DNA from: an uncultured Thermoprotei archaeon
GTDB lineage: Archaea > Thermoproteota > Thermoprotei > Thermofilales > B15-G2
Direction of reading: 5' to 3'
DNA length: 64,000 nucleotides
Assembly (NCBI GenBank): GCA_965367815.1
Contig: CBDUKN010000012.1
Coordinates: 1 to 64,000, forward strand
Shown here: positions 1 to 64,000 of the stretch, piece by piece
Layout: each line of letters begins with the position of its first letter
How positions within the stretch are numbered: the stretch's first letter is position 1
Notes under the pieces: model-generated
Told to the model about the DNA's origin: nothing
The model's input: only the letters and a program-made list of their open reading frames with translations
Databases searched by the model: none
Made by a program: the position numbers and the translations under genes

Positions 1-3000
1 TCCACTTTCTTTCAAGCGACGGTGTTACGTAGCCAGAAGCCTTTACTGCAGGATATATTCCAGCTATTACTACCGCCGTCATTGAGAAAAGAATCGATAG
101 TGCAGGATAAGGCGAAGAGAAATCTACTGGATACATTCCTGGATAAACTAGTGACATTATGTGGCCGAGAACCAGTGCTATTAAGTAGCCTATAGCAGCT
201 CCTAATACTGCATAAACAAAGCCTTCTGAAAATATCATGAGAGCTACATGCATTGGTGATAGCCCGAGAACACTATATATCTTTATTTCTCTCAGTCTTT
301 CATATACAGCTGCTATCATTACATTGAGAAGCGATAACATTACTACGAGCAAAGGTATACTTATTTGACCTAATCCCTTAAGCTCATATCCTCTAATCCA
401 TCTAGAGAGAAATGTTTGTTTGCCATTAGAGTGATACACTGCAAGATAGCTTAAGTGCTCTGATATATCCTTGGCACCCTTCTCTACTACGTTAAGGTTA
501 GGTGACACTACTGCTACTGAAACAACATAGCCTCCTACGCGTATCGCTAAGCCATAGGGTATTATAATTAAGTGATCTTTAGCCTTAATAGGTGCTCCAG
601 GAGGAGCTTCTGGATCTCTCGGCGTAATATAGTCTCCATCTATATCTTGCAGATATATTTTGGCTTCTTTTACTTTAATTACTTTAACTACAGTTAGCTT
701 TATTCCGGCTACATAAATACAGCTTCCAGGCTTTAAGCTTAATTCTTTTGCTAAATCTTCTGTAACTATAGCGGAGAACATTAACCCTCTCCACTCTAAG
801 TCTTTTAAAATATCCTTAAGTAGAGGCTCTTTTGCACAAACCCCTACTACTGCTTTAGCAAATCCTAGCTCTTTTTTCTCATTCATAACGCAAATCCATC
901 CTTCTCTAGTAGGTACACGTAACCATACTCTTGGACAGATTTCTCCTTTTCCTTTAAAGTAACCAGTAAGGTATTCTAGGAGAGAAGGAGATATGGACAT
1001 TTCCTCGCCAGCTTTAATTAATATACCTTGATATGGATAAGACGGCTTAACTGGCAGTTTCTGAGTCTTATAGAAGTCACCGAATGTCCATGAAGTAAAC
1101 AGAACTAGCGATAGCACTAGACAAATCACAGAAGATAATGTAAGAGCTGTTCTTAAAGGTCTTTTCTTGAGATTTCCGACGCCTACTGACAAAGCAGCAG
1201 ACATTATTGAAAACCTTGAAACATCTATGAAATGTTCTCCAATAATTTTACGTTTAATTTCCTTAGCGAAAGAAATTACCCCATTTATAATAAACCCTAA
1301 GACAGGCAAAGTAAGTATAAATGAGAATATGCTTAGGGAGGCCATAATGGAGTTCCAGGCTATTCTGAGACCTGGATGAAGTACATATGATAAAGCTATG
1401 AGAACTGCTAGCACACCTAAGATACAGAATATTCTCTGTAAGCCGTGTTTCTCGAAAACTAAGCGTTCAATAACTAATGCCATAGGAATAAGCAGAAGTA
1501 TCAGCATTACGTTCGTATATACTATGTTCACGTATACCTCGCGTGCGATAATGTAAGCTTTTCTAGCTAAATCCCATGATCTGTACATAAGCGCATAAGC
1601 CTCAGTAAATGCTCCTTTCTTAAGTAGCTCGCAGGCTCTGTTATACAAGCTTAGTGCTTCACTATAGTAATTTACAGCTCTTCCAATAGATCCAGCTAAA
1701 GTCGCCTCGTTTTTCATTACATTAAGCCTTTCGCCTGCAAGTTTAATCATTTCAGTAGCGTATTTGATTGCAGTAATACTTATATCTAAGTACTCTCCTT
1801 CAGCGACTTCAAGTCCCTTTAATATACCTATAGGAGCTTCTTCTACAACACTCTTAAATACTATATCTACCGGAGTATCTGGTGGAACGAAAATTACTGC
1901 ATCATATCCTATAGCAGGATCTCCTATGCCTAGTGAAATCATTCTCGCTGTTAAAAGAGGACTTGGGGGAGTCGATATAATGTATCCATAGTCAAGGAGC
2001 TGAGCTCTGCTCCTAGCATCATAAATTATAAAGAACATAGGTTCCATTCGAGCAACTAAAGGTGTTGCAAGCGTAGTGGGATCTATCATGTCGTGAAGAA
2101 CTATTGTACCGCATCTGAACAAAACTATATTAACTGGTATTCTACCGGAAGCCTCATCTTCCGAACGAAGTGTGAATAGCGGGCCAAATGGCCATAGTTT
2201 TCTACCATAATAACCGTGATCAGGTGCCCAAACTATATTCCCTGTGTTATTGTTTATGACGAAAGCCCATATTTGGTACTCAAATGCTCCTAAAGCCCAT
2301 CCCGAAGGCTTAAGTCCAGGTATCTCAAAGTCCCCTGTTTCATTAGCGATCGTTATAAAGAAATGCCTGTATACTCCTATTGTATGCATTCTAACATAAA
2401 TTATAATAAATTCGTTCTTTTTAATCACTTTACTCCAGCAATTATCATACCATGCTTTAGAATAATTGTAGTAGCGAACCTTTCCCCTTAATAGAGCGAA
2501 GCCTACAGGAGCTGTACGAGAATGCCCGTGCATTATGTCTCTAAGCATAGGACTTACTGTAGCTCTTGGATCAGAGAGGATGAGGTAAATTAGGCCGCAG
2601 AAAAACTCTGCCTGAGGCTTAATATTATTAAAGTTCACTTTATCAAAAGTATCGCATGAAGTTTCCCAAATTATTCTAGCAGCATGTGCTGTATAAAATG
2701 TTAAAGAAAATATTGGAACATGCAAAAATACTTCTCCAACATGATTTACCTGAGATGGCAATCCTTCTCTATCGAAACTTGATATAGCAAAGTAAACTGT
2801 ATAGTTTCTCCCAGCTAAATGATATGTTCTTGTAGTTAAATCATATACACCTCCGGCTCTTCTAATAGACTCTATGTTATAGTCTTTTAAATATGACTCT
2901 ATAGCGTAAATGTTTGTTGCTGCTCTATGCTCTATATCTAGTCCTCCATAAAAAGTGCCTAAAGTAGTTAAAGTAATTGCAGGAGAATCTGAAGAAAAGC

Positions 3001-4087
3001 AAGGTACAAATACTGCAACTGTTTGGTTCCCCGAAATGGCTATTAAACCTTTACTCCCGTTGAATATTGCTGGCTTGTCGTTATCCCAGTGCTTGAAAAA
3101 CAGATATTCTGCAAAGTGTCTTGCTCCCGCCATTCCTATAGCTGCTCCTGAGAAGAAAGCTAGCAATACATTTCTCTTCGGCCTATGCTCTTTAAGAATA
3201 CGGGCAAACTCTAAGAGAACTGCTGCACTGCATGCTTCATCTGCTGCAGGAGTGAGACCGGGAACTACACCATAAGCATCGAAAAGACAGGCAAGCATAA
3301 TTACATAGGGTTCATTCAAAGTCCCCGGAATCCACGCAAAAATATTCCCAAGAACTACTTTCCTCCAGTACATTTTAACTTCAAGTCGTGCAATAACATC
3401 TACACTTTTAGCCTCTGCATCTCTTAGTAAGTGAATCAGCTCTTTTGCATCAGTGTACCTTATTATAACTCTAGGAAACTTTATTGGCACTTCTAACACT
3501 TTATAGTCACCTTCGCCTCTAACAGTATATAAAGGCTCAATAAATACTACAGCCTTAGCTCCAAGATTAAGTGCATACATCCAATTAGCTCTACTATTGT
3601 AATTCATTACTACTATGCTACCAGTAATATTCTTTCCCTCAAAATCCTTTACATTGCCCTCGCCTACGTAAACCACTTTACCTTCATATACTCCAGTACA
3701 CGTCTGAACAAGATTAGGGAATAAAGCATATACTCTAAAGACTCTTTTTACCGGCGATAATATCACTAGAGTAGAGTTAGCATCGTATGGCACTACAGCC
3801 TCATATGTCCATATCCAGGTATTAAGACCTAAGTCTTCTGACAGAAACTTATAAATATATTCGGCTGCCTTCTCATAGCCCTCATAGCCAGTAAATCTAC
3901 TGCCAAAACTGGATAAAGCCTTAACATGTTTTTTAATGTTATCCATATTAAGTGACTCTATAGCTAACTTAGCCGCCTCTTGAGGATCCCATGTAATTGA
4001 CGTAGAATCTGCCCTGATCGCCTGAATTATAATTGGAAGCATTACTAGTAATGCAATTAGTCCTGCAACAAGCTTGCCCTTAAACAT
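1..4087 (-). CDS. Large membrane protein: signal peptide + PA domain/M28-like (probably inactive) domain + MacB/FtsX-type permease; 3' end runs off the window
   Basis: Not in the ORF track (no stop in the window). Hand translation from ATG 4087: MFKGKLVAGLIALLVMLPIIIQAIRA...GSRFTGYEGYEKAAEYI...VIMLACLFDAYGVVPGLTPAADEACSAAVLLEFAR...LKKRPLRTALT...VTPSLERKW (same frame at 2-4). Colinear with the 18651..22883 protein. Not every codon was checked. Confidence 0.9.
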   Translation of the reverse strand, partial: MFKGKLVAGLIALLVMLPIIIQAIRADSTSITWDPQEAAKLAIESLNMDNIKKHVKALSSFGSRFTGYEGYEKAAEYIYKFLSEDLGLNTWIWTYEAVVPYDANSTLVILSPVKRVFRVYALFPNLVQTCTGVYEGKVVYVGEGNVKDFEGKNITGSIVVMNYNSRANWMYALNLGAKAVVFIEPLYTVRGEGDYKVLEVPIKFPRVIIRYTDAKELIHLLRDAEAKSVDVIARLEVKMYWRKVVLGNIFAWIPGTLNEPYVIMLACLFDAYGVVPGLTPAADEACSAAVLLEFARILKEHRPKRNVLLAFFSGAAIGMAGARHFAEYLFFKHWDNDKPAIFNGSKGLIAISGNQTVAVFVPCFSSDSPAITLTTLGTFYGGLDIEHRAATNIYAIESYLKDYNIESIRRAGGVYDLTTRTYHLAGRNYTVYFAISSFDREGLPSQVNHVGEVFLHVPIFSLTFYTAHAARIIWETSCDTFDKVNFNNIKPQAEFFCGLIYLILSDPRATVSPMLRDIMHGHSRTAPVGFALLRGKVRYYNYSKAWYDNCWSKVIKKNEFIIIYVRMHTIGVYRHFFITIANETGDFEIPGLKPSGWALGAFEYQIWAFVINNNTGNIVWAPDHGYYGRKLWPFGPLFTLRSEDEASGRIPVNIVLFRCGTIVLHDMIDPTTLATPLVARMEPMFFIIYDARSRAQLLDYGYIISTPPSPLLTARMISLGIGDPAIGYDAVIFVPPDTPVDIVFKSVVEEAPIGILKGLEVAEGEYLDISITAIKYATEMIKLAGERLNVMKNEATLAGSIGRAVNYYSEALSLYNRACELLKKGAFTEAYALMYRSWDLARKAYIIAREVYVNIVYTNVMLILLLIPMALVIERLVFEKHGLQRIFCILGVLAVLIALSYVLHPGLRIAWNSIMASLSIFSFILTLPVLGFIINGVISFAKEIKRKIIGEHFIDVSRFSIMSAALSVGVGNLKKRPLRTALTLSSVICLVLSLVLFTSWTFGDFYKTQKLPVKPSYPYQGILIKAGEEMSISPSLLEYLTGYFKGKGEICPRVWLRVPTREGWICVMNEKKELGFAKAVVGVCAKEPLLKDILKDLEWRGLMFSAIVTEDLAKELSLKPGSCIYVAGIKLTVVKVIKVKEAKIYLQDIDGDYITPRDPEAPPGAPIKAKDHLIIIPYGLAIRVGGYVVSVAVVSPNLNVVEKGAKDISEHLSYLAVYHSNGKQTFLSRWIRGYELKGLGQISIPLLVVMLSLLNVMIAAVYERLREIKIYSVLGLSPMHVALMIFSEGFVYAVLGAAIGYLIALVLGHIMSLVYPGMYPVDFSSPYPALSILFSMTAVVIAGIYPAVKASGYVTPSLERKW

Positions 4088-4243
4088 CCAAGATCCCTCA
4101 AGAGTAAAAATCACCACCGCATATATATATATTTTTCTTTCAATAGTTAATAAAACTGCTTGTTTTTTAAAAAAATTTTTAAAATAACTCATTTTTATCT
4201 ACTCATAAATAATGTTCTAAAAAATAGAAGTAAAATTATTTGC

Positions 4244-6310
4244 TTAGATGGGTAGTACTCCTGCACCGTATCTTAGATACAGCACTATAGGCCAGCCTAA
4301 GCTCCAAGAGAGTAGTGAACCGAAGAACATTCCTACAGCAAAGGGCACAGCATAGTCGCTGTAAATCCTTGCACCTCCAATTTTAATTACAAGAAGCTTT
4401 GCTATGAAGGCTACTAATACTGATCCCCAAGCATAGAAGTTCAGTAGCGCCAGCATTGGGTATGCTATTGGGTTTATTATAAACCAAGCAAACCTTGTTC
4501 TTAAGAACATTAATACTGCGCCAACTATTATTCCTGTGAGAGTAGACCAAGCAAAGACAGGGTTAGGCGGCTCTTTAGCTCTTACTACATAGTTTCCAGC
4601 ACCTAACCCGTTGTTCAGAGCTCCGTCCCAGCTGGTAGTCCAGCCGTGAGCCCAGTTGCGCATACCTTGAAGACCTATAGTGTACCAGCCTATTACTACT
4701 GAAAGTATAGCTGTAAGTATGACTATAGGGAACTGTATTTTAAATACTTCTTTGGGATCAGTTTTAGTTTCACGAGCTATTTTGTAGCTGAAGATAGCTG
4801 GTACTAAAGATGAGTGAGGCTGGTAGCAGGTGGCATTTGAGACAATGTATGCTAGTCCATAGCCTGTTGTAGAGGCGTTTCCTGCTAGAGCACTTGATAC
4901 GTAATAAGCAAAGTGCCTGTCGGGTCCTTGTAATCTAAAGCCCCATGGATCGAAGATATCGCTAGTCCAGGCTTCTCCACTAAATCTTAGTACAGCGAAC
5001 CATACTACAAGTATATATAGTATTCCTAGAAATGAAGCTACTGGATGTATTTGGCTAGCACACATCCAGAGGAAGAGTAATATTGTTCCTCCTAGGAAAA
5101 TTAGCCATGCTACACGAGGTGGTACAGGCTCATCTTTTTCAGGAGCCTCGCCTCTCATAAATCTCTTAAAGGATGAAATCCAGTAATCTCTTGTATACCA
5201 AATTAAGTATAAGGCAATGCCGAAGGTCATGCAGTTTAAAGCCCAGTTATATGTTCCAGCTAAACCTAAGTCTGACTTGTAGTATGTTCCCCACATAGCG
5301 CCCCATTCACTAGTAGGGCTTGATGGATATACTCCTGTTGCAACAAAGACTGCTGGTACTATTACTTGGAATATGAAGTAGAAGAGAACTCCTGTAAAGA
5401 GTATGTCTATTGAGAATAAGAAACATAGACCTACTTGCGCAGGTGTGGGACTGAATGAGTCGAGTACAGATCTCTGGAAAGGCGGATACTTGCCCTGTAG
5501 ATCAACGTCAGGTATAACGAAGGGCGGGTGTTTCCATATTGATAGGAAGCCACCCCAATACTGGAAGTGGAATAAATCGTAGAGTACTGCAAGAATGAAA
5601 CCTATCCAGAACAGTAGTGCTTTCTTGCTGAAGAGAAGCCTTCTCTTAGCTCCCTCTACTGCAGGTGATGAAACATAGTTTATCATGGTAAGTGTCGTTA
5701 TTGTAACTGGATAAGGTAACTTCTCTACGTCGATAAATCTCTTCATGAATATTAGTGCTAATCCATAAAGCATTACATTGAAGAATATATAATAGAGAAC
5801 CCATGTAACGATAGGCACGGTCCAGGCATCAGCATAGGGAATAGTCCACTGGAATGGGTTTCTAGACTCCCAGAACGCAGAGAGTATTGTATAGTCTCTC
5901 GGCACCCAGTTGCTAGGGATGAACTCTATTAAATGCTTGTATTTTTCCGTACCTAGCATTGTATTCATACACCAAGCCCATATTCCCCACCAAAATGTGC
6001 TGGGTACGACTACAGATGCTACTGCATACACTATGGTCCACTCTTGCTTAGTTAGTGAAAGTTTCCTTGAGGCGAATGAGAGTAGTGCAATTATGAACAT
6101 TAATGGAAATAGTATTGTTTCCCATCCAAAGTACCATTTCCATCCAAAGTATACTAGGTAGTGGGTGAACCAGTATGGTGCTCCTGCGACGCTGGGGTGG
6201 AAGCTGTAGAAGAATATTGCGTAAGTCAATATTATTATTATTGCGGACAGTGTGAGTGACTTGGGAGTAATTCCTTTGGCTACAGCCTCGCTTTTAGCTT
6301 CAGTAGACAT
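4244..6310 (-). CDS. DUF6785/DUF6784-family polytopic membrane protein (OPT-like putative transporter)
   Basis: Many hydrophobic helices; family-type motifs LTKQEWTIVY, PSNWVP, WTVPIVTW, RFIDVEKLPYP, RTRFAWFIINPIAY, GGARIY..VPFAVG. ATG 6310 (MSTEAK) is more plausible than the track start at 6400. Confidence 0.8.
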   Translation of the reverse strand: MSTEAKSEAVAKGITPKSLTLSAIIIILTYAIFFYSFHPSVAGAPYWFTHYLVYFGWKWYFGWETILFPLMFIIALLSFASRKLSLTKQEWTIVYAVASVVVPSTFWWGIWAWCMNTMLGTEKYKHLIEFIPSNWVPRDYTILSAFWESRNPFQWTIPYADAWTVPIVTWVLYYIFFNVMLYGLALIFMKRFIDVEKLPYPVTITTLTMINYVSSPAVEGAKRRLLFSKKALLFWIGFILAVLYDLFHFQYWGGFLSIWKHPPFVIPDVDLQGKYPPFQRSVLDSFSPTPAQVGLCFLFSIDILFTGVLFYFIFQVIVPAVFVATGVYPSSPTSEWGAMWGTYYKSDLGLAGTYNWALNCMTFGIALYLIWYTRDYWISSFKRFMRGEAPEKDEPVPPRVAWLIFLGGTILLFLWMCASQIHPVASFLGILYILVVWFAVLRFSGEAWTSDIFDPWGFRLQGPDRHFAYYVSSALAGNASTTGYGLAYIVSNATCYQPHSSLVPAIFSYKIARETKTDPKEVFKIQFPIVILTAILSVVIGWYTIGLQGMRNWAHGWTTSWDGALNNGLGAGNYVVRAKEPPNPVFAWSTLTGIIVGAVLMFLRTRFAWFIINPIAYPMLALLNFYAWGSVLVAFIAKLLVIKIGGARIYSDYAVPFAVGMFFGSLLSWSLGWPIVLYLRYGAGVLPI

Positions 6311-6599
6311 GTTATAAACACTGCGTCTCGATATAAATACATTAGAGAAAAGTTTAAAAAGCTTCAAGATTTTTTTCATAATGAAAAAATTTATTTTCAA
6401 AGTAAAATGGCTCTGTACTTACGGAAAATGCTCTATTTCTAGATAAACTGGGGGTAGATATTCTTACTGATACATAATTAAACTCTAGTTCTGGCGGCTA
6501 AAGCACATCATGTATTAGATAAACTAATGCCTTAGTATTCTCAATGTATTAAATAATATTAAAAGTATTGAGGCTAAATTTTTAGCTAGTGATAAATTG

Positions 6600-6710
6600 T
6601 TATTTATTTGCTTTATGTGAATATTTTCGTTTGATGAAGTAGACTGCTCCTATGCATAGGGCTATGATTGCTACCTGGAATATTACTAGAGGTGTGTAGT
6701 CAGCGAAGTT
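6600..6710 (-). pseudogene. 3' remnant of a membrane-anchored surface protein
   Basis: Reads NFADYTPLVIFQVAIIALCIGAVYFIKRKYSHKANK*: TM helix plus basic tail, no start. Confidence 0.5.
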
Positions 6711-6849
6711 ATATCAGTGAAACTTACTGACTATGCTAAGGAAGGTGAAGCCGTAGTGGTGTATTTAAGTAATGAGGCTCAATGCATTTTCTAGGAGAGT
6801 ACAATAGTTGAAGAAACCTGCTTTTTAGAAGTGCGTGCATTAATGTGAC

Positions 6850-7432
6850 AATTTTAAAGCTAGACACTATTTACGCAAAGTGGAAAAGCAGTAATTATGT
6901 TTACGTGAAATCAGAGTATGATGTTGTAAAAAGTACTAGCTGGTATGATGAAAACTTTATAGCAGAAGTATCTGTTGAAAAGAAAATATTACAGTAGGTA
7001 ACTGCATTAAAGCATCGTTCCGTGGATGGGCTATTGGGGGAACTATTGTTTCTACTAAAAAACAATAGTTTTACAGTAACTAAGCCTACGGTAGTAGAAG
7101 CTCTATGGAGTAAGAAATATCGCGTTGAAATTGTTTCAAAGTACTCTGGTACTGAAGGCTCTGATTAAAATAAGGAAGGATTAATTGTAGTTATAGGATA
7201 AAAGATACTATCGCCGAAGAGACTTTTTTGTGCCATGTTTTCGCTGAATGATACGATGAGAGAAGGCACTTAATCTTTAGTCGCTAAAATAAAGGTAAGC
7301 GGCTCTATGGCCATAGTAGCTAAATGGAGAACAGAGCCTACTTTTTTAACATATGCTATTATCGCGGCATTAGCTATAATCATTTTATGTGCACTATTGC
7401 TCATTATAAGGAAAACTAGGGCATCAAAGTAA
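6850..7432 (+). pseudogene. Decayed 3' part of a repeat-containing cell-surface protein
   Basis: Fragments YVYVKSEYDVVKSTSWYDE, SFTVTKPTVVEALWSKKYRVEIVSKY and GSMAIVAKWRTEPTFLTYAIIAALAIIILCALLLIIRKTRASK*, separated by stops and frameshifts. Confidence 0.65.
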
Positions 7433-7453
7433 ATCTAATTATTTATTTTTATT

Positions 7454-8245
7454 TTATATGAAGATTATTATTCTGAAGTTTAGCCATAGTGCTATTGCTG
7501 CCATGAATGCTGTTAGCCATACTATTTTGTTCCAGTTGAATATTTTATATCCGTCTAGTATTCCTAGCGGCAGTAGATTGAATAGAGCGAAGTCGGCGTT
7601 TATTACTGCGAAGAAGTAAGTGAAGAATGGTAGTATTCTAAGCGAAGCGAGTATTAGGCCTATTATACTCATTACTATGTTTGAGAGTGGGCCTGCTAAA
7701 GCAATAGCTCCTATTTTTGCTCTATCTCCTCCGTAGACAGCGACGTAGCCTGGTGCTATTATTTTAATGGGAAGTAGCGCTGATATAGCTGTTAGCAGGA
7801 GTCCTTGGTAAGAGGCGACGAATCTGGCTCGGTATCCGTAGTTTATGGCTGTGTAGCGGTGGGCTAGTTCGTGTACGAGGAAAGCCAGCAGTACTCCTGT
7901 TAGTACTGATAGGAAGTGTATTGGTCTGAGTAGTGCTGAGAGAGAGGTATATGCGAGTGTTACAGCGAGTACTGCTAAAAGGAGGTCTCTTGTTTCTCCT
8001 GGAGAAAACCAGTGGACTCGGATTAGAGGCCTTGATGGCTTTATTTTAATTTCTTCTGGTCTCCTTATCCTGTACTCTGTAGCATACTTGTCTGGAAGCT
8101 CTACTACTCTCCATTCTCCTCGCTTTAAGCCTGGGCACTCGTGGTTTTCGGGCAAATGGTGCTCTACACAGAATAGTCCTCCACAGTATTTGCATTTAAA
8201 TGGAAGACCGTCTATGTGTTTTCCGCAGTACTCGCACTTAACCGT
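7454..8245 (-). CDS. AN1-type zinc finger fused to M50 (site-2) intramembrane metalloprotease
   Basis: HELAH, AGPLSN and FNLLPLGILDG M50 motifs. The frame extends upstream of the track start as VKCEYCGKHIDGLPFKCKYCGGLFCVEHHLPENHECP (AN1 pattern). Confidence 0.85.
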   Translation of the reverse strand, partial: TVKCEYCGKHIDGLPFKCKYCGGLFCVEHHLPENHECPGLKRGEWRVVELPDKYATEYRIRRPEEIKIKPSRPLIRVHWFSPGETRDLLLAVLAVTLAYTSLSALLRPIHFLSVLTGVLLAFLVHELAHRYTAINYGYRARFVASYQGLLLTAISALLPIKIIAPGYVAVYGGDRAKIGAIALAGPLSNIVMSIIGLILASLRILPFFTYFFAVINADFALFNLLPLGILDGYKIFNWNKIVWLTAFMAAIALWLNFRIIIFI

Positions 8246-8295
8246 AACTATCCCCCTATGTTACTGTCTGCTAGACTATAATATTTTCTGCGCTT

Positions 8296-9327
8296 TCAAA
8301 TCATGTTGTTTATTTTTTCTTTAAGTTCACTCAGTATTTCAATAGTTTCTGTGGAGAAATAGTAGCCTTCGCCACTTAGATCTACTGCTCTCATATAATT
8401 GCAGAAAAACGAAAACGTCGTGGGATCATTTAGAGTCTCGACTAGTTTCTGTTTTCCTAGAGTAGTCTCTATTTTAAGGCTCATATCGAGTCCAACAGTG
8501 TATACTGGACCTATGTTTGAGTAAAGTTCGTTGAGAACATTTTTACCTGCGTATGCCTTAATTATTCCTGTCTCTACTTTCCGGTACTCTTCTTTAATAC
8601 TCTCTTTGAGAGCTAAATATTTCTCGAACGCTAAGTAAGGTGAAGCTACTAGTGAAGCTATTCCTTCGCCCATTACTTCAAGCAGTATTTCGTAGACATT
8701 TCTCATGTTAATTAATCCTTTTCGAGTAAGCCTCCAGTAAATTTCTCTACCATAATGGCCGAGAGCCTTGTGGTGTAGCTCATGTGCCAGTACAGCTGAT
8801 AATTTGTTTAAGTTCCCCAAGAAATGTGTTATGTTCATTACTACTGCTAGAGTATCTATTAAGTTCACTCCATAAGCGTCACTTCCACCTACAACGAAGT
8901 AGATTTTTGCTTCTACTTCAGTATTCTTCGGCAAATACTCTGATGCTCTTCTACAGGCTTCTCTCAGTATCTCGTTTTTATTTTCATCTATTTTCTTTAC
9001 TAAACTATAATATTCTTCTTTATTTTCTAAACACTTTTTATACTCATTATATATTGAAGATAACTTGCCTTCAACTTCTTTTCCCTCAGAAAGAGCTTTC
9101 ATTACTTTAAAAATATCGCCTGTACTCAAATCATGCGCGAAAAGCATATATCTATAAGGCTTTGTATTTAAGACATTTTTAAGAGCTTTATCCCATTCTC
9201 TGCCTTTTTCGACGAGTTCTAAGACACGTAGCATTTTCTTTGCAGGTGTAGTGTCTAGCGATAAGTACCATAGCATATTATCATTAATACTTAGTGGGAA
9301 CACCAATATAAGTTGTTTTGAAAACAC
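8296..9327 (-). CDS. Putative Zn-dependent protease (DUF5700/DUF2268-like zincin)
   Basis: LAHELHH (HExxH) with downstream EGIA motif. Confidence 0.65.
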   Translation of the reverse strand: MFSKQLILVFPLSINDNMLWYLSLDTTPAKKMLRVLELVEKGREWDKALKNVLNTKPYRYMLFAHDLSTGDIFKVMKALSEGKEVEGKLSSIYNEYKKCLENKEEYYSLVKKIDENKNEILREACRRASEYLPKNTEVEAKIYFVVGGSDAYGVNLIDTLAVVMNITHFLGNLNKLSAVLAHELHHKALGHYGREIYWRLTRKGLINMRNVYEILLEVMGEGIASLVASPYLAFEKYLALKESIKEEYRKVETGIIKAYAGKNVLNELYSNIGPVYTVGLDMSLKIETTLGKQKLVETLNDPTTFSFFCNYMRAVDLSGEGYYFSTETIEILSELKEKINNMI

Positions 9328-9371
9328 TGCAACTACTTAAATAAATGTATTAGGAGAAAAGAAATGAGAAA

Positions 9372-10433
9372 GTGTTCCTAGAACAAAAGCTAGTATTCAC
9401 TGGGCTCGGTGCAAAACAGTTTTCGTGTATTCTCAGCAAGTATTCTTCAAGAATATCAAACTACCTTTTTGCACTAGAGATAGCCGGCTTTTCTTCACTT
9501 TTTCCTTTAGCTGCAGTGAGCTCTATTATGGGATTTTACTTTTTCTACTCAGTATTTGCGGCAACTGTTCTCTTAATGTATTTTATAACAATTCTGCTCT
9601 TAGCTAAGACTGCTGAATTCTATAGAACTGTTTATAAGTGTTTACTTGAGACAAATTCACTTCAAAAAGCCGTGACTATGGCTAGAATAAAGTATCGCTC
9701 GATACAGATACTTTTCTATGCAATAATATCTACGTTTGTAGCAGTTCTAGTAGCCTCTATTTTGGCGGCGAGCACTATTGCCTATGTAGAGCAGAAAGTA
9801 GTTCTCCCTGTAGGAGACTTTATGCTAGTAGGCTTAGTTCTAGGAGGATTTACTGGAACTATTTTAGCTGGAATTCCTCTTCAACTGGACTTAGACGCGA
9901 GGAATATTGAAGACTTAGGTGTTTTCGTTAAATTTACTTATAATCCATTCAGAGACACTGTTTCAGAGCACCGTGAGCTGGCTCCAAGGCCTCAGATAGT
10001 CAAAATAGATAGTTACTTGAAAAAACTTATAGTAGATTTAACTGAAGTAGGTGAAACGTACTTGACTTACCTTGACCTGAAGACAGCAGACCTCGTAGTA
10101 GTTTCTAGAAAATGGATTTACGTGGAAAAAATTATGAAAGACTGGTGCGTGTATAGCAAAGCATGGATTTTAGAGAAACCCTTTGATTTGAAGAAACTTT
10201 TAGCAGATTTAAAGACTCCTGAGAAATATTTTACTTTAAGTAAACTAAAGAAAAATTTAGATGAAATAGTTAAAGAAATTGACGAGAAGGAAATGGAGAT
10301 AAGAGCTTTTAGTATAGGTAAAGTGGAGTTAAGTAGAGTTAAGCTTAGTAAAATATTTCTCTATGTTTTAAAATCGTTTTCTACAATCTTAATTCTATTA
10401 ATTGTAACTGCAGTGCTCTCCTTGATAGCATAG
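9372..10433 (+). CDS. Hypothetical multi-pass membrane protein
   Basis: 353-aa ORF, several TM segments, no recognised motif. Confidence 0.6.
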   Translation: MFLEQKLVFTGLGAKQFSCILSKYSSRISNYLFALEIAGFSSLFPLAAVSSIMGFYFFYSVFAATVLLMYFITILLLAKTAEFYRTVYKCLLETNSLQKAVTMARIKYRSIQILFYAIISTFVAVLVASILAASTIAYVEQKVVLPVGDFMLVGLVLGGFTGTILAGIPLQLDLDARNIEDLGVFVKFTYNPFRDTVSEHRELAPRPQIVKIDSYLKKLIVDLTEVGETYLTYLDLKTADLVVVSRKWIYVEKIMKDWCVYSKAWILEKPFDLKKLLADLKTPEKYFTLSKLKKNLDEIVKEIDEKEMEIRAFSIGKVELSRVKLSKIFLYVLKSFSTILILLIVTAVLSLIA

Positions 10434-10504
10434 ACTAGTGTACTACATTAATTCTTAGTAATCGTTGAGATAAGGCTTTAAAAGTACTGCCTAGTACTTA
10501 ATTA

Positions 10505-10978
10505 TTGATGAGCGAGGTAAGTGACATTATTGTAGTTACTACTCCAACAATACCTGGCTACAAAATTAAGGCTATTTTAGGAGTGGTTTATGGAGAATCT
10601 TGTAGAACTAGAGGAATGCTTGGGCGATTTATTTCAGGAATAGAGGCTTTAGCAGGCGGCAGAGGAGAAGCCTACTTAGAGGAAATACGGAAAGCTCGTA
10701 AAGAAGCTGTAGAAGATTTAAAGAAGCAGGCTAAAATGATTGGCGCTAATGCTGTTGTAGGCGTAGACTTCGAGACAAACGAAATTCTCGAAGGATTTAT
10801 TGTAGTATCTGCTTACGGCACAGCAGTAATAGTTGAAAAAGAGCCTGGAAGCGACGTCGAAATAAGAATTCCTTCTCCCATAACACAGACAATAGTCTGT
10901 CCAGATTGCGGAAAACCTGCAACCTATTACCCACAGTACAATAGGTGGTATTGCCACAATTGCAAGAAATGGCTATAG
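10505..10978 (+). CDS. UPF0145/YbjQ family protein with C-terminal zinc ribbon
   Basis: IVVTTPTIPGYKI...GANAVVGVDF...AYGTAV; tail CPDCG...YCHNC. Confidence 0.9.
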   Translation: MMSEVSDIIVVTTPTIPGYKIKAILGVVYGESCRTRGMLGRFISGIEALAGGRGEAYLEEIRKARKEAVEDLKKQAKMIGANAVVGVDFETNEILEGFIVVSAYGTAVIVEKEPGSDVEIRIPSPITQTIVCPDCGKPATYYPQYNRWYCHNCKKWL

Positions 10979-11866
10979 CTTAGCCGAATATTTTAGCCAA
11001 TACTTTATTTTCTCAATATCTTTTAGAATATTATCGTCGAATACTCTTTCAATAACTAGGCTGTTCTCGTAGTTGTTTTCGACGAGTAGCTTGAAGAATC
11101 TAGGGAAGTCTACCGTACCTGAACCGAGAGGGGCGTGTTGATCACATGTTCCATCATTATCATGGGCATGTATATGTACTATTTTATCGACAATTCCTTC
11201 AGCGTAGTCGGCTGGCTGACACACTGTATTAGCATGACCTGTGTCAAAAGTTATTTTAAGGTAGCTATTGTCCACACTGGAAAGTATTCGTAAAAGTTCA
11301 TCGCGGCCTTTTCCGAAGTGAGGTGTCTTCAAGAATTCTCCATTAACATATATTGCTTTAGGCATATTCTCTAATCCTAGTAGAACTCCCTTTTTAGAAG
11401 CATAGTTAGCCAAATATTTCAAGTACACTATTGAAGTCTCCCAAGCTTTTTTGGGCTCAAAATATTTATAGTGCACGTCGGCGTACGCGTAGCCCGGCTC
11501 ACCTGGATTATAGGAAGCAGGGTGAATAGTAATAACTCTAAATCCTCCGACTGAAGCATAGTCTATTACCGATTTAAGATTCTCTAGTACATGTTTTCTT
11601 TCCTCGGAATCTAGGTAAGACAAATTAGCTGCACTACATTCACTCGGCTCATGCAACAGTAAGTCGAACCTATCTAGTTCACGTGTAACTCTACATAACT
11701 TCTCTAAAGTACTCAGTTTAATACAGAACTCTGTGCAATTTAACTCTAGTTCATCAAGTATTTTGAAAGCCTTTTCAACATAGTCTTTTAACATAGATCC
11801 TGCTTCATCGAGGCTCTTGCCGTAAATTTTCCTAACTATCTCTGTTGTGAATACACCTATTTTCAC
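10973..11866 (-). CDS. Sugar-phosphate isomerase/epimerase family (xylose-isomerase-like TIM barrel)
   Basis: LENMP, FDTGHA, HIHAHDNDG..DQH, IE metal motifs. Confidence 0.85.
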   Translation of the reverse strand: MKIGVFTTEIVRKIYGKSLDEAGSMLKDYVEKAFKILDELELNCTEFCIKLSTLEKLCRVTRELDRFDLLLHEPSECSAANLSYLDSEERKHVLENLKSVIDYASVGGFRVITIHPASYNPGEPGYAYADVHYKYFEPKKAWETSIVYLKYLANYASKKGVLLGLENMPKAIYVNGEFLKTPHFGKGRDELLRILSSVDNSYLKITFDTGHANTVCQPADYAEGIVDKIVHIHAHDNDGTCDQHAPLGSGTVDFPRFFKLLVENNYENSLVIERVFDDNILKDIEKIKYWLKYSAKL

Positions 11867-11922
11867 AAAGATAATTCCTTTAGCTTGTATAAAACAGTAT
11901 GCGGCGCTTACAGCGCATTGAT

Positions 11923-12906
11923 CTAAATATTCAGTATTTTACTTAAAAGCTTATACACGTCTATTGCTTTAAGTGTAGAGCCGCAGTAAGGACATTTTAC
12001 AGTATCTCCTTTCTCTGGGAGCTTTACTGGTGCACCACATACAGGACACTTCACAGCCTTCAGGATCACTCCCGACTTCTTTAGCTTCTCTAGTATTTTA
12101 GCGAAATCTATTACAACTACTTTCTTCGGCTTCATTTCAAAAGCTGTTTCCTTTAATGCAGTCTTAAAGCCAACAATTATTTTTTCATATGCTGCTGCCG
12201 CGTAGTCAGCGTACTCTACTTTAACTTCAGCCGAGTAAGTTAACCTTACTTTAGTTACACCTTGTTCTTTCTCGAAATCTGCTTTAATTGTTAAAGTACC
12301 TAAGTCTACTTCCTCGCTTACTTGCCTTGAGCCATATTGATCTGTCACTACTTTAGAAATAATTGTGGTCGGAGTGACTGTCACTGTTAAAGAGTTTTCT
12401 TTGAGCGAGTACTTGCATGCTTCAAGTGTTTCTTGCTGGAACTTGACTATAGTTCTTTCAGCATATTCCTTTAAGTCAAGTATTTCTACGTCGAGTATCA
12501 TTATTTCTGAGTAATTCCATTCAATTGTTCTTGTCTTACTAATTATTCCCATGATAACAATTGTTATAAGCGCGATAAACCACACTACTAGAGCTGCGCC
12601 GAAGTTGAAGGAAAGAGCCGATAGCGCGAAAAATACGAAGAGAACTAAGAAAGACATCTTGACGAAGCTAGAGTAGCTCTTCTTAGCCTCCTTTAGTTCA
12701 GCTAAAGCCTCTTCTAAGTCTCTGGGCTTCTGCTCTTTTCTAGTTTCTTCGCCGAATACTTCCCTGTAAAGAATTTTCACTGCTTCTTCTCTAGAGCACT
12801 TCTTTTCGCTCATTATCCTCTGTAAGTCTTTTTCAAGTTTATGTTTTCCTGAAAAATATACTGACTCATAGTAGACTACGAGCTTATTATAGAGGTCTGA
12901 ACTCAT
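11923..12906 (-). CDS. Two-TM membrane protein with C-terminal zinc ribbon
   Basis: TM hairpin near residues 80-120; CPVCG...CPYCG tail. Confidence 0.7.
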   Translation of the reverse strand: MSSDLYNKLVVYYESVYFSGKHKLEKDLQRIMSEKKCSREEAVKILYREVFGEETRKEQKPRDLEEALAELKEAKKSYSSFVKMSFLVLFVFFALSALSFNFGAALVVWFIALITIVIMGIISKTRTIEWNYSEIMILDVEILDLKEYAERTIVKFQQETLEACKYSLKENSLTVTVTPTTIISKVVTDQYGSRQVSEEVDLGTLTIKADFEKEQGVTKVRLTYSAEVKVEYADYAAAAYEKIIVGFKTALKETAFEMKPKKVVVIDFAKILEKLKKSGVILKAVKCPVCGAPVKLPEKGDTVKCPYCGSTLKAIDVYKLLSKILNI

Positions 12907-12969
12907 CTAGTTTACTTAAACATTAAGTAAGCTTTATTCTTTCCGACGTCTTGGTTTCTCTGAATACAC

Positions 12970-13404
12970 TTAAGTCCCGCCAAGGCATAAGCTCAGTATA
13001 TGCTCCATTAGCTTCACTGCTTCTTCAGCCATCTTCAGGGCCTCCTCTGCATCGCTTTTTGAGTAAAGTTCCCATGGAGAAAGCCTTCTAGTGGGCTCAC
13101 CATACACTGTTCTAGAGTGCTCAGGTGCAAGCCTATGAGATATTTCAGCGAGACATGCTACATACTGCCTCGCCTCTTCTGGTAGAAGAGAAGCCACCTG
13201 GTTCAACTCCTCTGACGGATCATAAGTCCACGAAGGTATTCTGAAAAGAGCTATAACAGCTTTAGCAGCATTTTCTGCACACAACTGCGCGCATGCAACA
13301 GTATTTCTCCAATCGCCTCTCAGAAAAGCTTGCCTACACTCATTCAAATAACCTTGAGCTAGTTTTCTTCTGTAATTCACTTCATCTAAGGGATCTAGCT
13401 TCAC
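12970..13404 (-). CDS. HEPN domain protein
   Basis: AQLCAENAAKA and AEEALKMAEE HEPN pattern; overlaps the upstream MNT gene. Confidence 0.85.
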   Translation of the reverse strand: MKLDPLDEVNYRRKLAQGYLNECRQAFLRGDWRNTVACAQLCAENAAKAVIALFRIPSWTYDPSEELNQVASLLPEEARQYVACLAEISHRLAPEHSRTVYGEPTRRLSPWELYSKSDAEEALKMAEEAVKLMEHILSLCLGGT

Positions 13405-13837
13405 TCTGAATCACCCAGCCGTAACTTTTGCCAATTTTATAGCGCCTAAGTTTAAGTCTCTCAACCAGCATTTTCGTCTCTTCGATTAATTTTCTTAAAA
13501 TTCCTTTAGGGTCATATAGGACTATACAATCGTATAGTATATTCAGCATAGTTGACGAAAATTTTAACTTTCCTTTTAACAGCGCTTCAGCATCCTCTAA
13601 GTCTATGTCGATTAAAGTAATGTCTCTTTTAATATGTTTAAATAAAATATCATATATTTTAAATCTTCTCTCAAGGCTTCTTTCCCAATTTTCTACAATC
13701 ACGAGAATATCTATGTCACTTTTTTCAGTAAACTCTCTTCTAGCATAACTACCGAAAATACCCACAGCTACTATTTTGCCACAATATTTTTTGACTAGTT
13801 CTTTTACAGCCTCGTTAATTGCTTTATCTAACTCCAT
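13382..13837 (-). CDS. Minimal nucleotidyltransferase (MNT)
   Basis: FGSYARREFTEKSDIDIL motif. Confidence 0.9.
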   Translation of the reverse strand: MELDKAINEAVKELVKKYCGKIVAVGIFGSYARREFTEKSDIDILVIVENWERSLERRFKIYDILFKHIKRDITLIDIDLEDAEALLKGKLKFSSTMLNILYDCIVLYDPKGILRKLIEETKMLVERLKLRRYKIGKSYGWVIQSEARSLR

Positions 13838-14103
13838 TTTACACTAAACTATAGAGTAGCGAAGATAAATACTTAGCCAATAACTAGAAAATTAGCAGAT
13901 AGCATGACTACTATGAGTTAAATATAGGTTTTCTACAAAACTGTTCTACACAGTAAGTATTGAGCTAAAGTATCTACTATATAGGTGAATACATAACTAC
14001 AGAATATACGATATTTTTCAAAAAGCTATTAATAGAATGCTATTTCTACAATTCAAATAGTCTTATTTTTATTTTATTAGCTAACTTATTTGGTGAAATT
14101 GCT

Positions 14104-15966
14104 GTGGTAAGAACTCTAAACTACGAAATTTATTTCGATAAAGTGTACGGTGGATGGATTGGTAAGTGTATTGGAGGAGCTATAGGTGCTCAAGTAGAAG
14201 GACAAAAGAAACTCCATGATTTCACTGAAGAGACAGCTTTTCCTGAAAAATGGCCGCCTAACGATGATTTAGATCTACAGGTTCTGTGGCTTCATGCTCT
14301 GAGAACACGGGGAATCTTTATTGACAGCAGAGATTTAGCCGAAGAGTGGGCTGAACACTGCTGGTACGATTTCAATGAGTATGGCAGATTTCTTAAGAAC
14401 TTTTTGAGAGGAATAGATCCTCCTGTTTCAGGGTGGTTTGACAACGAGTACTTTAGGGAGTCTATGGGTAGTCCCATTAGGTCTGAAATATGGGGGTTTA
14501 TTTGCCCTGGGAACCCGGGCTTAGCTACATGGTATGCTCAGAAAGACGCTGTTCTCGATCACTGGAAGAACTCAGTCTGGGCTGAACAGTTCTTGTCAGC
14601 TATTGAGGCTTCAGTATTCTTTGAAAAGGATATTGTACGCCTAATAAACATAGGCTTAGCTTATGTTCCAGAAGACTCTAAGTTCTACAAGCTAGTGCAA
14701 CTAGTGCTAGAATGCAGAGAAAGGGGCTTAAATTGGCTTGAAGCCAGAAACATTGTTTTAAGCAGATTTGGGCACCCAGACTTTACTTCAGTTTACCAGA
14801 ACCTAGGTTTCACGCTAATAGCCCTTCTCTGGGGTGAATACGACTTCGGTAAAACTATGCTGATTGCCTTGAATAGCGGCTACGATACTGACTGTACATG
14901 TGCAACAGCCGGAGCTATACTTGGAGCTATTCTTGGAGAGAAAAAGATTCCCGAGAAATGGAGGAAGCCTATAGGCGATGCCTTTGAAATGGGCTTTTCT
15001 CTTCCAAGAGAGAGCTTCAAGATATCTGACTTAGCGAGAGAAACATGCGAAGTAGGCGTAGCTGTGTCTAAAGTACTTAACAGAAAAGTAGAAATAGTAA
15101 ACGTACCAAAGGAAGTGTATGAACGTGCTCTCAAAATACCTTTAGGAAAACCTACTCCTAAAGTAGAATTGTCAGTAGACTACTTGGGGCTACCCTCAAT
15201 TGGGAAGGGAGAAACAAAAACTATTGAAGTTTTTGTAAAAAACAATAGTGGAGAATATATTGTCGGCGAGCTAGAAATAGCGGTTCCCGAAAACTGGGTT
15301 GTTCGAGAGAAATACTACGTTACTTTAGGTCCTAGAGAAAACCGCTTCTACTGCTTCACTGTTCAGGCTCCAGACAAAGGAGTTCTTTTTAATAAAAATA
15401 TCCTAAAAATAATATTTAGAGAAGTAGACGGCACAGTATGGGAAAAGAGCTTTGGACTATGTGGAGCTAAACTGTGGAAAGCAGTAGGCCCGTTCTGGGA
15501 AGGAGTATCTCCTTTCGAAGACAGAGCCTACATCGATAAAGAGTATATCGACGAATCACTTATAGCTGAAGGAAAACTAGATAAAGTCTTCGAGAAAGCA
15601 GTTGAAATAAATGCTTATGAAAGCGTACTGCCTCTAGACCAAGTATTTCCTTTAAAGGGAGAATATTGCATATACTTACTTCACCGCTTCTTATGTCCAA
15701 GTGATAGAGAAGTATCTTTAGTAGTAGGATCTAATGGTGACTTCAAGCTGTGGCTCAATGGAGAGCTAGTAGGCGAAGGAAAGAACAGGTACATATGGAA
15801 TCCCTTCATGTACTGGTTTAAAGTAAATATTAGGAAAGGTGAAAACACCGTAGTCATTAAATACGTTAAGAAAACAGAGAAAGCTAGACTAAGCCTCGAC
15901 TTTTATAAGAGAGAAAAAGTACCCGGCAACTCTTCATGGCAAATAGACCTGGCCACCATACTATAG
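14104..15966 (+). CDS. ADP-ribosylglycohydrolase family protein with C-terminal beta-sandwich domains
   Basis: GGWIGKCIGGAIG, NDDLD and GYDTDCTCATAG motifs; about 270-aa C-terminal extension (VPENW..., GSNGDFKLWLNGE). Confidence 0.85.
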   Translation: MVRTLNYEIYFDKVYGGWIGKCIGGAIGAQVEGQKKLHDFTEETAFPEKWPPNDDLDLQVLWLHALRTRGIFIDSRDLAEEWAEHCWYDFNEYGRFLKNFLRGIDPPVSGWFDNEYFRESMGSPIRSEIWGFICPGNPGLATWYAQKDAVLDHWKNSVWAEQFLSAIEASVFFEKDIVRLINIGLAYVPEDSKFYKLVQLVLECRERGLNWLEARNIVLSRFGHPDFTSVYQNLGFTLIALLWGEYDFGKTMLIALNSGYDTDCTCATAGAILGAILGEKKIPEKWRKPIGDAFEMGFSLPRESFKISDLARETCEVGVAVSKVLNRKVEIVNVPKEVYERALKIPLGKPTPKVELSVDYLGLPSIGKGETKTIEVFVKNNSGEYIVGELEIAVPENWVVREKYYVTLGPRENRFYCFTVQAPDKGVLFNKNILKIIFREVDGTVWEKSFGLCGAKLWKAVGPFWEGVSPFEDRAYIDKEYIDESLIAEGKLDKVFEKAVEINAYESVLPLDQVFPLKGEYCIYLLHRFLCPSDREVSLVVGSNGDFKLWLNGELVGEGKNRYIWNPFMYWFKVNIRKGENTVVIKYVKKTEKARLSLDFYKREKVPGNSSWQIDLATIL

Positions 15967-15989
15967 TCCAGCCTATCGCCATTCATCTG

Positions 15990-16811
15990 TTAGCTGTAAA
16001 GTGCACTTATAATAAATTTAGTATTTTTAGTTACATAGCACCCTGTTTTAGGAAAAACATATTTTACTTTAAGGTGCACTTTTTTATCAAATAACTCTAG
16101 TGATACTTCATCTCTTATATGAATTGGCTCGCCTAGATACTTTGTTTTCAGCTCATCAGATAATACTTTTAATGTCTCTTCTTTGCTAATAATGCTAGAG
16201 TATTTTTCTACAATAGATTTAAGCTCACTTAATATAGTGCACGACACATTGCCTAATGGCTCTAGAATAACCCAAAGTGCTTCTGGGTAAGCTTCCTCAA
16301 CTAAAGTTTTTTCCAGCAATATTAGCTGTGTTGAATCAACTATTTTAACTACTCCTTTAGGTCTAGTTGCTAGTACTTTAAACGCTGTCGGCTGCCCTAG
16401 TAGTGGCACATAAACTACTTCTCCTTCGCATACAGGATAATTTAATAGCCTCTTTTTGACAAAGCTAGCTAAGCTTTCATCAGTTGTAATTTTTGAGCGT
16501 AGAGAAGCTAGTTTAACTATAGCCGCAGCCTTTACTTCAGGCACTTTAACTAAGACTTCATCTCCTATGTTTACATCAGCATTACTTCTAACTAATTCAG
16601 TTAAGCCTACGACTTTCTCCCTTACTTCAGGCTCAAGCTTTACTTTAAGCCTATGAACAATAGCTGACGCAGTTCTCTTCCCCACTATTTCAATAATGTC
16701 ATCTTCATCAACTCCCAGCCTATCCATAGTTTCTTCACATAAACAGGCTACTTTCATTTCCGCCTTTTCTTTATGTGCCTCAATAACTTTAAGGCGGATT
16801 TCTCTCATCAT
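15990..16811 (-). CDS. Stand-alone CDC48/VAT N-domain protein (no AAA module)
   Basis: LKVIEA...MDRLGV..DDIIEIVGKRTA...VRSNADVNIGDEV...VKKRLLNYPVCEGE...FKVLATRPKGVVKI; no Walker A/B. Confidence 0.8.
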   Translation of the reverse strand: MMREIRLKVIEAHKEKAEMKVACLCEETMDRLGVDEDDIIEIVGKRTASAIVHRLKVKLEPEVREKVVGLTELVRSNADVNIGDEVLVKVPEVKAAAIVKLASLRSKITTDESLASFVKKRLLNYPVCEGEVVYVPLLGQPTAFKVLATRPKGVVKIVDSTQLILLEKTLVEEAYPEALWVILEPLGNVSCTILSELKSIVEKYSSIISKEETLKVLSDELKTKYLGEPIHIRDEVSLELFDKKVHLKVKYVFPKTGCYVTKNTKFIISALYS

Positions 16812-16863
16812 TTACTTAATCCTTAAAATTCTATAAAAATATTTGCCCTATTTTTGCGAAATT

Positions 16864-18510
16864 TTATTCCTGCGGTACAGCTATAGCATCAGTCTCTATA
16901 GCTTGAATAACAAGATACAGCCAGTATACCACTTTACATATGTCTTCAAAGAAAGCCTGCGTCCTATGTACTAGCTCTTCGTAACTCAATTCGCCACAAT
17001 TGAATTTAAGTAATAGTCTCGCTAATTCACTAAAACTCAGTTCTCTTTCTACTATGCAACGCCCATAGATCTCTTCTAGTACTCGCTTAAATTGATTCAA
17101 TGGAAATACTTTTCCATAGGTTATGTTCCCTAAAACATTTAAGGCCAATTTATTCACATCAATAATAGCGCCGCGCTTTGTAAGATCTTTGAGAAGTTTA
17201 TGTAAGGGTTCATAGGGTAGTGAGTAAAGCGGCTTTAAGTCCACATAGTACAGTACTTTGAATCCCTGTTCAATTAGCTCAGAGATATCGCCGAAAAGCT
17301 TCTCAACAGGCTCACGCAATTTAAGAGATATTTTTCCTTCTTTCAGCTCTACGTCGTATCTTATGAAATAGCTTTTACTTTCTTCTCCATCAAATAGCCC
17401 TACTACAATAGCCCTTATTCCAAATAATTGTATGACGCCAGGACATATGGCTAAGAGTTTGAGTCGTTTAGAAGGACTAGGTACTTTAACTATTTTATCC
17501 CTGTATCTATCAAAAAATTCTAGAAGTCTAAGCACTTCTATTGTACTTAAAGCATCAGCTATAGAATTCATTAAGTCTACTATTTCCGGATAAAATTGTC
17601 TAAAAGTCCTATATTTGATTCTATCATATTTAGATAGGAGATTAAATATTGGCCTTATGTAAGCGAAACCTTTTCTCTCCTCATCTCTGAGAGCTTTTTG
17701 AATATCTTTAGGGCCACGTACTTTAAGCTCTATAGCTCTTATAATATGTTCATTAATCATAGTGGACGGATCTCCATAAGCCATTTTTTCCATAAAGCTT
17801 TCAATAGGTCTGTAAAGAGCCCAGAAGTCTCTATATTTGCTAAGAAATTCATCTGTTAGAGGGTTTACGAAATTGTGGGCAAATTCATGGAAAAGTGCTG
17901 CTCCAAATTCAGGTATTCCGTTTTTAACTCTAAACGGGCCTAAAAACGCGTAAAGTATTTGCTTGTCATCGACTTTTATAGCGTAGCCGTAGTTTCCATA
18001 GAATAGAGGCGCTAAAATAACGTGGTAGCCTTTTTGCTCTATGCCAAAGAAGTCTTCGAGCATTTTTACGGTCTTCTCTAGCTGGATATTCGCGGAAGCT
18101 CGTTCTTCAATTAAACGATAGAAATCTAGGTGTCTGCGCCAAAACTCTTCGAAATTCGAATCATGGTAGAAGTCTTTTAGAGCTTTAGCGAATTCTCTTA
18201 GCAGTGCTTCTCCTCCAGCTCTACTTATATGATATTTTGAGAAAGGTATGACTATTTCGAGTTCCGGAGGCTCTGAAAAATGCATCATAAAGCCTACTGG
18301 AGCATCAAATGTAAAGCCCCGCTTAATAAGTTCTTCACACAGCTTTACTGCCCTATGCTCACTATAAGGACTAAAGAAATCTATCATCGCTTTTTTATAC
18401 GGATAATCTTCTTTCCATATACCTATATCTCTCCAACTAGTGAAAAGCTGTACTGCAGTCAAAAGCTCTATTCTCTTATCTACTCTTATAGAGTATTTAC
18501 TCAGAAACAT
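16864..18510 (-). CDS. DUF4932-like zincin domain protein with extra C-terminal domain
   Basis: VDKRIELL start, FHEFAHNFVNP, NEHIIRA, ERKGF.YI. Confidence 0.7.
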   Translation of the reverse strand: MFLSKYSIRVDKRIELLTAVQLFTSWRDIGIWKEDYPYKKAMIDFFSPYSEHRAVKLCEELIKRGFTFDAPVGFMMHFSEPPELEIVIPFSKYHISRAGGEALLREFAKALKDFYHDSNFEEFWRRHLDFYRLIEERASANIQLEKTVKMLEDFFGIEQKGYHVILAPLFYGNYGYAIKVDDKQILYAFLGPFRVKNGIPEFGAALFHEFAHNFVNPLTDEFLSKYRDFWALYRPIESFMEKMAYGDPSTMINEHIIRAIELKVRGPKDIQKALRDEERKGFAYIRPIFNLLSKYDRIKYRTFRQFYPEIVDLMNSIADALSTIEVLRLLEFFDRYRDKIVKVPSPSKRLKLLAICPGVIQLFGIRAIVVGLFDGEESKSYFIRYDVELKEGKISLKLREPVEKLFGDISELIEQGFKVLYYVDLKPLYSLPYEPLHKLLKDLTKRGAIIDVNKLALNVLGNITYGKVFPLNQFKRVLEEIYGRCIVERELSFSELARLLLKFNCGELSYEELVHRTQAFFEDICKVVYWLYLVIQAIETDAIAVPQE

Positions 18511-18650
18511 CAGAGATAACGACTATGTTTGAATATATAAGAATTAGTATTGTCTACTTTTTGTCGAATTTCGTAGGATTTTGTAAGGTTTAGTGAAATG
18601 TAATTCGAAAGTTAAATAGAGGTCTTCACTTTACATATAAGCAAGGGAAA

Positions 18651-21600
18651 ATGAAGTATCTCAGAGTAATCAGTATTATTGTTTTTCTACTAGCTTTAAA
18701 TTTTATCTTAGTAAGAATAAATGTTGTTACTGCTTCTGAAAATAATTCATACAGTTTCTACTTCAGGTATATCGTATCAAATATTAATTTAAATAATTTG
18801 AATAAGCATCTGTCTTGCATTATGTCTGCTGTAGACCGCTATGCTGGTTATTCTGGCTGCTATGAGACAGCATCCTATATTTGTAGCTATCTTAAGTCTT
18901 TAGGTCTTAAGACATGGATTCAAAACTACACTGCTATAGTTCCCTACGACAGTAATTCTACTTTAGTTGTCGTCGAGCCTCGTAGAGAAGTTTTCAGAGT
19001 ATATGTCTTCGCGCCGAATTTGGTGTATACTTGTAGAGAGAGAATTCGCGGAGAGCTAGTTTACTTGAATAGAAGTTTTCTTGAAACAACACGTATAGGT
19101 AATATTAAGGGTAAGATAGTTTTAGTTGATCTCGACTGCGGCTACGACTGGATTTACTTAAAGTTTCTTGGAGTAAAGGCAATAGTTTTTATTGAAAAGA
19201 GGGTGAGTGCTGAGGAATGGTTAAGTAAGGTAGTTTGTGCTCCGCTTAAAGTACCGAGAGTGCTTATTAAGGAGAGTGATGCTGAAAAGCTTCTTAGTTT
19301 ACTTAAAGAAGGTAGAGTTACTGTAGAGCTTTTCTTGAATATGGAGTGGAGAGAAGTAGTGTTACAAAATGTTTTTGCTCTTATTCCAGGCTCTGTTGAC
19401 GAGAAAAATACTGTAGTTGTTTCAGTGCAGTACGATGCTTGCTCAGTTGTACCTTCTATTTCGCCGGGAGCTAGCAGTGCTTTAAGTACTGCGGCTCTCC
19501 TTGAGTTTGCGCGAATACTTAAGGGAAATAGACCCGCAAGAACTGTTTTGCTGGCTTTCTTCTCGGGCTCTGCTTTAAGTATGCTTGGTGCGCGAACTTG
19601 GTTCTATTCGCCGGAGTTTAATGCTCTGCTTGAGGAAGGATATAGGCCTAGAGTAGCTTTTGTTCTAGATTTATCGGGAGAATCTAGCCAGATACGTGTA
19701 CTTATTCAAGGCCTTCTTTATGGTACATACGATTTACATAGATCTCCTTTGCTTAAAGCTTTTGATAGTCTATTAAACTATATAGCTACTATAGGAAACT
19801 ATGACAAGTATACGAAGAAATACACTGTACTCGGTAAAAAATACTCTGTGGTTATAGCTCCATCATACTACTATGCAAAACAGAAAAATATTATTTTGAA
19901 ATATGCTTCTTGCCGCCATTTAGGCGAAGTATTTAATATCGAAGGAATACCTGCTTTGACGTTTTATTCACCTAAAAGCAGCTATGGTACTCCATTAGAT
20001 GTTTTAGGCAAAATTGATTTAACTAAAGTGAGGCCTCAACTTGAAGTATCATTTTACATAATCTTCTCTCTTGTAAATGATTTAAGTGAAAAATCTTCGA
20101 GAGTATTTAGTCATACAGTTTTCTCACGATGGTGTATGTCTACAGTTAAAGGTAAAATTCAGCCTCACATCAACAGCTCATCGACTCTAATCATCGTGAC
20201 AGATTACTTAAACAACCTTTTCGTATACAAAGTAAGTAAAGAAGGATTTTTTGAAATCTATGGCCTGAGATCGTCTTCATGGGGTGTAGGTTTTCATGTA
20301 TACAGACTTTATGCCTTCACTTTAAATTCCAGTAAGATAATCTATGCTTCCAAGGAAATACGAATAAGACTTCCCTTGGAAGTTTATTTAGGGAAAAGAG
20401 AAATTATATTAGAGTTAGTGCCCTGCAGCACACTCATAATAGAAGAGCCAGTACTTGATTTCCATACTTTTCGGGCTATTCAACTAGGTATAGAAATTTT
20501 TGAAAAAAGTAAAAATAAAATGGTAGATGCTCTAAATCTTTTTGAAGTATTTACAGGAAACAAATATACTCAAGTAGCTATTCTAATACTGCCTAGCAAT
20601 ACTTGCTTTGATATAGTGCTCAGAGATAAAATAACCAAAAAGCCTCTCGCTTTAGTTCCTAACATTATTTTAAGGACAGGAGAAGAAAAAAGTATTCCAA
20701 TATACCGGCTAGCAGAAGAAATTATTAAAGCAGCTAATAGTCTACTAAAGCCTTTAGCAGAAGACCCTACTCTATCCGGCTCACTGGGTTCCTCAAAAGA
20801 ATATTTTGAAAAAGCCTTAAAGGAACATGAAAAATACTCTAAGTATTTAAATGAAAAAACTTATAGCGAATATGTTTTTATAGCTTATCGTTCCCTTTAC
20901 TATGCTATAAAATCATATTATACTTTAGAAGAAGTATATATGAGTATTAGCAACATGAATATTGTTTTAGTATGTATTTTACTGCCGTTTTCTATAGTAC
21001 TATGCGAATTATTGTTTGAAGTACGAGGAACCAGAAAAATGCTGTATGTTCTAATTATTTCTGCTTCTACTGCAGCTGCTCTAATAGTACTTCATCCTGG
21101 CTTTAGAATACACTCCAATTTAGTACTATTGTTTGCTTCTTCGCTATCTTTATTTACTTCAATTTTATCTCTCTTATACTTAGTTTTTGAGAACTATAGT
21201 ACTTTAATTAAAATAAGAGAAAAACTTGCTGGTAAACACTTTATTGAAACAGCCTATAAAGGGATCTTCTTTGCATCATTCAGTCTTAGTGTAAGAAATA
21301 TGAAGAAGAGGCCTTTGAGAACAGCTCTTACTGCTTTAACAGTAGTTTTGCTAGTATCTTCAATTACATTAATTATTTCGTGGAGATTTCGCGATATTGT
21401 AGTATTTAAAAAGATAGAAGCACCTTCTCCGCTTTATGCGGGCTTTTTGGTGAAAGAGCCTATGATAGATGCCTTTGAAGGTATAAGAGCATACCCTATT
21501 CCTTCGCCTTTAGCTGAGTATATTGAGTGCGTTTTAGGCAATAGAGCTAGAATATATCCTAGGGCTAGAATAGGGGGCTCTGTAGTATTTTTGGCTAAAA

Positions 21601-22883
21601 GCACGGGTAGAAAGATTGATGTTCTTGGAGGAGTTATAGGGCTTAAAAGCGACGATCCTATTTTACAGAACCTTTTCGTGGGTATGCTTCCTGAAGGATC
21701 TCACACGGTGTTCATTTCAAGATCTCTACAGGAAGCACTAAAGGTAAGTATTGGAGATGTAGTTACTATTAATGGTGAAGATTTTGTTGTCATAGGAGTT
21801 TTCTCTGATGATGCATTTGCCCGACTATATGATATTGATGGCTACTTACTTACACCAGTTTTCATTACTCGGTCGGGTATCATTCAGGAAAAAAGTTTTG
21901 TCGCAATAGTACCCTACGATACTTTATTGAAGCTAGGGGGAGGCATTTCCTCTATTCTTGTAGTACCGGAGAGAAGTGAAGAAGAGTTAATGGAAGATGT
22001 TATGGAAATTTCTCAGCAAATAAGTGGACTTTACCATATTTACTACAGTGACGGTGAAGAATGCTGGGAGCTAATTCCTATTAAAGGCTACGAGCTTCAG
22101 GGACTTGAAAATATTTTAGTGCCTTTAATAATTTCATGCTTAGTTTTATCAAACACTATACTTGGGTCAACCTTTGAGAGAAGAAGAGAGTACACAATAT
22201 GTTCTTCCTTGGGGCTTTCGCCTAGCGGAGTTGCTTTTATGGCTTTAAGCGAAGGCTTAGTGTACTCAGTAGTAGGAGTTATGTTAGGCTACATTACGGC
22301 GGCATGCGTTAGCCTAGTTGCGAGAATCTTCGGGTACAGTCTTCCACTAGACGTTTCTTCACCCTATCTTCCTCTAGCCATAATTTTCTCTATTGCTGCT
22401 ACACTGGCTTCAAGCGTCTATCCCGCTCTCTCGGTCTTCAAGACTATTACGCCTTCACTTAAAAGAAAATGGGAGATAACAACTAAGCCTCTCGGCAATG
22501 AGTGGTATATTCCATTACCTTTCAGAGTAGGTAGTAGAGAAGAGTGTTTAGGAGTACTCAATTATTTAGCTGAGTACTTCGAGAAAGTTTATACAAGAGA
22601 CTTTATTGTCGTAGAGAAACCAGTACTGAAAACTAAAGACAGTTCATTAGTATTGGCTTTAACTATACAGCTAGCTCCCTACGACGCAGGAATATCAGAG
22701 TACGTTGAAGTAATAGGTAGACAGGAGAAAGACAAAATAGTTTTCGGAGTACTATCCGTACTCAAAACAGGTAAACGCTACATATGGGTAAGCTCCCATA
22801 AGAGGTTTATAGACCACTTAAGAAAACAACTATTACTTTGGCGTACATTAAAGCCTAAAGAGAGATTAAAGTATATGAAATAG
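18651..22883 (+). CDS. Signal peptide + PA/M28-like (probably inactive) domain + MacB/FtsX-type permease, 1410 aa
   Basis: DRYAGYSGC, KGKIVLV, VQYDAC, AALLEFAR, RNMKKRPLRTALT, ERRREYTICSSLGLSP, TPSLKRKW, RKQLLLWR. Confidence 0.9.
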   Translation: MKYLRVISIIVFLLALNFILVRINVVTASENNSYSFYFRYIVSNINLNNLNKHLSCIMSAVDRYAGYSGCYETASYICSYLKSLGLKTWIQNYTAIVPYDSNSTLVVVEPRREVFRVYVFAPNLVYTCRERIRGELVYLNRSFLETTRIGNIKGKIVLVDLDCGYDWIYLKFLGVKAIVFIEKRVSAEEWLSKVVCAPLKVPRVLIKESDAEKLLSLLKEGRVTVELFLNMEWREVVLQNVFALIPGSVDEKNTVVVSVQYDACSVVPSISPGASSALSTAALLEFARILKGNRPARTVLLAFFSGSALSMLGARTWFYSPEFNALLEEGYRPRVAFVLDLSGESSQIRVLIQGLLYGTYDLHRSPLLKAFDSLLNYIATIGNYDKYTKKYTVLGKKYSVVIAPSYYYAKQKNIILKYASCRHLGEVFNIEGIPALTFYSPKSSYGTPLDVLGKIDLTKVRPQLEVSFYIIFSLVNDLSEKSSRVFSHTVFSRWCMSTVKGKIQPHINSSSTLIIVTDYLNNLFVYKVSKEGFFEIYGLRSSSWGVGFHVYRLYAFTLNSSKIIYASKEIRIRLPLEVYLGKREIILELVPCSTLIIEEPVLDFHTFRAIQLGIEIFEKSKNKMVDALNLFEVFTGNKYTQVAILILPSNTCFDIVLRDKITKKPLALVPNIILRTGEEKSIPIYRLAEEIIKAANSLLKPLAEDPTLSGSLGSSKEYFEKALKEHEKYSKYLNEKTYSEYVFIAYRSLYYAIKSYYTLEEVYMSISNMNIVLVCILLPFSIVLCELLFEVRGTRKMLYVLIISASTAAALIVLHPGFRIHSNLVLLFASSLSLFTSILSLLYLVFENYSTLIKIREKLAGKHFIETAYKGIFFASFSLSVRNMKKRPLRTALTALTVVLLVSSITLIISWRFRDIVVFKKIEAPSPLYAGFLVKEPMIDAFEGIRAYPIPSPLAEYIECVLGNRARIYPRARIGGSVVFLAKSTGRKIDVLGGVIGLKSDDPILQNLFVGMLPEGSHTVFISRSLQEALKVSIGDVVTINGEDFVVIGVFSDDAFARLYDIDGYLLTPVFITRSGIIQEKSFVAIVPYDTLLKLGGGISSILVVPERSEEELMEDVMEISQQISGLYHIYYSDGEECWELIPIKGYELQGLENILVPLIISCLVLSNTILGSTFERRREYTICSSLGLSPSGVAFMALSEGLVYSVVGVMLGYITAACVSLVARIFGYSLPLDVSSPYLPLAIIFSIAATLASSVYPALSVFKTITPSLKRKWEITTKPLGNEWYIPLPFRVGSREECLGVLNYLAEYFEKVYTRDFIVVEKPVLKTKDSSLVLALTIQLAPYDAGISEYVEVIGRQEKDKIVFGVLSVLKTGKRYIWVSSHKRFIDHLRKQLLLWRTLKPKERLKYMK

Positions 22884-22906
22884 TCTTTAAGACAATGCTT
22901 TAGAGA

Positions 22907-25819
22907 TTATTTTAAGCTTCCAGAACATATTTCTAGACATGTTTTTCTTATATCGTCTATTAAGTGGTAGAGTTCTTCTTTATATTTGTAGGTTTTTGCG
23001 AGAGACTTTACTTTAAGCTTTAAAGTATAATAGTCTCTGTCGAGTTTTTTCTCGAAAATAAAGTCTACTTGAACTACTTGTGCGAAAAGTACTCCACTAG
23101 TAAAGCTTATTTTATAAGATATTTTCTTGACTACACTGTCTGTGGTTTTTTCTTCACTAATTTTCTCTTCTTCTATTCTAGTTAAACCATAGTAAGAGTA
23201 CTTAGACTTTATTTTACTGCATATACTCGATATGATTATATTTGCTTTACTTACAGGTATTTTGAAAGGCAGAGTCTCTTCGTAGACACCTTTCTTGAAC
23301 TTTAGTTTCCATTTTCTCATAAAGCTTGGGACTACTTTTAGTGAAGCTCTGCGAGCCGGAATAGTGGTTGAAGCTAGGCACACAGCTATTACTGTAGTTA
23401 GTGCTGTAACAGACCACACTGGAATAATGTTTACTGAGTAACTTGAGTAAACTGTTTTGAGAATAAGTACTGTTAATACGCTAGCTATGTAGCCTAAGCC
23501 TCCTCCACTAAAAGCTAGAATAATGGACTGTGTTAAGAAAATTAAGGCTACTTAGAGGGGATTTATTCCGATGGCAGTATATATTTCTATTTCACGAGAC
23601 CTATCATAGACTTCAGCTAGCATTAAGTTGATTACTATTAGAGATCCTATAGCCAGCAGTATTAGTGTTTCAGCACCCTTAATATTAAAGGAATGGCTTC
23701 TTGAAATAATGTATGCTTCGCCTCCAAGACAAACAAAAGGCACTACACGCGGAGGAAGCACTGGAAGAAGCCGTGAAGCTACTTCAAGAGCCTCTTCAGC
23801 ACTCTTAGTCACTATAATCACTTTATCAATATAGCATACGTCAAGTTTTTTCGCGAAGTTTTCATGGACAATAAGTACTCCCTCAGGGCTAGTAGCTCTT
23901 GAATCTACAGTAATTGTTCCACAGCTAAACTTATTCCATGGCCTAAGAATCATTCCATCAAGATCTTTTACCTGCGCATAAAGTCTCTCATCAAAAATAC
24001 CGACTACTTTTAATTCATAGCCTTTAAACTTAATAACATCACCTACTTTAAGACCAAGTCTCTTAGCATAAGATAAACTAACTAGAACACCGTAAGTATC
24101 ATTGTCTCGCAGAAACCTACCCTTAACAACAATTTTAGGCAAAATAGTCAGCTTTTCTTCAAGAGAAGGCACAATACCTAAAACACCTCTAACCTTAACA
24201 CAGCGACTACCCCTACACAGTAGACACAAGTACCCTTCCCAGTCCCTTACACGGTCTATGTAGCAGTAAGCACTAGGCTTAAGGCTCATAACTCTATAGA
24301 CTACAGTATAGTTTCTCGCAACAAACTCCACTGCCTTAAACACAACGATTTTCTCATAGTCCTTTAAGTACCTCAAGTGAAGAACAACACCCGTCGAAAC
24401 AGCATTAGTATCAAAGCCTACAAGACTCCTGAAATTAAATACTACCACTGAAATAGAAGAAAACAATACTAAAGAAAACACCATAGCAGCAACACTAAAC
24501 AAAAACAGCGTAGATCTAAACCTCCTCCTACGAATATTCCTTAAACTAACCTCAAAAGCAAGTACTGCAAGCCTTCCTTCAAGTCGAGAAGAGATCTTGA
24601 ATAAAAGAATTGAAACAATGAGTGCTAAGCTTAAGGAAATAATAAGGAATTCTTGAAATGATACTTTAGGAAGAACTTGAGTCTTAAATCCAGGATGAGT
24701 TAAATGAAGTAAAAACATGATCGCTGTAAAACAGCTTATAGAAACAATAGTTCTTAATGCATGATTCTTACTACTTAAAATAAAACCTGATACAATTAGA
24801 CAGAAAATCATAATAATTATTGTTACAATGACATTAGTTACAGGTAAGCTCTCTATATAGAGCATTAAAATATATTTAACACTGTTTAAATCATTTAATA
24901 TAACGTTATATTTAAATGACAGCTCATTATAGTCTCTAAACAATAGGTACTCATATAGTTTACTGAGCAAGTGACTACACTTATCTAAAGTAACATTAAC
25001 TTCGCTTAGGACAATGCCTTCGTAAAAACCTTTGTTTAATAAACTCTTATATTCTGCTATTTCAAGTTGTTTTAAATAAATTAAATTTTTATAAAATTCA
25101 TATTTCTCCTCAAAAACAATACCTTTACCCATTTTTACGACATATCCTTTACCACAGTTAGTTAAAATAAAGTCCCCTACACGAATATAATACACTCCAA
25201 CAGCGTACATATTAAGCCATATAGGTTCTACTTCTCTCAGAGTTTTCGGATCAACAACATAAGGACTCTCAAGCCAACTAAAAATATGACCTACTCTCTT
25301 TAACACTAGTATTTTATATTTACTTTTATAAGATTCAATATATTCTGCAGAAAGCAAATCAATAAATGTTGTGTTCTTGAAGTCTTTAAAGGCAACAATA
25401 TATTTACCTTCTCTTGGAACACAGGCTATACCGCTACTATTAGTTAAAGAAAAAATAACTTCTCTAAATAGAGGACCAATACTGTAAAAATTAGTTGAAA
25501 AAACTACTGCACCACATATGGGTTTCTGTTGTTCATCTACAACTTTAACATAGATTTTTTCTCCAGGATACTCTCCAATACTATAGAAAATAAAATTTCT
25601 ATTTAAAACAGGTGTGTAAACATATTTTTTCCCTAAAACACTGATGGAAATATTTGCTTTTTTATATAGAAAGTCAGTACTAAAAATTATGCTGACTCTA
25701 TATGCTCCTTTATATCTGAAAATCTTAACAGTACTATTGGGTGCTATGCTGGGGTTAAGTTGGAGTGTGTGGCTGTTGGTTTTGTGAGATTTCGTGAACT
25801 GTATGATGAGAAAATTGAT
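22907..25819 (-). pseudogene. Third FtsX-type permease paralog with an in-frame TAA and no start codon at the 5' end of its frame
   Basis: Track ORFs 23552..25357 and 22907..23419 are one frame joined across TAA 23552-23554 (INPL*VALIFLTQSII...). The frame stays open to 25819 with no ATG/GTG/TTG upstream of 25357. Motifs RNIRRRRFRS, DLDG, DRSREIEIY. Confidence 0.75.
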
Positions 25820-25867
25820 TTAGCTGTAACTGTTGTTACTAAAAATTAGTTTAATCTAAGTAACAGA

Positions 25868-26299
25868 TTATTTCTGTAATAAAGGGCAATACACTTTTAA
25901 TCCTAGTGCTTTATTTATTTGTTTCTCTCTATACGCTATATCTTTATCAAAAGTTGCTATTGTATCTGTATTTAGTAGATATGCTGCTATTGTGTGAAGT
26001 AAGTCTAGAGTTTTAAGCTTTAGTTTATTTGCATATGATAGTGAATACTCATAGAGTATTTTCCAGTCTACATTTTTGACTAACACAGAGCTCTTCTTAA
26101 GAATGTAATTTACTAATGCTTCCAGCTCAATATCTGTTAAATCCATATTTCTTGAATACACTGAAAATAATTCTAATACTGCTATTTGAGAAACTACTTT
26201 GCTTATTGTATTTTCGATTATTTCTTTTGCTTTAATATGATTAGGATCTTTAGGGTTAATATATGCTATTAAAACATTAGTATCTATGTAAGTGCTCAC
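25868..26299 (-). CDS. vapC: VapC-type PIN domain toxin
   Basis: YIDTNVL, LKTLDLLH, TFDKD. Confidence 0.9.
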   Translation of the reverse strand: MSTYIDTNVLIAYINPKDPNHIKAKEIIENTISKVVSQIAVLELFSVYSRNMDLTDIELEALVNYILKKSSVLVKNVDWKILYEYSLSYANKLKLKTLDLLHTIAAYLLNTDTIATFDKDIAYREKQINKALGLKVYCPLLQK

Positions 26300-26541
26300 T
26301 CTCGATCCCTTATAGCGTCAAGTGATGTTGGTAGATCTGTGTAAGGTAAACCTTCTTTCATGAATTTTTCTACTAAATTTAATACTTTTTTCTTTTTCTC
26401 TACAAGTAGTAATGCTTTTTTATAGCCTAGTTCGAGTATTTTGTTGAAAGCTTGATTGCGGTTTTCGGCTAAACCTAGCTTAATCATGTCTTCTGCTAAC
26501 TTGTATATTTCTTCCCGCACTTTAATAGTGACTGTTTTCAT
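26296..26541 (-). CDS. vapB: VapB-type antitoxin
   Basis: 81 aa, MKTVTIKV RHH-like start, 4-nt overlap with the PIN gene. Confidence 0.75.
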   Translation of the reverse strand: MKTVTIKVREEIYKLAEDMIKLGLAENRNQAFNKILELGYKKALLLVEKKKKVLNLVEKFMKEGLPYTDLPTSLDAIRDRE

Positions 26542-26610
26542 ATGTGTACCTAGGTATATTACCGTGTACTCTGATATATATTTTTATTCTATTCAAGTCC
26601 TTAGAGTTTA

Positions 26611-27789
26611 TTAATGTGCTTTCTTTATTTTTAGTGCTCTGTTAGGACATATTGCTACACACAGTCCGCAGTTATCACATAGGTTGTAGTTTATTTCAGG
26701 TTTTCCTTTCTTTACTATTATTGCGCCGTAGAAACATCTTTCTGCACATATTCCGCAGCCCGAGCACTTGTTTTCGTCTACTTCTATTCTGTAAATTTTC
26801 TTTCTATTGAGTTCTTCTAGGCTCTTGATTTTGGGGAGTGCTTTTCCTTTGAAGTCTTCTATTTTCATGTAGCCTTTTTCTGTCATCCAGTCGGCGAGTT
26901 CTTTTAGTATTTGCTTTATTATACTGTAGGATTTAACTATGACTGCTGTGCATACTTGGAATGCCGATGCGCCTACTGCTATGAATGCTGCTGCGTCTTT
27001 TCCTGAGTGTATTCCGCCTGAACCTATTACTGTTAAGTCGGGTAGCTCTAGTGCTATGTGGGCTGTCCAGGCTAGGCTTATGGGTACTTGCCATGGGCCT
27101 CCGTAGCCTCCGAAGCTTTTCCACAGAATGGGTTCTAGTGAATTTAAGTCTAGTACTAGGCCCTGAAATCTCGCAGTAGATACTACTGCGTCTACTCTAG
27201 CAGAGTGCATTGTTTTGGCTAGTTCTAGGGGGTTGGCTCCTTGTGGCGTGAGTTTGCCTATTACGGGGATGCTGGCCGCCTTCTTCACTGTTTTGACTAT
27301 ATTGTATATGATGTCTGTTTTCTTGGCAGCCGCCTTACCCATGAACTCTTCTTTCTCTACGTGGGGGCAAGACAAGTTTAGTTCTATTGCGTCTGCTCCT
27401 GCTTCATCGACGAGTCTGGCTAGCTTCTCCCATTCTTCGAGGCTTCTTCCCGCGATGCTGGCTACGAGTAGTCTGTCTGGATACTTTTCTTTAACTTTCT
27501 TTATTTCATTAACCCATTTTTCTGGCTCGATCTCCGACATTAATTCAATGGAATAGAATGAAAAGTAGCCTCCTTTAATTGCGTTAAGCGGATATATTAC
27601 ATGCATTCTCGGCTTAGGCTGAGCTCTATGTATTTCGGCGTAAGTTATAGTCTTGGTGACTGCGCCTGCTGCTCCTGCTTCATAGCATTTGATTATGTGC
27701 TCGGCTGTCCTAGTAGGAGTACCTGAAGCCACTATTAATGGGTTTTCGAGTACAATACCAGCTATTTCTACGGAGAGATCTACTTTCAT
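26611..27789 (-). CDS. Dihydropyrimidine dehydrogenase PreA-like / DHODH-family flavoprotein with C-terminal 2x[4Fe-4S]
   Basis: NPLIVASG, AVTKT, ELNLSCPH, KLTP, GSGGI; CSGCGIC...C and CDNCGLC...CP. Confidence 0.85.
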   Translation of the reverse strand: MKVDLSVEIAGIVLENPLIVASGTPTRTAEHIIKCYEAGAAGAVTKTITYAEIHRAQPKPRMHVIYPLNAIKGGYFSFYSIELMSEIEPEKWVNEIKKVKEKYPDRLLVASIAGRSLEEWEKLARLVDEAGADAIELNLSCPHVEKEEFMGKAAAKKTDIIYNIVKTVKKAASIPVIGKLTPQGANPLELAKTMHSARVDAVVSTARFQGLVLDLNSLEPILWKSFGGYGGPWQVPISLAWTAHIALELPDLTVIGSGGIHSGKDAAAFIAVGASAFQVCTAVIVKSYSIIKQILKELADWMTEKGYMKIEDFKGKALPKIKSLEELNRKKIYRIEVDENKCSGCGICAERCFYGAIIVKKGKPEINYNLCDNCGLCVAICPNRALKIKKAH

Positions 27790-27799
27790 TGGAAACCCC

Positions 27800-28720
27800 T
27801 TAGAGCATGCCTAGGTCTTTGAGCGCTTTTCTTAATTTTTCTTTCTCTTCGCTAGATATAGGTCTGAGAGGAGGTCTTACGTAGGCTGTTTCGAGGACAC
27901 CCATCATGACGAGTGCTTCCTTTATTCTAGTCTTATAGTTTCTTACTGGAGGAGCAAAAATTACTTCTACTAGCGGTAGGAGCTCTTCCCATAATTCTTC
28001 TGCTTCTTCGTACTTTTTCTCTCCGACAAGCCTGAACATTTCTACCTGCTTGTCTACAGCTATAGTGCCGAATCCTAGTAGTCCTCCGTCTGCTCCAAGC
28101 ACAAGTGACTCGTAGATGAAGTTGTCGTTTCCCGTGAAAATGAAGATTTTTCTTTTGGCTTTCCTTAGAATGCGGACAGTGTCGATGAATTTTTTGGCGT
28201 CGAATGAAGCTTCTTTTATTGCTACTACTCCCTCTAATTCAGCGAGTTTCATTAAAGTTTCTTCGCCGAAAATAACTCCTCCTAGAGCTGGCTGAAGCTG
28301 GAAGGCGACTAGAGGTATTTGGGCTTTCTCGTATACTTCTCTGTAGTACTCGTAGACCACGTCTACATTGGGCTCGCCTATAAACGCTGAGTGAGGGAAC
28401 ACTAGAAGTGCGTTTGCTCCAGCGTTTTTGGCTTCAATGGCCCTTTTTACGGCGCTCATAGTGTTTATTGCCTGTAGTCCCGCGATAATGGGTACTCTGC
28501 CTTTAACAATGCTGGAGACTGTTTCGAGTATCTTTATTTTCTCTTCGGGAGTTAGGCTAGGGCCTTCGCCTGTATCAACGTTTACAGCGAGGCCTGCTAC
28601 ATCGTATTTTAGTATCCACTTAACATAGTTTTCGAGCTGATCTAAGTCTACTTCAAATCTGCTGTCCATTGGAGTGACTATAGCGGGAACTAATCCATAT
28701 TTCCTGAACATACTTATCAC
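27800..28720 (-). CDS. Dihydrodipicolinate synthase/class I aldolase family protein (divergent)
   Basis: PAIVTP, TGEGPSLT, AIKEAS Schiff-base Lys, VRPPL. Confidence 0.85.
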   Translation of the reverse strand: MISMFRKYGLVPAIVTPMDSRFEVDLDQLENYVKWILKYDVAGLAVNVDTGEGPSLTPEEKIKILETVSSIVKGRVPIIAGLQAINTMSAVKRAIEAKNAGANALLVFPHSAFIGEPNVDVVYEYYREVYEKAQIPLVAFQLQPALGGVIFGEETLMKLAELEGVVAIKEASFDAKKFIDTVRILRKAKRKIFIFTGNDNFIYESLVLGADGGLLGFGTIAVDKQVEMFRLVGEKKYEEAEELWEELLPLVEVIFAPPVRNYKTRIKEALVMMGVLETAYVRPPLRPISSEEKEKLRKALKDLGML

Positions 28721-28754
28721 TCAGAAAACTCGAACTATAGTATTGTTTAGAAAT

Positions 28755-29096
28755 TTAGTCGTAATACATGTCTTCTTCAGTGAAAGGCGGTATGCCTATT
28801 ATTAATGCCCGCATATTACCTACAGCACGGTGCCTACAACCAGGCTTTATTACTATAAGATCTCCTTCCTCTACATGTATTGTTTCACCATCAAGCTCCA
28901 TTTCGCCGCTACCTTTGACAATGAAATAAAACTCTGTAGTCTTCTTATGATAATGCCGTTTGGCCTCACTAATGTCTACTAGGTGTACTGAGGCAACTTC
29001 TCCTTCTTCATAGCCGAGAAGTTTTCTTCGATAACCACAACTACTTCTTTCTACAGGAATTTCACTAAACTTTTTCACAATATACTTTCTGTCCAC
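28755..29096 (-). CDS. Cupin domain protein
   Basis: HYHKKTTEFY...G; PGCRH. Confidence 0.85.
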   Translation of the reverse strand: MDRKYIVKKFSEIPVERSSCGYRRKLLGYEEGEVASVHLVDISEAKRHYHKKTTEFYFIVKGSGEMELDGETIHVEEGDLIVIKPGCRHRAVGNMRALIIGIPPFTEEDMYYD

Positions 29097-29190
29097 AAGT
29101 AAAATGCTCCTCGAATATATTTAACACTTCTTAATTAAGCTAGACAAGTGTATTATAGTCTTGTGAGTAAAATGCTTTAGGTGAAGTTTA

Positions 29191-30147
29191 GTGAAAATAG
29201 GCTTAATTGAAGTAAGTCACTGGCACTCCGGCATGTATATTGACGCCCTATTGGATCTCGGAGAAAACATTGTGGCTATTTCTGATAGAGATGAAGCTAT
29301 CGCTAAAAAGGTAGCAGAGAAAGTAAAGTGTCGTTACTATACTGACTACAGAGAAATGCTCGAGAAAGAAGACCTAGATTTTGTGTTCTCTTTTGGGAGA
29401 CACATAGACATGCCTGAGATAATAGAGACTTTAATAGATTGTGAAATACCTTTTAATACTGAGAAGCCCTGTGGAGTAGACTATAGGGCTGTAGAGAAAT
29501 TAGCAGAAAAAGCTTGCGAGAAAAAACTTTTTGCAAGCGTATCTTTTGTTAAAAGAATATCTATTAAGGTAAAAGAGATACTAGATTCTTTGAATAAAAT
29601 AGGTGAAGTGAAGTATATGTACTTTAAGTACGTTACAGGTCCCCCTAGCCGATATATTGAGTGGAAGTGCCCATGGATGCTCGAGAAAAAGCTCGCTGGC
29701 GGGGGCTGTTTAATAAATCTCGGCGTACACTACATAGATCTAGTACATTATTTGACGGGAGAAGAAGCCGAAGTAGAGTACTCCCTTGTACTAAGCGAAA
29801 TATATGGTCTCAGTGTAGAAGAGTACGCTTTAGTAGTCCTCAAAACAGCCAAGACACATAGCGTAGTGGAGGTAGCTTATACTCCCTGCCGCAAGGCAGA
29901 AGAATATTTCTCTATTATCGGTACTTCAGGCAGAATTATTTTGTCTGAGAAAAAGCTAATTAAGTGTCTCGGTAAAGAAAAAGAAGTAATTGATGTAAAA
30001 GAAAACGAGTACTTTAAATTCGTTGAAGAAACTATTAATAGGTTTAAAAGAGGAGACAAGCCTGTAGCCTGCCTCGAAGATGCAGCAAAAGTACTGAAAG
30101 TAGTTAATAAAGCTTATAGTAAAGTTGAGTCTAGCACCTCGGTTTAA
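29191..30147 (+). CDS. Gfo/Idh/MocA oxidoreductase
   Basis: YTDYREML, EKP, GGGCLINLGVHYID. Confidence 0.9.
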   Translation: MKIGLIEVSHWHSGMYIDALLDLGENIVAISDRDEAIAKKVAEKVKCRYYTDYREMLEKEDLDFVFSFGRHIDMPEIIETLIDCEIPFNTEKPCGVDYRAVEKLAEKACEKKLFASVSFVKRISIKVKEILDSLNKIGEVKYMYFKYVTGPPSRYIEWKCPWMLEKKLAGGGCLINLGVHYIDLVHYLTGEEAEVEYSLVLSEIYGLSVEEYALVVLKTAKTHSVVEVAYTPCRKAEEYFSIIGTSGRIILSEKKLIKCLGKEKEVIDVKENEYFKFVEETINRFKRGDKPVACLEDAAKVLKVVNKAYSKVESSTSV

Positions 30148-30544
30148 TGTATTTGTATTTTAGTTGAATATCTTGGTATTCGCCTACAGCTTCTTTGAGA
30201 AAGAGACTATAGGCTCCTGGAAATTTTTCATATATTACTGTGCCTTCACATGCTACTTTTAGTTTGAACCATGCTGGTGCCTCGTCTACTGCTCTAACGT
30301 CTACTTGTACTCCGGTGGCTTTAGTGAGCTTTAAGCAAAGCTCTGTTTCAAAACGTAAGAAATCATCAACTAGTTCTCCTGCGTATACTGCTATATCGAT
30401 ATCTCTGAAAAAACTTCTTCGTGTGAAGCTTCCGTAGATAATCGCCAAGAGTACTTTTTCTTCCTTTGAGAGAACTTCTTTAATACGTTTAACTAAGACT
30501 CTTTTCTTTTCAGCTGTAGCCTCATAGTACTTAATATCCTTCAA
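30131..30544 (-). CDS. MntA-like nucleotidyltransferase antitoxin
   Basis: YGSFTRRSFFRDIDIAV; VDV. Confidence 0.85.
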   Translation of the reverse strand: MKDIKYYEATAEKKRVLVKRIKEVLSKEEKVLLAIIYGSFTRRSFFRDIDIAVYAGELVDDFLRFETELCLKLTKATGVQVDVRAVDEAPAWFKLKVACEGTVIYEKFPGAYSLFLKEAVGEYQDIQLKYKYIKPRC

Positions 30545-30956
30545 GGTAATTCACCAACTCTTTTACAAACTTTTTAATAACTGAGATACCTGTGTTTTTT
30601 GCTTCCTGATATATTCTAGAATCATCTATTAGCCAGTATCTGTGGACAATAAGGTTTCTCAGTCTAGCGAGCGAAGCCATTTCTTTGGCCACATTTAAGC
30701 TTAGTACTCCGTGATATGCAAGTTTAATGAATGCTTCTCCGTAGCTCTCGACATTCTCATTGAAAGCCTCAGAGAGTATGTGCATAGCTATGGATACTGC
30801 TGACTCGACTACAATTAATATGAGGTGTCTTAAGGTAAAGCGAGACTTATAATCCTTAATAAAGTCTTCTTCATTTTCTTTGATTATTTCTTCAATGTAC
30901 TGCAGTGCCTCATTTATTTCATCTAGTCTTCGCTTAACGAGTCTTTTGTCTATCAA
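30531..30956 (-). CDS. HepT-like (DUF86) HEPN RNase toxin
   Basis: RNLIVHRY (Rx4HxY). Confidence 0.9.
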   Translation of the reverse strand: MIDKRLVKRRLDEINEALQYIEEIIKENEEDFIKDYKSRFTLRHLILIVVESAVSIAMHILSEAFNENVESYGEAFIKLAYHGVLSLNVAKEMASLARLRNLIVHRYWLIDDSRIYQEAKNTGISVIKKFVKELVNYLEGY

Positions 30957-31030
30957 TTTAGGCCACTATAGTCTAAGTATTCAACACGGTAATATATCTT
31001 TGCCAAGTGTCAGTAAAATTAATGAAAGAA

Positions 31031-32068
31031 TTAGCTTCTTTTAAGGTACTCAAGTACTTGGTCTCTTGCAAAGTAGTAGAGTACTGATTTTGCCCGACGG
31101 GACTCTTTAAAGGAGACTATTCTCTCCTTGTCTTCCTTTACACTGTACTCTACTATCTTTAAAGTACTGTAGTCTTTAAGGTAGCTTAAATGCCAGTGAA
31201 GTTCTACGAGATTTAAAGGATTTTCACTAGAATCTAGTACTCCTAAAGTATACTGTGTTGGATCGATCCATATCCATTTGTTAAAGTCTTTGCAGAAAAC
31301 TTCTGTTGTAGTGTGTGCTGGAGACACTAGTAGGCCCTTTTCTTCGTCTTTGTACAGCATGTTTCTAACTATTATTTTTCTACAAGGAATATTTAGTGCA
31401 CAGCATATGTAGGAGTATATTTCTGCGATGTTACTGCACCATACTCTGTCTTCTCCATTTACTGCTCTAAAGTACTGTTTCAGCGGGTTTAAGTTCTCCA
31501 TAGTGTCAGAAGGTATTCCTCTATGTGGCTCAAGTTCTTTTATAATGCTTTTAGCTATGTTTTTAGCCGCAGAGTACATGTTGTCAGAATTTTCTACTAA
31601 GTGTCCCCATTTTTCTCGAATTATTTCTTTGTCTTCCAGTGGTACTTTATAAGCCATCCATTCTTCGACAAGTATAGGCATGTATGGTATTTCTGTTTCT
31701 TCTACAATTATCCATGAGACTTCTACTGTTCTTCCTTTCTTTGAGTAAAATTCATGAGGATAGAATCCTATTTTTATTTTCTTGAATTCTGTTTCTTTTG
31801 CGTCTGCTACTGCTTTAACTTCTACTTCATAGTGCTGTGGCTCATTATTCTCAGTGAACTCTAGTACTATTTCTTTGTCTGTTGTCTCTATTTTTCCTTT
31901 ATTTACTCTATATGCAAAGTACTTTAAGTTTTTTAGAGAAGAGTATAGAGTTATTTTTATTTTTAATTTATTTTCGAGTATTTTTATTTCCTTTAGAGCT
32001 ATTTCTTCAAGTCGAGGATAGAGTTCTGCATATTTTCCTTCTAGAATTATGTGGTCTGCAGTAGACAC
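31031..32068 (-). CDS. Transglutaminase-like domain protein
   Basis: Cys-His-Asp triad pattern WCSNIA, HTTTEVF, WIWIDPT. Confidence 0.8.
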   Translation of the reverse strand: MSTADHIILEGKYAELYPRLEEIALKEIKILENKLKIKITLYSSLKNLKYFAYRVNKGKIETTDKEIVLEFTENNEPQHYEVEVKAVADAKETEFKKIKIGFYPHEFYSKKGRTVEVSWIIVEETEIPYMPILVEEWMAYKVPLEDKEIIREKWGHLVENSDNMYSAAKNIAKSIIKELEPHRGIPSDTMENLNPLKQYFRAVNGEDRVWCSNIAEIYSYICCALNIPCRKIIVRNMLYKDEEKGLLVSPAHTTTEVFCKDFNKWIWIDPTQYTLGVLDSSENPLNLVELHWHLSYLKDYSTLKIVEYSVKEDKERIVSFKESRRAKSVLYYFARDQVLEYLKRS

Positions 32069-32091
32069 TTGCTATAGGGATTGAACGGAAT

Positions 32092-32271
32092 ATATTAATT
32101 GCGAATGGTAGTGTAAATTACTATTCCTGTAAAGCTACAGTTATAGTGGAAGTTGTTTTGCCTCCTAGTTTGCTTGAATAAGTACTTGAATACAGGGAGT
32201 TAATTGCTGTACTTATTTTAGTGCTTTTTATAGCTTTATTACTTAGGAAAATTATGAAGAAGAGTGAGTAG
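32092..32271 (+). pseudogene. 3' remnant of a membrane-anchored surface protein
   Basis: ILIANGSVNYYSCKATVIVEVVLPPSLLE*VLEYRELIAVLILVLFIALLLRKIMKKSE*; TAA at 32179-32181. Confidence 0.5.
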
Positions 32272-32715
32272 GGTCAGCAATAGTATGCATATGAAGAGTA
32301 CTAGATTTACTCTAATGACTTCTTTGTAGTAGCTGTAGGGACTTACTACAATTAATTTTTCTATAACTATGTCTACTTTACTGGCTAGCTGTACTCCTTT
32401 AGATGATATTGGCCATAAGATTTTTACTGGTGGTCCGCCTGTCGTAGAGTCTATTGCTATATGTAGGAGAGGAAGAACTGCTAGCAGTACTGCTTGTGTT
32501 GTGCTGAAGCCTATGTTTTCGAGTACTATTGATAGGAGTATTGCTGCTGGAAAGAGTACTATGATCGAGTGGCTAATGGCTCTATGTTTTAGAGTAAATG
32601 CGTCTATGTCAGGTATTTCTGATAAGAGTACTGCTATAATCCATGTCAGTGGGTTTCTGCTTACTAAAACTCCTGCTACTAGCCCTAAAGTAGCGTGAGT
32701 GAATGTATCGGGCAT
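32239..32715 (-). CDS. Membrane-bound metal-dependent hydrolase (YdjM-like)
   Basis: TH, PDID, HRAISHS, HIAID, LWP. Confidence 0.85.
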   Translation of the reverse strand: MPDTFTHATLGLVAGVLVSRNPLTWIIAVLLSEIPDIDAFTLKHRAISHSIIVLFPAAILLSIVLENIGFSTTQAVLLAVLPLLHIAIDSTTGGPPVKILWPISSKGVQLASKVDIVIEKLIVVSPYSYYKEVIRVNLVLFICILLLTLLTLLHNFPK

Positions 32716-32778
32716 ATTCTATACTATTTTAGCGTATTAAAGAACCTGCCTACTTTTAGCCTAGCTTGTAGAATTATT

Positions 32779-34203
32779 TTAGTTAACTTGAATGCTGAAC
32801 TGCTTTACTAGAGGTTTTTCTTTATCGAAGTCTTTTTCTATGTCTTTTAGCGAATATAGTATTACGTTTTCTTCTTCTTTGAAAGTAAAGCCTGTTTTAG
32901 AGTATATTATGTATGTGTTTTCTCTTTCTTTCTTTTTCCACTTGAAGTTTTCTGACTTTGATATGAGGGAATAAAGTACTTTTTTGTCTACTGGCTTGTT
33001 TGTCCACTTTACTTCAACAAAGTATACTTTTCTATTCTTTTCATCGACTGCCACTATGTCTATTTCTGTTTCGCTGTTCCACCATTTGCCTATTTTGGTG
33101 AACGGCATTTTGCCTTTTTTTGCTTGTAGAGCCATATGTTGGAGAGCTATTTTTTCGAATGTTGTTGAAGCATGTTTATCTATTTTTTCCTTTATTTCAT
33201 TTAGTACTCTTTTATGTAGACCTAACTCTAAGAGAGGTATATTTGGTCTAATAAACTTGAACCAGAACTGGAAAAAGTTGTCGCGAATATAGTATCTTGC
33301 TTTACCTTTTCTGCCTTCTTCCATTAATGGATACTTTTTCTCGATGAGGTCTAATTTTTTTTGAAGTACTCTTATGTACTTGCTTACCTCATTAATTTTT
33401 ACTCCAGCTTTGTCTGCTATTTCGCCAAGTTTTGTTGCTCCTTCTGCCATTACTTCGAGTATTCTCATGTAGCGTGAAGGTTCTCTCAGCTCCATTGCTA
33501 AGAGGTTAAAGGGTTCTTCTCTGAGAGGTGCTCCTGTTTTTAAAATTAGGTTTTCGACATTTTCCATTAAGCTGACTTTATTATCCAGTAGTGCTAAGTA
33601 GCCCGGTACTCCTCCGAATATAGAGTAACATCTAACTTTATCTACAGGCGAGAAGTTTTGCATAAAGACTCTTGCGCTCCGGTAGTCTAGCTCCTTTAAT
33701 TTTATTATTTTTGAGGCCCTGCCGTAAAGCGGAGCTTCGTAAGATAAACCTATTTTATCAATCATTCCTACGGCTGATCCAGCTAGTATTAAAACAATGT
33801 TTCTTTTAGAGAGCTCGCTGTCCCATATGCTTTGAAGCTCTGTCACACCTCCTGTGCCCCATAGTCTTTGAAACTCGTCTATTACAATGATTCTCACCCC
33901 TGATACTGGGAAGAGCTTGTAGAGATCTGTGAAACTCTCGACTAATGGCTTGTAAGGCATCTTTACTTGCCTTAAAAACTGTCTGGTAAGGTCGCGTAGT
34001 GCTAGTTCTCTATCTTCGTAGTTTACTATCAAGTAAATGGAGTCTCGGCTTCTAGCAAAAAAGTTTATTAAAAATGTTTTCCCTATTCGTCTTCTTCCAT
34101 ATATGATTACTAGAGCAGATTTTCCACTGCTATAGACTTCTTCTAAACTTTTTAGCTCTTCTTCTCTGTCAACGAATATTATACTCATAAGTATTATACT
34201 CAA
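32779..34203 (-). CDS. Archaeal ATPase (AAA + wHTH + DUF234/PD-(D/E)XK-like tail)
   Basis: FVDREEEL, GRRRIGKT, IDEFQ, GGVPGYL, DNFFQFWF, EIDIV...EVKW. The start may be ATG 34188. Confidence 0.92.
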   Translation of the reverse strand: MSIILMSIIFVDREEELKSLEEVYSSGKSALVIIYGRRRIGKTFLINFFARSRDSIYLIVNYEDRELALRDLTRQFLRQVKMPYKPLVESFTDLYKLFPVSGVRIIVIDEFQRLWGTGGVTELQSIWDSELSKRNIVLILAGSAVGMIDKIGLSYEAPLYGRASKIIKLKELDYRSARVFMQNFSPVDKVRCYSIFGGVPGYLALLDNKVSLMENVENLILKTGAPLREEPFNLLAMELREPSRYMRILEVMAEGATKLGEIADKAGVKINEVSKYIRVLQKKLDLIEKKYPLMEEGRKGKARYYIRDNFFQFWFKFIRPNIPLLELGLHKRVLNEIKEKIDKHASTTFEKIALQHMALQAKKGKMPFTKIGKWWNSETEIDIVAVDEKNRKVYFVEVKWTNKPVDKKVLYSLISKSENFKWKKKERENTYIIYSKTGFTFKEEENVILYSLKDIEKDFDKEKPLVKQFSIQVN

Positions 34204-34225
34204 GAGTATTATACTCTAGAGTATA
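34181..34225. repeat. Three tandem 15-bp palindromic units over the ATPase start/promoter
   Basis: ATACTCATAAGTATT / ATACTCAAGAGTATT / ATACTCTAGAGTATA; ATACTCTAGAGTAT is a perfect 14-bp palindrome. Confidence 0.9.
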
Positions 34226-34251
34226 AAAATCTTGCGATTGACGACTCTATC

Positions 34252-35946
34252 TTATAGAGGATATTTTGAACCTAGCATTCTGTATATTTTGTTTAATTGA
34301 TTCAAAGCTTCTCTCCACTTTTTCTTTAGACAGAGTTCTTCAGCCTTACTGATGTAGCTTTCTGCCTCGCTTATTGTTTCCTTAAGCAGATTTCTTTTCT
34401 TGGCCTCTTCTAGAAGCCTCTTACATAAGGTTAGACCGTAGACAGGATTGAGCATTGCTACGAATTCGTGAAAGTTTACTAAAACAAAGTCACTGTCTGC
34501 TGAGAGTTTATCAGCGACTATTCTGAGAGGCTTAAGGCTCTTATATCTCCACGGGACGCAGATAATTAGCGCGTGTAGTGGCCTCTTCTTGTATACTGTT
34601 GCTATTGCTTTAAGCCATCCGTAGACTTTTTCTTCTTCGCCTTCCCAAAACTCTACTGTTCCAGGAATTATTGGTACAGGAGAATCCTTCAAGTGATATG
34701 GGAAAATATCCATTCCTCGGTAGCCCAGCTTAATTGCCAGCAGTCCTGTTTCCGCATACTTGGGCAACGACTCTCCGTCAAGAAATTCTCCCAGTATTTC
34801 AGTGAACTTTAGGCCCGACTCCTCGAGGTACTTACGGGACATTTTTAGGAAAGTGTCTATGTAGTCTGGGTTTACGTTAGGATACCAGTATCCTGCTCCA
34901 CTAGGCCCTGACACAAAAGTGTCTTGACTGCTAGCTGTCTCAGCGTAATACTTCATTATGAGGGGAGCGAGCTCTTTAAGGAAAGGCGATATAGTCCAGG
35001 CTACAGGTATTTTGCCTCGATCGGGGTCTTCCCAGAAATCCTTCATCATGAAGTCCCACTGTATGTTGTCGCCATCATTCATATAGAAAGTCACGTACAC
35101 TTTATCTTTACCGAGTTTACTGAAGTCTATTGGTGGTAAAGGATATTTACACTTTACTCTAATTCCAGACCATACTGTTAAATTAGATGTTAGGAAAGGA
35201 CTGCCAGTAATTACTACAACAAATTTTCTGTGCTCTGAAGCTAGCCTAACTGTAATATGTTCTGTTTCACGATACCAGCCTAGTACAGCTGAGTTATCAG
35301 GCATTTCTTTAAGCAGTCTACAGAAAAGCTCTCTTTCCTCAGATATTCTAGGATCTAAGTAGTGAGCAAAAATCTTTACTGCTGTCACATAGTCTCTAAA
35401 AGCTATCTGCAGGAGCCTGGAGTCAGAATAAGGCTTCATTGGAGCTAAAAGCCTCTTATTGACTTTAGGCCAGAGCCTTCTATAAGCCCACTTATATGCC
35501 TCAAGTCTGCTTTTGAATCTTCCTCTAAAGTCTTCAAGAAGCTTTAAGCCCTTTTTTTCAGCCCACTCGCTATCCTCAGGACTCACTACTAGAGCATCTA
35601 TAAGTCCTGATAATGTGTTAGCTACATTAAGTGTATCCGGTACACTAGGGTCGAAGACAATGTATCCTTTAGCATAACTCAAGTATTTTTCAAAGACTTT
35701 ATCTAAATCTATTTTAGCTACTTCGATTCCATGTTTCTCTATTAACTTAAGTAAATCAGCGTCTCTATCCGAAAGCAGTACGTAAATTCTAGGCTCTTCT
35801 CTATTAACAAGACCTTGGAGAATAAGTAGAGGAAGCCACCTCCAGTTCTTTCTGAAATCTATTTTTCTTAAGTCTACGACTTCAAGTCGCTTCGGCTCAC
35901 TAAACTTAGGAAAAACTCTATCTTCAGACCAACTTATACCCGCCAC
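34252..35946 (-). CDS. GxGYxYP-domain putative glycoside hydrolase
   Basis: LQGLVNR, DGDNIQW, RGKIPVAWT, SGAGYWYP. Confidence 0.9.
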   Translation of the reverse strand: MAGISWSEDRVFPKFSEPKRLEVVDLRKIDFRKNWRWLPLLILQGLVNREEPRIYVLLSDRDADLLKLIEKHGIEVAKIDLDKVFEKYLSYAKGYIVFDPSVPDTLNVANTLSGLIDALVVSPEDSEWAEKKGLKLLEDFRGRFKSRLEAYKWAYRRLWPKVNKRLLAPMKPYSDSRLLQIAFRDYVTAVKIFAHYLDPRISEERELFCRLLKEMPDNSAVLGWYRETEHITVRLASEHRKFVVVITGSPFLTSNLTVWSGIRVKCKYPLPPIDFSKLGKDKVYVTFYMNDGDNIQWDFMMKDFWEDPDRGKIPVAWTISPFLKELAPLIMKYYAETASSQDTFVSGPSGAGYWYPNVNPDYIDTFLKMSRKYLEESGLKFTEILGEFLDGESLPKYAETGLLAIKLGYRGMDIFPYHLKDSPVPIIPGTVEFWEGEEEKVYGWLKAIATVYKKRPLHALIICVPWRYKSLKPLRIVADKLSADSDFVLVNFHEFVAMLNPVYGLTLCKRLLEEAKKRNLLKETISEAESYISKAEELCLKKKWREALNQLNKIYRMLGSKYPL

Positions 35947-36026
35947 AGCTTTATCTCGAATTATATGTTTAAATAACTATGTTCAAGTTATTTATATCTG
36001 TAAGAAAACTCGAATATTAAGTTATT

Positions 36027-36638
36027 TTATATTTTATGCTTCACTATATTTCTCAAATGAGTGTAAACTACTGCTGCTAGTAAATGGTCTACAAGAAAGT
36101 CTTGTGGAATAAAAATTAGCGCGCCGACTACAATAGCTATGACCGCGCAGCTATGAGGAATACTGAGTAAGCTAGCTACAGTAAACGCCCATGTTTTAAT
36201 AGGTCCTTCTACAGCAGTAAGCCAGTAGTAAAGCCATACTACTCCGAGCAAGTATATCAAAGAAGACATAGTATTACATACTAGCCAGAACTTGAGTACA
36301 CTAGGTTTCTTTATTCTTCTAGCACTCCAGCTAGCTAAATAAGCTGCTAGAGGAAAAGCCCAGAGATAGCCTGCTGTAGGACCTATGAGCACTAGTATTC
36401 CTCCTCTTGCCCCTGCTGCAACAGGAAAACCGAAAGCTATTAACATTAAGTAGAAGATCTGTGAGAGACAAGCATACTCGGGAGGCAGCAGTAAAGCAGA
36501 TAAAAATATAGCGAAATTTTGCATGGTATACGGTATAGGCCCCAAGTAGAAACACAGCTGGGCCATGACAGCCGTTAAGCCGGACATAAGTCCAGCTAAC
36601 ATCAGTAAGAAAATATTTTCTCTACTACTATTGTTCAT
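36027..36638 (-). CDS. bioY: Biotin transporter BioY
   Basis: PIPYTMQ, GFPVAAG, GPTAGYL; divergent from birA. Confidence 0.9.
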   Translation of the reverse strand: MNNSSRENIFLLMLAGLMSGLTAVMAQLCFYLGPIPYTMQNFAIFLSALLLPPEYACLSQIFYLMLIAFGFPVAAGARGGILVLIGPTAGYLWAFPLAAYLASWSARRIKKPSVLKFWLVCNTMSSLIYLLGVVWLYYWLTAVEGPIKTWAFTVASLLSIPHSCAVIAIVVGALIFIPQDFLVDHLLAAVVYTHLRNIVKHKI

Positions 36639-36665
36639 GGTTTACTGTAAAAGAATCAGTTTATA
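36639..36665. promoter_or_regulatory. Possible BirA operator over the bioY promoter
   Basis: GGTTTAC-N13-GTTTATA resembles the TGTtAAC-N14/15-GTTaACA BirA box; imperfect match. Confidence 0.3.
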
Positions 36666-36716
36666 ACACTACTGACTTTGCTGACTCAATTAAACTTAAA
36701 ACAATTTATTGAACCG

Positions 36717-37040
36717 CTAGCAATCTACTTTTTTATTTCTAGCATATAGGAGAATATTTTCTGCTAACTTTAAGATATCTTTATACTTTCTCTCAGCTAA
36801 TATTTTTCTACAAGACTTAAAGATATAGTAGCATAGCCATGAACAACGATATTCCTAGTAACCTATAATTTTCTGCATTAATTTAGCTTCATCTTCCTTA
36901 AGTACTCCTATTTGCTTGAGCACAACTGCAGTCTCACTATATGTTGACGGAGGTTTTTCTCCTAGCTCTCCAATCAAGTGACATGCCATATCTATAAGAG
37001 CTTAAATAGACACTTATAGAATATGCTGTAGCAATATTTT
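36717..37040 (-). pseudogene. HepT/DUF86 toxin pseudogene
   Basis: HIL*VSI*ALIDMACHLIGELGEKPPSTYSE...KIIG-(frameshift)-RNIVVHGY...ARNKKVDC*. Confidence 0.8.
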
Positions 37041-37070
37041 ATTTAATTTAAGTATAGTTAAATGAGATAA

Positions 37071-38066
37071 ATGTCTTCACCAAAACCGCTTGAAGACAAA
37101 GTACTAGATATTTTGCTCAGCAATGCTGGCAGTTATGTGAGTGGAGCTGAAATAGCTTCAGCTCTAGGTGTTTCACGAATGGCTGTAAGTAAAGCCGTTA
37201 ATAATTTAAAGAAAAAGGGTCATGTTATTAGATCTCATCCTCGTTTAGGCTACTGCTACATTGACACAGACGATTTACTCTATTTAGAAGAGTATTTGAG
37301 AGACCTCTCTACAAGACTTAGATACCGTGTAGTATACTTTGAAGAAGCTACTTCAACACAAGATATTGCTCGCTCACTAGCCAATGCCGGTGTAGAGGAA
37401 GGCACCATAGTGATTGCTGAGAAACAGAGCTGCGGCAGAGGTAGGCTAGGTAGAGATTGGATTTCTCCTCCAGGCGGCCTATGGTTTACAATTATACTAA
37501 GGCCTCCTATTCCTCCATCTAAAATAACTCTCCTCAGTCTGCTTACAGGCTGTGCAGTAGCACTAGGAATAATGGATATAACGGGACTTAATCCTCGCTT
37601 AAAGTGGCCTAACGACGTCCTTTTAGATGAAAAGAAAACAGCAGGTATACTCGTAGAGGCAGTTACTGAAACTGACTTAATTAAGTACGCTTTTGTTGGA
37701 ATAGGAGTAAATGTCAACAATGAAATTCCTCGAGAAATAGCAGATATAGCTACTTCTGTGAGCCAAGAACTTGGGCGCAGAGTCTCTAGAGTAGCTTTAA
37801 TGCGTGCAATACTGAAAAGACTGGAAGAACTTTACACTAAGCTAGTTTATGGGTATGTAGACCATATTATTAAAGTCTGGAAATCTCTATCAAGTACTCT
37901 CGGTAAAAGAGTTGTAGTATATTTGAGCGAGAAAGATAAAGTAGAAGGATTAGCAATAGATGTAGATAGTGAAGGCCTACTTATAGTGAAAACAGATGAA
38001 GGCAAACTAGTGAAAATTTATTTTGGTGACATAATTCACTTAAGACATAAAACATATTCTGGTTAA
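37071..38066 (+). CDS. birA: Bifunctional biotin ligase/repressor BirA
   Basis: N-terminal HTH (SGAEIASALGVSRMAV), STQD, GRGRLGR, KWPND, GIGVNV. Confidence 0.95.
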   Translation: MSSPKPLEDKVLDILLSNAGSYVSGAEIASALGVSRMAVSKAVNNLKKKGHVIRSHPRLGYCYIDTDDLLYLEEYLRDLSTRLRYRVVYFEEATSTQDIARSLANAGVEEGTIVIAEKQSCGRGRLGRDWISPPGGLWFTIILRPPIPPSKITLLSLLTGCAVALGIMDITGLNPRLKWPNDVLLDEKKTAGILVEAVTETDLIKYAFVGIGVNVNNEIPREIADIATSVSQELGRRVSRVALMRAILKRLEELYTKLVYGYVDHIIKVWKSLSSTLGKRVVVYLSEKDKVEGLAIDVDSEGLLIVKTDEGKLVKIYFGDIIHLRHKTYSG

Positions 38067-38068
38067 AT

Positions 38069-38779
38069 CTAAGCTATTTTTCCATATATTATTTCAATTC
38101 CATATTCTTTAGCTTTTTTAAATACTTCTTCTGATAAATTTCTCGTTATCGTAGGCGTTATAAGGAATACATAGTCAGGTTTGCGTCCATAAATCCCTTC
38201 AACAAGTAGAACTCTTTCGAGAACTTTATCTAATTCGCTTAAATCCTCTAATACAGCCGTCACTTCAGCTACTATTAGTGGATTCTCATTAAATATATTG
38301 ATTTCTATTTCTCTACTATCTAATTTGAAGACTTTTCTTTCAAGCTTTAACTTGTCTTTAGGAATTCCCCTAGCTTCAAGTAGCCCTCTGAGAAAACTTC
38401 TGCTAAACTCTTCTAGTGTTAGACCCATAGCACTTCTTAGCTCTATAAAAGCCGCTTTAAGCCCCTGAACATCACCTTTAAGTTCCCTTACTTCAGTTTT
38501 TAGCTCTTTTACTTCAGTTTTAAGCTCTTCAATTATCTTTTCATGTTTCTCAAGCAATTTTCCATATTTAACAACTTCTTTTTGGAGATTACTGATAATT
38601 TTAGTGTGCTCATAAACTTGTTTTTGCAAATTATATATAGCTTTACTCTGTTCAGCTACCTGCCTTTGTAGATCATGAATACTCTTTACTACTTCATCCA
38701 GACCTAAATATCCTAGCACAGTATACCTAAATTCTATATCTTCTCTAAGTAAACGCAGTATTTCTTCTTTAAGCTTCAT
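38069..38779 (-). CDS. Crenarchaeal-type coiled-coil protein with PD-(D/E)XK-like C-terminus (DUF3782/paREP-like)
   Basis: LKEEILRLLREDIEFRY..GYLG, heptad repeats, EIEINI...VAEVT. Confidence 0.75.
   Translation of the reverse strand: MKLKEEILRLLREDIEFRYTVLGYLGLDEVVKSIHDLQRQVAEQSKAIYNLQKQVYEHTKIISNLQKEVVKYGKLLEKHEKIIEELKTEVKELKTEVRELKGDVQGLKAAFIELRSAMGLTLEEFSRSFLRGLLEARGIPKDKLKLERKVFKLDSREIEINIFNENPLIVAEVTAVLEDLSELDKVLERVLLVEGIYGRKPDYVFLITPTITRNLSEEVFKKAKEYGIEIIYGKIA
38488..38529. repeat. 21-bp tandem repeat encoding coiled-coil heptads
   Basis: TTACTTCAGTTTTTAGCTCTT / TTACTTCAGTTTTAAGCTCTT (ELKTEVK/ELKTEVR). Confidence 0.85.
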
Positions 38780-39035
38780 TTCTCTAGTAATAGTTTACAT
38801 TAAGGCGACTTATATTTTTACCGTTTACATAGATTTAATAAATTTCCTATTTAAAGTATTTAATAGTTATTGATAACATACTGTAGTGTAGATTATTAGT
38901 ATTTAATATGAAATTAAGTACTTTTTAGCGCAGTACACATAAAATAACTAAAAGCTACTTGTTTCACATAATATTGAATATAGTTGAAGGTAAATAGTTT
39001 TAGTTTATTACATCAAATTACTATATGGGATTCAT

Positions 39036-40505
39036 TTGAAATATTTAGTCGGAGCTGATCTAGGAACTAGCGGTGTGAAACTTTACGTTACCGATTACGA
39101 GGGGCGAGTAGTTACTGTAGTTCGAGAGAAATATGGGCTCATTTTCCGAGGCCCGGGCATAGTTGAGCAGAATCCGGAAGACTGGTGGAATGCCTTCAGT
39201 AAGTGTTTAAGGGAAGTAGCCGAAAAATACAAAGTATCTGCTATAGCTCTATCTAGTCAAGCAAATACTCTGCTTCTACTAGATGAAAAAGGCCGTATTT
39301 TATCAAATGCTATTTCCTGGCTTGATCAACGGAGCTTTAAGGAAGTAAACGAACTAATTGAGGCCTTTGGATTGAAGTATCTTCACCAAAGGACAGGAAT
39401 GATACCTAATCCTGGTTTTACTGCACCTAAGTTACTTTGGCTAAAGAAAAATAAGAAAGATTTACTGTCAAGAACAAAGAAAATACTTTTTTCTCCCCAA
39501 AGCTATATAGCATACAAGCTTACCGGCAAAATTGCTGTAGATAGGAGCTTAGCTTCATTTAGTATGCTTTACGATATAAGGAAAGAAGACTGGTTTTCTG
39601 AGTTAGTAGAATTTACTGGAGTTGAAGCAGACTTGTTGCCTACAATTCATTACTCTTATGAAATAGTGGGACATATTAGGAGCGAGATTGCACCTAAACT
39701 AAGGTTAAGCACAAAGATCCCAGTAATTATCGGAGCACATGATCAATGCTGCGCTGCGCTAGGTGCGGGAGTATATTGTCAGGGGCCAGTCATAGACTCG
39801 ACTGGAACAGCTGGAGTAATACTTTATGTTGCAGAAAAACTCCCTAAAGAAATTCCAGTGAGCCTTCTCGTATATCATTACGTATTTCCAGGTAAGTGGA
39901 CATTACTTGGGACTCTCTCGGCTTCAGGAGCTCTAATAGACTGGCTTATAGAATTCACCGGGAGGAAGCTTTCCCACGAGGAATTTGAACGTGAAGCAGA
40001 GAAAGTGCCCGCCGGGTCTAATGGAGTACGCGTAGTACCTTATTTCTCGGGCTCATTTAGGCCCGGTGTACCACCAGACGCTAGAGGCGCTATACTAGGT
40101 CTTATGCTGTTCCACAAGCCTCATCATGTTTATAGAGCCATAATGGAGGCCATAGCTTTTGAGCTAAAGTACTATTTGGAAACTATCAAAAATCTAGGTT
40201 ATCCTCTCTCTAAAGTCATAGCCGTAGGCGGAGGCGCTAAAAGCCGTTTGTGGAGAAAAATTAAAGCAAATGTATTTGAGCTACCTGTACTTAAGCCTAA
40301 GATAACAGATACTGCTCCTCTTGGAGCATGTATTTTAGCTGGTATAGGCTCAGGAGCATTCAAGAACATTGAAGACGCCATGAGAATAGTCTCAATTGAA
40401 GAAGAAGTCAAACCAAATAAAGAACTTATCATTATCTATAGAAAGCTTTACAAAAATTACTTAGATTTATCTAAGAAAATATGCTTAGAGCAATATGAAG
40501 TCTAG
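39036..40505 (+). CDS. FGGY-family carbohydrate kinase (xylulokinase-like)
   Basis: GADLGTSGVK, WLDQR, GAHDQ, GGGAKS. Confidence 0.92.
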   Translation: MKYLVGADLGTSGVKLYVTDYEGRVVTVVREKYGLIFRGPGIVEQNPEDWWNAFSKCLREVAEKYKVSAIALSSQANTLLLLDEKGRILSNAISWLDQRSFKEVNELIEAFGLKYLHQRTGMIPNPGFTAPKLLWLKKNKKDLLSRTKKILFSPQSYIAYKLTGKIAVDRSLASFSMLYDIRKEDWFSELVEFTGVEADLLPTIHYSYEIVGHIRSEIAPKLRLSTKIPVIIGAHDQCCAALGAGVYCQGPVIDSTGTAGVILYVAEKLPKEIPVSLLVYHYVFPGKWTLLGTLSASGALIDWLIEFTGRKLSHEEFEREAEKVPAGSNGVRVVPYFSGSFRPGVPPDARGAILGLMLFHKPHHVYRAIMEAIAFELKYYLETIKNLGYPLSKVIAVGGGAKSRLWRKIKANVFELPVLKPKITDTAPLGACILAGIGSGAFKNIEDAMRIVSIEEEVKPNKELIIIYRKLYKNYLDLSKKICLEQYEV

Positions 40506-41821
40506 GTCTCAATATACTTTAATTCAAGAATTCTCGCAAGTATCTTGAGATATTTTCTCAAGTCTCCGTAGGCTAAAGCATAGTGCTGACTCATAACGTT
40601 CTCTATAAAAGCCTCGACATCTCCTTTGAGCTCTACTTCAGCTGCAGGAAATAGCCTTTGCCTCAGCTCAGTCTCCACTACTTCACCTAACGCGACATGG
40701 AGCCTGTACTCCCCTGCAACAAGCCCTATTCTAGCTAAAGTTACTTCACCTTTCTTGAGAACTATGCCGCTTCTGAGACCTTTGAAAAAGTACTTGTGCC
40801 TGCCTATACCCATTGTTTTCTCAGCCGAAAGCGTTAGTGGAGCAAATCCACAGCTGGATAAATAGACCTTGTTTCCTCTAATGTCTACTAAGTCTCCATA
40901 ATAAATAGGCTGATTTGTCAAGTAATGTAACATAAGCATAGTAAGTGTCAGCAGAACATCACCTTCACAGGAAGAAACTACTCCCTCGTCAGCTAGCACT
41001 GATAGAGGAACACAAGGTACGAAACCCAAGTCCTTAGAAAATTCGTACTGACACTTGACTGTAATTGAAGATAATTTATATTTTTCAACAAGATTTCTTA
41101 GCGCAATATAGATTTTAGCAGCATTCACTAAATCTTCTTCACTCACATCACTTTCAATAAAGTACTTCTTACGCCAACTATCAGCAACGCTCGATGCTTC
41201 AGTTGCCTTAACTCCACTCATTTCTTTAAAGACTTCAGAAGTATCTATGTGCACTACATCTACTCCAAATACTTTTCTAAGAGAAAATGGATCAAACATT
41301 GCTGTGTACATTCCCATGGAAGCATAGCCTACAAGCCCTATTTTAGCTTCCCTGATTTTTCTAACAGCACTTGAAGCTAAGCAAATAGTGTAGACTTTAT
41401 CAATAGTAGCTGGTTCATTAGGCATGCCTACTACGAAAAACGGTTTAAGCCCAATAGCCTCTAAGCTTGCTTTAAGCACTGAAGCGCCCGGAAGAGACCC
41501 TGTAGACTCTCTTTTACCATTTTCATAGTACATTCTTAGACCCCATACAACTAACGGATAATGAGAAAGCTCCAGTGCCAATGAAACAGCATTTGGAGCC
41601 TCAGTCCACGTAGCCACGAAAAATACAATAGAGTCTGGTCTATACGAAGTAATACTCTTCACTGCTCCTTCTACACAGCTTTTTTCACAGACTTCTTGAC
41701 ACAGCAAAACATTAATGTCTTTTTCTCTAAGCCTACTGACAGCCTCTTTAACGAATCTTTTAGCTACGTCAAACGGGTAATCAGAGTGATAAAGAGGAAC
41801 AAATGCTACTTTAATTCCCAC
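40502..41821 (-). CDS. L-fucose/L-arabinose isomerase family protein
   Basis: TVKCQYE, SCEGD, QHYALAYGD. Confidence 0.8.
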   Translation of the reverse strand: MGIKVAFVPLYHSDYPFDVAKRFVKEAVSRLREKDINVLLCQEVCEKSCVEGAVKSITSYRPDSIVFFVATWTEAPNAVSLALELSHYPLVVWGLRMYYENGKRESTGSLPGASVLKASLEAIGLKPFFVVGMPNEPATIDKVYTICLASSAVRKIREAKIGLVGYASMGMYTAMFDPFSLRKVFGVDVVHIDTSEVFKEMSGVKATEASSVADSWRKKYFIESDVSEEDLVNAAKIYIALRNLVEKYKLSSITVKCQYEFSKDLGFVPCVPLSVLADEGVVSSCEGDVLLTLTMLMLHYLTNQPIYYGDLVDIRGNKVYLSSCGFAPLTLSAEKTMGIGRHKYFFKGLRSGIVLKKGEVTLARIGLVAGEYRLHVALGEVVETELRQRLFPAAEVELKGDVEAFIENVMSQHYALAYGDLRKYLKILARILELKYIET

Positions 41822-41910
41822 GTATGATTTAGCTACTGCACTTATTTAAAACTTTGTAACTGATAAACTATGTACTAAAGTTTTCGAGAAAATAACACTG
41901 AAATACTAGT

Positions 41911-42702
41911 CTACTCGCCTGACTTGAGTATCTCGAGTGCTTCCTCAAAGCTCTTACCGTCCTTGACTATAGCCTTTATAGCCTTCATCATGAGCTCTGG
42001 GCGCTCATGCTGAAACACGTTTCTGCCTATACAGACTCCGGCAGCTCCAGCTTCAATAGCTTTCTCCACCATCTTCAAAACATAATTGGGGCTTTTCTTC
42101 GAGCCGCCCGCTATCACGACGGGTACTGGACACACATCGACAACTTCTTCGAAGGGCTCGGCGTAAATAGTTTTAATTATATCGGCTCCTAGTTCAGCTC
42201 CAACTCTGATAGCTATTTTTACTGCCTCTACTTCTTCACCTAAAGTTTCTGTAGGAAGACACTCGCCTAGTACAGGTACTCCCCAGGCATCGCACACGTC
42301 GACTAGTTCTCCAAAAAACTTTATTGCCTCATTGTAGTTTTCTCCGCCAACGTATAGCGTAAAAGCTACAGCATCGGCTCCGAGCAGTAACGCCTCCTCG
42401 ACACTCGAAATAATTGTTTCAAAAGAAGTTTCTCGAGGCACATAGAGTGCCCCGGAGACTCTTAGTATGAAACCTAGTTTCTTCGCACACTTAGAAAGCT
42501 CGCTGCTATACTTCTTCAAAAGCCCTTTATGCAGAAGAATAGAGTCGGCACCGCACTTGACGCCGAGCTCAATAACTTTCCACGCGTCTTCAACGCCTTT
42601 AATAGGCCCCATGTAGCCTCCATGGTCTATAGGAAAAATAATACTCTTACCGTTCTCCAAATCAAGTACTCTCCCCAATCTTATTCTCTTTCCATAGCTC
42701 AT
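41911..42702 (-). CDS. DhnA/LsrF-type class I aldolase
   Basis: PIDHG, ELGADIIKT, VVIAGG, GRNVFQ. Confidence 0.9.
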   Translation of the reverse strand: MSYGKRIRLGRVLDLENGKSIIFPIDHGGYMGPIKGVEDAWKVIELGVKCGADSILLHKGLLKKYSSELSKCAKKLGFILRVSGALYVPRETSFETIISSVEEALLLGADAVAFTLYVGGENYNEAIKFFGELVDVCDAWGVPVLGECLPTETLGEEVEAVKIAIRVGAELGADIIKTIYAEPFEEVVDVCPVPVVIAGGSKKSPNYVLKMVEKAIEAGAAGVCIGRNVFQHERPELMMKAIKAIVKDGKSFEEALEILKSGE

Positions 42703-42785
42703 TTATTCACCATACTATTAAACATGCTTCAGTACATATAATTAAGCACACTAAGTTATTTTACTGTTCGAAGAACTATCTAAAC

Positions 42786-43595
42786 GTGAAAAAAATACTC
42801 TTATGGGAAATGACTTGGGAAGAAGCCAAAAAACACGTTAAAGAAAACAGCCTAGTAATAGTTCCTGTAGGCTCTTTTGAAGAACATGGGCCACACTTAC
42901 CTCTATCAACAGACTCAATTATCGTAGAAGAAGTAGCCAAGAAAGCCGCAGCAAAACTCTCAGAAGAGATACCTGTAGTCGTAGCACCAACAATATTCTT
43001 CGGCTATGAATCACCTAATGTAAGAAAATACCCGGGAACAATATCGCTTAGAATAGAGACTTTCATTAACCTGGTATACGACTACTTATGTAGCCTAATA
43101 GACCATGGGTTTAAAAGAATTCTAGTTATTAACGGCCACGGACAAAACTACGGCGCTCTGAGAGTAGCCTTAAGAAAAATATACGAAGACAAAGGAGCCC
43201 CAGTAGCACTAATACCCCTGTGTCTTTCACTAGCTAAACCAGTAGCCGAAAAATATAGGAAGTCCAAGTTAGGTGGAATAATGCACGCAGGCGAACTCGA
43301 AACATCGCTAATGCTCGTACTGAGAGAAAACCTCGTTGATTTAAGTAAGGCAGTAAAAGAAATATCTAAACCGCCTTCAACAATACTTACGGCAGACCTC
43401 ACAGCCCCAGGTAAAATATTCTTAACTACTTGGAGCTACTGGAAAACAAGAAAAGGAGCACTAGGAGACCCAACTAAAGCAACAAAAATATTTGGCGAAA
43501 AAGCCTTAGAGAAAATCGTCGAAGAAATATACATAATAGCTAAAGAACTATACACTAAAGTATTCCCAACAATAGAGGGAAACCTTAAACATTAG
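42786..43595 (+). CDS. Creatininase/amidohydrolase family
   Basis: PVGSFEEHGPHLPLSTD, NGHGQN, HAGELETS, GDP. Confidence 0.92.
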   Translation: MKKILLWEMTWEEAKKHVKENSLVIVPVGSFEEHGPHLPLSTDSIIVEEVAKKAAAKLSEEIPVVVAPTIFFGYESPNVRKYPGTISLRIETFINLVYDYLCSLIDHGFKRILVINGHGQNYGALRVALRKIYEDKGAPVALIPLCLSLAKPVAEKYRKSKLGGIMHAGELETSLMLVLRENLVDLSKAVKEISKPPSTILTADLTAPGKIFLTTWSYWKTRKGALGDPTKATKIFGEKALEKIVEEIYIIAKELYTKVFPTIEGNLKH

Positions 43596-43670
43596 TAAAC
43601 TAGTTTCCGACGAGTTATAGTAGTTCTTTCTAGCTCCTCGAAGCTTTTTCTAAAACTTAGATTAAAGTCG

Positions 43671-44102
43671 GTGTTCAAAAAGAGTATATTAATTATTAGT
43701 ATTTTTCTTAAAAATATGGCTTCTTGTGACAATCTTTTAGCGTTATCTCAAATACTAGCTTACTCTATGTATAAGCTGAGCTCTAGCTCAATTAAAATAG
43801 CTATAATAGGTTCCTTGAACAAAAAGATCTCAGCTAAATTAACTAAAGTACTACAAGATATTAAAGTTAAAGCAGAAGTTTGCTTACATTTTAATGAGGG
43901 TAATTTAAAGGATATTGACATTATTTATCTAGATTACTCAGACGCTGGTCTACTCCTAAAGAAGTTATCCAATACTGGTCAGGTAAATCGATCGCAGTTC
44001 TCTGCAATGCTTTTTCTAAAATTTATACCAGATCCTACTGTACTCAAAAATATTAGTGGTAGCAGATATGCTAAAGCTATTTGCCTCTCAACTACGGTAT
44101 AG
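43671..44102 (+). CDS. Doubtful hypothetical ORF or gene remnant
   Basis: 143-codon ORF with no motif, next to a pseudogene. Confidence 0.25.
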   Translation: MFKKSILIISIFLKNMASCDNLLALSQILAYSMYKLSSSSIKIAIIGSLNKKISAKLTKVLQDIKVKAEVCLHFNEGNLKDIDIIYLDYSDAGLLLKKLSNTGQVNRSQFSAMLFLKFIPDPTVLKNISGSRYAKAICLSTTV

Positions 44103-44169
44103 TATTGTTGTCTAAGAAAACTTACGATAAAGAATTTTTGAATAAACAGTTGAAGTTTATCGTGAATCA

Positions 44170-44690
44170 TTTATTCAGGGACTAAAAACAGTTCACTATA
44201 ATACGGCTTATTTCCTTTATATTCTATGTCGAAGTGTTGTCGGAAAAGCCCAAACAGAGTTATTGTTGAAGTAGGTACTGGTAGAGATTTTTCGACAATA
44301 TAGTTAGCTAAGGCTGCTAAAAACATTGGAGGAAAGATATATTCTTTTGGCATTAAGTCTGATATAATTGAATAGCTAAAAGAATTTTAAAGGACCTCGA
44401 ACTCAGTAGCGTATGTGAAATTACCTGTAGTGGCGCTAAAAGGTATTCAATTAAAGAAGATATAACACTTCTGTTTATCGACGGTCTTAAAGAAGAATAC
44501 TTTGATTACCTCAAGTTTTTGAAGATAAGCTAATTGAAGGCTCGCTAGTCTTAGCTCATAACACTATATCTCATTCCTATAAAATGACAAATTACATCAA
44601 GGAAGTCTATAGTAAATTTTGTCACTTACAACCATGACTAATCCAAGAGGTATTACTTTAAGCACTAAATTAGTGAAAATAGCTAGCTAA
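44170..44690 (+). pseudogene. Class I SAM O-methyltransferase pseudogene
   Basis: Fragments VIVEVGTGRDFSTI*LAKAA, LLFIDGLKEEYFDYL and LVLAHNTISH with stops and frameshifts. Confidence 0.8.
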
Positions 44691-44734
44691 CACTTTTATA
44701 ACTGTATATTAGATTTCTATATAGGTATGATATT

Positions 44735-45112
44735 ATGTGTAACATAGAGACATTTAATCACAGTCACCATAATCCTAGACGTACAGTCTCAGATCACCCT
44801 TTAAGAGGACTACTTAGTCTAGCTATTATGTGTCTAATTAAACAGAAGCCTACTTACGGGAGCGAAATATACCAGAATCTTAAAGAAAAATTCGGAATAA
44901 ATGCTCCTCGTCCCCTAATATATACTCTGCTTAGGAGACTTGAAAGAAACGGCTTCATTACATCTACTTGGGAAATGCCTGAAAGCGGCCCTGCTAGAAG
45001 AATCTATAGAATAACAGAAGAAGGCTTGGATGTATTAAAAGACTCTGCTGTTAAACTGAAAAAAGTTATACCGCTTATAGAAAAAATAATAAAAGCTATT
45101 GAAGAAGAATAA
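44735..45112 (+). CDS. PadR-family transcriptional regulator
   Basis: YGSEI...IYTLLRRLERNGFI..W...GPARRIYRITEEG. Confidence 0.92.
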   Translation: MCNIETFNHSHHNPRRTVSDHPLRGLLSLAIMCLIKQKPTYGSEIYQNLKEKFGINAPRPLIYTLLRRLERNGFITSTWEMPESGPARRIYRITEEGLDVLKDSAVKLKKVIPLIEKIIKAIEEE

Positions 45113-45163
45113 TTTAAATAAAAACTATAATTTCATTATTAATTTGCATGCTGTTACTTCCGT

Positions 45164-45499
45164 TTAATACTCCTGTGGTGGAGGAAGATACTGCGGTGCT
45201 GGCGGAGACATCGTAGTGGTCTGATAGTATCCTATTCTTCCTAACTCGTCTACTGACACTTTTATTAAAGACGCTATTGAACCTAAGCCCATTATAATCA
45301 GCGACACAATTACAGTTATTACTCCTACTATGAAAGCTAATCCTCCTAAGCCTTCAGCAATATTGTATAGAAATGGTACGTAAGCTGTCCCCATTAAGCC
45401 TACTCCGATAAAGAGTAGTACTCCTCCTACAATGTACCACAGTATTGAGTATACTATAGCCTTGATCGCTAACACGAATGCTCTTCCCCAACTTATCAT
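45164..45499 (-). CDS. Small two-TM membrane protein with Pro-rich tail
   Basis: Two hydrophobic helices; PPAPQYLPPPQEY. Confidence 0.7.
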   Translation of the reverse strand: MISWGRAFVLAIKAIVYSILWYIVGGVLLFIGVGLMGTAYVPFLYNIAEGLGGLAFIVGVITVIVSLIIMGLGSIASLIKVSVDELGRIGYYQTTTMSPPAPQYLPPPQEY

Positions 45500-45799
45500 T
45501 TAATTCACTCTAATCAGTAAAAGACTAATAAGTATATAAGTTTTTCCTAAATTAAATTAGAGTAATCAATAAAAATAGAAAGTATTCGTTTCTTTAAAAT
45601 AATATATTTTATTTTATATTCAATTAATATACGATTTTTTCTTTCCATAAACTATTATGTTAGAAATAATCAAGTTTAAGTATATTTTAACTAATCTTTA
45701 AGTTAATTAGTGTTTGAGAGAACGTCTTCTTCTTTCTAAAAGTATTAATATGTATCAAACTAGATTACCTATTTATTTTACTTAAGAATAGCTTTTTAT

Positions 45800-47044
45800 G
45801 TGGGGGTACTACGTGATGTCAGAAGTGAGCTCCCCTGCTTAAAAAATCCTATTTCGCTGCTTATAGATGATTGGTCTATAGGTTACGTTGGTGAAGGCAG
45901 AGGAACCATAGAGGACACCAAGTTTGAGAAATGCTACGAGTTTGCCAAAGACTTAGTGAAACTTGGCGCTTTAGGTGTCCGCGGAAAGCTCACTTTATTA
46001 CCTTATGTAACTAAACCTGAAGGCAATACATATCGTGTCTTAGGTAGAATTGATAAAGGCATTGAGGGTATTCCCTCGCAAAAGCTACTCGAAGTTCTTT
46101 CTCTTGTTAAGGGAGAGCTTATGAAATACTTTGATATTACACCAGAGCTGCTCACGCATACTCTAGCTTTAGATATCGAGACTGGCACTTTAATAAATGA
46201 GTCTGAGTGGGAGTGGTCTAATAAACAGGATCTTAAGACTTTAACTAAGTATATTGCGCACGGACTTCAAGTTTTGAGAAATGTAGGTATTGTAGCTAGT
46301 GGCATTACCTGTCCATGTGACTTTGGTAAAGAGGTAGAAGGTATTTTAGCTAAAGCTATTTTAGAAGCAGAAAAAATAGTAAATAATATTACGCTGACAT
46401 GGTATTTTCTCCACATGCAGTCGAGGCGCATTGGCTGGGACGGCTCATCGGTAAATCCGAGACTAATGTACCTCAATGAAGAAAGTAAAGAAGCTGTTGT
46501 AAGCATAATTAGCGGCTCAGCAGAATACATTAACCAGAAGACTATAGACTCTGTAGGTCCTGACCCCGAGCGGCTAGCTGACCAATGGATTACAGCAGAC
46601 GGTGAAAAAGGGCGGCTAGCTGAACTACTTAAAAATAAAGCATATATTATTTTCCATATTCATTGGTATAATTCTCATGGTAGAGACGATAAAGTAGGCT
46701 TCTTTGCTCTAAAGGAACTTGCTTCAAGAATAAGAGACCTGTGGGCAAATAAAGTTATCTGGATGAAATGTAGCGAGCTAGCTAGATACTTTACAGCGAG
46801 TAAAACTTGGAAAGCTGAAGTTGCAGGAAGTCGAATAATTTTGTCTAGTCCCTTCCACTGTCCTCTTTTCACTATAAGCTTTGCTGTAGATAGAGAAGTG
46901 AAATATATTAAGGTCAATGGAAAGAAACTTAAAAAGAAGGAAAAGCCTCCTTTAGAGAAGTGTTCATGGACTGCTATGGGAGATAGAGTTTACTTATGCT
47001 TCAATTTGACTGAGAGGACAATAGTAGATATAACATTCAAGTAA
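45800..47044 (+). CDS. Hypothetical protein, possibly polysaccharide-deacetylase-like fold
   Basis: SLLIDD, DITPELLTHT, GITCP, HIHW. Confidence 0.55.
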   Translation: MGVLRDVRSELPCLKNPISLLIDDWSIGYVGEGRGTIEDTKFEKCYEFAKDLVKLGALGVRGKLTLLPYVTKPEGNTYRVLGRIDKGIEGIPSQKLLEVLSLVKGELMKYFDITPELLTHTLALDIETGTLINESEWEWSNKQDLKTLTKYIAHGLQVLRNVGIVASGITCPCDFGKEVEGILAKAILEAEKIVNNITLTWYFLHMQSRRIGWDGSSVNPRLMYLNEESKEAVVSIISGSAEYINQKTIDSVGPDPERLADQWITADGEKGRLAELLKNKAYIIFHIHWYNSHGRDDKVGFFALKELASRIRDLWANKVIWMKCSELARYFTASKTWKAEVAGSRIILSSPFHCPLFTISFAVDREVKYIKVNGKKLKKKEKPPLEKCSWTAMGDRVYLCFNLTERTIVDITFK

Positions 47045-47116
47045 GTATTATAATATATCTTAGTACTTAAACATAGACATTACAATAAGTCAAAGTTTGC
47101 AAAAGATTAATATAAT

Positions 47117-47887
47117 CTACTCTAGGCTTATTCTCGCTAACAGTCCTGCGTGGTCTGACGGATATATTCCTTGTGTGTTTGCTTTATTGCAAATAACTTT
47201 ACAGTCTAGTATTTTAAGTCGAGGATCTACGAAAATATAGTCTATCCGCAGAGATGATTCAGGAAGCTTAAAAGTATACCCTTTCTCACTTGACCTTGCT
47301 TCTTCCCACGCGTCTTTAAAACTCAGTTTTATTTCATTTATTTCTTTTAGTCCTTTCATAAACTGTATTACTGGTTCATGAGGCTCTTCATTGAAATCTC
47401 CTACTATAATGGTAGGTAGTTCTTTTCCATACTTCTTGATGAAACTCGCTAGCTCTTTAGCTTCGATAAGTCTGTCTGGCGGGTACGTGGACAAATGTAC
47501 TGTCACAAAGAATATTTTCTTTCCTTGTACTTCAATAACTGCTCCTAGAATTGGTCTAGGATGAGGATTTACTTCCGCGCTGTAAGTTAGATCTTCTTCA
47601 CTTACTTCTAGCACAGGATACTTGCTTAAAATAGCTAAACCTGCTTTAACTTTCTCTGCTCCAGGAGGCCTTCTTAAGCAGCACACAGCTCTATATTCAG
47701 GAAGAATGTGCGCGAGCTGCTCTGCTTGATTTCTGCCTTCTTCGTCTAGCTCAGGGTCACTTGTTACCTCCTGTAAGCCAATAATGTCAGGAGAATACTT
47801 TTTAATTTCATTTAGAATGAGTTCTCTTCTAGTTTTCCATGGAGAAGAATACCCCCAGATATTTAGTGTCATTACTTTAATTTCCAC
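47117..47887 (-). CDS. Endonuclease/exonuclease/phosphatase family
   Basis: TLNI, LQEV, GDFN, RIDYIF, SDH. Confidence 0.92.
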   Translation of the reverse strand: MEIKVMTLNIWGYSSPWKTRRELILNEIKKYSPDIIGLQEVTSDPELDEEGRNQAEQLAHILPEYRAVCCLRRPPGAEKVKAGLAILSKYPVLEVSEEDLTYSAEVNPHPRPILGAVIEVQGKKIFFVTVHLSTYPPDRLIEAKELASFIKKYGKELPTIIVGDFNEEPHEPVIQFMKGLKEINEIKLSFKDAWEEARSSEKGYTFKLPESSLRIDYIFVDPRLKILDCKVICNKANTQGIYPSDHAGLLARISLE

Positions 47888-47917
47888 AATAGTTTTTAAT
47901 AAAGACAGTATAAATGA

Positions 47918-48679
47918 CTATGTTTGCCGAGGCTTGTACACTATCCACTCTAGTCGTCTTACTCCAGCCTCAATTAAGTCTAGTAAATTAAGCTCCTTAA
48001 CTCTCTTTGTACTCCTACTAGTTAACACAAGTAGTATACTGAATCCTATTTTCTCGAGCATTGTCTTAAGCACTTGAGGAGGATAGATAGTGAGTCTCAG
48101 CTTAAGCTCATCTACTTTAACTAAATTCTCGTCTACTTTTTTGTACAGTACTGCATAGTGGTCGAGAACATAGTCACTTACTTTCTTAACTTCTTCTAAC
48201 TCAAAATAATTGTCATTATGCTTAATGATATGAACACCTTCTCTGAACTTTATTGGATAATCTAATATAAATATTCCATAGGGTTTTAAAGCATTATAAA
48301 TGTTTAATAAAACTCTTTGGTTTTCTTCATGTGAAAAATATCCAAATGAAGTATACCAAGAGACCACTACATCAAATTCTTCGACATAATCCACTTCTCT
48401 CATGTCTTTAACCACATAGTACTCCTTAAATCCCCTGTTCCTCTTTTTGGCTAACTCAATGAGCTCTTTAGACACATCAACACCATATACCTCGAAGCCT
48501 TCTTCTCGCCAATACTTGTGATGGCGTCCTATGCCGCACGCTAAGTCGAGTATTTTCTTGTATTTTACGCCAAGCTTCTTTTCAGCTAATTTTATGAGAA
48601 AAAGCACATAGTGAGCTTCAATAAAATTGGCTTCTTCAGGATAATCTATATGCTATAAGTATACTTTACTTTCATTCAT
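47918..48679 (-). CDS. Class I SAM methyltransferase; the probable true start ATG 48679 is followed by an in-frame TAG at codon 9
   Basis: ILDLACGIGRH, GVDVS, DMRE, TSFGYF; upstream MNESKVYL*HIDYPEEANFIEAHYV. Confidence 0.75.
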
Positions 48680-48820
48680 AAAAATCAAATACTGCTATTT
48701 TAATATAAATTTTTGAAGAACTATATGTACTTAAGCTCTATAGGCACTTTTCTAGGCTTAAAGCTAATAATATTGCGGTCTACAATATTAGTTTACGCAT
48801 ATATTAAATAGCCAATAATT

Positions 48821-49600
48821 TTATCTTTTTATTTTAAGTATATAGCTTGGCTGAGCCCCTCTTCCCTCTACTACTATTTTATTTGGTGTTACTGTTATTC
48901 TAGCATAAGATCCTGTAATTTTGTCGAGTTCCCACCAGCCCATACTATGTAAGCATATGTGGTGTGTTCCGTTTTCTTCGCGGTATCCGCCGTAGTGTGC
49001 GTCTCCGCTGAAAGTAGCTACTAGCCTATAGTCTCTAAATAATTCGAGTAATTCATCTTCATTGTCTATTCTAGGTTCATTACAGAAAATCGCTATAGGG
49101 TAGTGACAAAAAACTACTATTGGTTTGTTTCTAGGTACTTTCTCCAAGTCTCCTTGAAGCCAGTCTAATTCTTGGCTCGGTATGTGCCCTGTAGGACCGC
49201 CGCTATTAGTATTAGGGCCCCATGCTGCATCAAGGAATATTATGTGGAGAAACTTTACGTCTATTGATTTCCACCAATAATTTATTCCTATTATACTAGT
49301 GTATTCTTCTCTAGTAAACGCGTCTAGATCATGGTTTCCAAAAACGTAGTATCTTGGAGCTTTGCACTGAGAATATACTTCATTTATTTCCTTTAATGCT
49401 TTCAAAGCTTCTGGCTTCTTGCAGCCAATAAAGTCTCCGAGCTCTACTACAATATCTGGGTTAAAGTCGCTATTCATGTCTTCTATAAACTTTCTGAGCC
49501 ACTTTCTGATATCGAGAGGCCCCTGATGAACATCTGCAACAGCTCCTATTTTAACACAACTACCCCCACTTACCATACTATGGACTTCACTCAAACACAC
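48821..49600 (-). CDS. Calcineurin-like metallophosphoesterase
   Basis: DVH, GDF, GNHD, HYP, GDAH. Confidence 0.88.
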   Translation of the reverse strand: MCLSEVHSMVSGGSCVKIGAVADVHQGPLDIRKWLRKFIEDMNSDFNPDIVVELGDFIGCKKPEALKALKEINEVYSQCKAPRYYVFGNHDLDAFTREEYTSIIGINYWWKSIDVKFLHIIFLDAAWGPNTNSGGPTGHIPSQELDWLQGDLEKVPRNKPIVVFCHYPIAIFCNEPRIDNEDELLELFRDYRLVATFSGDAHYGGYREENGTHHICLHSMGWWELDKITGSYARITVTPNKIVVEGRGAQPSYILKIKR

Positions 49601-49804
49601 TTTAACACATTATCCTCTATAACTAAAGATTTAAAATACATTCGCTTTCCAGTGAAGCTAAGTGTCGTTAATACTTGAATATGTTATATGTAAAGATTAG
49701 TAGTAGATTAAGTATAAATGCTTAAAACTTCTTGAAGAAAACATGGCTCTGAAGGTAATGATAGAGCTAAATCTTTGCCGAGTAGACTGAATTAAGGTAG
49801 CTGC

Positions 49805-50602
49805 TTATTCAATTAATCTATATTTCTTGAGAATATCAAGAACTCCTTTTCCACAGGAAAAGGGGGATACATAACCCCCTCTCCTTAAGACCACTTCTTT
49901 TACTTCCTCTACTGCATTTGAAACTGTTGCTGGAATAAAGCCGTACTTGCTGTCAAGCATATCTAAGTCGTGTACACAGTCACCTACGCAGAGCACTTCA
50001 TTGTAGTCTATACGCCAGTAGTCTGCTAGTTCTCTAAGAGTCTCTCCTTTGCCTGCAGAAGACAGTATTACTTGAAGTAATGCCCATACTCTACTACATT
50101 TTAGTTTCAAGCACTTTTCTCTTATTTTTTCATTCAAATACTTTTCTGCCCATCTAGCTTCTTCTGAGCTCTCGAATTTTAATCCAGCTAAGTGTCTTTC
50201 GCATGCAATTTCCTCGCTAACCCATATTTTTACATTAAATCCCCTTTCTTTAAGCTCTTTTTCAGTTTCTTCAAGGAGCTTCATTATTGAAGGTAGCAGG
50301 CGTTTCCATTCTCTTTCGATTTTAAGGTAGTGTTCAAGGTAAGGTCTGTAGCCTTTCTCTACAAGAAAATATATCTCCTGCTCATTAGCTATTAAAGCAT
50401 GAGGAACTCCAGCGCAAGCTCCTAGCTTATTAGCATTCAAGTACTTTACTTGATCAGGAAGAGGTCTGCCTGAGGCTGTGGTTACCTTTACTCCCTTCTT
50501 AGAGAGCTTTATGAGAGCTTCTCTAAGCTCCGGTAATATTGTCTTGTCCCACTCTAACATAGTGCCGTCTAAATCTAGTGCAACTAGTTTAATTTTCGTC
50601 AT
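49805..50602 (-). CDS. HAD-IIB (Cof-like) phosphatase
   Basis: DLDGT, SGR, K, GDCVHDLDML. Confidence 0.9.
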   Translation of the reverse strand: MTKIKLVALDLDGTMLEWDKTILPELREALIKLSKKGVKVTTASGRPLPDQVKYLNANKLGACAGVPHALIANEQEIYFLVEKGYRPYLEHYLKIEREWKRLLPSIMKLLEETEKELKERGFNVKIWVSEEIACERHLAGLKFESSEEARWAEKYLNEKIREKCLKLKCSRVWALLQVILSSAGKGETLRELADYWRIDYNEVLCVGDCVHDLDMLDSKYGFIPATVSNAVEEVKEVVLRRGGYVSPFSCGKGVLDILKKYRLIE

Positions 50603-51644
50603 AGTAGTCTTCTCTATCCTCTATCTTCATTTTAAAAATACTTTTTCCTTCACACTTATAAGGTACTTCAAGAATATCTGCTATAGTTGGAATAACGTCT
50701 ATGATTTCTGCTTCCCTCACTATTTTTCCTCGATACTCTTCGGGCAGCGCGCCTCCTGATATAATAAATGTTATTCTTCTAGTTCCACCGCTGTACTTAT
50801 CTGTAGGCTTATCCTCCTCGAAATCCCATACACAGCAGTCAAATGGTGCGTCGTGTCCACAGCACCAGTTAACACTTCTAGCTCCCTGTTTTCGAGCAAT
50901 ACTACAGCCTAAGTGATAGCCGTGGTCTGAAGCCACTACAATATATGTCTGATTCCACATTTTCCTAGACTTTAAGTAACCTATTATTTCCCCTAATATA
51001 TAGTCTAGAAGCATCATGTAAGAGTGCTTTGACGTAAATGGGTTAATGCCATGTCCTCTGACATAAGAGGGACAGCCATTAATTACATCGAATGTAGGGA
51101 AATATATTAGCATCAAATTGAAGTCGGGATTAAAGTCCATGTAGGGCTTAATGAAGTTTCTCCATAATAAGAGATCAGACCACTCGACTGTATTATGTAT
51201 CGATATTTTGGTACAGTGAGGAGAAACAATAGTGTCAGGTACATAAAAGTAGCCTCTTTCATACCATCCACCAAAAGTAGCGCACTTAAGCTCACCCTTA
51301 TAGTACTCTTTAGCATACTCGAAGAACCCTGTTTTCTCTTCATTGCTATAGCCTTCAGGATTTCTCCAGTATTCTTCATCGTAGAGAGGTCTAGTGTAGC
51401 TTCCTGTAGCTAAATACCTCATGCCTTGTCTAGTCCAGCATACTCCTCTATTCCATGGCCTCACTACCCATAGGCCGTTGTCTATTAGTTCTGCAAAATG
51501 AGGTATTAGTCCTCTCTCATAGTAGCCTTTAATATTTACTGGAGGTATTCTCTTTTCCTCGTCAACATATACTCCTTCAGCCCAGTGTCCTGGAAGCTGG
51601 TCTATAACCAGGAGTATTACTTTTACCTTAATTTTATTCGACAT
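50589..51644 (-). CDS. Alkaline phosphatase/phosphodiesterase superfamily protein
   Basis: LLVIDQL, ATG, YFPTFD, SDHG, DVIPTI. Confidence 0.75.
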   Translation of the reverse strand: MSNKIKVKVILLVIDQLPGHWAEGVYVDEEKRIPPVNIKGYYERGLIPHFAELIDNGLWVVRPWNRGVCWTRQGMRYLATGSYTRPLYDEEYWRNPEGYSNEEKTGFFEYAKEYYKGELKCATFGGWYERGYFYVPDTIVSPHCTKISIHNTVEWSDLLLWRNFIKPYMDFNPDFNLMLIYFPTFDVINGCPSYVRGHGINPFTSKHSYMMLLDYILGEIIGYLKSRKMWNQTYIVVASDHGYHLGCSIARKQGARSVNWCCGHDAPFDCCVWDFEEDKPTDKYSGGTRRITFIISGGALPEEYRGKIVREAEIIDVIPTIADILEVPYKCEGKSIFKMKIEDREDYYDEN

Positions 51645-51655
51645 TATATCGCCGC

Positions 51656-52978
51656 TTAAACACGTTTACCTATAATCATTACTTTCCCGTCCTGCCTAGG
51701 GAAAACATATTCTGGCCGGCCGTCACCGTCCATATCTGTTACTCTTGAACGTACTTCACCGTTGTAAAAGAAGTCTTTACGCATAGTATCTGTGAAGTAT
51801 ATTTCTCTTACTTGTAGCTCATATGGATTTACTACGAATATCTTCAGTCTATGTTTAACGTCTATTCGCGGCGCTCCTCTTCGGCGAACCATTTGTTCTC
51901 CGAAAACGAACTCATATTTCCCTGAGTTAGCCCAGTCAACTGCGTGAACTCTAGTAGGAACAACTTTGTATTTTGGATAAAGTCCCCAGTCTATTACGGT
52001 GTGTCTATGTGCTCCCAGCACCCATAGAGTCTCACCGTTTGGTCCAAGTAGCCTACTCTTACCGCGGTAGCCCCACAGCTCTGTTATGTAAATAAGGCGG
52101 CCGGGTCCTTCTGGGTTAGGTATGTGAGCTATCCACTGGCCGTGGTCAAATAAATGTGATACATCCCATACTATTTTGCCGCCCGGATACTCCATGAGAA
52201 AGCCTTTTTCAACGAGTACTTCTGGCTTGCCGTCTCCCTGGAAGTCGTCTAGCGCGACATCGTCGAAGTGAGTGTCGTCTATAAGGTCTCTTACTCTTTT
52301 CTTGAAAACTATTTTTCCTTCAGAATTTACTATAAGTAGCTCTCCTTCAACTTTAGGTGACGCGTACCTAATATGGTCTACTGTAACGAATGCTACGAGC
52401 TCGCTTTCTTCACCAGGCAACTTAAGGAAATAAAATTCGTGGCCAAAGTCTTTTCTAAGCCCCTTAATGCTCCACAGGAGCTCAAAGTCTTCATTGAAAG
52501 CGAGTAGCGCTCCACCAGCTACAGCTACGCATATACCGTAAGAATCAGCAGTGCGCTTAAAGGCTCCTACCATAGGGACGGCTACACCGTAGTCATCTGT
52601 AGTCTCTACGTGTATCTCTTTCTGCCTAACTACTTCACCGTTCTTGTCTAAAGCCATTACTCTAGCGTCTCCCGGCACACCTTCGGGTAGAAGTAGCTCC
52701 TCTTTGCCATCGCCGTCTATGTCAGCGAAATCGAATATAGTTGTTCCCCAGCAACCCGTGCTCTTCAGTCTTTTTTCAAATAAAAGCTTCCCACTGATAT
52801 CAAATACTTTAAGCAAATCTCCTGCAGTAGAAAGAACAGCTATTTCCTTACGGCCGTCGCCATTAATATCGCCTACTTCAATCGAGTAGTTAGGATATAG
52901 TCCTAAGTCTATTAGTGCTTTACAGCAATATTCTTTAGCTTCATCTACAATAATTTCATTTAAACTGCTCGAAGCCAC
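51656..52978 (-). CDS. FG-GAP/VCBS-repeat beta-propeller protein
   Basis: Four DxxGDGxxE repeats (DINGDGRKE, DIDGDGKEE, DFQGDGKPE, DMDGDGRPE). Confidence 0.8.
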   Translation of the reverse strand: MASSSLNEIIVDEAKEYCCKALIDLGLYPNYSIEVGDINGDGRKEIAVLSTAGDLLKVFDISGKLLFEKRLKSTGCWGTTIFDFADIDGDGKEELLLPEGVPGDARVMALDKNGEVVRQKEIHVETTDDYGVAVPMVGAFKRTADSYGICVAVAGGALLAFNEDFELLWSIKGLRKDFGHEFYFLKLPGEESELVAFVTVDHIRYASPKVEGELLIVNSEGKIVFKKRVRDLIDDTHFDDVALDDFQGDGKPEVLVEKGFLMEYPGGKIVWDVSHLFDHGQWIAHIPNPEGPGRLIYITELWGYRGKSRLLGPNGETLWVLGAHRHTVIDWGLYPKYKVVPTRVHAVDWANSGKYEFVFGEQMVRRRGAPRIDVKHRLKIFVVNPYELQVREIYFTDTMRKDFFYNGEVRSRVTDMDGDGRPEYVFPRQDGKVMIIGKRV

Positions 52979-53058
52979 ATTAAACTAAACTCAGCTAAAT
53001 ATAATACACTATTTACTCGACTACCCTAACACTTAATTTAAAATTCAGCGCATAGTAA

Positions 53059-53400
53059 ATGATAGCAATGTCTGTTATACACTGGGAAACAGCTAAAACT
53101 AAACAAAGAAAAGGAGATCCTGAAGGCTTAGTTAAAATCTATGTAAGTAGAGAAATTGGAGCAAAGAAGCTCAAAATGCATTTATCTGTAGTAGGGCCTG
53201 GTCAGAAGCCTCACGAACCCCATCGGCACGATGGCGAAGAAATATTTTTTATACTTGAAGGAGAAGGCAGAGCATTAATAGAAGATAGAGAATACGATGT
53301 AAAGCCTTTTACAGCAGTTTTTATACCGCCGAATAAGCTCCATGGAATAAGAAATACTGGAGATAGACCCTTAAAATATTTGGTTATCATAGCCAAATAA
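53059..53400 (+). CDS. Cupin domain protein
   Basis: HRHDGEEIFFILEG; PPNKLHGIRN. Confidence 0.9.
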   Translation: MIAMSVIHWETAKTKQRKGDPEGLVKIYVSREIGAKKLKMHLSVVGPGQKPHEPHRHDGEEIFFILEGEGRALIEDREYDVKPFTAVFIPPNKLHGIRNTGDRPLKYLVIIAK

Positions 53401-53457
53401 TTACAGTTTTCTGTAAAATAGTATTTTTTATATTTTTACAATATTACAGTATACAGT
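53401..53457 (+). promoter_or_regulatory. Inverted repeat and TACA boxes upstream of ArsR-like regulator
   Basis: TTACAG-TTTT-CTGTAA at 53401-53416, then TTACAA, TTACAG and ATACAG after the TATA box. Confidence 0.5.
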
Positions 53458-54006
53458 ATGAGTGTAGAAGAAAGACTACGTAAGCTAGAAGAAAGAGTAT
53501 CTGAAATAGAGCAGCTTATAAATAAGATAATCGAAGGGGTGCCTAAAAAAGCAACAAAAGAGCCACCTTATAAGGAGATAAGAGAGCTTCTGTTAAAGAA
53601 GTATGGAAAAATCTATGAAAAAGAATTCATTTGCCTAGTTTGCTATACCGACAAATTTGGCTGGGATTTAATACTTTCCCCTAAAGACGCTCTCAAAGTA
53701 GACACTAGAAGAGTATCTTCCGTATCTGAAGTATTAGCTAACGAGTATAGAGTAAAGATTCTCAGAGCACTTTACGAGAAATCTAGAACTTCGAAAGAAC
53801 TAAGCGATATTACAGGACTTGAGGGAGGTCAGCTTTACCACCATCTAAGAATACTTACTCAAAATAGATTTGTTGTAATGGGAAAAAGGGGAGAATACAG
53901 TATTACAGTTAAAGGAGCAGTTGCTCTCATGATTTTATCAGCTTTAGCTGAAGTACTAGTGCCTCCTCCTGAGAAAGAGCTAGAAAAGCCTTTAGACAAA
54001 GTGTAG
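53458..54006 (+). CDS. ArsR-type winged-helix regulator
   Basis: RVKILRAL...ELS..TGLEGGQLYHHLRIL. Confidence 0.85.
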   Translation: MSVEERLRKLEERVSEIEQLINKIIEGVPKKATKEPPYKEIRELLLKKYGKIYEKEFICLVCYTDKFGWDLILSPKDALKVDTRRVSSVSEVLANEYRVKILRALYEKSRTSKELSDITGLEGGQLYHHLRILTQNRFVVMGKRGEYSITVKGAVALMILSALAEVLVPPPEKELEKPLDKV

Positions 54007-54037
54007 ATTTCATTGGAAAATGTTCTCGAGCAATAAG

Positions 54038-54454
54038 TTATTTGTCTTCTTTTTCCGTAGAGAGAAGTATTGGCCTAACTACCTCTATTCCCTTCAGGTT
54101 AAGTAGTTCTCCTATGAGCTCAGTTATTTTCTCTACTTCTCCTCTAACAGCTATAGCTAACATACATCTTTCTTCGTCTAAGTGTACGTGAAGAGTACTA
54201 GCAACTATATCGAGATGTCTATGCTGTACTTCTGTTATTTCATGGTCTATATCTTTAACGTGATGCTGATAAACTACACCAATTATCCCGACTGCTCTTC
54301 CTTTTAGCCTCCACTTGTTTTCAGAAATAAATAGTTTGAGCGCTTCTTGAATAAGCTTAGACTTACTTTTAATATTTAGAATTTTCATGAGATTTTCTGC
54401 TTCTTGTAGAAGATCTGCTGGAATGTACACTCCCGCTTTTGTTCTAGACCCCAT
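54038..54454 (-). CDS. nikR: NikR-like nickel-responsive regulator
   Basis: RHH N-terminus; QH...LHVHLDEERC. Confidence 0.85.
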   Translation of the reverse strand: MGSRTKAGVYIPADLLQEAENLMKILNIKSKSKLIQEALKLFISENKWRLKGRAVGIIGVVYQHHVKDIDHEITEVQHRHLDIVASTLHVHLDEERCMLAIAVRGEVEKITELIGELLNLKGIEVVRPILLSTEKEDK

Positions 54455-54782
54455 ACGGTTTAATTAACTAGTATTAGCTATAAATACTTCTCACACTTAT
54501 TTCCAGTATCCTTACGCGATTTTATGTATACCGAATACTTTCAAATACATTTATTCTTCTGTAGACTATGTAGAATTGTCCGCTGAGATTATCCATGTAG
54601 CCGTACACTCTTCTTCTAAAGTATATTTTCTTGAAAGCTATCTTCAGGGATATTTTCTAGCAATAGAAGCTTTATTCCAAGTCCTTTTCAGCTACTCTAT
54701 TTCTGCCAAAATACTTACTATAGCAGCCAAGATTTTAAACTATCTGCATTATATAAATAGAAGTAAGACACTTTAATAGATA

Positions 54783-55223
54783 TTATTTTAAGTTAGATAA
54801 ATATTGCTTTAATTGAGTATAAGTCATTACATTAACATATTTTTCTGCTTTTTTAACGAGCTCTTTGTCCTCAGTTACAAGTACTGCATTTAGTTTCTCT
54901 GACGCTACTATATACGATGAATCATAGAAAGTAATGTTTTCGTTAGCAGCAAGCTCAATAATTCTAAGTAAATTTAATTCATTAAAGTAAATAGGCTCAA
55001 TGAGCTTTCTTCTCGTGAGATCTTTTAAAACCTCTGTAATCTCTACAGCGTCCTCTAAGCTTATTATTTTCAGTAGAGTCGACATTTTCCATAAACTATT
55101 GCCGGTCTCATAGACTGTAAGGTCTAATATATGCAACGACACTTTAGCGGCTATGCTAAGTAGTTTTTCACCGTAATCAAGTAGTAAAGGCACTAAAACC
55201 GATGCATCAAGAAGGAATTTCAT
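54783..55223 (-). CDS. vapC: VapC-type PIN toxin
   Basis: LLDAS, YETGN, TFYDSSY, LVTED. Confidence 0.9.
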   Translation of the reverse strand: MKFLLDASVLVPLLLDYGEKLLSIAAKVSLHILDLTVYETGNSLWKMSTLLKIISLEDAVEITEVLKDLTRRKLIEPIYFNELNLLRIIELAANENITFYDSSYIVASEKLNAVLVTEDKELVKKAEKYVNVMTYTQLKQYLSNLK

Positions 55224-55450
55224 TTTCTAACCCTGTCTTCTCTCACAAGTTTAGCTACGATAGTAGGATCTATTTTTCCTGATAAATGTAATCTAAGTCT
55301 TCTTAATTTTTCTTCAAGTCTCTTTATTTCAATTTCTTCAACATATTCTTTTAGAAATTCTCTAACAACTTCACTGACATTGATGTCGAGTTCTTCAAGT
55401 TTCTCTTTAAGCTCCTTGGGAATCCTAACAGAAATTACTACACTAACCAA
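55220..55450 (-). CDS. RHH antitoxin (VapB/CcdA-like)
   Basis: VISVRIPKELKEKLEELDINVSEVVR; likely start TTG 55450 after a GGTG SD rather than 55564. Confidence 0.8.
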   Translation of the reverse strand: MVSVVISVRIPKELKEKLEELDINVSEVVREFLKEYVEEIEIKRLEEKLRRLRLHLSGKIDPTIVAKLVREDRVRK

Positions 55451-55582
55451 TCTTAGACACCGTATTACATTTTGTATTACAGTACTATAAATTTTTCTTG
55501 AAGAAATAACGACATTGATCTTAGAGATTCTGCTTATCAAACATAAAATTTTCTCGGATAACAAGTTGGAACTGAAAATCGT

Positions 55583-57586
55583 TTATTTGAGTTCTTGGAG
55601 CTCATAAAAATCTCTGCCGTCTCTCTTCTCTACGATGAGTCTGTATATTTTTCCTCTAAAGAATAGTTTCTTGAATACTATTCTTGAGATGTTTTCTGGC
55701 AATAGAGGCTTTACTTCGAGTCCTTTCTCCGTTATTCTGATTCCGGCGAAGCCATAAATTATGTTCATTAAGTATCCTGCTGTACTTGTCAAGAAGACTA
55801 TTCCTTTGTCGTGCATTAGGATCTCTCTTATTACTTCGAATGGCAGGAGGAAGAAAGGATCCCATTCTTTGAAAAGCTCTGAGGCTTCTTCGCGTTTGCC
55901 TAGTCTGCAGGCTACGACTACGTGTATTGAGGGACAAAAGCTGTGTCCTAGTTCCTTATCGGGCTTATCTATATAGTACTTGAAGTTGTTTTCGGCAACT
56001 TCTCTAGGCATAGGGTATTCTAGTGGAAAAATCATTTCGAGTACGTCTGGCTGCTTAATAGAGTGTCCGTCGTATCCATCGTACTCTAAAATGATTTTCT
56101 TTTCTTCATCGAAGGGAATATACATTTTTTCAGCTATTTCAATCCATTTCTCGGGATATTTTATTCCCAGTCTTTCACACACTTTGATAGCAGTCTTAAT
56201 GTTCCATTGCGCTATAGCATTTGTGAAAGCGCTATTGTCTACTACTGTTTTGCCCCATTTTTCGCAGACTGATTCATCAGGAGGCACTACTTTTAGTATT
56301 TCGTAGCAGTCTTTCTCAGCATTATATACAACTCTGCTGGCCCAGAATTTCGCAGTCTCAATTATAATTGGTGCAGCGCACTTTCTGAAGTATTTTTCGT
56401 CTCCTGTAGCCAAGTAGTAAAGCCACTGTGCCCACGCGACGTCTCCAACAATATGTATTTCGTCCGAGTAACCTCCTCTCGATACCTCTTTACCAGAGCT
56501 AGCTGTCTGCCAGCCGTACCACGCGCCATCGTATCCGTGTTTCCTAGCGTGTTCCTTAGCTGCCTCAAGTGTTCTACAGCGATACGCTACAATGCTTTTA
56601 GCTAGTTCAGGGTATAGTAGAATGAGCGCAGGGAACATGAAGAAGTCTGCGTCCCAGAATATGTGTCCTCCCCAGCCGTCGTTTGATAATCCCATAGGCG
56701 GTATGCTGTGGTCTTGTCCTTCACGAACGCTAGAAACTAAGTGATATACGCAGGCTCGTATTCTGCGCTGAATAATTGGGTCATCTACCTCTATATCTCT
56801 TTCCCATATTTTCTCCCATTCTTTGCAGTGATCATCGAACAACTTCTCGTAGCCTTTCGCCCCACATTCCTCTGCTTTCCTTAAAGCATTTTCAAGAGGC
56901 TTCTCTGAGTCAAGTGTTGTGTAAAAAACAGTATACTTGCGCACACAGTAGCTTTTATTCTCCTCGGCTTCAAAAACCAGCTTTAGTCGAGAAGATTTTT
57001 CCTCAACTACTTCTTTTACAGCAGATGGCTCAGGCTCGCAGACTACTTTAGATACTTCTGCAATTCTTATTTTAGATAGACTAGTTTCGACCTCTAGCCA
57101 AATAGTATTTTCTTCCGCTCCTCTTTCAATAACCCTTAGGTTTTCTAAACCAGAAGCATCTAGAAAAGTCTCTAGAACAGCCTGAATGTTTTGCCGCGGA
57201 GTAAAAACATACGATATCGCCGCCACATGGGGATCTGCCCTTGAAACAAAGAACTCTATATCAAAGTCTACGGACCCCTGAGGACTAAGCCAAGTATACT
57301 TAGTTAACAGGACCGCCTTCTTTAAGTCTAGTATTTGTTTATAGTTCTTTATTTTACTTAAATCAGAGAAAGGTTGATAATCTGAAGCAGAAAAAAGTAT
57401 TCCGCTCCACTTCGGTATTTCAACTATTCTCTCGTGTTCGCCGTCATATACGCCTGCAATAAAGCTTCTTGCCTTAAAATATGCTCCTGTACCATCTTTA
57501 CTAGTCTGTATTCCTAGATACCCGTTACCTAGGTAAGAAAAGTAGTATGGTTCAAGTACATTAGTTTTAAGTCTCCAAGTATCCAT
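55583..57586 (-). CDS. Glycoside hydrolase family 65 protein
   Basis: LGNGYLG, GHIFWDAD, EIHIVGD, PPDE, IKQPD, FLT; likely start ATG 57586 after GGGAG. Confidence 0.92.
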   Translation of the reverse strand: MDTWRLKTNVLEPYYFSYLGNGYLGIQTSKDGTGAYFKARSFIAGVYDGEHERIVEIPKWSGILFSASDYQPFSDLSKIKNYKQILDLKKAVLLTKYTWLSPQGSVDFDIEFFVSRADPHVAAISYVFTPRQNIQAVLETFLDASGLENLRVIERGAEENTIWLEVETSLSKIRIAEVSKVVCEPEPSAVKEVVEEKSSRLKLVFEAEENKSYCVRKYTVFYTTLDSEKPLENALRKAEECGAKGYEKLFDDHCKEWEKIWERDIEVDDPIIQRRIRACVYHLVSSVREGQDHSIPPMGLSNDGWGGHIFWDADFFMFPALILLYPELAKSIVAYRCRTLEAAKEHARKHGYDGAWYGWQTASSGKEVSRGGYSDEIHIVGDVAWAQWLYYLATGDEKYFRKCAAPIIIETAKFWASRVVYNAEKDCYEILKVVPPDESVCEKWGKTVVDNSAFTNAIAQWNIKTAIKVCERLGIKYPEKWIEIAEKMYIPFDEEKKIILEYDGYDGHSIKQPDVLEMIFPLEYPMPREVAENNFKYYIDKPDKELGHSFCPSIHVVVACRLGKREEASELFKEWDPFFLLPFEVIREILMHDKGIVFLTSTAGYLMNIIYGFAGIRITEKGLEVKPLLPENISRIVFKKLFFRGKIYRLIVEKRDGRDFYELQELK

Positions 57587-57630
57587 TAAGCTCCCTTTAA
57601 AAAGACACAGCAAAATTTAAATGAGTATAT

Positions 57631-58293
57631 TTAATGCTGAAACTCTAGCAGCTGAATTAGCTTATATGCATAAGATTTTTCGAACGAAATATATGCTTCA
57701 GCATATTTGACCCCAGCTTCCATTCCTCTGAAAACCATCATTTTTTCGTGAACAGGATACCATTTCTGAGGAAAACAGTTTTTATGCATATAGCATGCTC
57801 TTTTCTTGAGCTCGGCTACTTCTGTTACATCAACGTATATTTCTGGTACAAAGCACTTTGTTTGATGCCCCGTCATTACCTCATAGAAGAATAGAGCTGG
57901 CTGAGGACTAAAACTTCTAACAACATTTATCGTGATTATTCCTACTGCTCTGTGATCAGAGTGAGTATCTATGGGCCAGTGTGTGATAATGATATCGGGA
58001 GAAAGATCTCTTAACGTTTTCTTTACCTCAAATACAGCTTCTTTAGAGGCATATACTTCGGCGTCCTTGAAATTCAGGAAAACTATGTCAGCTCCCAGCA
58101 GCTTAAAGGCTTCTACTGCTTCCTTTTCATTTACTTTAGCGTTTTCTTCAATACTTTCCGCTCTGCCTGTAAGCTCTCCTCTCGTAAACGAAATAGCTGT
58201 TACTTTATATCCCCTTTTAGTAAGCAGAGCAATGAGCCCACCTGCTCCTGAATCGGGATCATCTGGATGTGCGCCTAAAACTAGTATATGCAT
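57631..58293 (-). CDS. PIG-L/LmbE-family deacetylase
   Basis: GAHPDD, TRGE, HSDH. Confidence 0.92.
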   Translation of the reverse strand: MHILVLGAHPDDPDSGAGGLIALLTKRGYKVTAISFTRGELTGRAESIEENAKVNEKEAVEAFKLLGADIVFLNFKDAEVYASKEAVFEVKKTLRDLSPDIIITHWPIDTHSDHRAVGIITINVVRSFSPQPALFFYEVMTGHQTKCFVPEIYVDVTEVAELKKRACYMHKNCFPQKWYPVHEKMMVFRGMEAGVKYAEAYISFEKSYAYKLIQLLEFQH

Positions 58294-58396
58294 ATTGCTA
58301 TAGTTGATTTAAGTTATTTAACACTATTTACATAGGTTTTATCTGCTAAGACATTTTTAGAGAAAAGTTTAACTATCTGTAAGGACTCTACTTCAA

Positions 58397-58579
58397 GTGT
58401 CTAAGGAACCTAAATTAGTCAAACTGATAGATTCCTTTGAAAAAGATTACATGCACTATGAAGCATACTTTCTGGCTGGAGGAAAAATAATGCTTATTGA
58501 CGAGAAAGGAGGTATAATATTTTTTGGAGACACTAAAGAATATCTCAAATACAAGAAGAAAATTCTCGATAAAAACTAG
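58397..58579 (+). CDS. Small hypothetical protein
   Basis: 60-aa ORF alone in an intergenic gap with a TATA-like box upstream and native codon style. Confidence 0.6.
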   Translation: MSKEPKLVKLIDSFEKDYMHYEAYFLAGGKIMLIDEKGGIIFFGDTKEYLKYKKKILDKN

Positions 58580-58647
58580 CTTAATATTATTTAAGGAAAC
58601 TAATTAGTGTTTTAAAGTCTAGCCGCGCTACTTAAAGCGGAAACTAT

Positions 58648-59460
58648 ATGAAGTCTTGTATAAATGGAGCTACTACTATGCCTTATAGTCTTGAAGAAGA
58701 TATTCGTGTAGCTAGCGAAGCTGGGTTCAAAGCTGTTGAAATATGGGTAAGTAAACTAGAAAAATTCTTATCTAAGAAAAGTAAAAGCGATTTAAAAAGG
58801 CTTTTAGAAGACTTGAATATAGGTGCTCCGTGTCTATGTGCCTTCGGAGGATATATTTTCTGCAGCGAAACCGAGTTCAAGAAAAAAGTAAGTGAGCTAA
58901 AGCCTTTCCTCGAAGTAGGAAACTACATTGGCTCTGAGTACATCGTAGTTTGTGCTGAAGGACTAGGAGGTAGAAGTTTCGAGGAAGCCTTAAAACAGTA
59001 TGTTTCTCGCTTAAGGAGATTGGGGGACTTTACAGGCGAATATGGCATTAAAGTGGCTTTAGAGTGGTTCGAGGAGCTGCCTCCAGCGATAGAGATAGTG
59101 AAAACTGTAAATCATGAGAATGTAGGGTTCTTGATAGATACTTTTCACTGGTACCGTGGTGATGGGTCTTTAGATCACTTGAGAGAAGTTCCCGGAGATA
59201 AGCTGTTTTTTGTGCACATAAATGACTGCGAAGACTTGCCTCGAGACAAATTAGCTGACAAGCATAGGCTCTTCTGCGGTGAAGGAGTAATACCTTTAGT
59301 CGACGTACTGAAAATCTTCCGTGAGAAAGGTTACGAAGGGTACTTGTCTGTAGAGATTTTTAGGGAAGAGTACTGGAAAATGAATGTCTTAGAAATAGCG
59401 AAGAAAGCGTACAGTAGTTTAGTTAAAGTGGCTTCTTCTGCTGGAGTATCTCTCGATTAG
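58648..59460 (+). CDS. Sugar-phosphate isomerase/epimerase (IolI/IolE-like TIM barrel)
   Basis: ALEW, DTFH, VHIND, R...GEG, SVEIF. Confidence 0.88.
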   Translation: MKSCINGATTMPYSLEEDIRVASEAGFKAVEIWVSKLEKFLSKKSKSDLKRLLEDLNIGAPCLCAFGGYIFCSETEFKKKVSELKPFLEVGNYIGSEYIVVCAEGLGGRSFEEALKQYVSRLRRLGDFTGEYGIKVALEWFEELPPAIEIVKTVNHENVGFLIDTFHWYRGDGSLDHLREVPGDKLFFVHINDCEDLPRDKLADKHRLFCGEGVIPLVDVLKIFREKGYEGYLSVEIFREEYWKMNVLEIAKKAYSSLVKVASSAGVSLD

Positions 59461-59468
59461 GTGGTTTA

Positions 59469-60518
59469 ATGAAAATTAGGCTCGCTTTTATTGGAGCAGG
59501 TATAATGAACCAGCTGGTCCACATACCTAATTTCATGAGTATTAGTGATTGTGAAATAGTAGCATTGTGTGAGCTCAGAGAGAAGCTAGGTAAAGCTGTT
59601 GCCGCAAAATACCATATTCCACGCTACTATAGATCTCACTTAGACATAATTGATGTAAAGGATATAGATGCATGTGTTGTAGCTGTAGCAGACGAGCTTC
59701 ACGCGCCTATAGTCATAGACTTACTCAAGTCAGGTAAACATGTTTTTGTAGAAAAACCTATAGCTACTAATTCCCGCGACGCCAAAGAAATGGTAAAGTG
59801 TGCTGAAAAAAGAGGAAGAATATTAATGGTAGGCTACATGAAACGCTATGACCCGGGCTGTAGGTACGCTAAAAGTCTCGTATCAAAGCTTATGGTCAGT
59901 AAAGAACTAGGAGAAATAACATACGCTAGAGTACATTGCTACGGCGGAGACTGGCTTGGAGGCATAATAGGTACAAGTCCTCTTGTTACTTCAGATGAAC
60001 CTAGACCTGAAGTTAAGCCTCGGCCTCCTGAGTGGATGAATCTAAGTGAATATTCTAGATACAGAGCTTTTCTCGATGTTTTCTGCCACGACATAAACTT
60101 AATGAGATGGTTTTTCGGCGAGCCAGTGAAAATAGTTTACTCAACTTTTCACGATAATACGCATAATTCAGTGATATCTTACGAAAACTTCAACGTGGGA
60201 TTTGAAACAGGCTTTATTAAAGCTCATTTCTGGGACGAAGAGCTGAAAATATACTTTGAGAAAGGATGGATTAAAGTGAAACCTCCAATACCTTTGCTCA
60301 GAAATATTCCAGCATTAGTAGAAGTATACAGTAGCCAAAATAGAACGTTTAAGCACTGTTGGGGAAAATGGGAATGGGCATTTAAGAAAGAAGCAGAACA
60401 TTTTATTGAATGCATTAAACATGATAAAGAACCCTTAACTAACGGTAGAGACGCTTTAAAAGACGTAAAGTTAATGGAGAAAATCTATAAACGTTTCCTC
60501 GAAATGAAACAGGTATAA
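59469..60518 (+). CDS. Gfo/Idh/MocA oxidoreductase
   Basis: IGAG, EKPIA, VGYMKRYDP, CHDIN. Confidence 0.92.
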   Translation: MKIRLAFIGAGIMNQLVHIPNFMSISDCEIVALCELREKLGKAVAAKYHIPRYYRSHLDIIDVKDIDACVVAVADELHAPIVIDLLKSGKHVFVEKPIATNSRDAKEMVKCAEKRGRILMVGYMKRYDPGCRYAKSLVSKLMVSKELGEITYARVHCYGGDWLGGIIGTSPLVTSDEPRPEVKPRPPEWMNLSEYSRYRAFLDVFCHDINLMRWFFGEPVKIVYSTFHDNTHNSVISYENFNVGFETGFIKAHFWDEELKIYFEKGWIKVKPPIPLLRNIPALVEVYSSQNRTFKHCWGKWEWAFKKEAEHFIECIKHDKEPLTNGRDALKDVKLMEKIYKRFLEMKQV

Positions 60519-60582
60519 ATATGCTTTTATATAAAAGTCCTTCGGCGTAAATTTTTATTAACATTATGCTCTACAAAAACAT

Positions 60583-61569
60583 ATGTCCGAGAAACTTAAG
60601 ATAGGTATCTTTGTGCCTCAAGGATGGAGACTTGACTTACCTCCTGATTTACCTGCTACTGAGCAGTGGAATCTCATAGTTAAGGTAGCTAAAAGAGCCG
60701 AGGAACTAGGCTTCGACTCATTATGGGTCTTCGACCACTTCCATACAGTACCGCAGCCGATTAAAGGTAGGTCTGTTTTCGAAGCATGGACTACGCTAAC
60801 AGCATTAGCGGCAGTAACTGAGAAAATTAGGCTAGGAACATTAGTTACTTGTGTTCTCTATAGGTATCCAACTGTCTTAGCTAAAATAGTAGCCAATGTA
60901 GATGTAATATCAAACGGCAGAGTAGAATTCGGTATAGGAGCATGCTGGTACGAAAACGAGTTCAGGGGCTACGGAATACCTTTCCCTAAGCCAGCTGACA
61001 GAATAAAGGCGCTAGACGAAGCACTACAAATTATTAAAATGATGTGGACTCAAGACGAAGTAACATTCGAAGGAAAGTACTACAAAGTAGAGAAAGGACT
61101 AAATGATCCTAAGCCTGTACAGAAGCCCCATCCGCCAATTTTAGTAGCAGGAGCAGGAGAGCAATTAACTCTAAGAGTAGTAGCCAAACACGCTAACAAA
61201 TACCATGTCTGGGGAGACCCAGAGTTCTACAAAAGAAAACTAGAAGTACTTAAAAAGCACTGTAAGAAAATAGGCAGAGACTTCAATGAAATAATAAAGG
61301 TTCACGACGGCTTCTTAATAATGGGTGAAAGTGAAGAAGAAATCAAAAAGAAGATAAAAGAATGCGAATTTCTCGTACTGAGTAAGTCGAGCTACGAAGG
61401 ATTAAAGAAAACACAGTATATAGGAACACCCGAAGAAATAGTAGAAAGAGTTAAGAAATACGTCGAAGTAGGCGTCAGAGAATTCATTTTCTACTTCCCC
61501 GATGCGTATAAGATAAAGCCGATAGAAGAATTTGCAGAAAAAGTACTTCCAGAGCTAAAAAGACTATAG
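60583..61569 (+). CDS. LLM-class, probably F420-dependent oxidoreductase
   Basis: FVPQGWR, WVFDHFH, EAWTTL, PKPVQKPHPPI. Confidence 0.88.
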   Translation: MSEKLKIGIFVPQGWRLDLPPDLPATEQWNLIVKVAKRAEELGFDSLWVFDHFHTVPQPIKGRSVFEAWTTLTALAAVTEKIRLGTLVTCVLYRYPTVLAKIVANVDVISNGRVEFGIGACWYENEFRGYGIPFPKPADRIKALDEALQIIKMMWTQDEVTFEGKYYKVEKGLNDPKPVQKPHPPILVAGAGEQLTLRVVAKHANKYHVWGDPEFYKRKLEVLKKHCKKIGRDFNEIIKVHDGFLIMGESEEEIKKKIKECEFLVLSKSSYEGLKKTQYIGTPEEIVERVKKYVEVGVREFIFYFPDAYKIKPIEEFAEKVLPELKRL

Positions 61570-61612
61570 CTTTAAGTCTCTTCACCTTTTTAAAAGTTTT
61601 AGTAATGAGACT

Positions 61613-62863
61613 TTAACTAAAGTCTTTAACTATTTCAGCAATTTTTTCGGGAGTATATATTTCGACTCCAGTCTTAGAGATATTTTCTGGAACACTTTTA
61701 GCAACTACTATCAGTCTTCTTACTAAGTTTGAAACCTTAGACTTAAAGTCATATACTTCGCTGAGACTCACCTTACCCATTTTCACCTCTATGGCTGCAA
61801 TAGGCTTTCTTCCTCTCACTAAAACGCCGTCTATTTCGGGCTGAAAACGCTTCTGAACTTCAGCATCCAGTATTTGTGCAAACAAATCGACTACGAAGCG
61901 CTCGTAGTAAAATGGAATTTTCTCCACGGCTTTCTTCCTAGTGAGGCTTAATGGAGAACGAAGCTCATAAAACCCTAGCTTAGCGTCGAGATAGAAAAAG
62001 AGGTCTAGAAGAGGAGAATCTATTGTATACAGATATCTTTTCTTATTGAATACCTTTATTTTCCTGACAAGTCCCATTTCAACAAGATTACTTATGTACT
62101 TTTTCACATCCTGCGACTTCAGATGTTCGCTCAATATTCCTGAAAGATATGAAGCAACTTCTCCGGGAGTCTTACAGCCACAAGCAATAGCTCTTAGAAC
62201 AGCCTCGTATCTTTCAGTAAGCTCTCTTTCTTCTTCTAAAAAAACTTCCCCTACAAGACCTCGAGCACTTAGCCTCAAAGCCTCTACAATTTGATCTATT
62301 ATTTCTCCATACGGTTTATCTAGATCTATGAACTCTAGTATCCAAGGATCACTAACTAAAGGAGCAAGCATTAAAGCTTCTTCTGGTCTCTTTAGTTTAA
62401 GTAAAGCGCGTAGTACGTCTAGCGGTTTAGCTAAGCCTAGCTTAACTGGCTTAACTATCCCAAGAAGAGGGCTGCGTGAATGCATAATTTTTCTTGAAAC
62501 TAGCATGCTAGAACCCACTAAAATAACCTTAGCTTTGCTCCAGCTCTTCGCGTAATGAAGAAAATCTAAGAAATTTTCGGGAAGTCTCTGAAACTCATCT
62601 ATAACTAAAACAATATTATCTCTAAGAAGATTCTTAAGTCTCTCTAAGAAAACAGAGTAAGTAAGTATCTCTATGTTTCCTGCACTCTCACAAAATATTT
62701 CCCTCCCTCTAGTTACAAAAAAGTAGTAGTCATAGTGAATCATACTTCTAACAAGAAAAGTCTTCCCTGTTTTCCTTCTACCATAGAGAAGAACCCATCC
62801 TCTTCCCTCAAGCTTTTTAGCTTCCGAGCGGGGAATTATAAGACCCATACCCATAAAACCCAT
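61613..62863 (-). CDS. Archaeal ATPase (AAA + wHTH + PD-(D/E)XK-like tail)
   Basis: GRRKTGKT, IDEFQRL, SPLLG, EIDG...IEVK. Confidence 0.9.
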   Translation of the reverse strand: MGFMGMGLIIPRSEAKKLEGRGWVLLYGRRKTGKTFLVRSMIHYDYYFFVTRGREIFCESAGNIEILTYSVFLERLKNLLRDNIVLVIDEFQRLPENFLDFLHYAKSWSKAKVILVGSSMLVSRKIMHSRSPLLGIVKPVKLGLAKPLDVLRALLKLKRPEEALMLAPLVSDPWILEFIDLDKPYGEIIDQIVEALRLSARGLVGEVFLEEERELTERYEAVLRAIACGCKTPGEVASYLSGILSEHLKSQDVKKYISNLVEMGLVRKIKVFNKKRYLYTIDSPLLDLFFYLDAKLGFYELRSPLSLTRKKAVEKIPFYYERFVVDLFAQILDAEVQKRFQPEIDGVLVRGRKPIAAIEVKMGKVSLSEVYDFKSKVSNLVRRLIVVAKSVPENISKTGVEIYTPEKIAEIVKDFS

Positions 62864-62880
62864 ACTCTAAAGTCCCTTTA
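62836..62880. repeat. Three degenerate 15-bp tandem units over the second ATPase start
   Basis: TTATAAGACCCATAC / CCATAAAACCCATAC / TCTAAAGTCCCTTTA. Confidence 0.7.
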
Positions 62881-63048
62881 ATTTCTTCCGAATCATAGAG
62901 TCCGAAATCATTAAACAAATTCTAGTGAAAACTTTATAAATAATATTATTCTTGATATTTTATAATTTAGTGCTTTATATTACATTATTTTTCATTTAAA
63001 AAACTGAATCATAAGGACTATATAAGCTTTAGTAAAAGCGCTATCGAT

Positions 63049-63363
63049 ATGAGCTCTACAACTACAAAAGTATTAGTAGATTTAGTTAAGAAACTAGAAG
63101 AAAAGAATGTTAAAGTATTGGTTAACAGTAAAATAAAAGGTGAAAGTGGAATTTATCATAACTTCGATTTAATAATAATGGGTAATAAAACATTATGTAT
63201 AGATATACTAGAAAACCTTACACTTAAAAAACTCATCGAAATTTTAGCAAAAGCACTAGACTTAGGTCCATTTGCAGAAATATATGCATTAATTAATAGG
63301 AAACATTGTGAAAAAATTCAGTTTAATACAACTAAGTTTAAAAAATATACTATGACGATATAA
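63049..63363 (+). CDS. Small restriction-endonuclease-like (PD-(D/E)XK fold) domain protein, possibly truncated
   Basis: IKGESGIYHNFDLII...CIDI...KALDL pattern. Confidence 0.5.
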   Translation: MSSTTTKVLVDLVKKLEEKNVKVLVNSKIKGESGIYHNFDLIIMGNKTLCIDILENLTLKKLIEILAKALDLGPFAEIYALINRKHCEKIQFNTTKFKKYTMTI

Positions 63364-63780
63364 GTGATTTACCTAAGTTACTTACATCTATTGTCAACAA
63401 TTAATATTGAAGACACTTTTCTCGAACATTAACATTATTTTTTCAATAGTCTTTACAAATGTTTTTAATGTTAACAAATGCTGTTAATTAACCTATAATA
63501 TATTTATTTTAATTACTTTCTAGTATTATATAGAGATAATTTTTAGTGAAAGATGAGTTCCTTATATTCTTTTTTGAACAAAGCATTTTACTTTGGGGTG
63601 AAAATTGTTTTTAGAAAGACTTAAATATCTTAATTACCTAAGAGTACAGGGCATTTATGTGCTTTAGTGAGCAAATAGCTGTGACATTGTACTTATTAAT
63701 TCTATTTATGCCTAGAATAAATGTTTCTGCTATTGTATGTCCTCTCTTAAGTTACTTAGCTGGAGCTCGAGGGGACGATC

Positions 63781-64000
63781 ATGGAGCGTTTGAGTAGTCT
63801 TTTACGCGAAAAACTTAGATGGAAAATTGGTCCAGAAAGTATTCAAGATCCCTATAAACTGTTTGATAGAATAGTATCAACATATGGGTATAGCGTAGCG
63901 TCTGAAATATTTAGAGAAGCAGGACTTCCTGTTCCGAGTAGACTTGTTACTATGAAGATTATTTTGATTGGGGATTCTGGTGTAGGCAAAACTAGTTTAT
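63781..64000 (+). CDS. Ras-superfamily (Rab-like) small GTPase, 5' part only
   Basis: Not in the ORF track. After SD GAGGGG: MERLSSLLREKLRWKIGPESIQDPYKLFDRIVSTYGYSVASEIFREAGLPVPSRLVTMKIILIGDSGVGKTSL>. Confidence 0.8.
   Translation, partial: MERLSSLLREKLRWKIGPESIQDPYKLFDRIVSTYGYSVASEIFREAGLPVPSRLVTMKIILIGDSGVGKTSL

Follow-up and report, generated by a model that had tools for sequence, protein, structure and literature searches.

A candidate membrane module joining OPT-like proteins to a giant pseudo-peptidase/FtsX protein, with a probable ATP motor encoded elsewhere in the genome

RESULTS

Organisation of the locus

The window, by which we mean the whole 64,000-nucleotide stretch of DNA that was analysed (G000:C12:1-64000), opens at a contig end with two genes on the minus strand: gene A ('UP') and, directly downstream and co-oriented with it, gene B (the 'giant'). 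Their features are as follows.

6311..6345, minus strand: possible archaeal promoter of gene A, TTTATAT at 6337-6331 (read from the sequence)
4244..6310, minus strand: gene A, 688-aa polytopic membrane protein, DUF6785 plus DUF6784 (ORF list, Pfam, AF2, Foldseek, hhalign)
4193..4243, minus strand: AT-rich spacer of 51 nt, gene A stop to first gene B ATG (sequence)
2..4192, minus strand: gene B, incomplete, 1397 aa, open at the 3' end (ORF list, contig coordinates)
4013..4087, minus strand: N-terminal hydrophobic segment, putative signal peptide or membrane anchor, aa 36-60 (hydropathy; AF2 helix 35-62)
2528..3997, minus strand: extracytoplasmic PA plus M28-like aminopeptidase fold, predicted to be catalytically dead, aa ~66-555 (Foldseek, alignments)
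1778..2515, minus strand: beta-rich region, aa ~560-805 (DSSP of the AF2 model)
1562..1774, minus strand: helical stalk toward the membrane, aa 807-877 (AF2 helices 807-827, 837-858 and 862-877)
1262..1540, minus strand: three extra TM helices, aa ~885-977 (hydropathy scan)
1070..1261, minus strand: cytoplasmic loop plus MacB-type TM1, aa 978-1041 (hydropathy; profile aligns to MacB from residue 270)
377..1069, minus strand: extracytoplasmic TM1-TM2 domain, MacB periplasmic-domain-like, aa 1042-1272 (A4 profile alignment)
29..376, minus strand: FtsX domain with TM2, coupling helix (YERLREIKIYSVLGLSP), TM3 and TM4, aa 1273-1388 (Pfam FtsX; MacB 5lil alignment)
2..25, minus strand: TPSLERKW junction, aa 1390-1397, the final residues before the contig end (conserved in 45 giants aligned)

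The reading frame of gene A is open over 4244..6400 and could encode 718 aa at most; since its orthologues are 678-690 aa long, the ATG at 6310 is the likely start, in agreement with the polytopic gene of ~690 aa that the initial annotation had placed upstream of, and co-oriented with, the giant. Archaeal TATA boxes follow a spacing rule relative to the start, and TTTATAT lies 21-27 nt upstream of this ATG; it may tentatively be read as the gene A promoter, which would suit a leaderless mRNA. A scan for sigma-70-type promoters did no better than shuffles. The spacer between the two genes, which would measure 156 nt with Met36 (position 4087) as the start of gene B, contains a six-T run, and no terminator-like hairpin was reported within 4193..4243.

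Gene B is truncated because the start of the window is the contig end; the length of >1360 aa first given for it thus holds for the 1397 aa seen, but these are only part of the protein. The break falls immediately past the TPSLERKW junction. Full-length giant orthologues are 1527-1530 aa long, and the orthologue from the same genus (G001:C124), with 90% identity across the final 214 aa, runs on with a 155-aa tail. From these alignments, gene B is predicted to miss ~155 aa, a cytoplasmic tail, beyond the contig end. The tail gave no Pfam or NCBIfam match.

Gene A is a divergent relative of OPT/YSL-fold transporters

Gene A matches Pfam DUF6785 (E 7.4e-29, 101 bits, cut-off 25) and DUF6784 (E 1e-10, 42 bits, cut-off 26.4), neither of which was found by name in the literature searched. 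Its AF2 model (pLDDT 87.1, pTM 0.91) is matched in Foldseek by the barley Yellow-Stripe-like transporter HvYS1 (7wst, E 4.2e-9; 7wsr, E 8.3e-9; TM 0.56-0.65); only two of the 500 matches listed have E <= 0.001, and all other matches have TM <= 0.19. The profile evidence agrees, in that 80 DUF6785 proteins align by hhalign with nine proteins of a second OPT-like type, here called DOWN, at a probability of 100% (E 1.9e-39, 596 columns), and one DOWN-type protein of the genome itself passes Pfam OPT with 60.7 bits (cut-off 25.8). Thus, UP is a divergent member of the OPT/YSL fold (PF03169, TC 2.A.67), sharing with these transporters the fold, a length of ~650-700 aa and full-length profile homology to PF03169-passing proteins. 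Unlike them, gene A is only 14-15% identical to HvYS1, has no PF03169 match of its own in the Pfam search, and contains neither NPG nor KIPPR, the OPT motifs named in the accessible part of PMC3061005.

The giant combines a pseudo-peptidase head with a MacB-type permease

The order of domains first proposed for the giant, PA/M28, beta-rich region, TMs, MacB-like loop and FtsX, was recovered by Pfam, hydropathy, AF2/Foldseek and profile comparison. Gene B matches Pfam Peptidase_M28 (E 4.5e-10, 40 bits, cut-off 21.3), over profile positions 1-84 of 193 only, and FtsX (E 1.2e-11, 45 bits, cut-off 25.5), so that, of the families proposed for searching, these two and both DUFs were matched, while OPT was not matched in gene A and MacB_PCD was undetected in gene B at E <= 0.1. 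The hydropathy scan shows an anchor at ~36-60 and no further TM before ~885; there follow three TMs (885-977), TM1 (1013-1040), a hydrophilic stretch of 230 aa and the three FtsX TMs (1275-1385).

The AF2 model of residues 1-878 (pLDDT 86.5) places residues ~66-555 close to the PA-domain M28 aminopeptidases, with the Aneurinibacillus AM-1 enzyme 2ek8 at E 6e-24, and also P. aeruginosa PaAP, B. subtilis BSAP, GCPII and the transferrin receptor; the sequence matches to YwaD and 2ek8 take in the PA insert. A match to nicalin was weak (E 0.37). When gene B is aligned to YwaD (6hc6), a Zn-ligand His, the first of the His ligands, is replaced by Leu and the catalytic Glu-Glu by Ala-Ala, with both Asp kept. 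The Glu-Glu pair is missing in all 45 giants aligned. As the catalytic residues are replaced, the head more likely binds than cuts, in the manner of the transferrin receptor. The beta-rich region lies outside the M28 matches, and a feature-based atlas search with it gave no usable match.

A profile of 36 chassis sequences (A4) covers a whole MacB-type permease, aligning to 5xu1_M 8-410 in one stretch (MacB E 1e-17), with an E of 0.025 for the stretch against MacB residues 270-459. The extra-TM part of this profile (positions 1-118) had no PDB match. Two short motifs are conserved: N-[LM]-[KR]-[KR]-R-x-x-R-T in the cytoplasmic loop ahead of TM1, and the ER..EI motif of the coupling helix, of which E and R are kept in 45/45 giants aligned. 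The giant is therefore a full MacB-type (type VII ABC) permease unit standing behind extra TMs, a stalk and an outward PA/M28 fold.

UP and the giant belong to a widespread module

In the orthologous loci of three genomes (G001, of the same genus as the window genome, G013 and G014) the giant is followed by DOWN; in G013, UP is 66% and the giant 62% identical to the window's copies, with a DOWN of 640 aa. By this comparison the window would hold UP and the giant of a membrane module of three genes, ordered UP, giant, DOWN, and DOWN, like the giant's tail, is predicted to sit past the contig end. The initial annotation had proposed a receptor-plus-channel import pair. As UP has a transporter fold, it is reasonable to infer a receptor-plus-permease unit, and this reading gains from the co-location and co-diversification described below; the unit is a trio rather than a pair.

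In other genomes (79 loci), a giant lies within 7 kb of 50 of 78 focal DUF6785 genes, while five have none despite flanks of at least 7 kb on both sides and 23 are undecided on account of a short flank. This co-location far exceeds chance, bears out the co-occurrence anticipated at first, and is seen in two bacterial phyla as well as in several classes of archaea. The window genome (2.4 Mb) encodes eight giants with an M28-like head, eight UP-type and six DOWN-type genes, four of the eight DUF6785-type genes being paired with, and adjacent to, a giant. The second giant in the window, at 18651..22883, has no OPT-like neighbour.

The distances of UP and giant are correlated over 25 pairs (Mantel Spearman 0.49, reached by 0/999 permutations), nearest neighbours agree in 14/25 pairs, and the window's UP and giant have identical three nearest relatives. 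UP and the giant have diversified together, and are co-inherited across Thermoproteota and some bacteria. Solitary copies, namely the five DUF6785 genes above and an orthologue of the window's UP in G011, imply that UP-type proteins can work alone. Our literature search found no published description of an UP/giant/DOWN system; the module is a widespread, undescribed pairing of a giant with peptide-transporter-like proteins.

A candidate ATP engine is encoded elsewhere in the genome

The early observation that no ABC ATPase gene is visible holds for the contig, since none of the genome's 59 ABC_tran matches lies on C12, but not for the genome. A single ectodomain-less (small) FtsX is found on contig C9, and intact LolD/MacB-type ATPases on C9 and C4, both keeping Walker A, Q-loop, LSGGQ, Walker B-Glu and H-loop. 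The best NCBIfam matches of both are LolD, MacB, DevA and FtsE, LolD being the best for each, at scores far under the equivalog cut-offs.

Such genes are found in clusters with the module in three further lineages. The ATPase directly upstream of UP and giant in a Bathyarchaeota locus (L024) shares 81% identity with the C9 ATPase and 70% with the C4 ATPase; its counterpart in a Verrucomicrobiota locus (L098) shares 58% with C9 and 61% with C4. L098 has six genes in two divergent arms, one with a small FtsX followed by a C9-like ATPase, the other with a C4-like ATPase followed by UP, giant and DOWN. G085, a complete genome, has a small FtsX/ATPase/ATPase operon that abuts a giant/UP/DOWN operon; within family f13, G085 alone has giants or engine genes, and both sets are present.

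In an order-level sample of 41 genomes, the ATPases (at least 67% identity) occur in 24/25 genomes with giants and 1/16 without. Across 151 genomes of the phylum (ATPases E <= 1e-90, giants E <= 1e-30, small FtsX E <= 1e-25), giants occur in 33/42 genomes with the ATPases and 0/109 without, and the small FtsX occurs in 39, all within these 42 and always as a single copy; the link with the ATPases rests on this phyletic nesting, in which kin genomes are not independent, and on the three clustered loci. The engine set accompanies giants in every genome of both samples except G019 (83% complete), where a giant is present and a LolD/MacB-type ATPase was not found. Nine of the 42 ATPase genomes have no giant, which implies a giant-independent role for the engine; the engine could simply be older and more widely distributed than the giants. 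In none of 14 relatives does an FtsX-type gene lie within 6 kb of the C4-type ATPase, which sits in a conserved, housekeeping-looking block, after a ~610-aa double-ABC protein and before a THUMP protein.

DISCUSSION

Taken together, these results make it probable that the genes for the giant's ATP motor lie at other places in the genome. We favour, at a probability of roughly 0.5, a shared ATP engine that drives several receptor-like giants, which in turn feed OPT-like permeases. The architecture and the trans-encoded engine are the parts of this reading that we hold with good confidence; the direction (import) and the cargo are tentative. In this scheme the small FtsX and the two ATPases would form a common engine docking on the conserved coupling helix of any giant, perhaps as an asymmetric LolC/LolE-like pair of small FtsX and giant. 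ATP hydrolysis would set the outer domain, the stalk and the head in motion; the head, being a dead peptidase, would bind cargo uncut and pass it to the flanking OPT-like permeases, which would bring it across the membrane. Oligopeptide-like nutrients would be the most likely cargo, the host presumably being a peptide-fermenting hydrothermal archaeon.

The nearest known systems share parts of this design. Movement of an outer domain by cytoplasmic ATP hydrolysis is the mechanotransmission described for type VII ABC systems in the accessible parts of PMC12646458 and related abstracts. LolCDE, a lipoprotein extractor, has two unlike FtsX-type permeases with LolD ATPases; the giant resembles these in its FtsX/MacB-type unit (TM1, outer domain, TM2-4) and ER..EI coupling helix, and the proposed engine in its asymmetry and LolD-like ATPases. 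Unlike LolCDE, the system proposed here has two different ATPases, an ectodomain-less permease partner and two OPT-like partners, the giant adds a ~820-aa head, three TMs and a cytoplasmic tail, and in this genome the engine is unlinked from the giants. To our knowledge, the Lol pathway is absent from archaea. The giant also matches the permease part of MacB by sequence and profile, but canonical MacB/FtsX permeases lack its three extra TMs. In MacAB-TolC, FtsEX-EnvC and YbbAP-TesA the outer partner (MacA/TolC, EnvC, TesA) is separate and no partner is secondary-transporter-like, whereas in the giant the permease and the outer module form one polypeptide, and its conserved partners have the OPT fold. 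The type VII ABC systems that we know of act outside the membrane, in extraction, efflux or enzyme activation, and we know of none that feeds an importer, nor of an OPT protein that operates with an ABC-type partner. There is a precedent for a physical link between an OPT-family transporter and a soluble module of peptidase kinship: according to the available text of PMC3061005, the fungal OPT protein Ncr4 has an N-terminal region of 900 residues that is related to S41 peptidases. Ncr4 differs in being a fusion in one polypeptide, with another peptidase clan and no ABC component.

It is possible, though we consider it unlikely, that the module serves extraction, export or envelope maintenance. 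The substrate would then be a surface protein, an S-layer component, or a compound that is hydrophobic or linked to a lipid, which an ATP-driven giant would extract or present at the outer face, as in LolCDE, MacB, YbbAP-TesA or FtsEX. Instead of importing nutrients, the OPT-like proteins would flip or export this substrate, or would do no more than scaffold the complex. All characterised type VII ABC systems in the accessible portions of PMC12646458 and related abstracts are envelope systems, with no importer among them; the asymmetric make-up of the engine and the likeness of the head to receptor-type pseudo-peptidases (the transferrin receptor and, weakly, nicalin) point the same way, and prokaryotic OPT homologues had no biochemical characterisation according to the part of PMC3061005 available. 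Against this, characterised OPT/YSL members are importers in the literature as far as it was accessible, eight diversified paralogous sets in a 2.4-Mb genome suit a range of nutrients better than one envelope task, and envelope-biogenesis genes are not recurrent beside the module in 49 loci, where the commonest neighbour families occur in 9, 8 and 7 loci.

The engine distribution also bears on the ATPase-independent receptor-plus-channel importer of the initial annotation, in which the FtsX chassis would be a scaffold, perhaps regulated via the giant's cytoplasmic tail, and an ion gradient would drive the OPT-like protein. The ATPase-free contig fits such a scheme, as does the adjacency of a type VII-type ATPase to the module in only L024 and L098 among 50 giant loci, and the extra conserved tail could stand in for ATPase input. 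We regard it as improbable, given the invariant coupling-helix motif, the absence of giants from all genomes of the phylum sample without the ATPase pair, and the clustering in L024, L098 and G085.

The same machine could carry an oligosaccharide or glycopeptide, as first suggested; this cargo found no specific support, and we rate it a long shot. Sugar-related neighbours do exist, Gfo/Idh/MocA oxidoreductase genes being near the module in 8/49 loci and a GH57 glycoside hydrolase gene directly following DOWN in G085, but they are a minority. The relationship to OPT proteins and the descent of the head from an aminopeptidase fold make peptides the more likely cargo; no sugar-transporting OPT member was found in the accessible OPT literature, and the immediate upstream neighbours in the window are peptidase-like (M50, DUF5700).

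Finally, an incidental adjacency of unrelated membrane proteins, which the solitary DUF6785 genes might suggest, is very improbable in the face of 50/78 co-located genes over such taxonomic breadth, four adjacent pairs in the window genome and the co-diversification of UP with the giant.

UP as a divergent relative of OPT transporters

Contig C12 of the source genome (G000; 2.45 Mb in 37 contigs) begins with the 64-kb window. Two open reading frames lie head to tail at its start, one for the membrane protein UP and the other for the giant, which joins a peptidase-like head to a MacB/FtsX chassis.

4244..6400, minus strand: UP open reading frame, upstream of the giant
2..4192, minus strand: giant open reading frame, running off the contig after TPSLERKW

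The start proposed for UP in the initial annotation, the ATG at 6310 (688 aa), agrees with the sizes of its orthologues (678-690 aa). A TTTATAT box read from the sequence 21-27 nt upstream of this ATG may be an archaeal promoter, a tentative assignment; promoter and terminator scans gave scores not above those of their own shuffles. The family assignments made initially were borne out by HMM searches, all above the cut-offs: UP passes Pfam DUF6785 (101.1 bits versus a cut-off of 25, E 7.4e-29) and DUF6784 (42.1 bits versus 26.4, E 1e-10), and the giant passes FtsX at its C-terminal end (45.1 bits versus 25.5, E 1.2e-11) and Peptidase_M28 (40 bits versus 21.3, E 4.5e-10), the latter match covering only positions 1-84 of the 193 in the profile. 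An exhaustive search (E <= 0.001) placed 482 clusters at 50% identity in the DUF6785/DUF6784 family.

UP itself gave no match to Pfam OPT (PF03169; TC 2.A.67) at E <= 0.1; one UP orthologue (P0007) has a precomputed PF03169 match. DOWN, a second OPT-like protein (~645 aa), is encoded after the giant; the alignment of its class to a profile of 80 family members spans 596 columns (hhalign probability 100%, E 1.9e-39), and one DOWN-class protein of G000 passes PF03169 with 60.7 bits. The AF2 model of UP (pLDDT 87.1, pTM 0.91) matched barley HvYS1 (Yellow Stripe 1) with a Foldseek E of 4e-9, a probability of 1.00 and a TM of 0.56-0.65, all others among the matches listed having a TM of 0.19 or less. 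Because the model resembles HvYS1, the profile is homologous to the DOWN class and a DOWN protein passes Pfam OPT, we place DUF6785/DUF6784 in the OPT superfamily as a divergent branch. The motifs NPG and KIPPR are named for OPT proteins in PMC3061005. Neither string occurs in the UP translation; NPxG and LKIGG stand in their place in the consensus of the family. A PDB sequence search returned no match for UP alone and, with the 80-sequence profile, only a designed channel (E 0.044); NCBIfam had no match for UP or DOWN.

The giant as a type VII ABC permease with a predicted pseudo-peptidase head

The domain order of the giant was derived from a hydropathy scan, from fold and profile searches, and from AF2 modelling of residues 1-878 (pLDDT 86.5).

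aa 36-60: N-terminal hydrophobic segment (hydropathy scan)
aa ~66-555: PA-domain M28 aminopeptidase fold (AF2 and Foldseek)
aa ~560-805: beta-rich region (AF2 model)
aa 807-877: helical stalk (AF2 model)
aa 885-977: three TMs, then a cytoplasmic loop (hydropathy scan)
MacB-type permease unit: TM1, 230-aa outer domain, FtsX TM2-4 (hydropathy and profile)

The head found its best Foldseek match in 2ek8 (E 6e-24), followed by PaAP, BSAP, GCPII and the transferrin receptor. In the alignment to YwaD (6hc6), Leu takes the place of the first zinc-ligand His and Ala-Ala that of the catalytic Glu-Glu, while both Asp are kept. None of the 45 giants aligned has the Glu-Glu pair, most having His-Tyr or His-Trp there, and from these replacements the head is predicted to be a pseudo-peptidase across the family. 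A structure-atlas search with the beta-rich region gave no usable match.

The succession of TM1, extracytoplasmic domain and TM2-4, as read from hydropathy and profile, is that of type VII ABC permeases. A profile of 36 chassis sequences matched MacB at E 1e-17, spanning residues 8-410 of 5xu1_M. The outer domain had no Pfam MacB_PCD match, and the profile stretch aligned with MacB 270-459 is weak (E 0.025). Between TM2 and TM3 lies the coupling-helix motif Y-E-R-x-x-E-I...G-L-S-P, aligned to that of MacB, whose E and R are present in 45/45 giants. Our conclusion is that the giants belong to the type VII ABC permeases proper.

The missing end of the giant is on no other contig of the G000 assembly. 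TPSLERKW, after which the contig stops, is kept in all 45 aligned giants, and in a genome of the same genus (G001) the orthologous C-terminus (90% identical) extends past it by a 155-aa tail, and a gene of 653 aa comes next. Neither Pfam nor NCBIfam gave a match for the tail. The order in G013 is UP (66% identical), a giant of 1530 aa (62%) and then a gene of 640 aa, and G014 has the same gene order.

Co-location and co-inheritance of UP and the giant

G000 contains eight giants with an M28-like head, eight UP-type genes and six DOWN-type genes; four of the UP genes, on C1, C5, C7 and C12, lie directly upstream of a giant. For a wider sample, 185,579 species genomes were scanned with one conserved peptide pattern, [IV][ED][VI]E[RK]LPFP, taken from a 12-sequence alignment, giving 79 loci in a sample that is biased towards members keeping that loop; the 80-sequence UP alignment held no conserved stretch usable as such a pattern. 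The loci are mostly from Bathyarchaeia, Thermoprotei, Brockarchaeota and MAGs labelled Nitrososphaerota, together with one from Hydrogenedentes and one from Verrucomicrobiota.

The pairing on which the initial annotation built its two-protein complex recurs in archaea and bacteria: a giant lies within 7 kb of the focal UP gene in 50 of 78 loci, one further locus having no focal UP gene. Five of the 78 have no giant despite both flanks reaching 7 kb, and 23 could be scored neither way. Since a giant that is present is scored more readily than one that is absent, the true co-location share can be given as a range, from 64% to about 90%. In 28 of the 50 giant-bearing loci a same-strand giant starts within ~2.5 kb downstream of UP (three with DOWN between), and the other 22 show different arrangements. 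Across 25 adjacent pairs, UP distances correlated with giant distances (Spearman 0.49, a value reached in 0 of 999 label permutations), a correlation to which species history contributes, and the nearest neighbours of the two proteins agreed in 14 pairs.

No further recurrent partner gene emerged, the commonest neighbour families occurring in 9, 8 and 7 of 49 loci. URO-D-like genes were found near the module in nine of these loci and Gfo/Idh/MocA oxidoreductase genes in eight; in L121, a locus of the complete genome G085, a GH57 glycoside hydrolase gene (7396-9924, minus strand) directly follows DOWN. Module partners are reshuffled in G011, because there the UP orthologous to that of the window has no module partner beside it (L020, on C17) and the orthologue of the window's giant lies on a separate contig (L120, on C31), where DOWN, another UP paralogue and a second giant with a frameshift come after it.

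A candidate ATP engine elsewhere in the genome

The initial annotation saw no ABC ATPase gene; this holds for contig C12, which has none of the 59 ABC_tran matches of G000 and so no cognate ATPase beside the permease, but not for the genome, where LolD/MacB-type ATPases are encoded on C4 and C9. Each of the three canonical FtsX permeases (~400 aa) of G000 has its own adjacent ATPase. Among the 50 giant-bearing loci, a type VII-type ATPase lies directly upstream of UP in two, L024 (Bathyarchaeota) and L098 (Verrucomicrobiota), and the best G000 matches of these two ATPases are the C9 ATPase (81% and 58% identity, respectively) and the C4 ATPase (70% and 61%). Both G000 proteins keep all catalytic motifs and score best, below the cut-offs, against LolD, MacB, DevA and FtsE models.

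The C9 ATPase is preceded by an FtsX protein of 223 aa that has four TMs but lacks an outer domain; we refer to this small FtsX and the two ATPases together as the putative engine. The C4 ATPase (G000:C4:10320-11063) has no permease gene beside it in G000 or in 14/14 relatives (L104-L117), in all of which it lies between a divergent gene for a ~610-aa double-ABC protein and a THUMP gene. The double-ABC protein resembles ABCE1 by size only. All six genes, engine and trio (UP, giant and DOWN), are together in L098, and in G085 an operon of small FtsX, ATPase and ATPase adjoins an operon of giant, UP and DOWN.

The distribution of giants and these ATPases was compared in two genome samples, with thresholds set after the order sample had been seen.

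Order sample, 41 genomes: giants in 25, ATPases in 25, both in 24
Phylum sample, 151 genomes: giants in 33, ATPases in 42; all 33 within the 42, and giants in 0 of the 109 others

The exceptions in the order sample are G019 (83% complete), with a giant only, and G002, with an ATPase only. The small FtsX occurs in 39 of the 151 phylum-sample genomes, all within the 42 and always in single copy, and giants number one to eight per genome. In family f13, G085 is alone in having either giants or ATPases, and it has both. As related genomes are not independent, we take the pattern as one of nesting rather than as a statistic. We take the engine for the giants of G000 to be unlinked, single and probably shared.

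Other leads were rejected. In L029, L030 and L035 the ABC genes that lie 1.7 kb upstream of UP are unrelated and belong to a 12TM_1 permease, and six-frame HMM searches of the non-coding stretch 6400-7454 gave no match to an ATPase remnant.

Proposed mechanism and alternatives

Most likely, the dead-peptidase head would bind cargo rather than cleave it, and the two OPT-like partners, UP and DOWN, would provide the membrane path. Our preferred function is the import of oligopeptide-like nutrients, because OPT members are importers, the head is aminopeptidase-derived and the nearest upstream genes are peptidase-like (M50 and DUF5700). At its fullest, the proposal is of a hybrid transporter class in which one ATP engine is time-shared by at least eight interchangeable giants, the ATP-driven movement of each head loading its own OPT-type permease pair; secondary transporters would then be gated in a primary-active way, through substrate heads that are modular. 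We put the probability of this at about 0.2.

The main rival is a role in envelope extraction or export, which is typical of known type VII systems. Import by a shared engine also has to accommodate the 9 of 42 ATPase-bearing genomes that have no giants, the UP genes that stand alone, including the orthologue of the window's UP in G011, and the second giant of the window (18651..22883), which has no OPT-like neighbour. The glycan cargo suggested initially is improbable, kept alive by sugar-related neighbours that occur in a minority of loci (Gfo/Idh/MocA in 8/49, GH57 in G085), and peptide import is preferred to it.

A literature search found no papers containing DUF6785 or DUF6784 and no description of what the family does. 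Both kinds of partner are familiar on their own, as type VII ABC systems and as OPT transporters; our literature searches found no description of an FtsX-OPT or type VII ABC-OPT pairing. If the shared-engine import model holds, it would give two Pfam DUFs a function, explain the FtsX-type giants without an adjacent ATPase gene in many uncultured Thermoproteota and show that secondary transport can be coupled to ATP in a further, new manner. The module, of which this 2.4-Mb genome has eight sets, may be a main nutrient-capture route of these hydrothermal, probably peptide-fermenting archaea. The model makes the testable prediction that one unlinked engine, encoded on C9 and C4, serves all giants of G000.

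Neighbouring and related loci

Further features of the window lie upstream of UP and around the second giant.

6400..7454: ~1 kb upstream of UP, AT-rich (GC ~0.35), no open reading frame over 54 aa
7454..9327, minus strand: next upstream genes, one for a 233-aa Peptidase_M50 protein and one for a 343-aa putative zinc peptidase (DUF5700)
18651..22883, plus strand: second giant, 1410 aa, with M28-like head, FtsX and a ~146-aa tail
22907..23551, minus strand: FtsX-chassis open reading frame, 214 aa
23552..25819, minus strand: FtsX-chassis open reading frame, 755 aa

In the AT-rich stretch, searches for Rfam families, tRNAs and remnants of module genes were all negative. The two adjacent FtsX-chassis reading frames converge on the second giant and may be one split gene. 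A further DUF6785-type gene (G000:C19:1-1281, minus strand) is cut by a contig end, and several paralogous module loci seem to break the assembly.

Five large proteins of G000 (1017-1319 aa) share the FtsX chassis and are without the M28-like head (C3:116339-119941, C3:130724-133777, C5:48649-51909, C7:57955-61071 and C20:33605-37564). Several of the five adjoin UP-type genes. Outer modules of more than one kind thus seem to be borne by this chassis.
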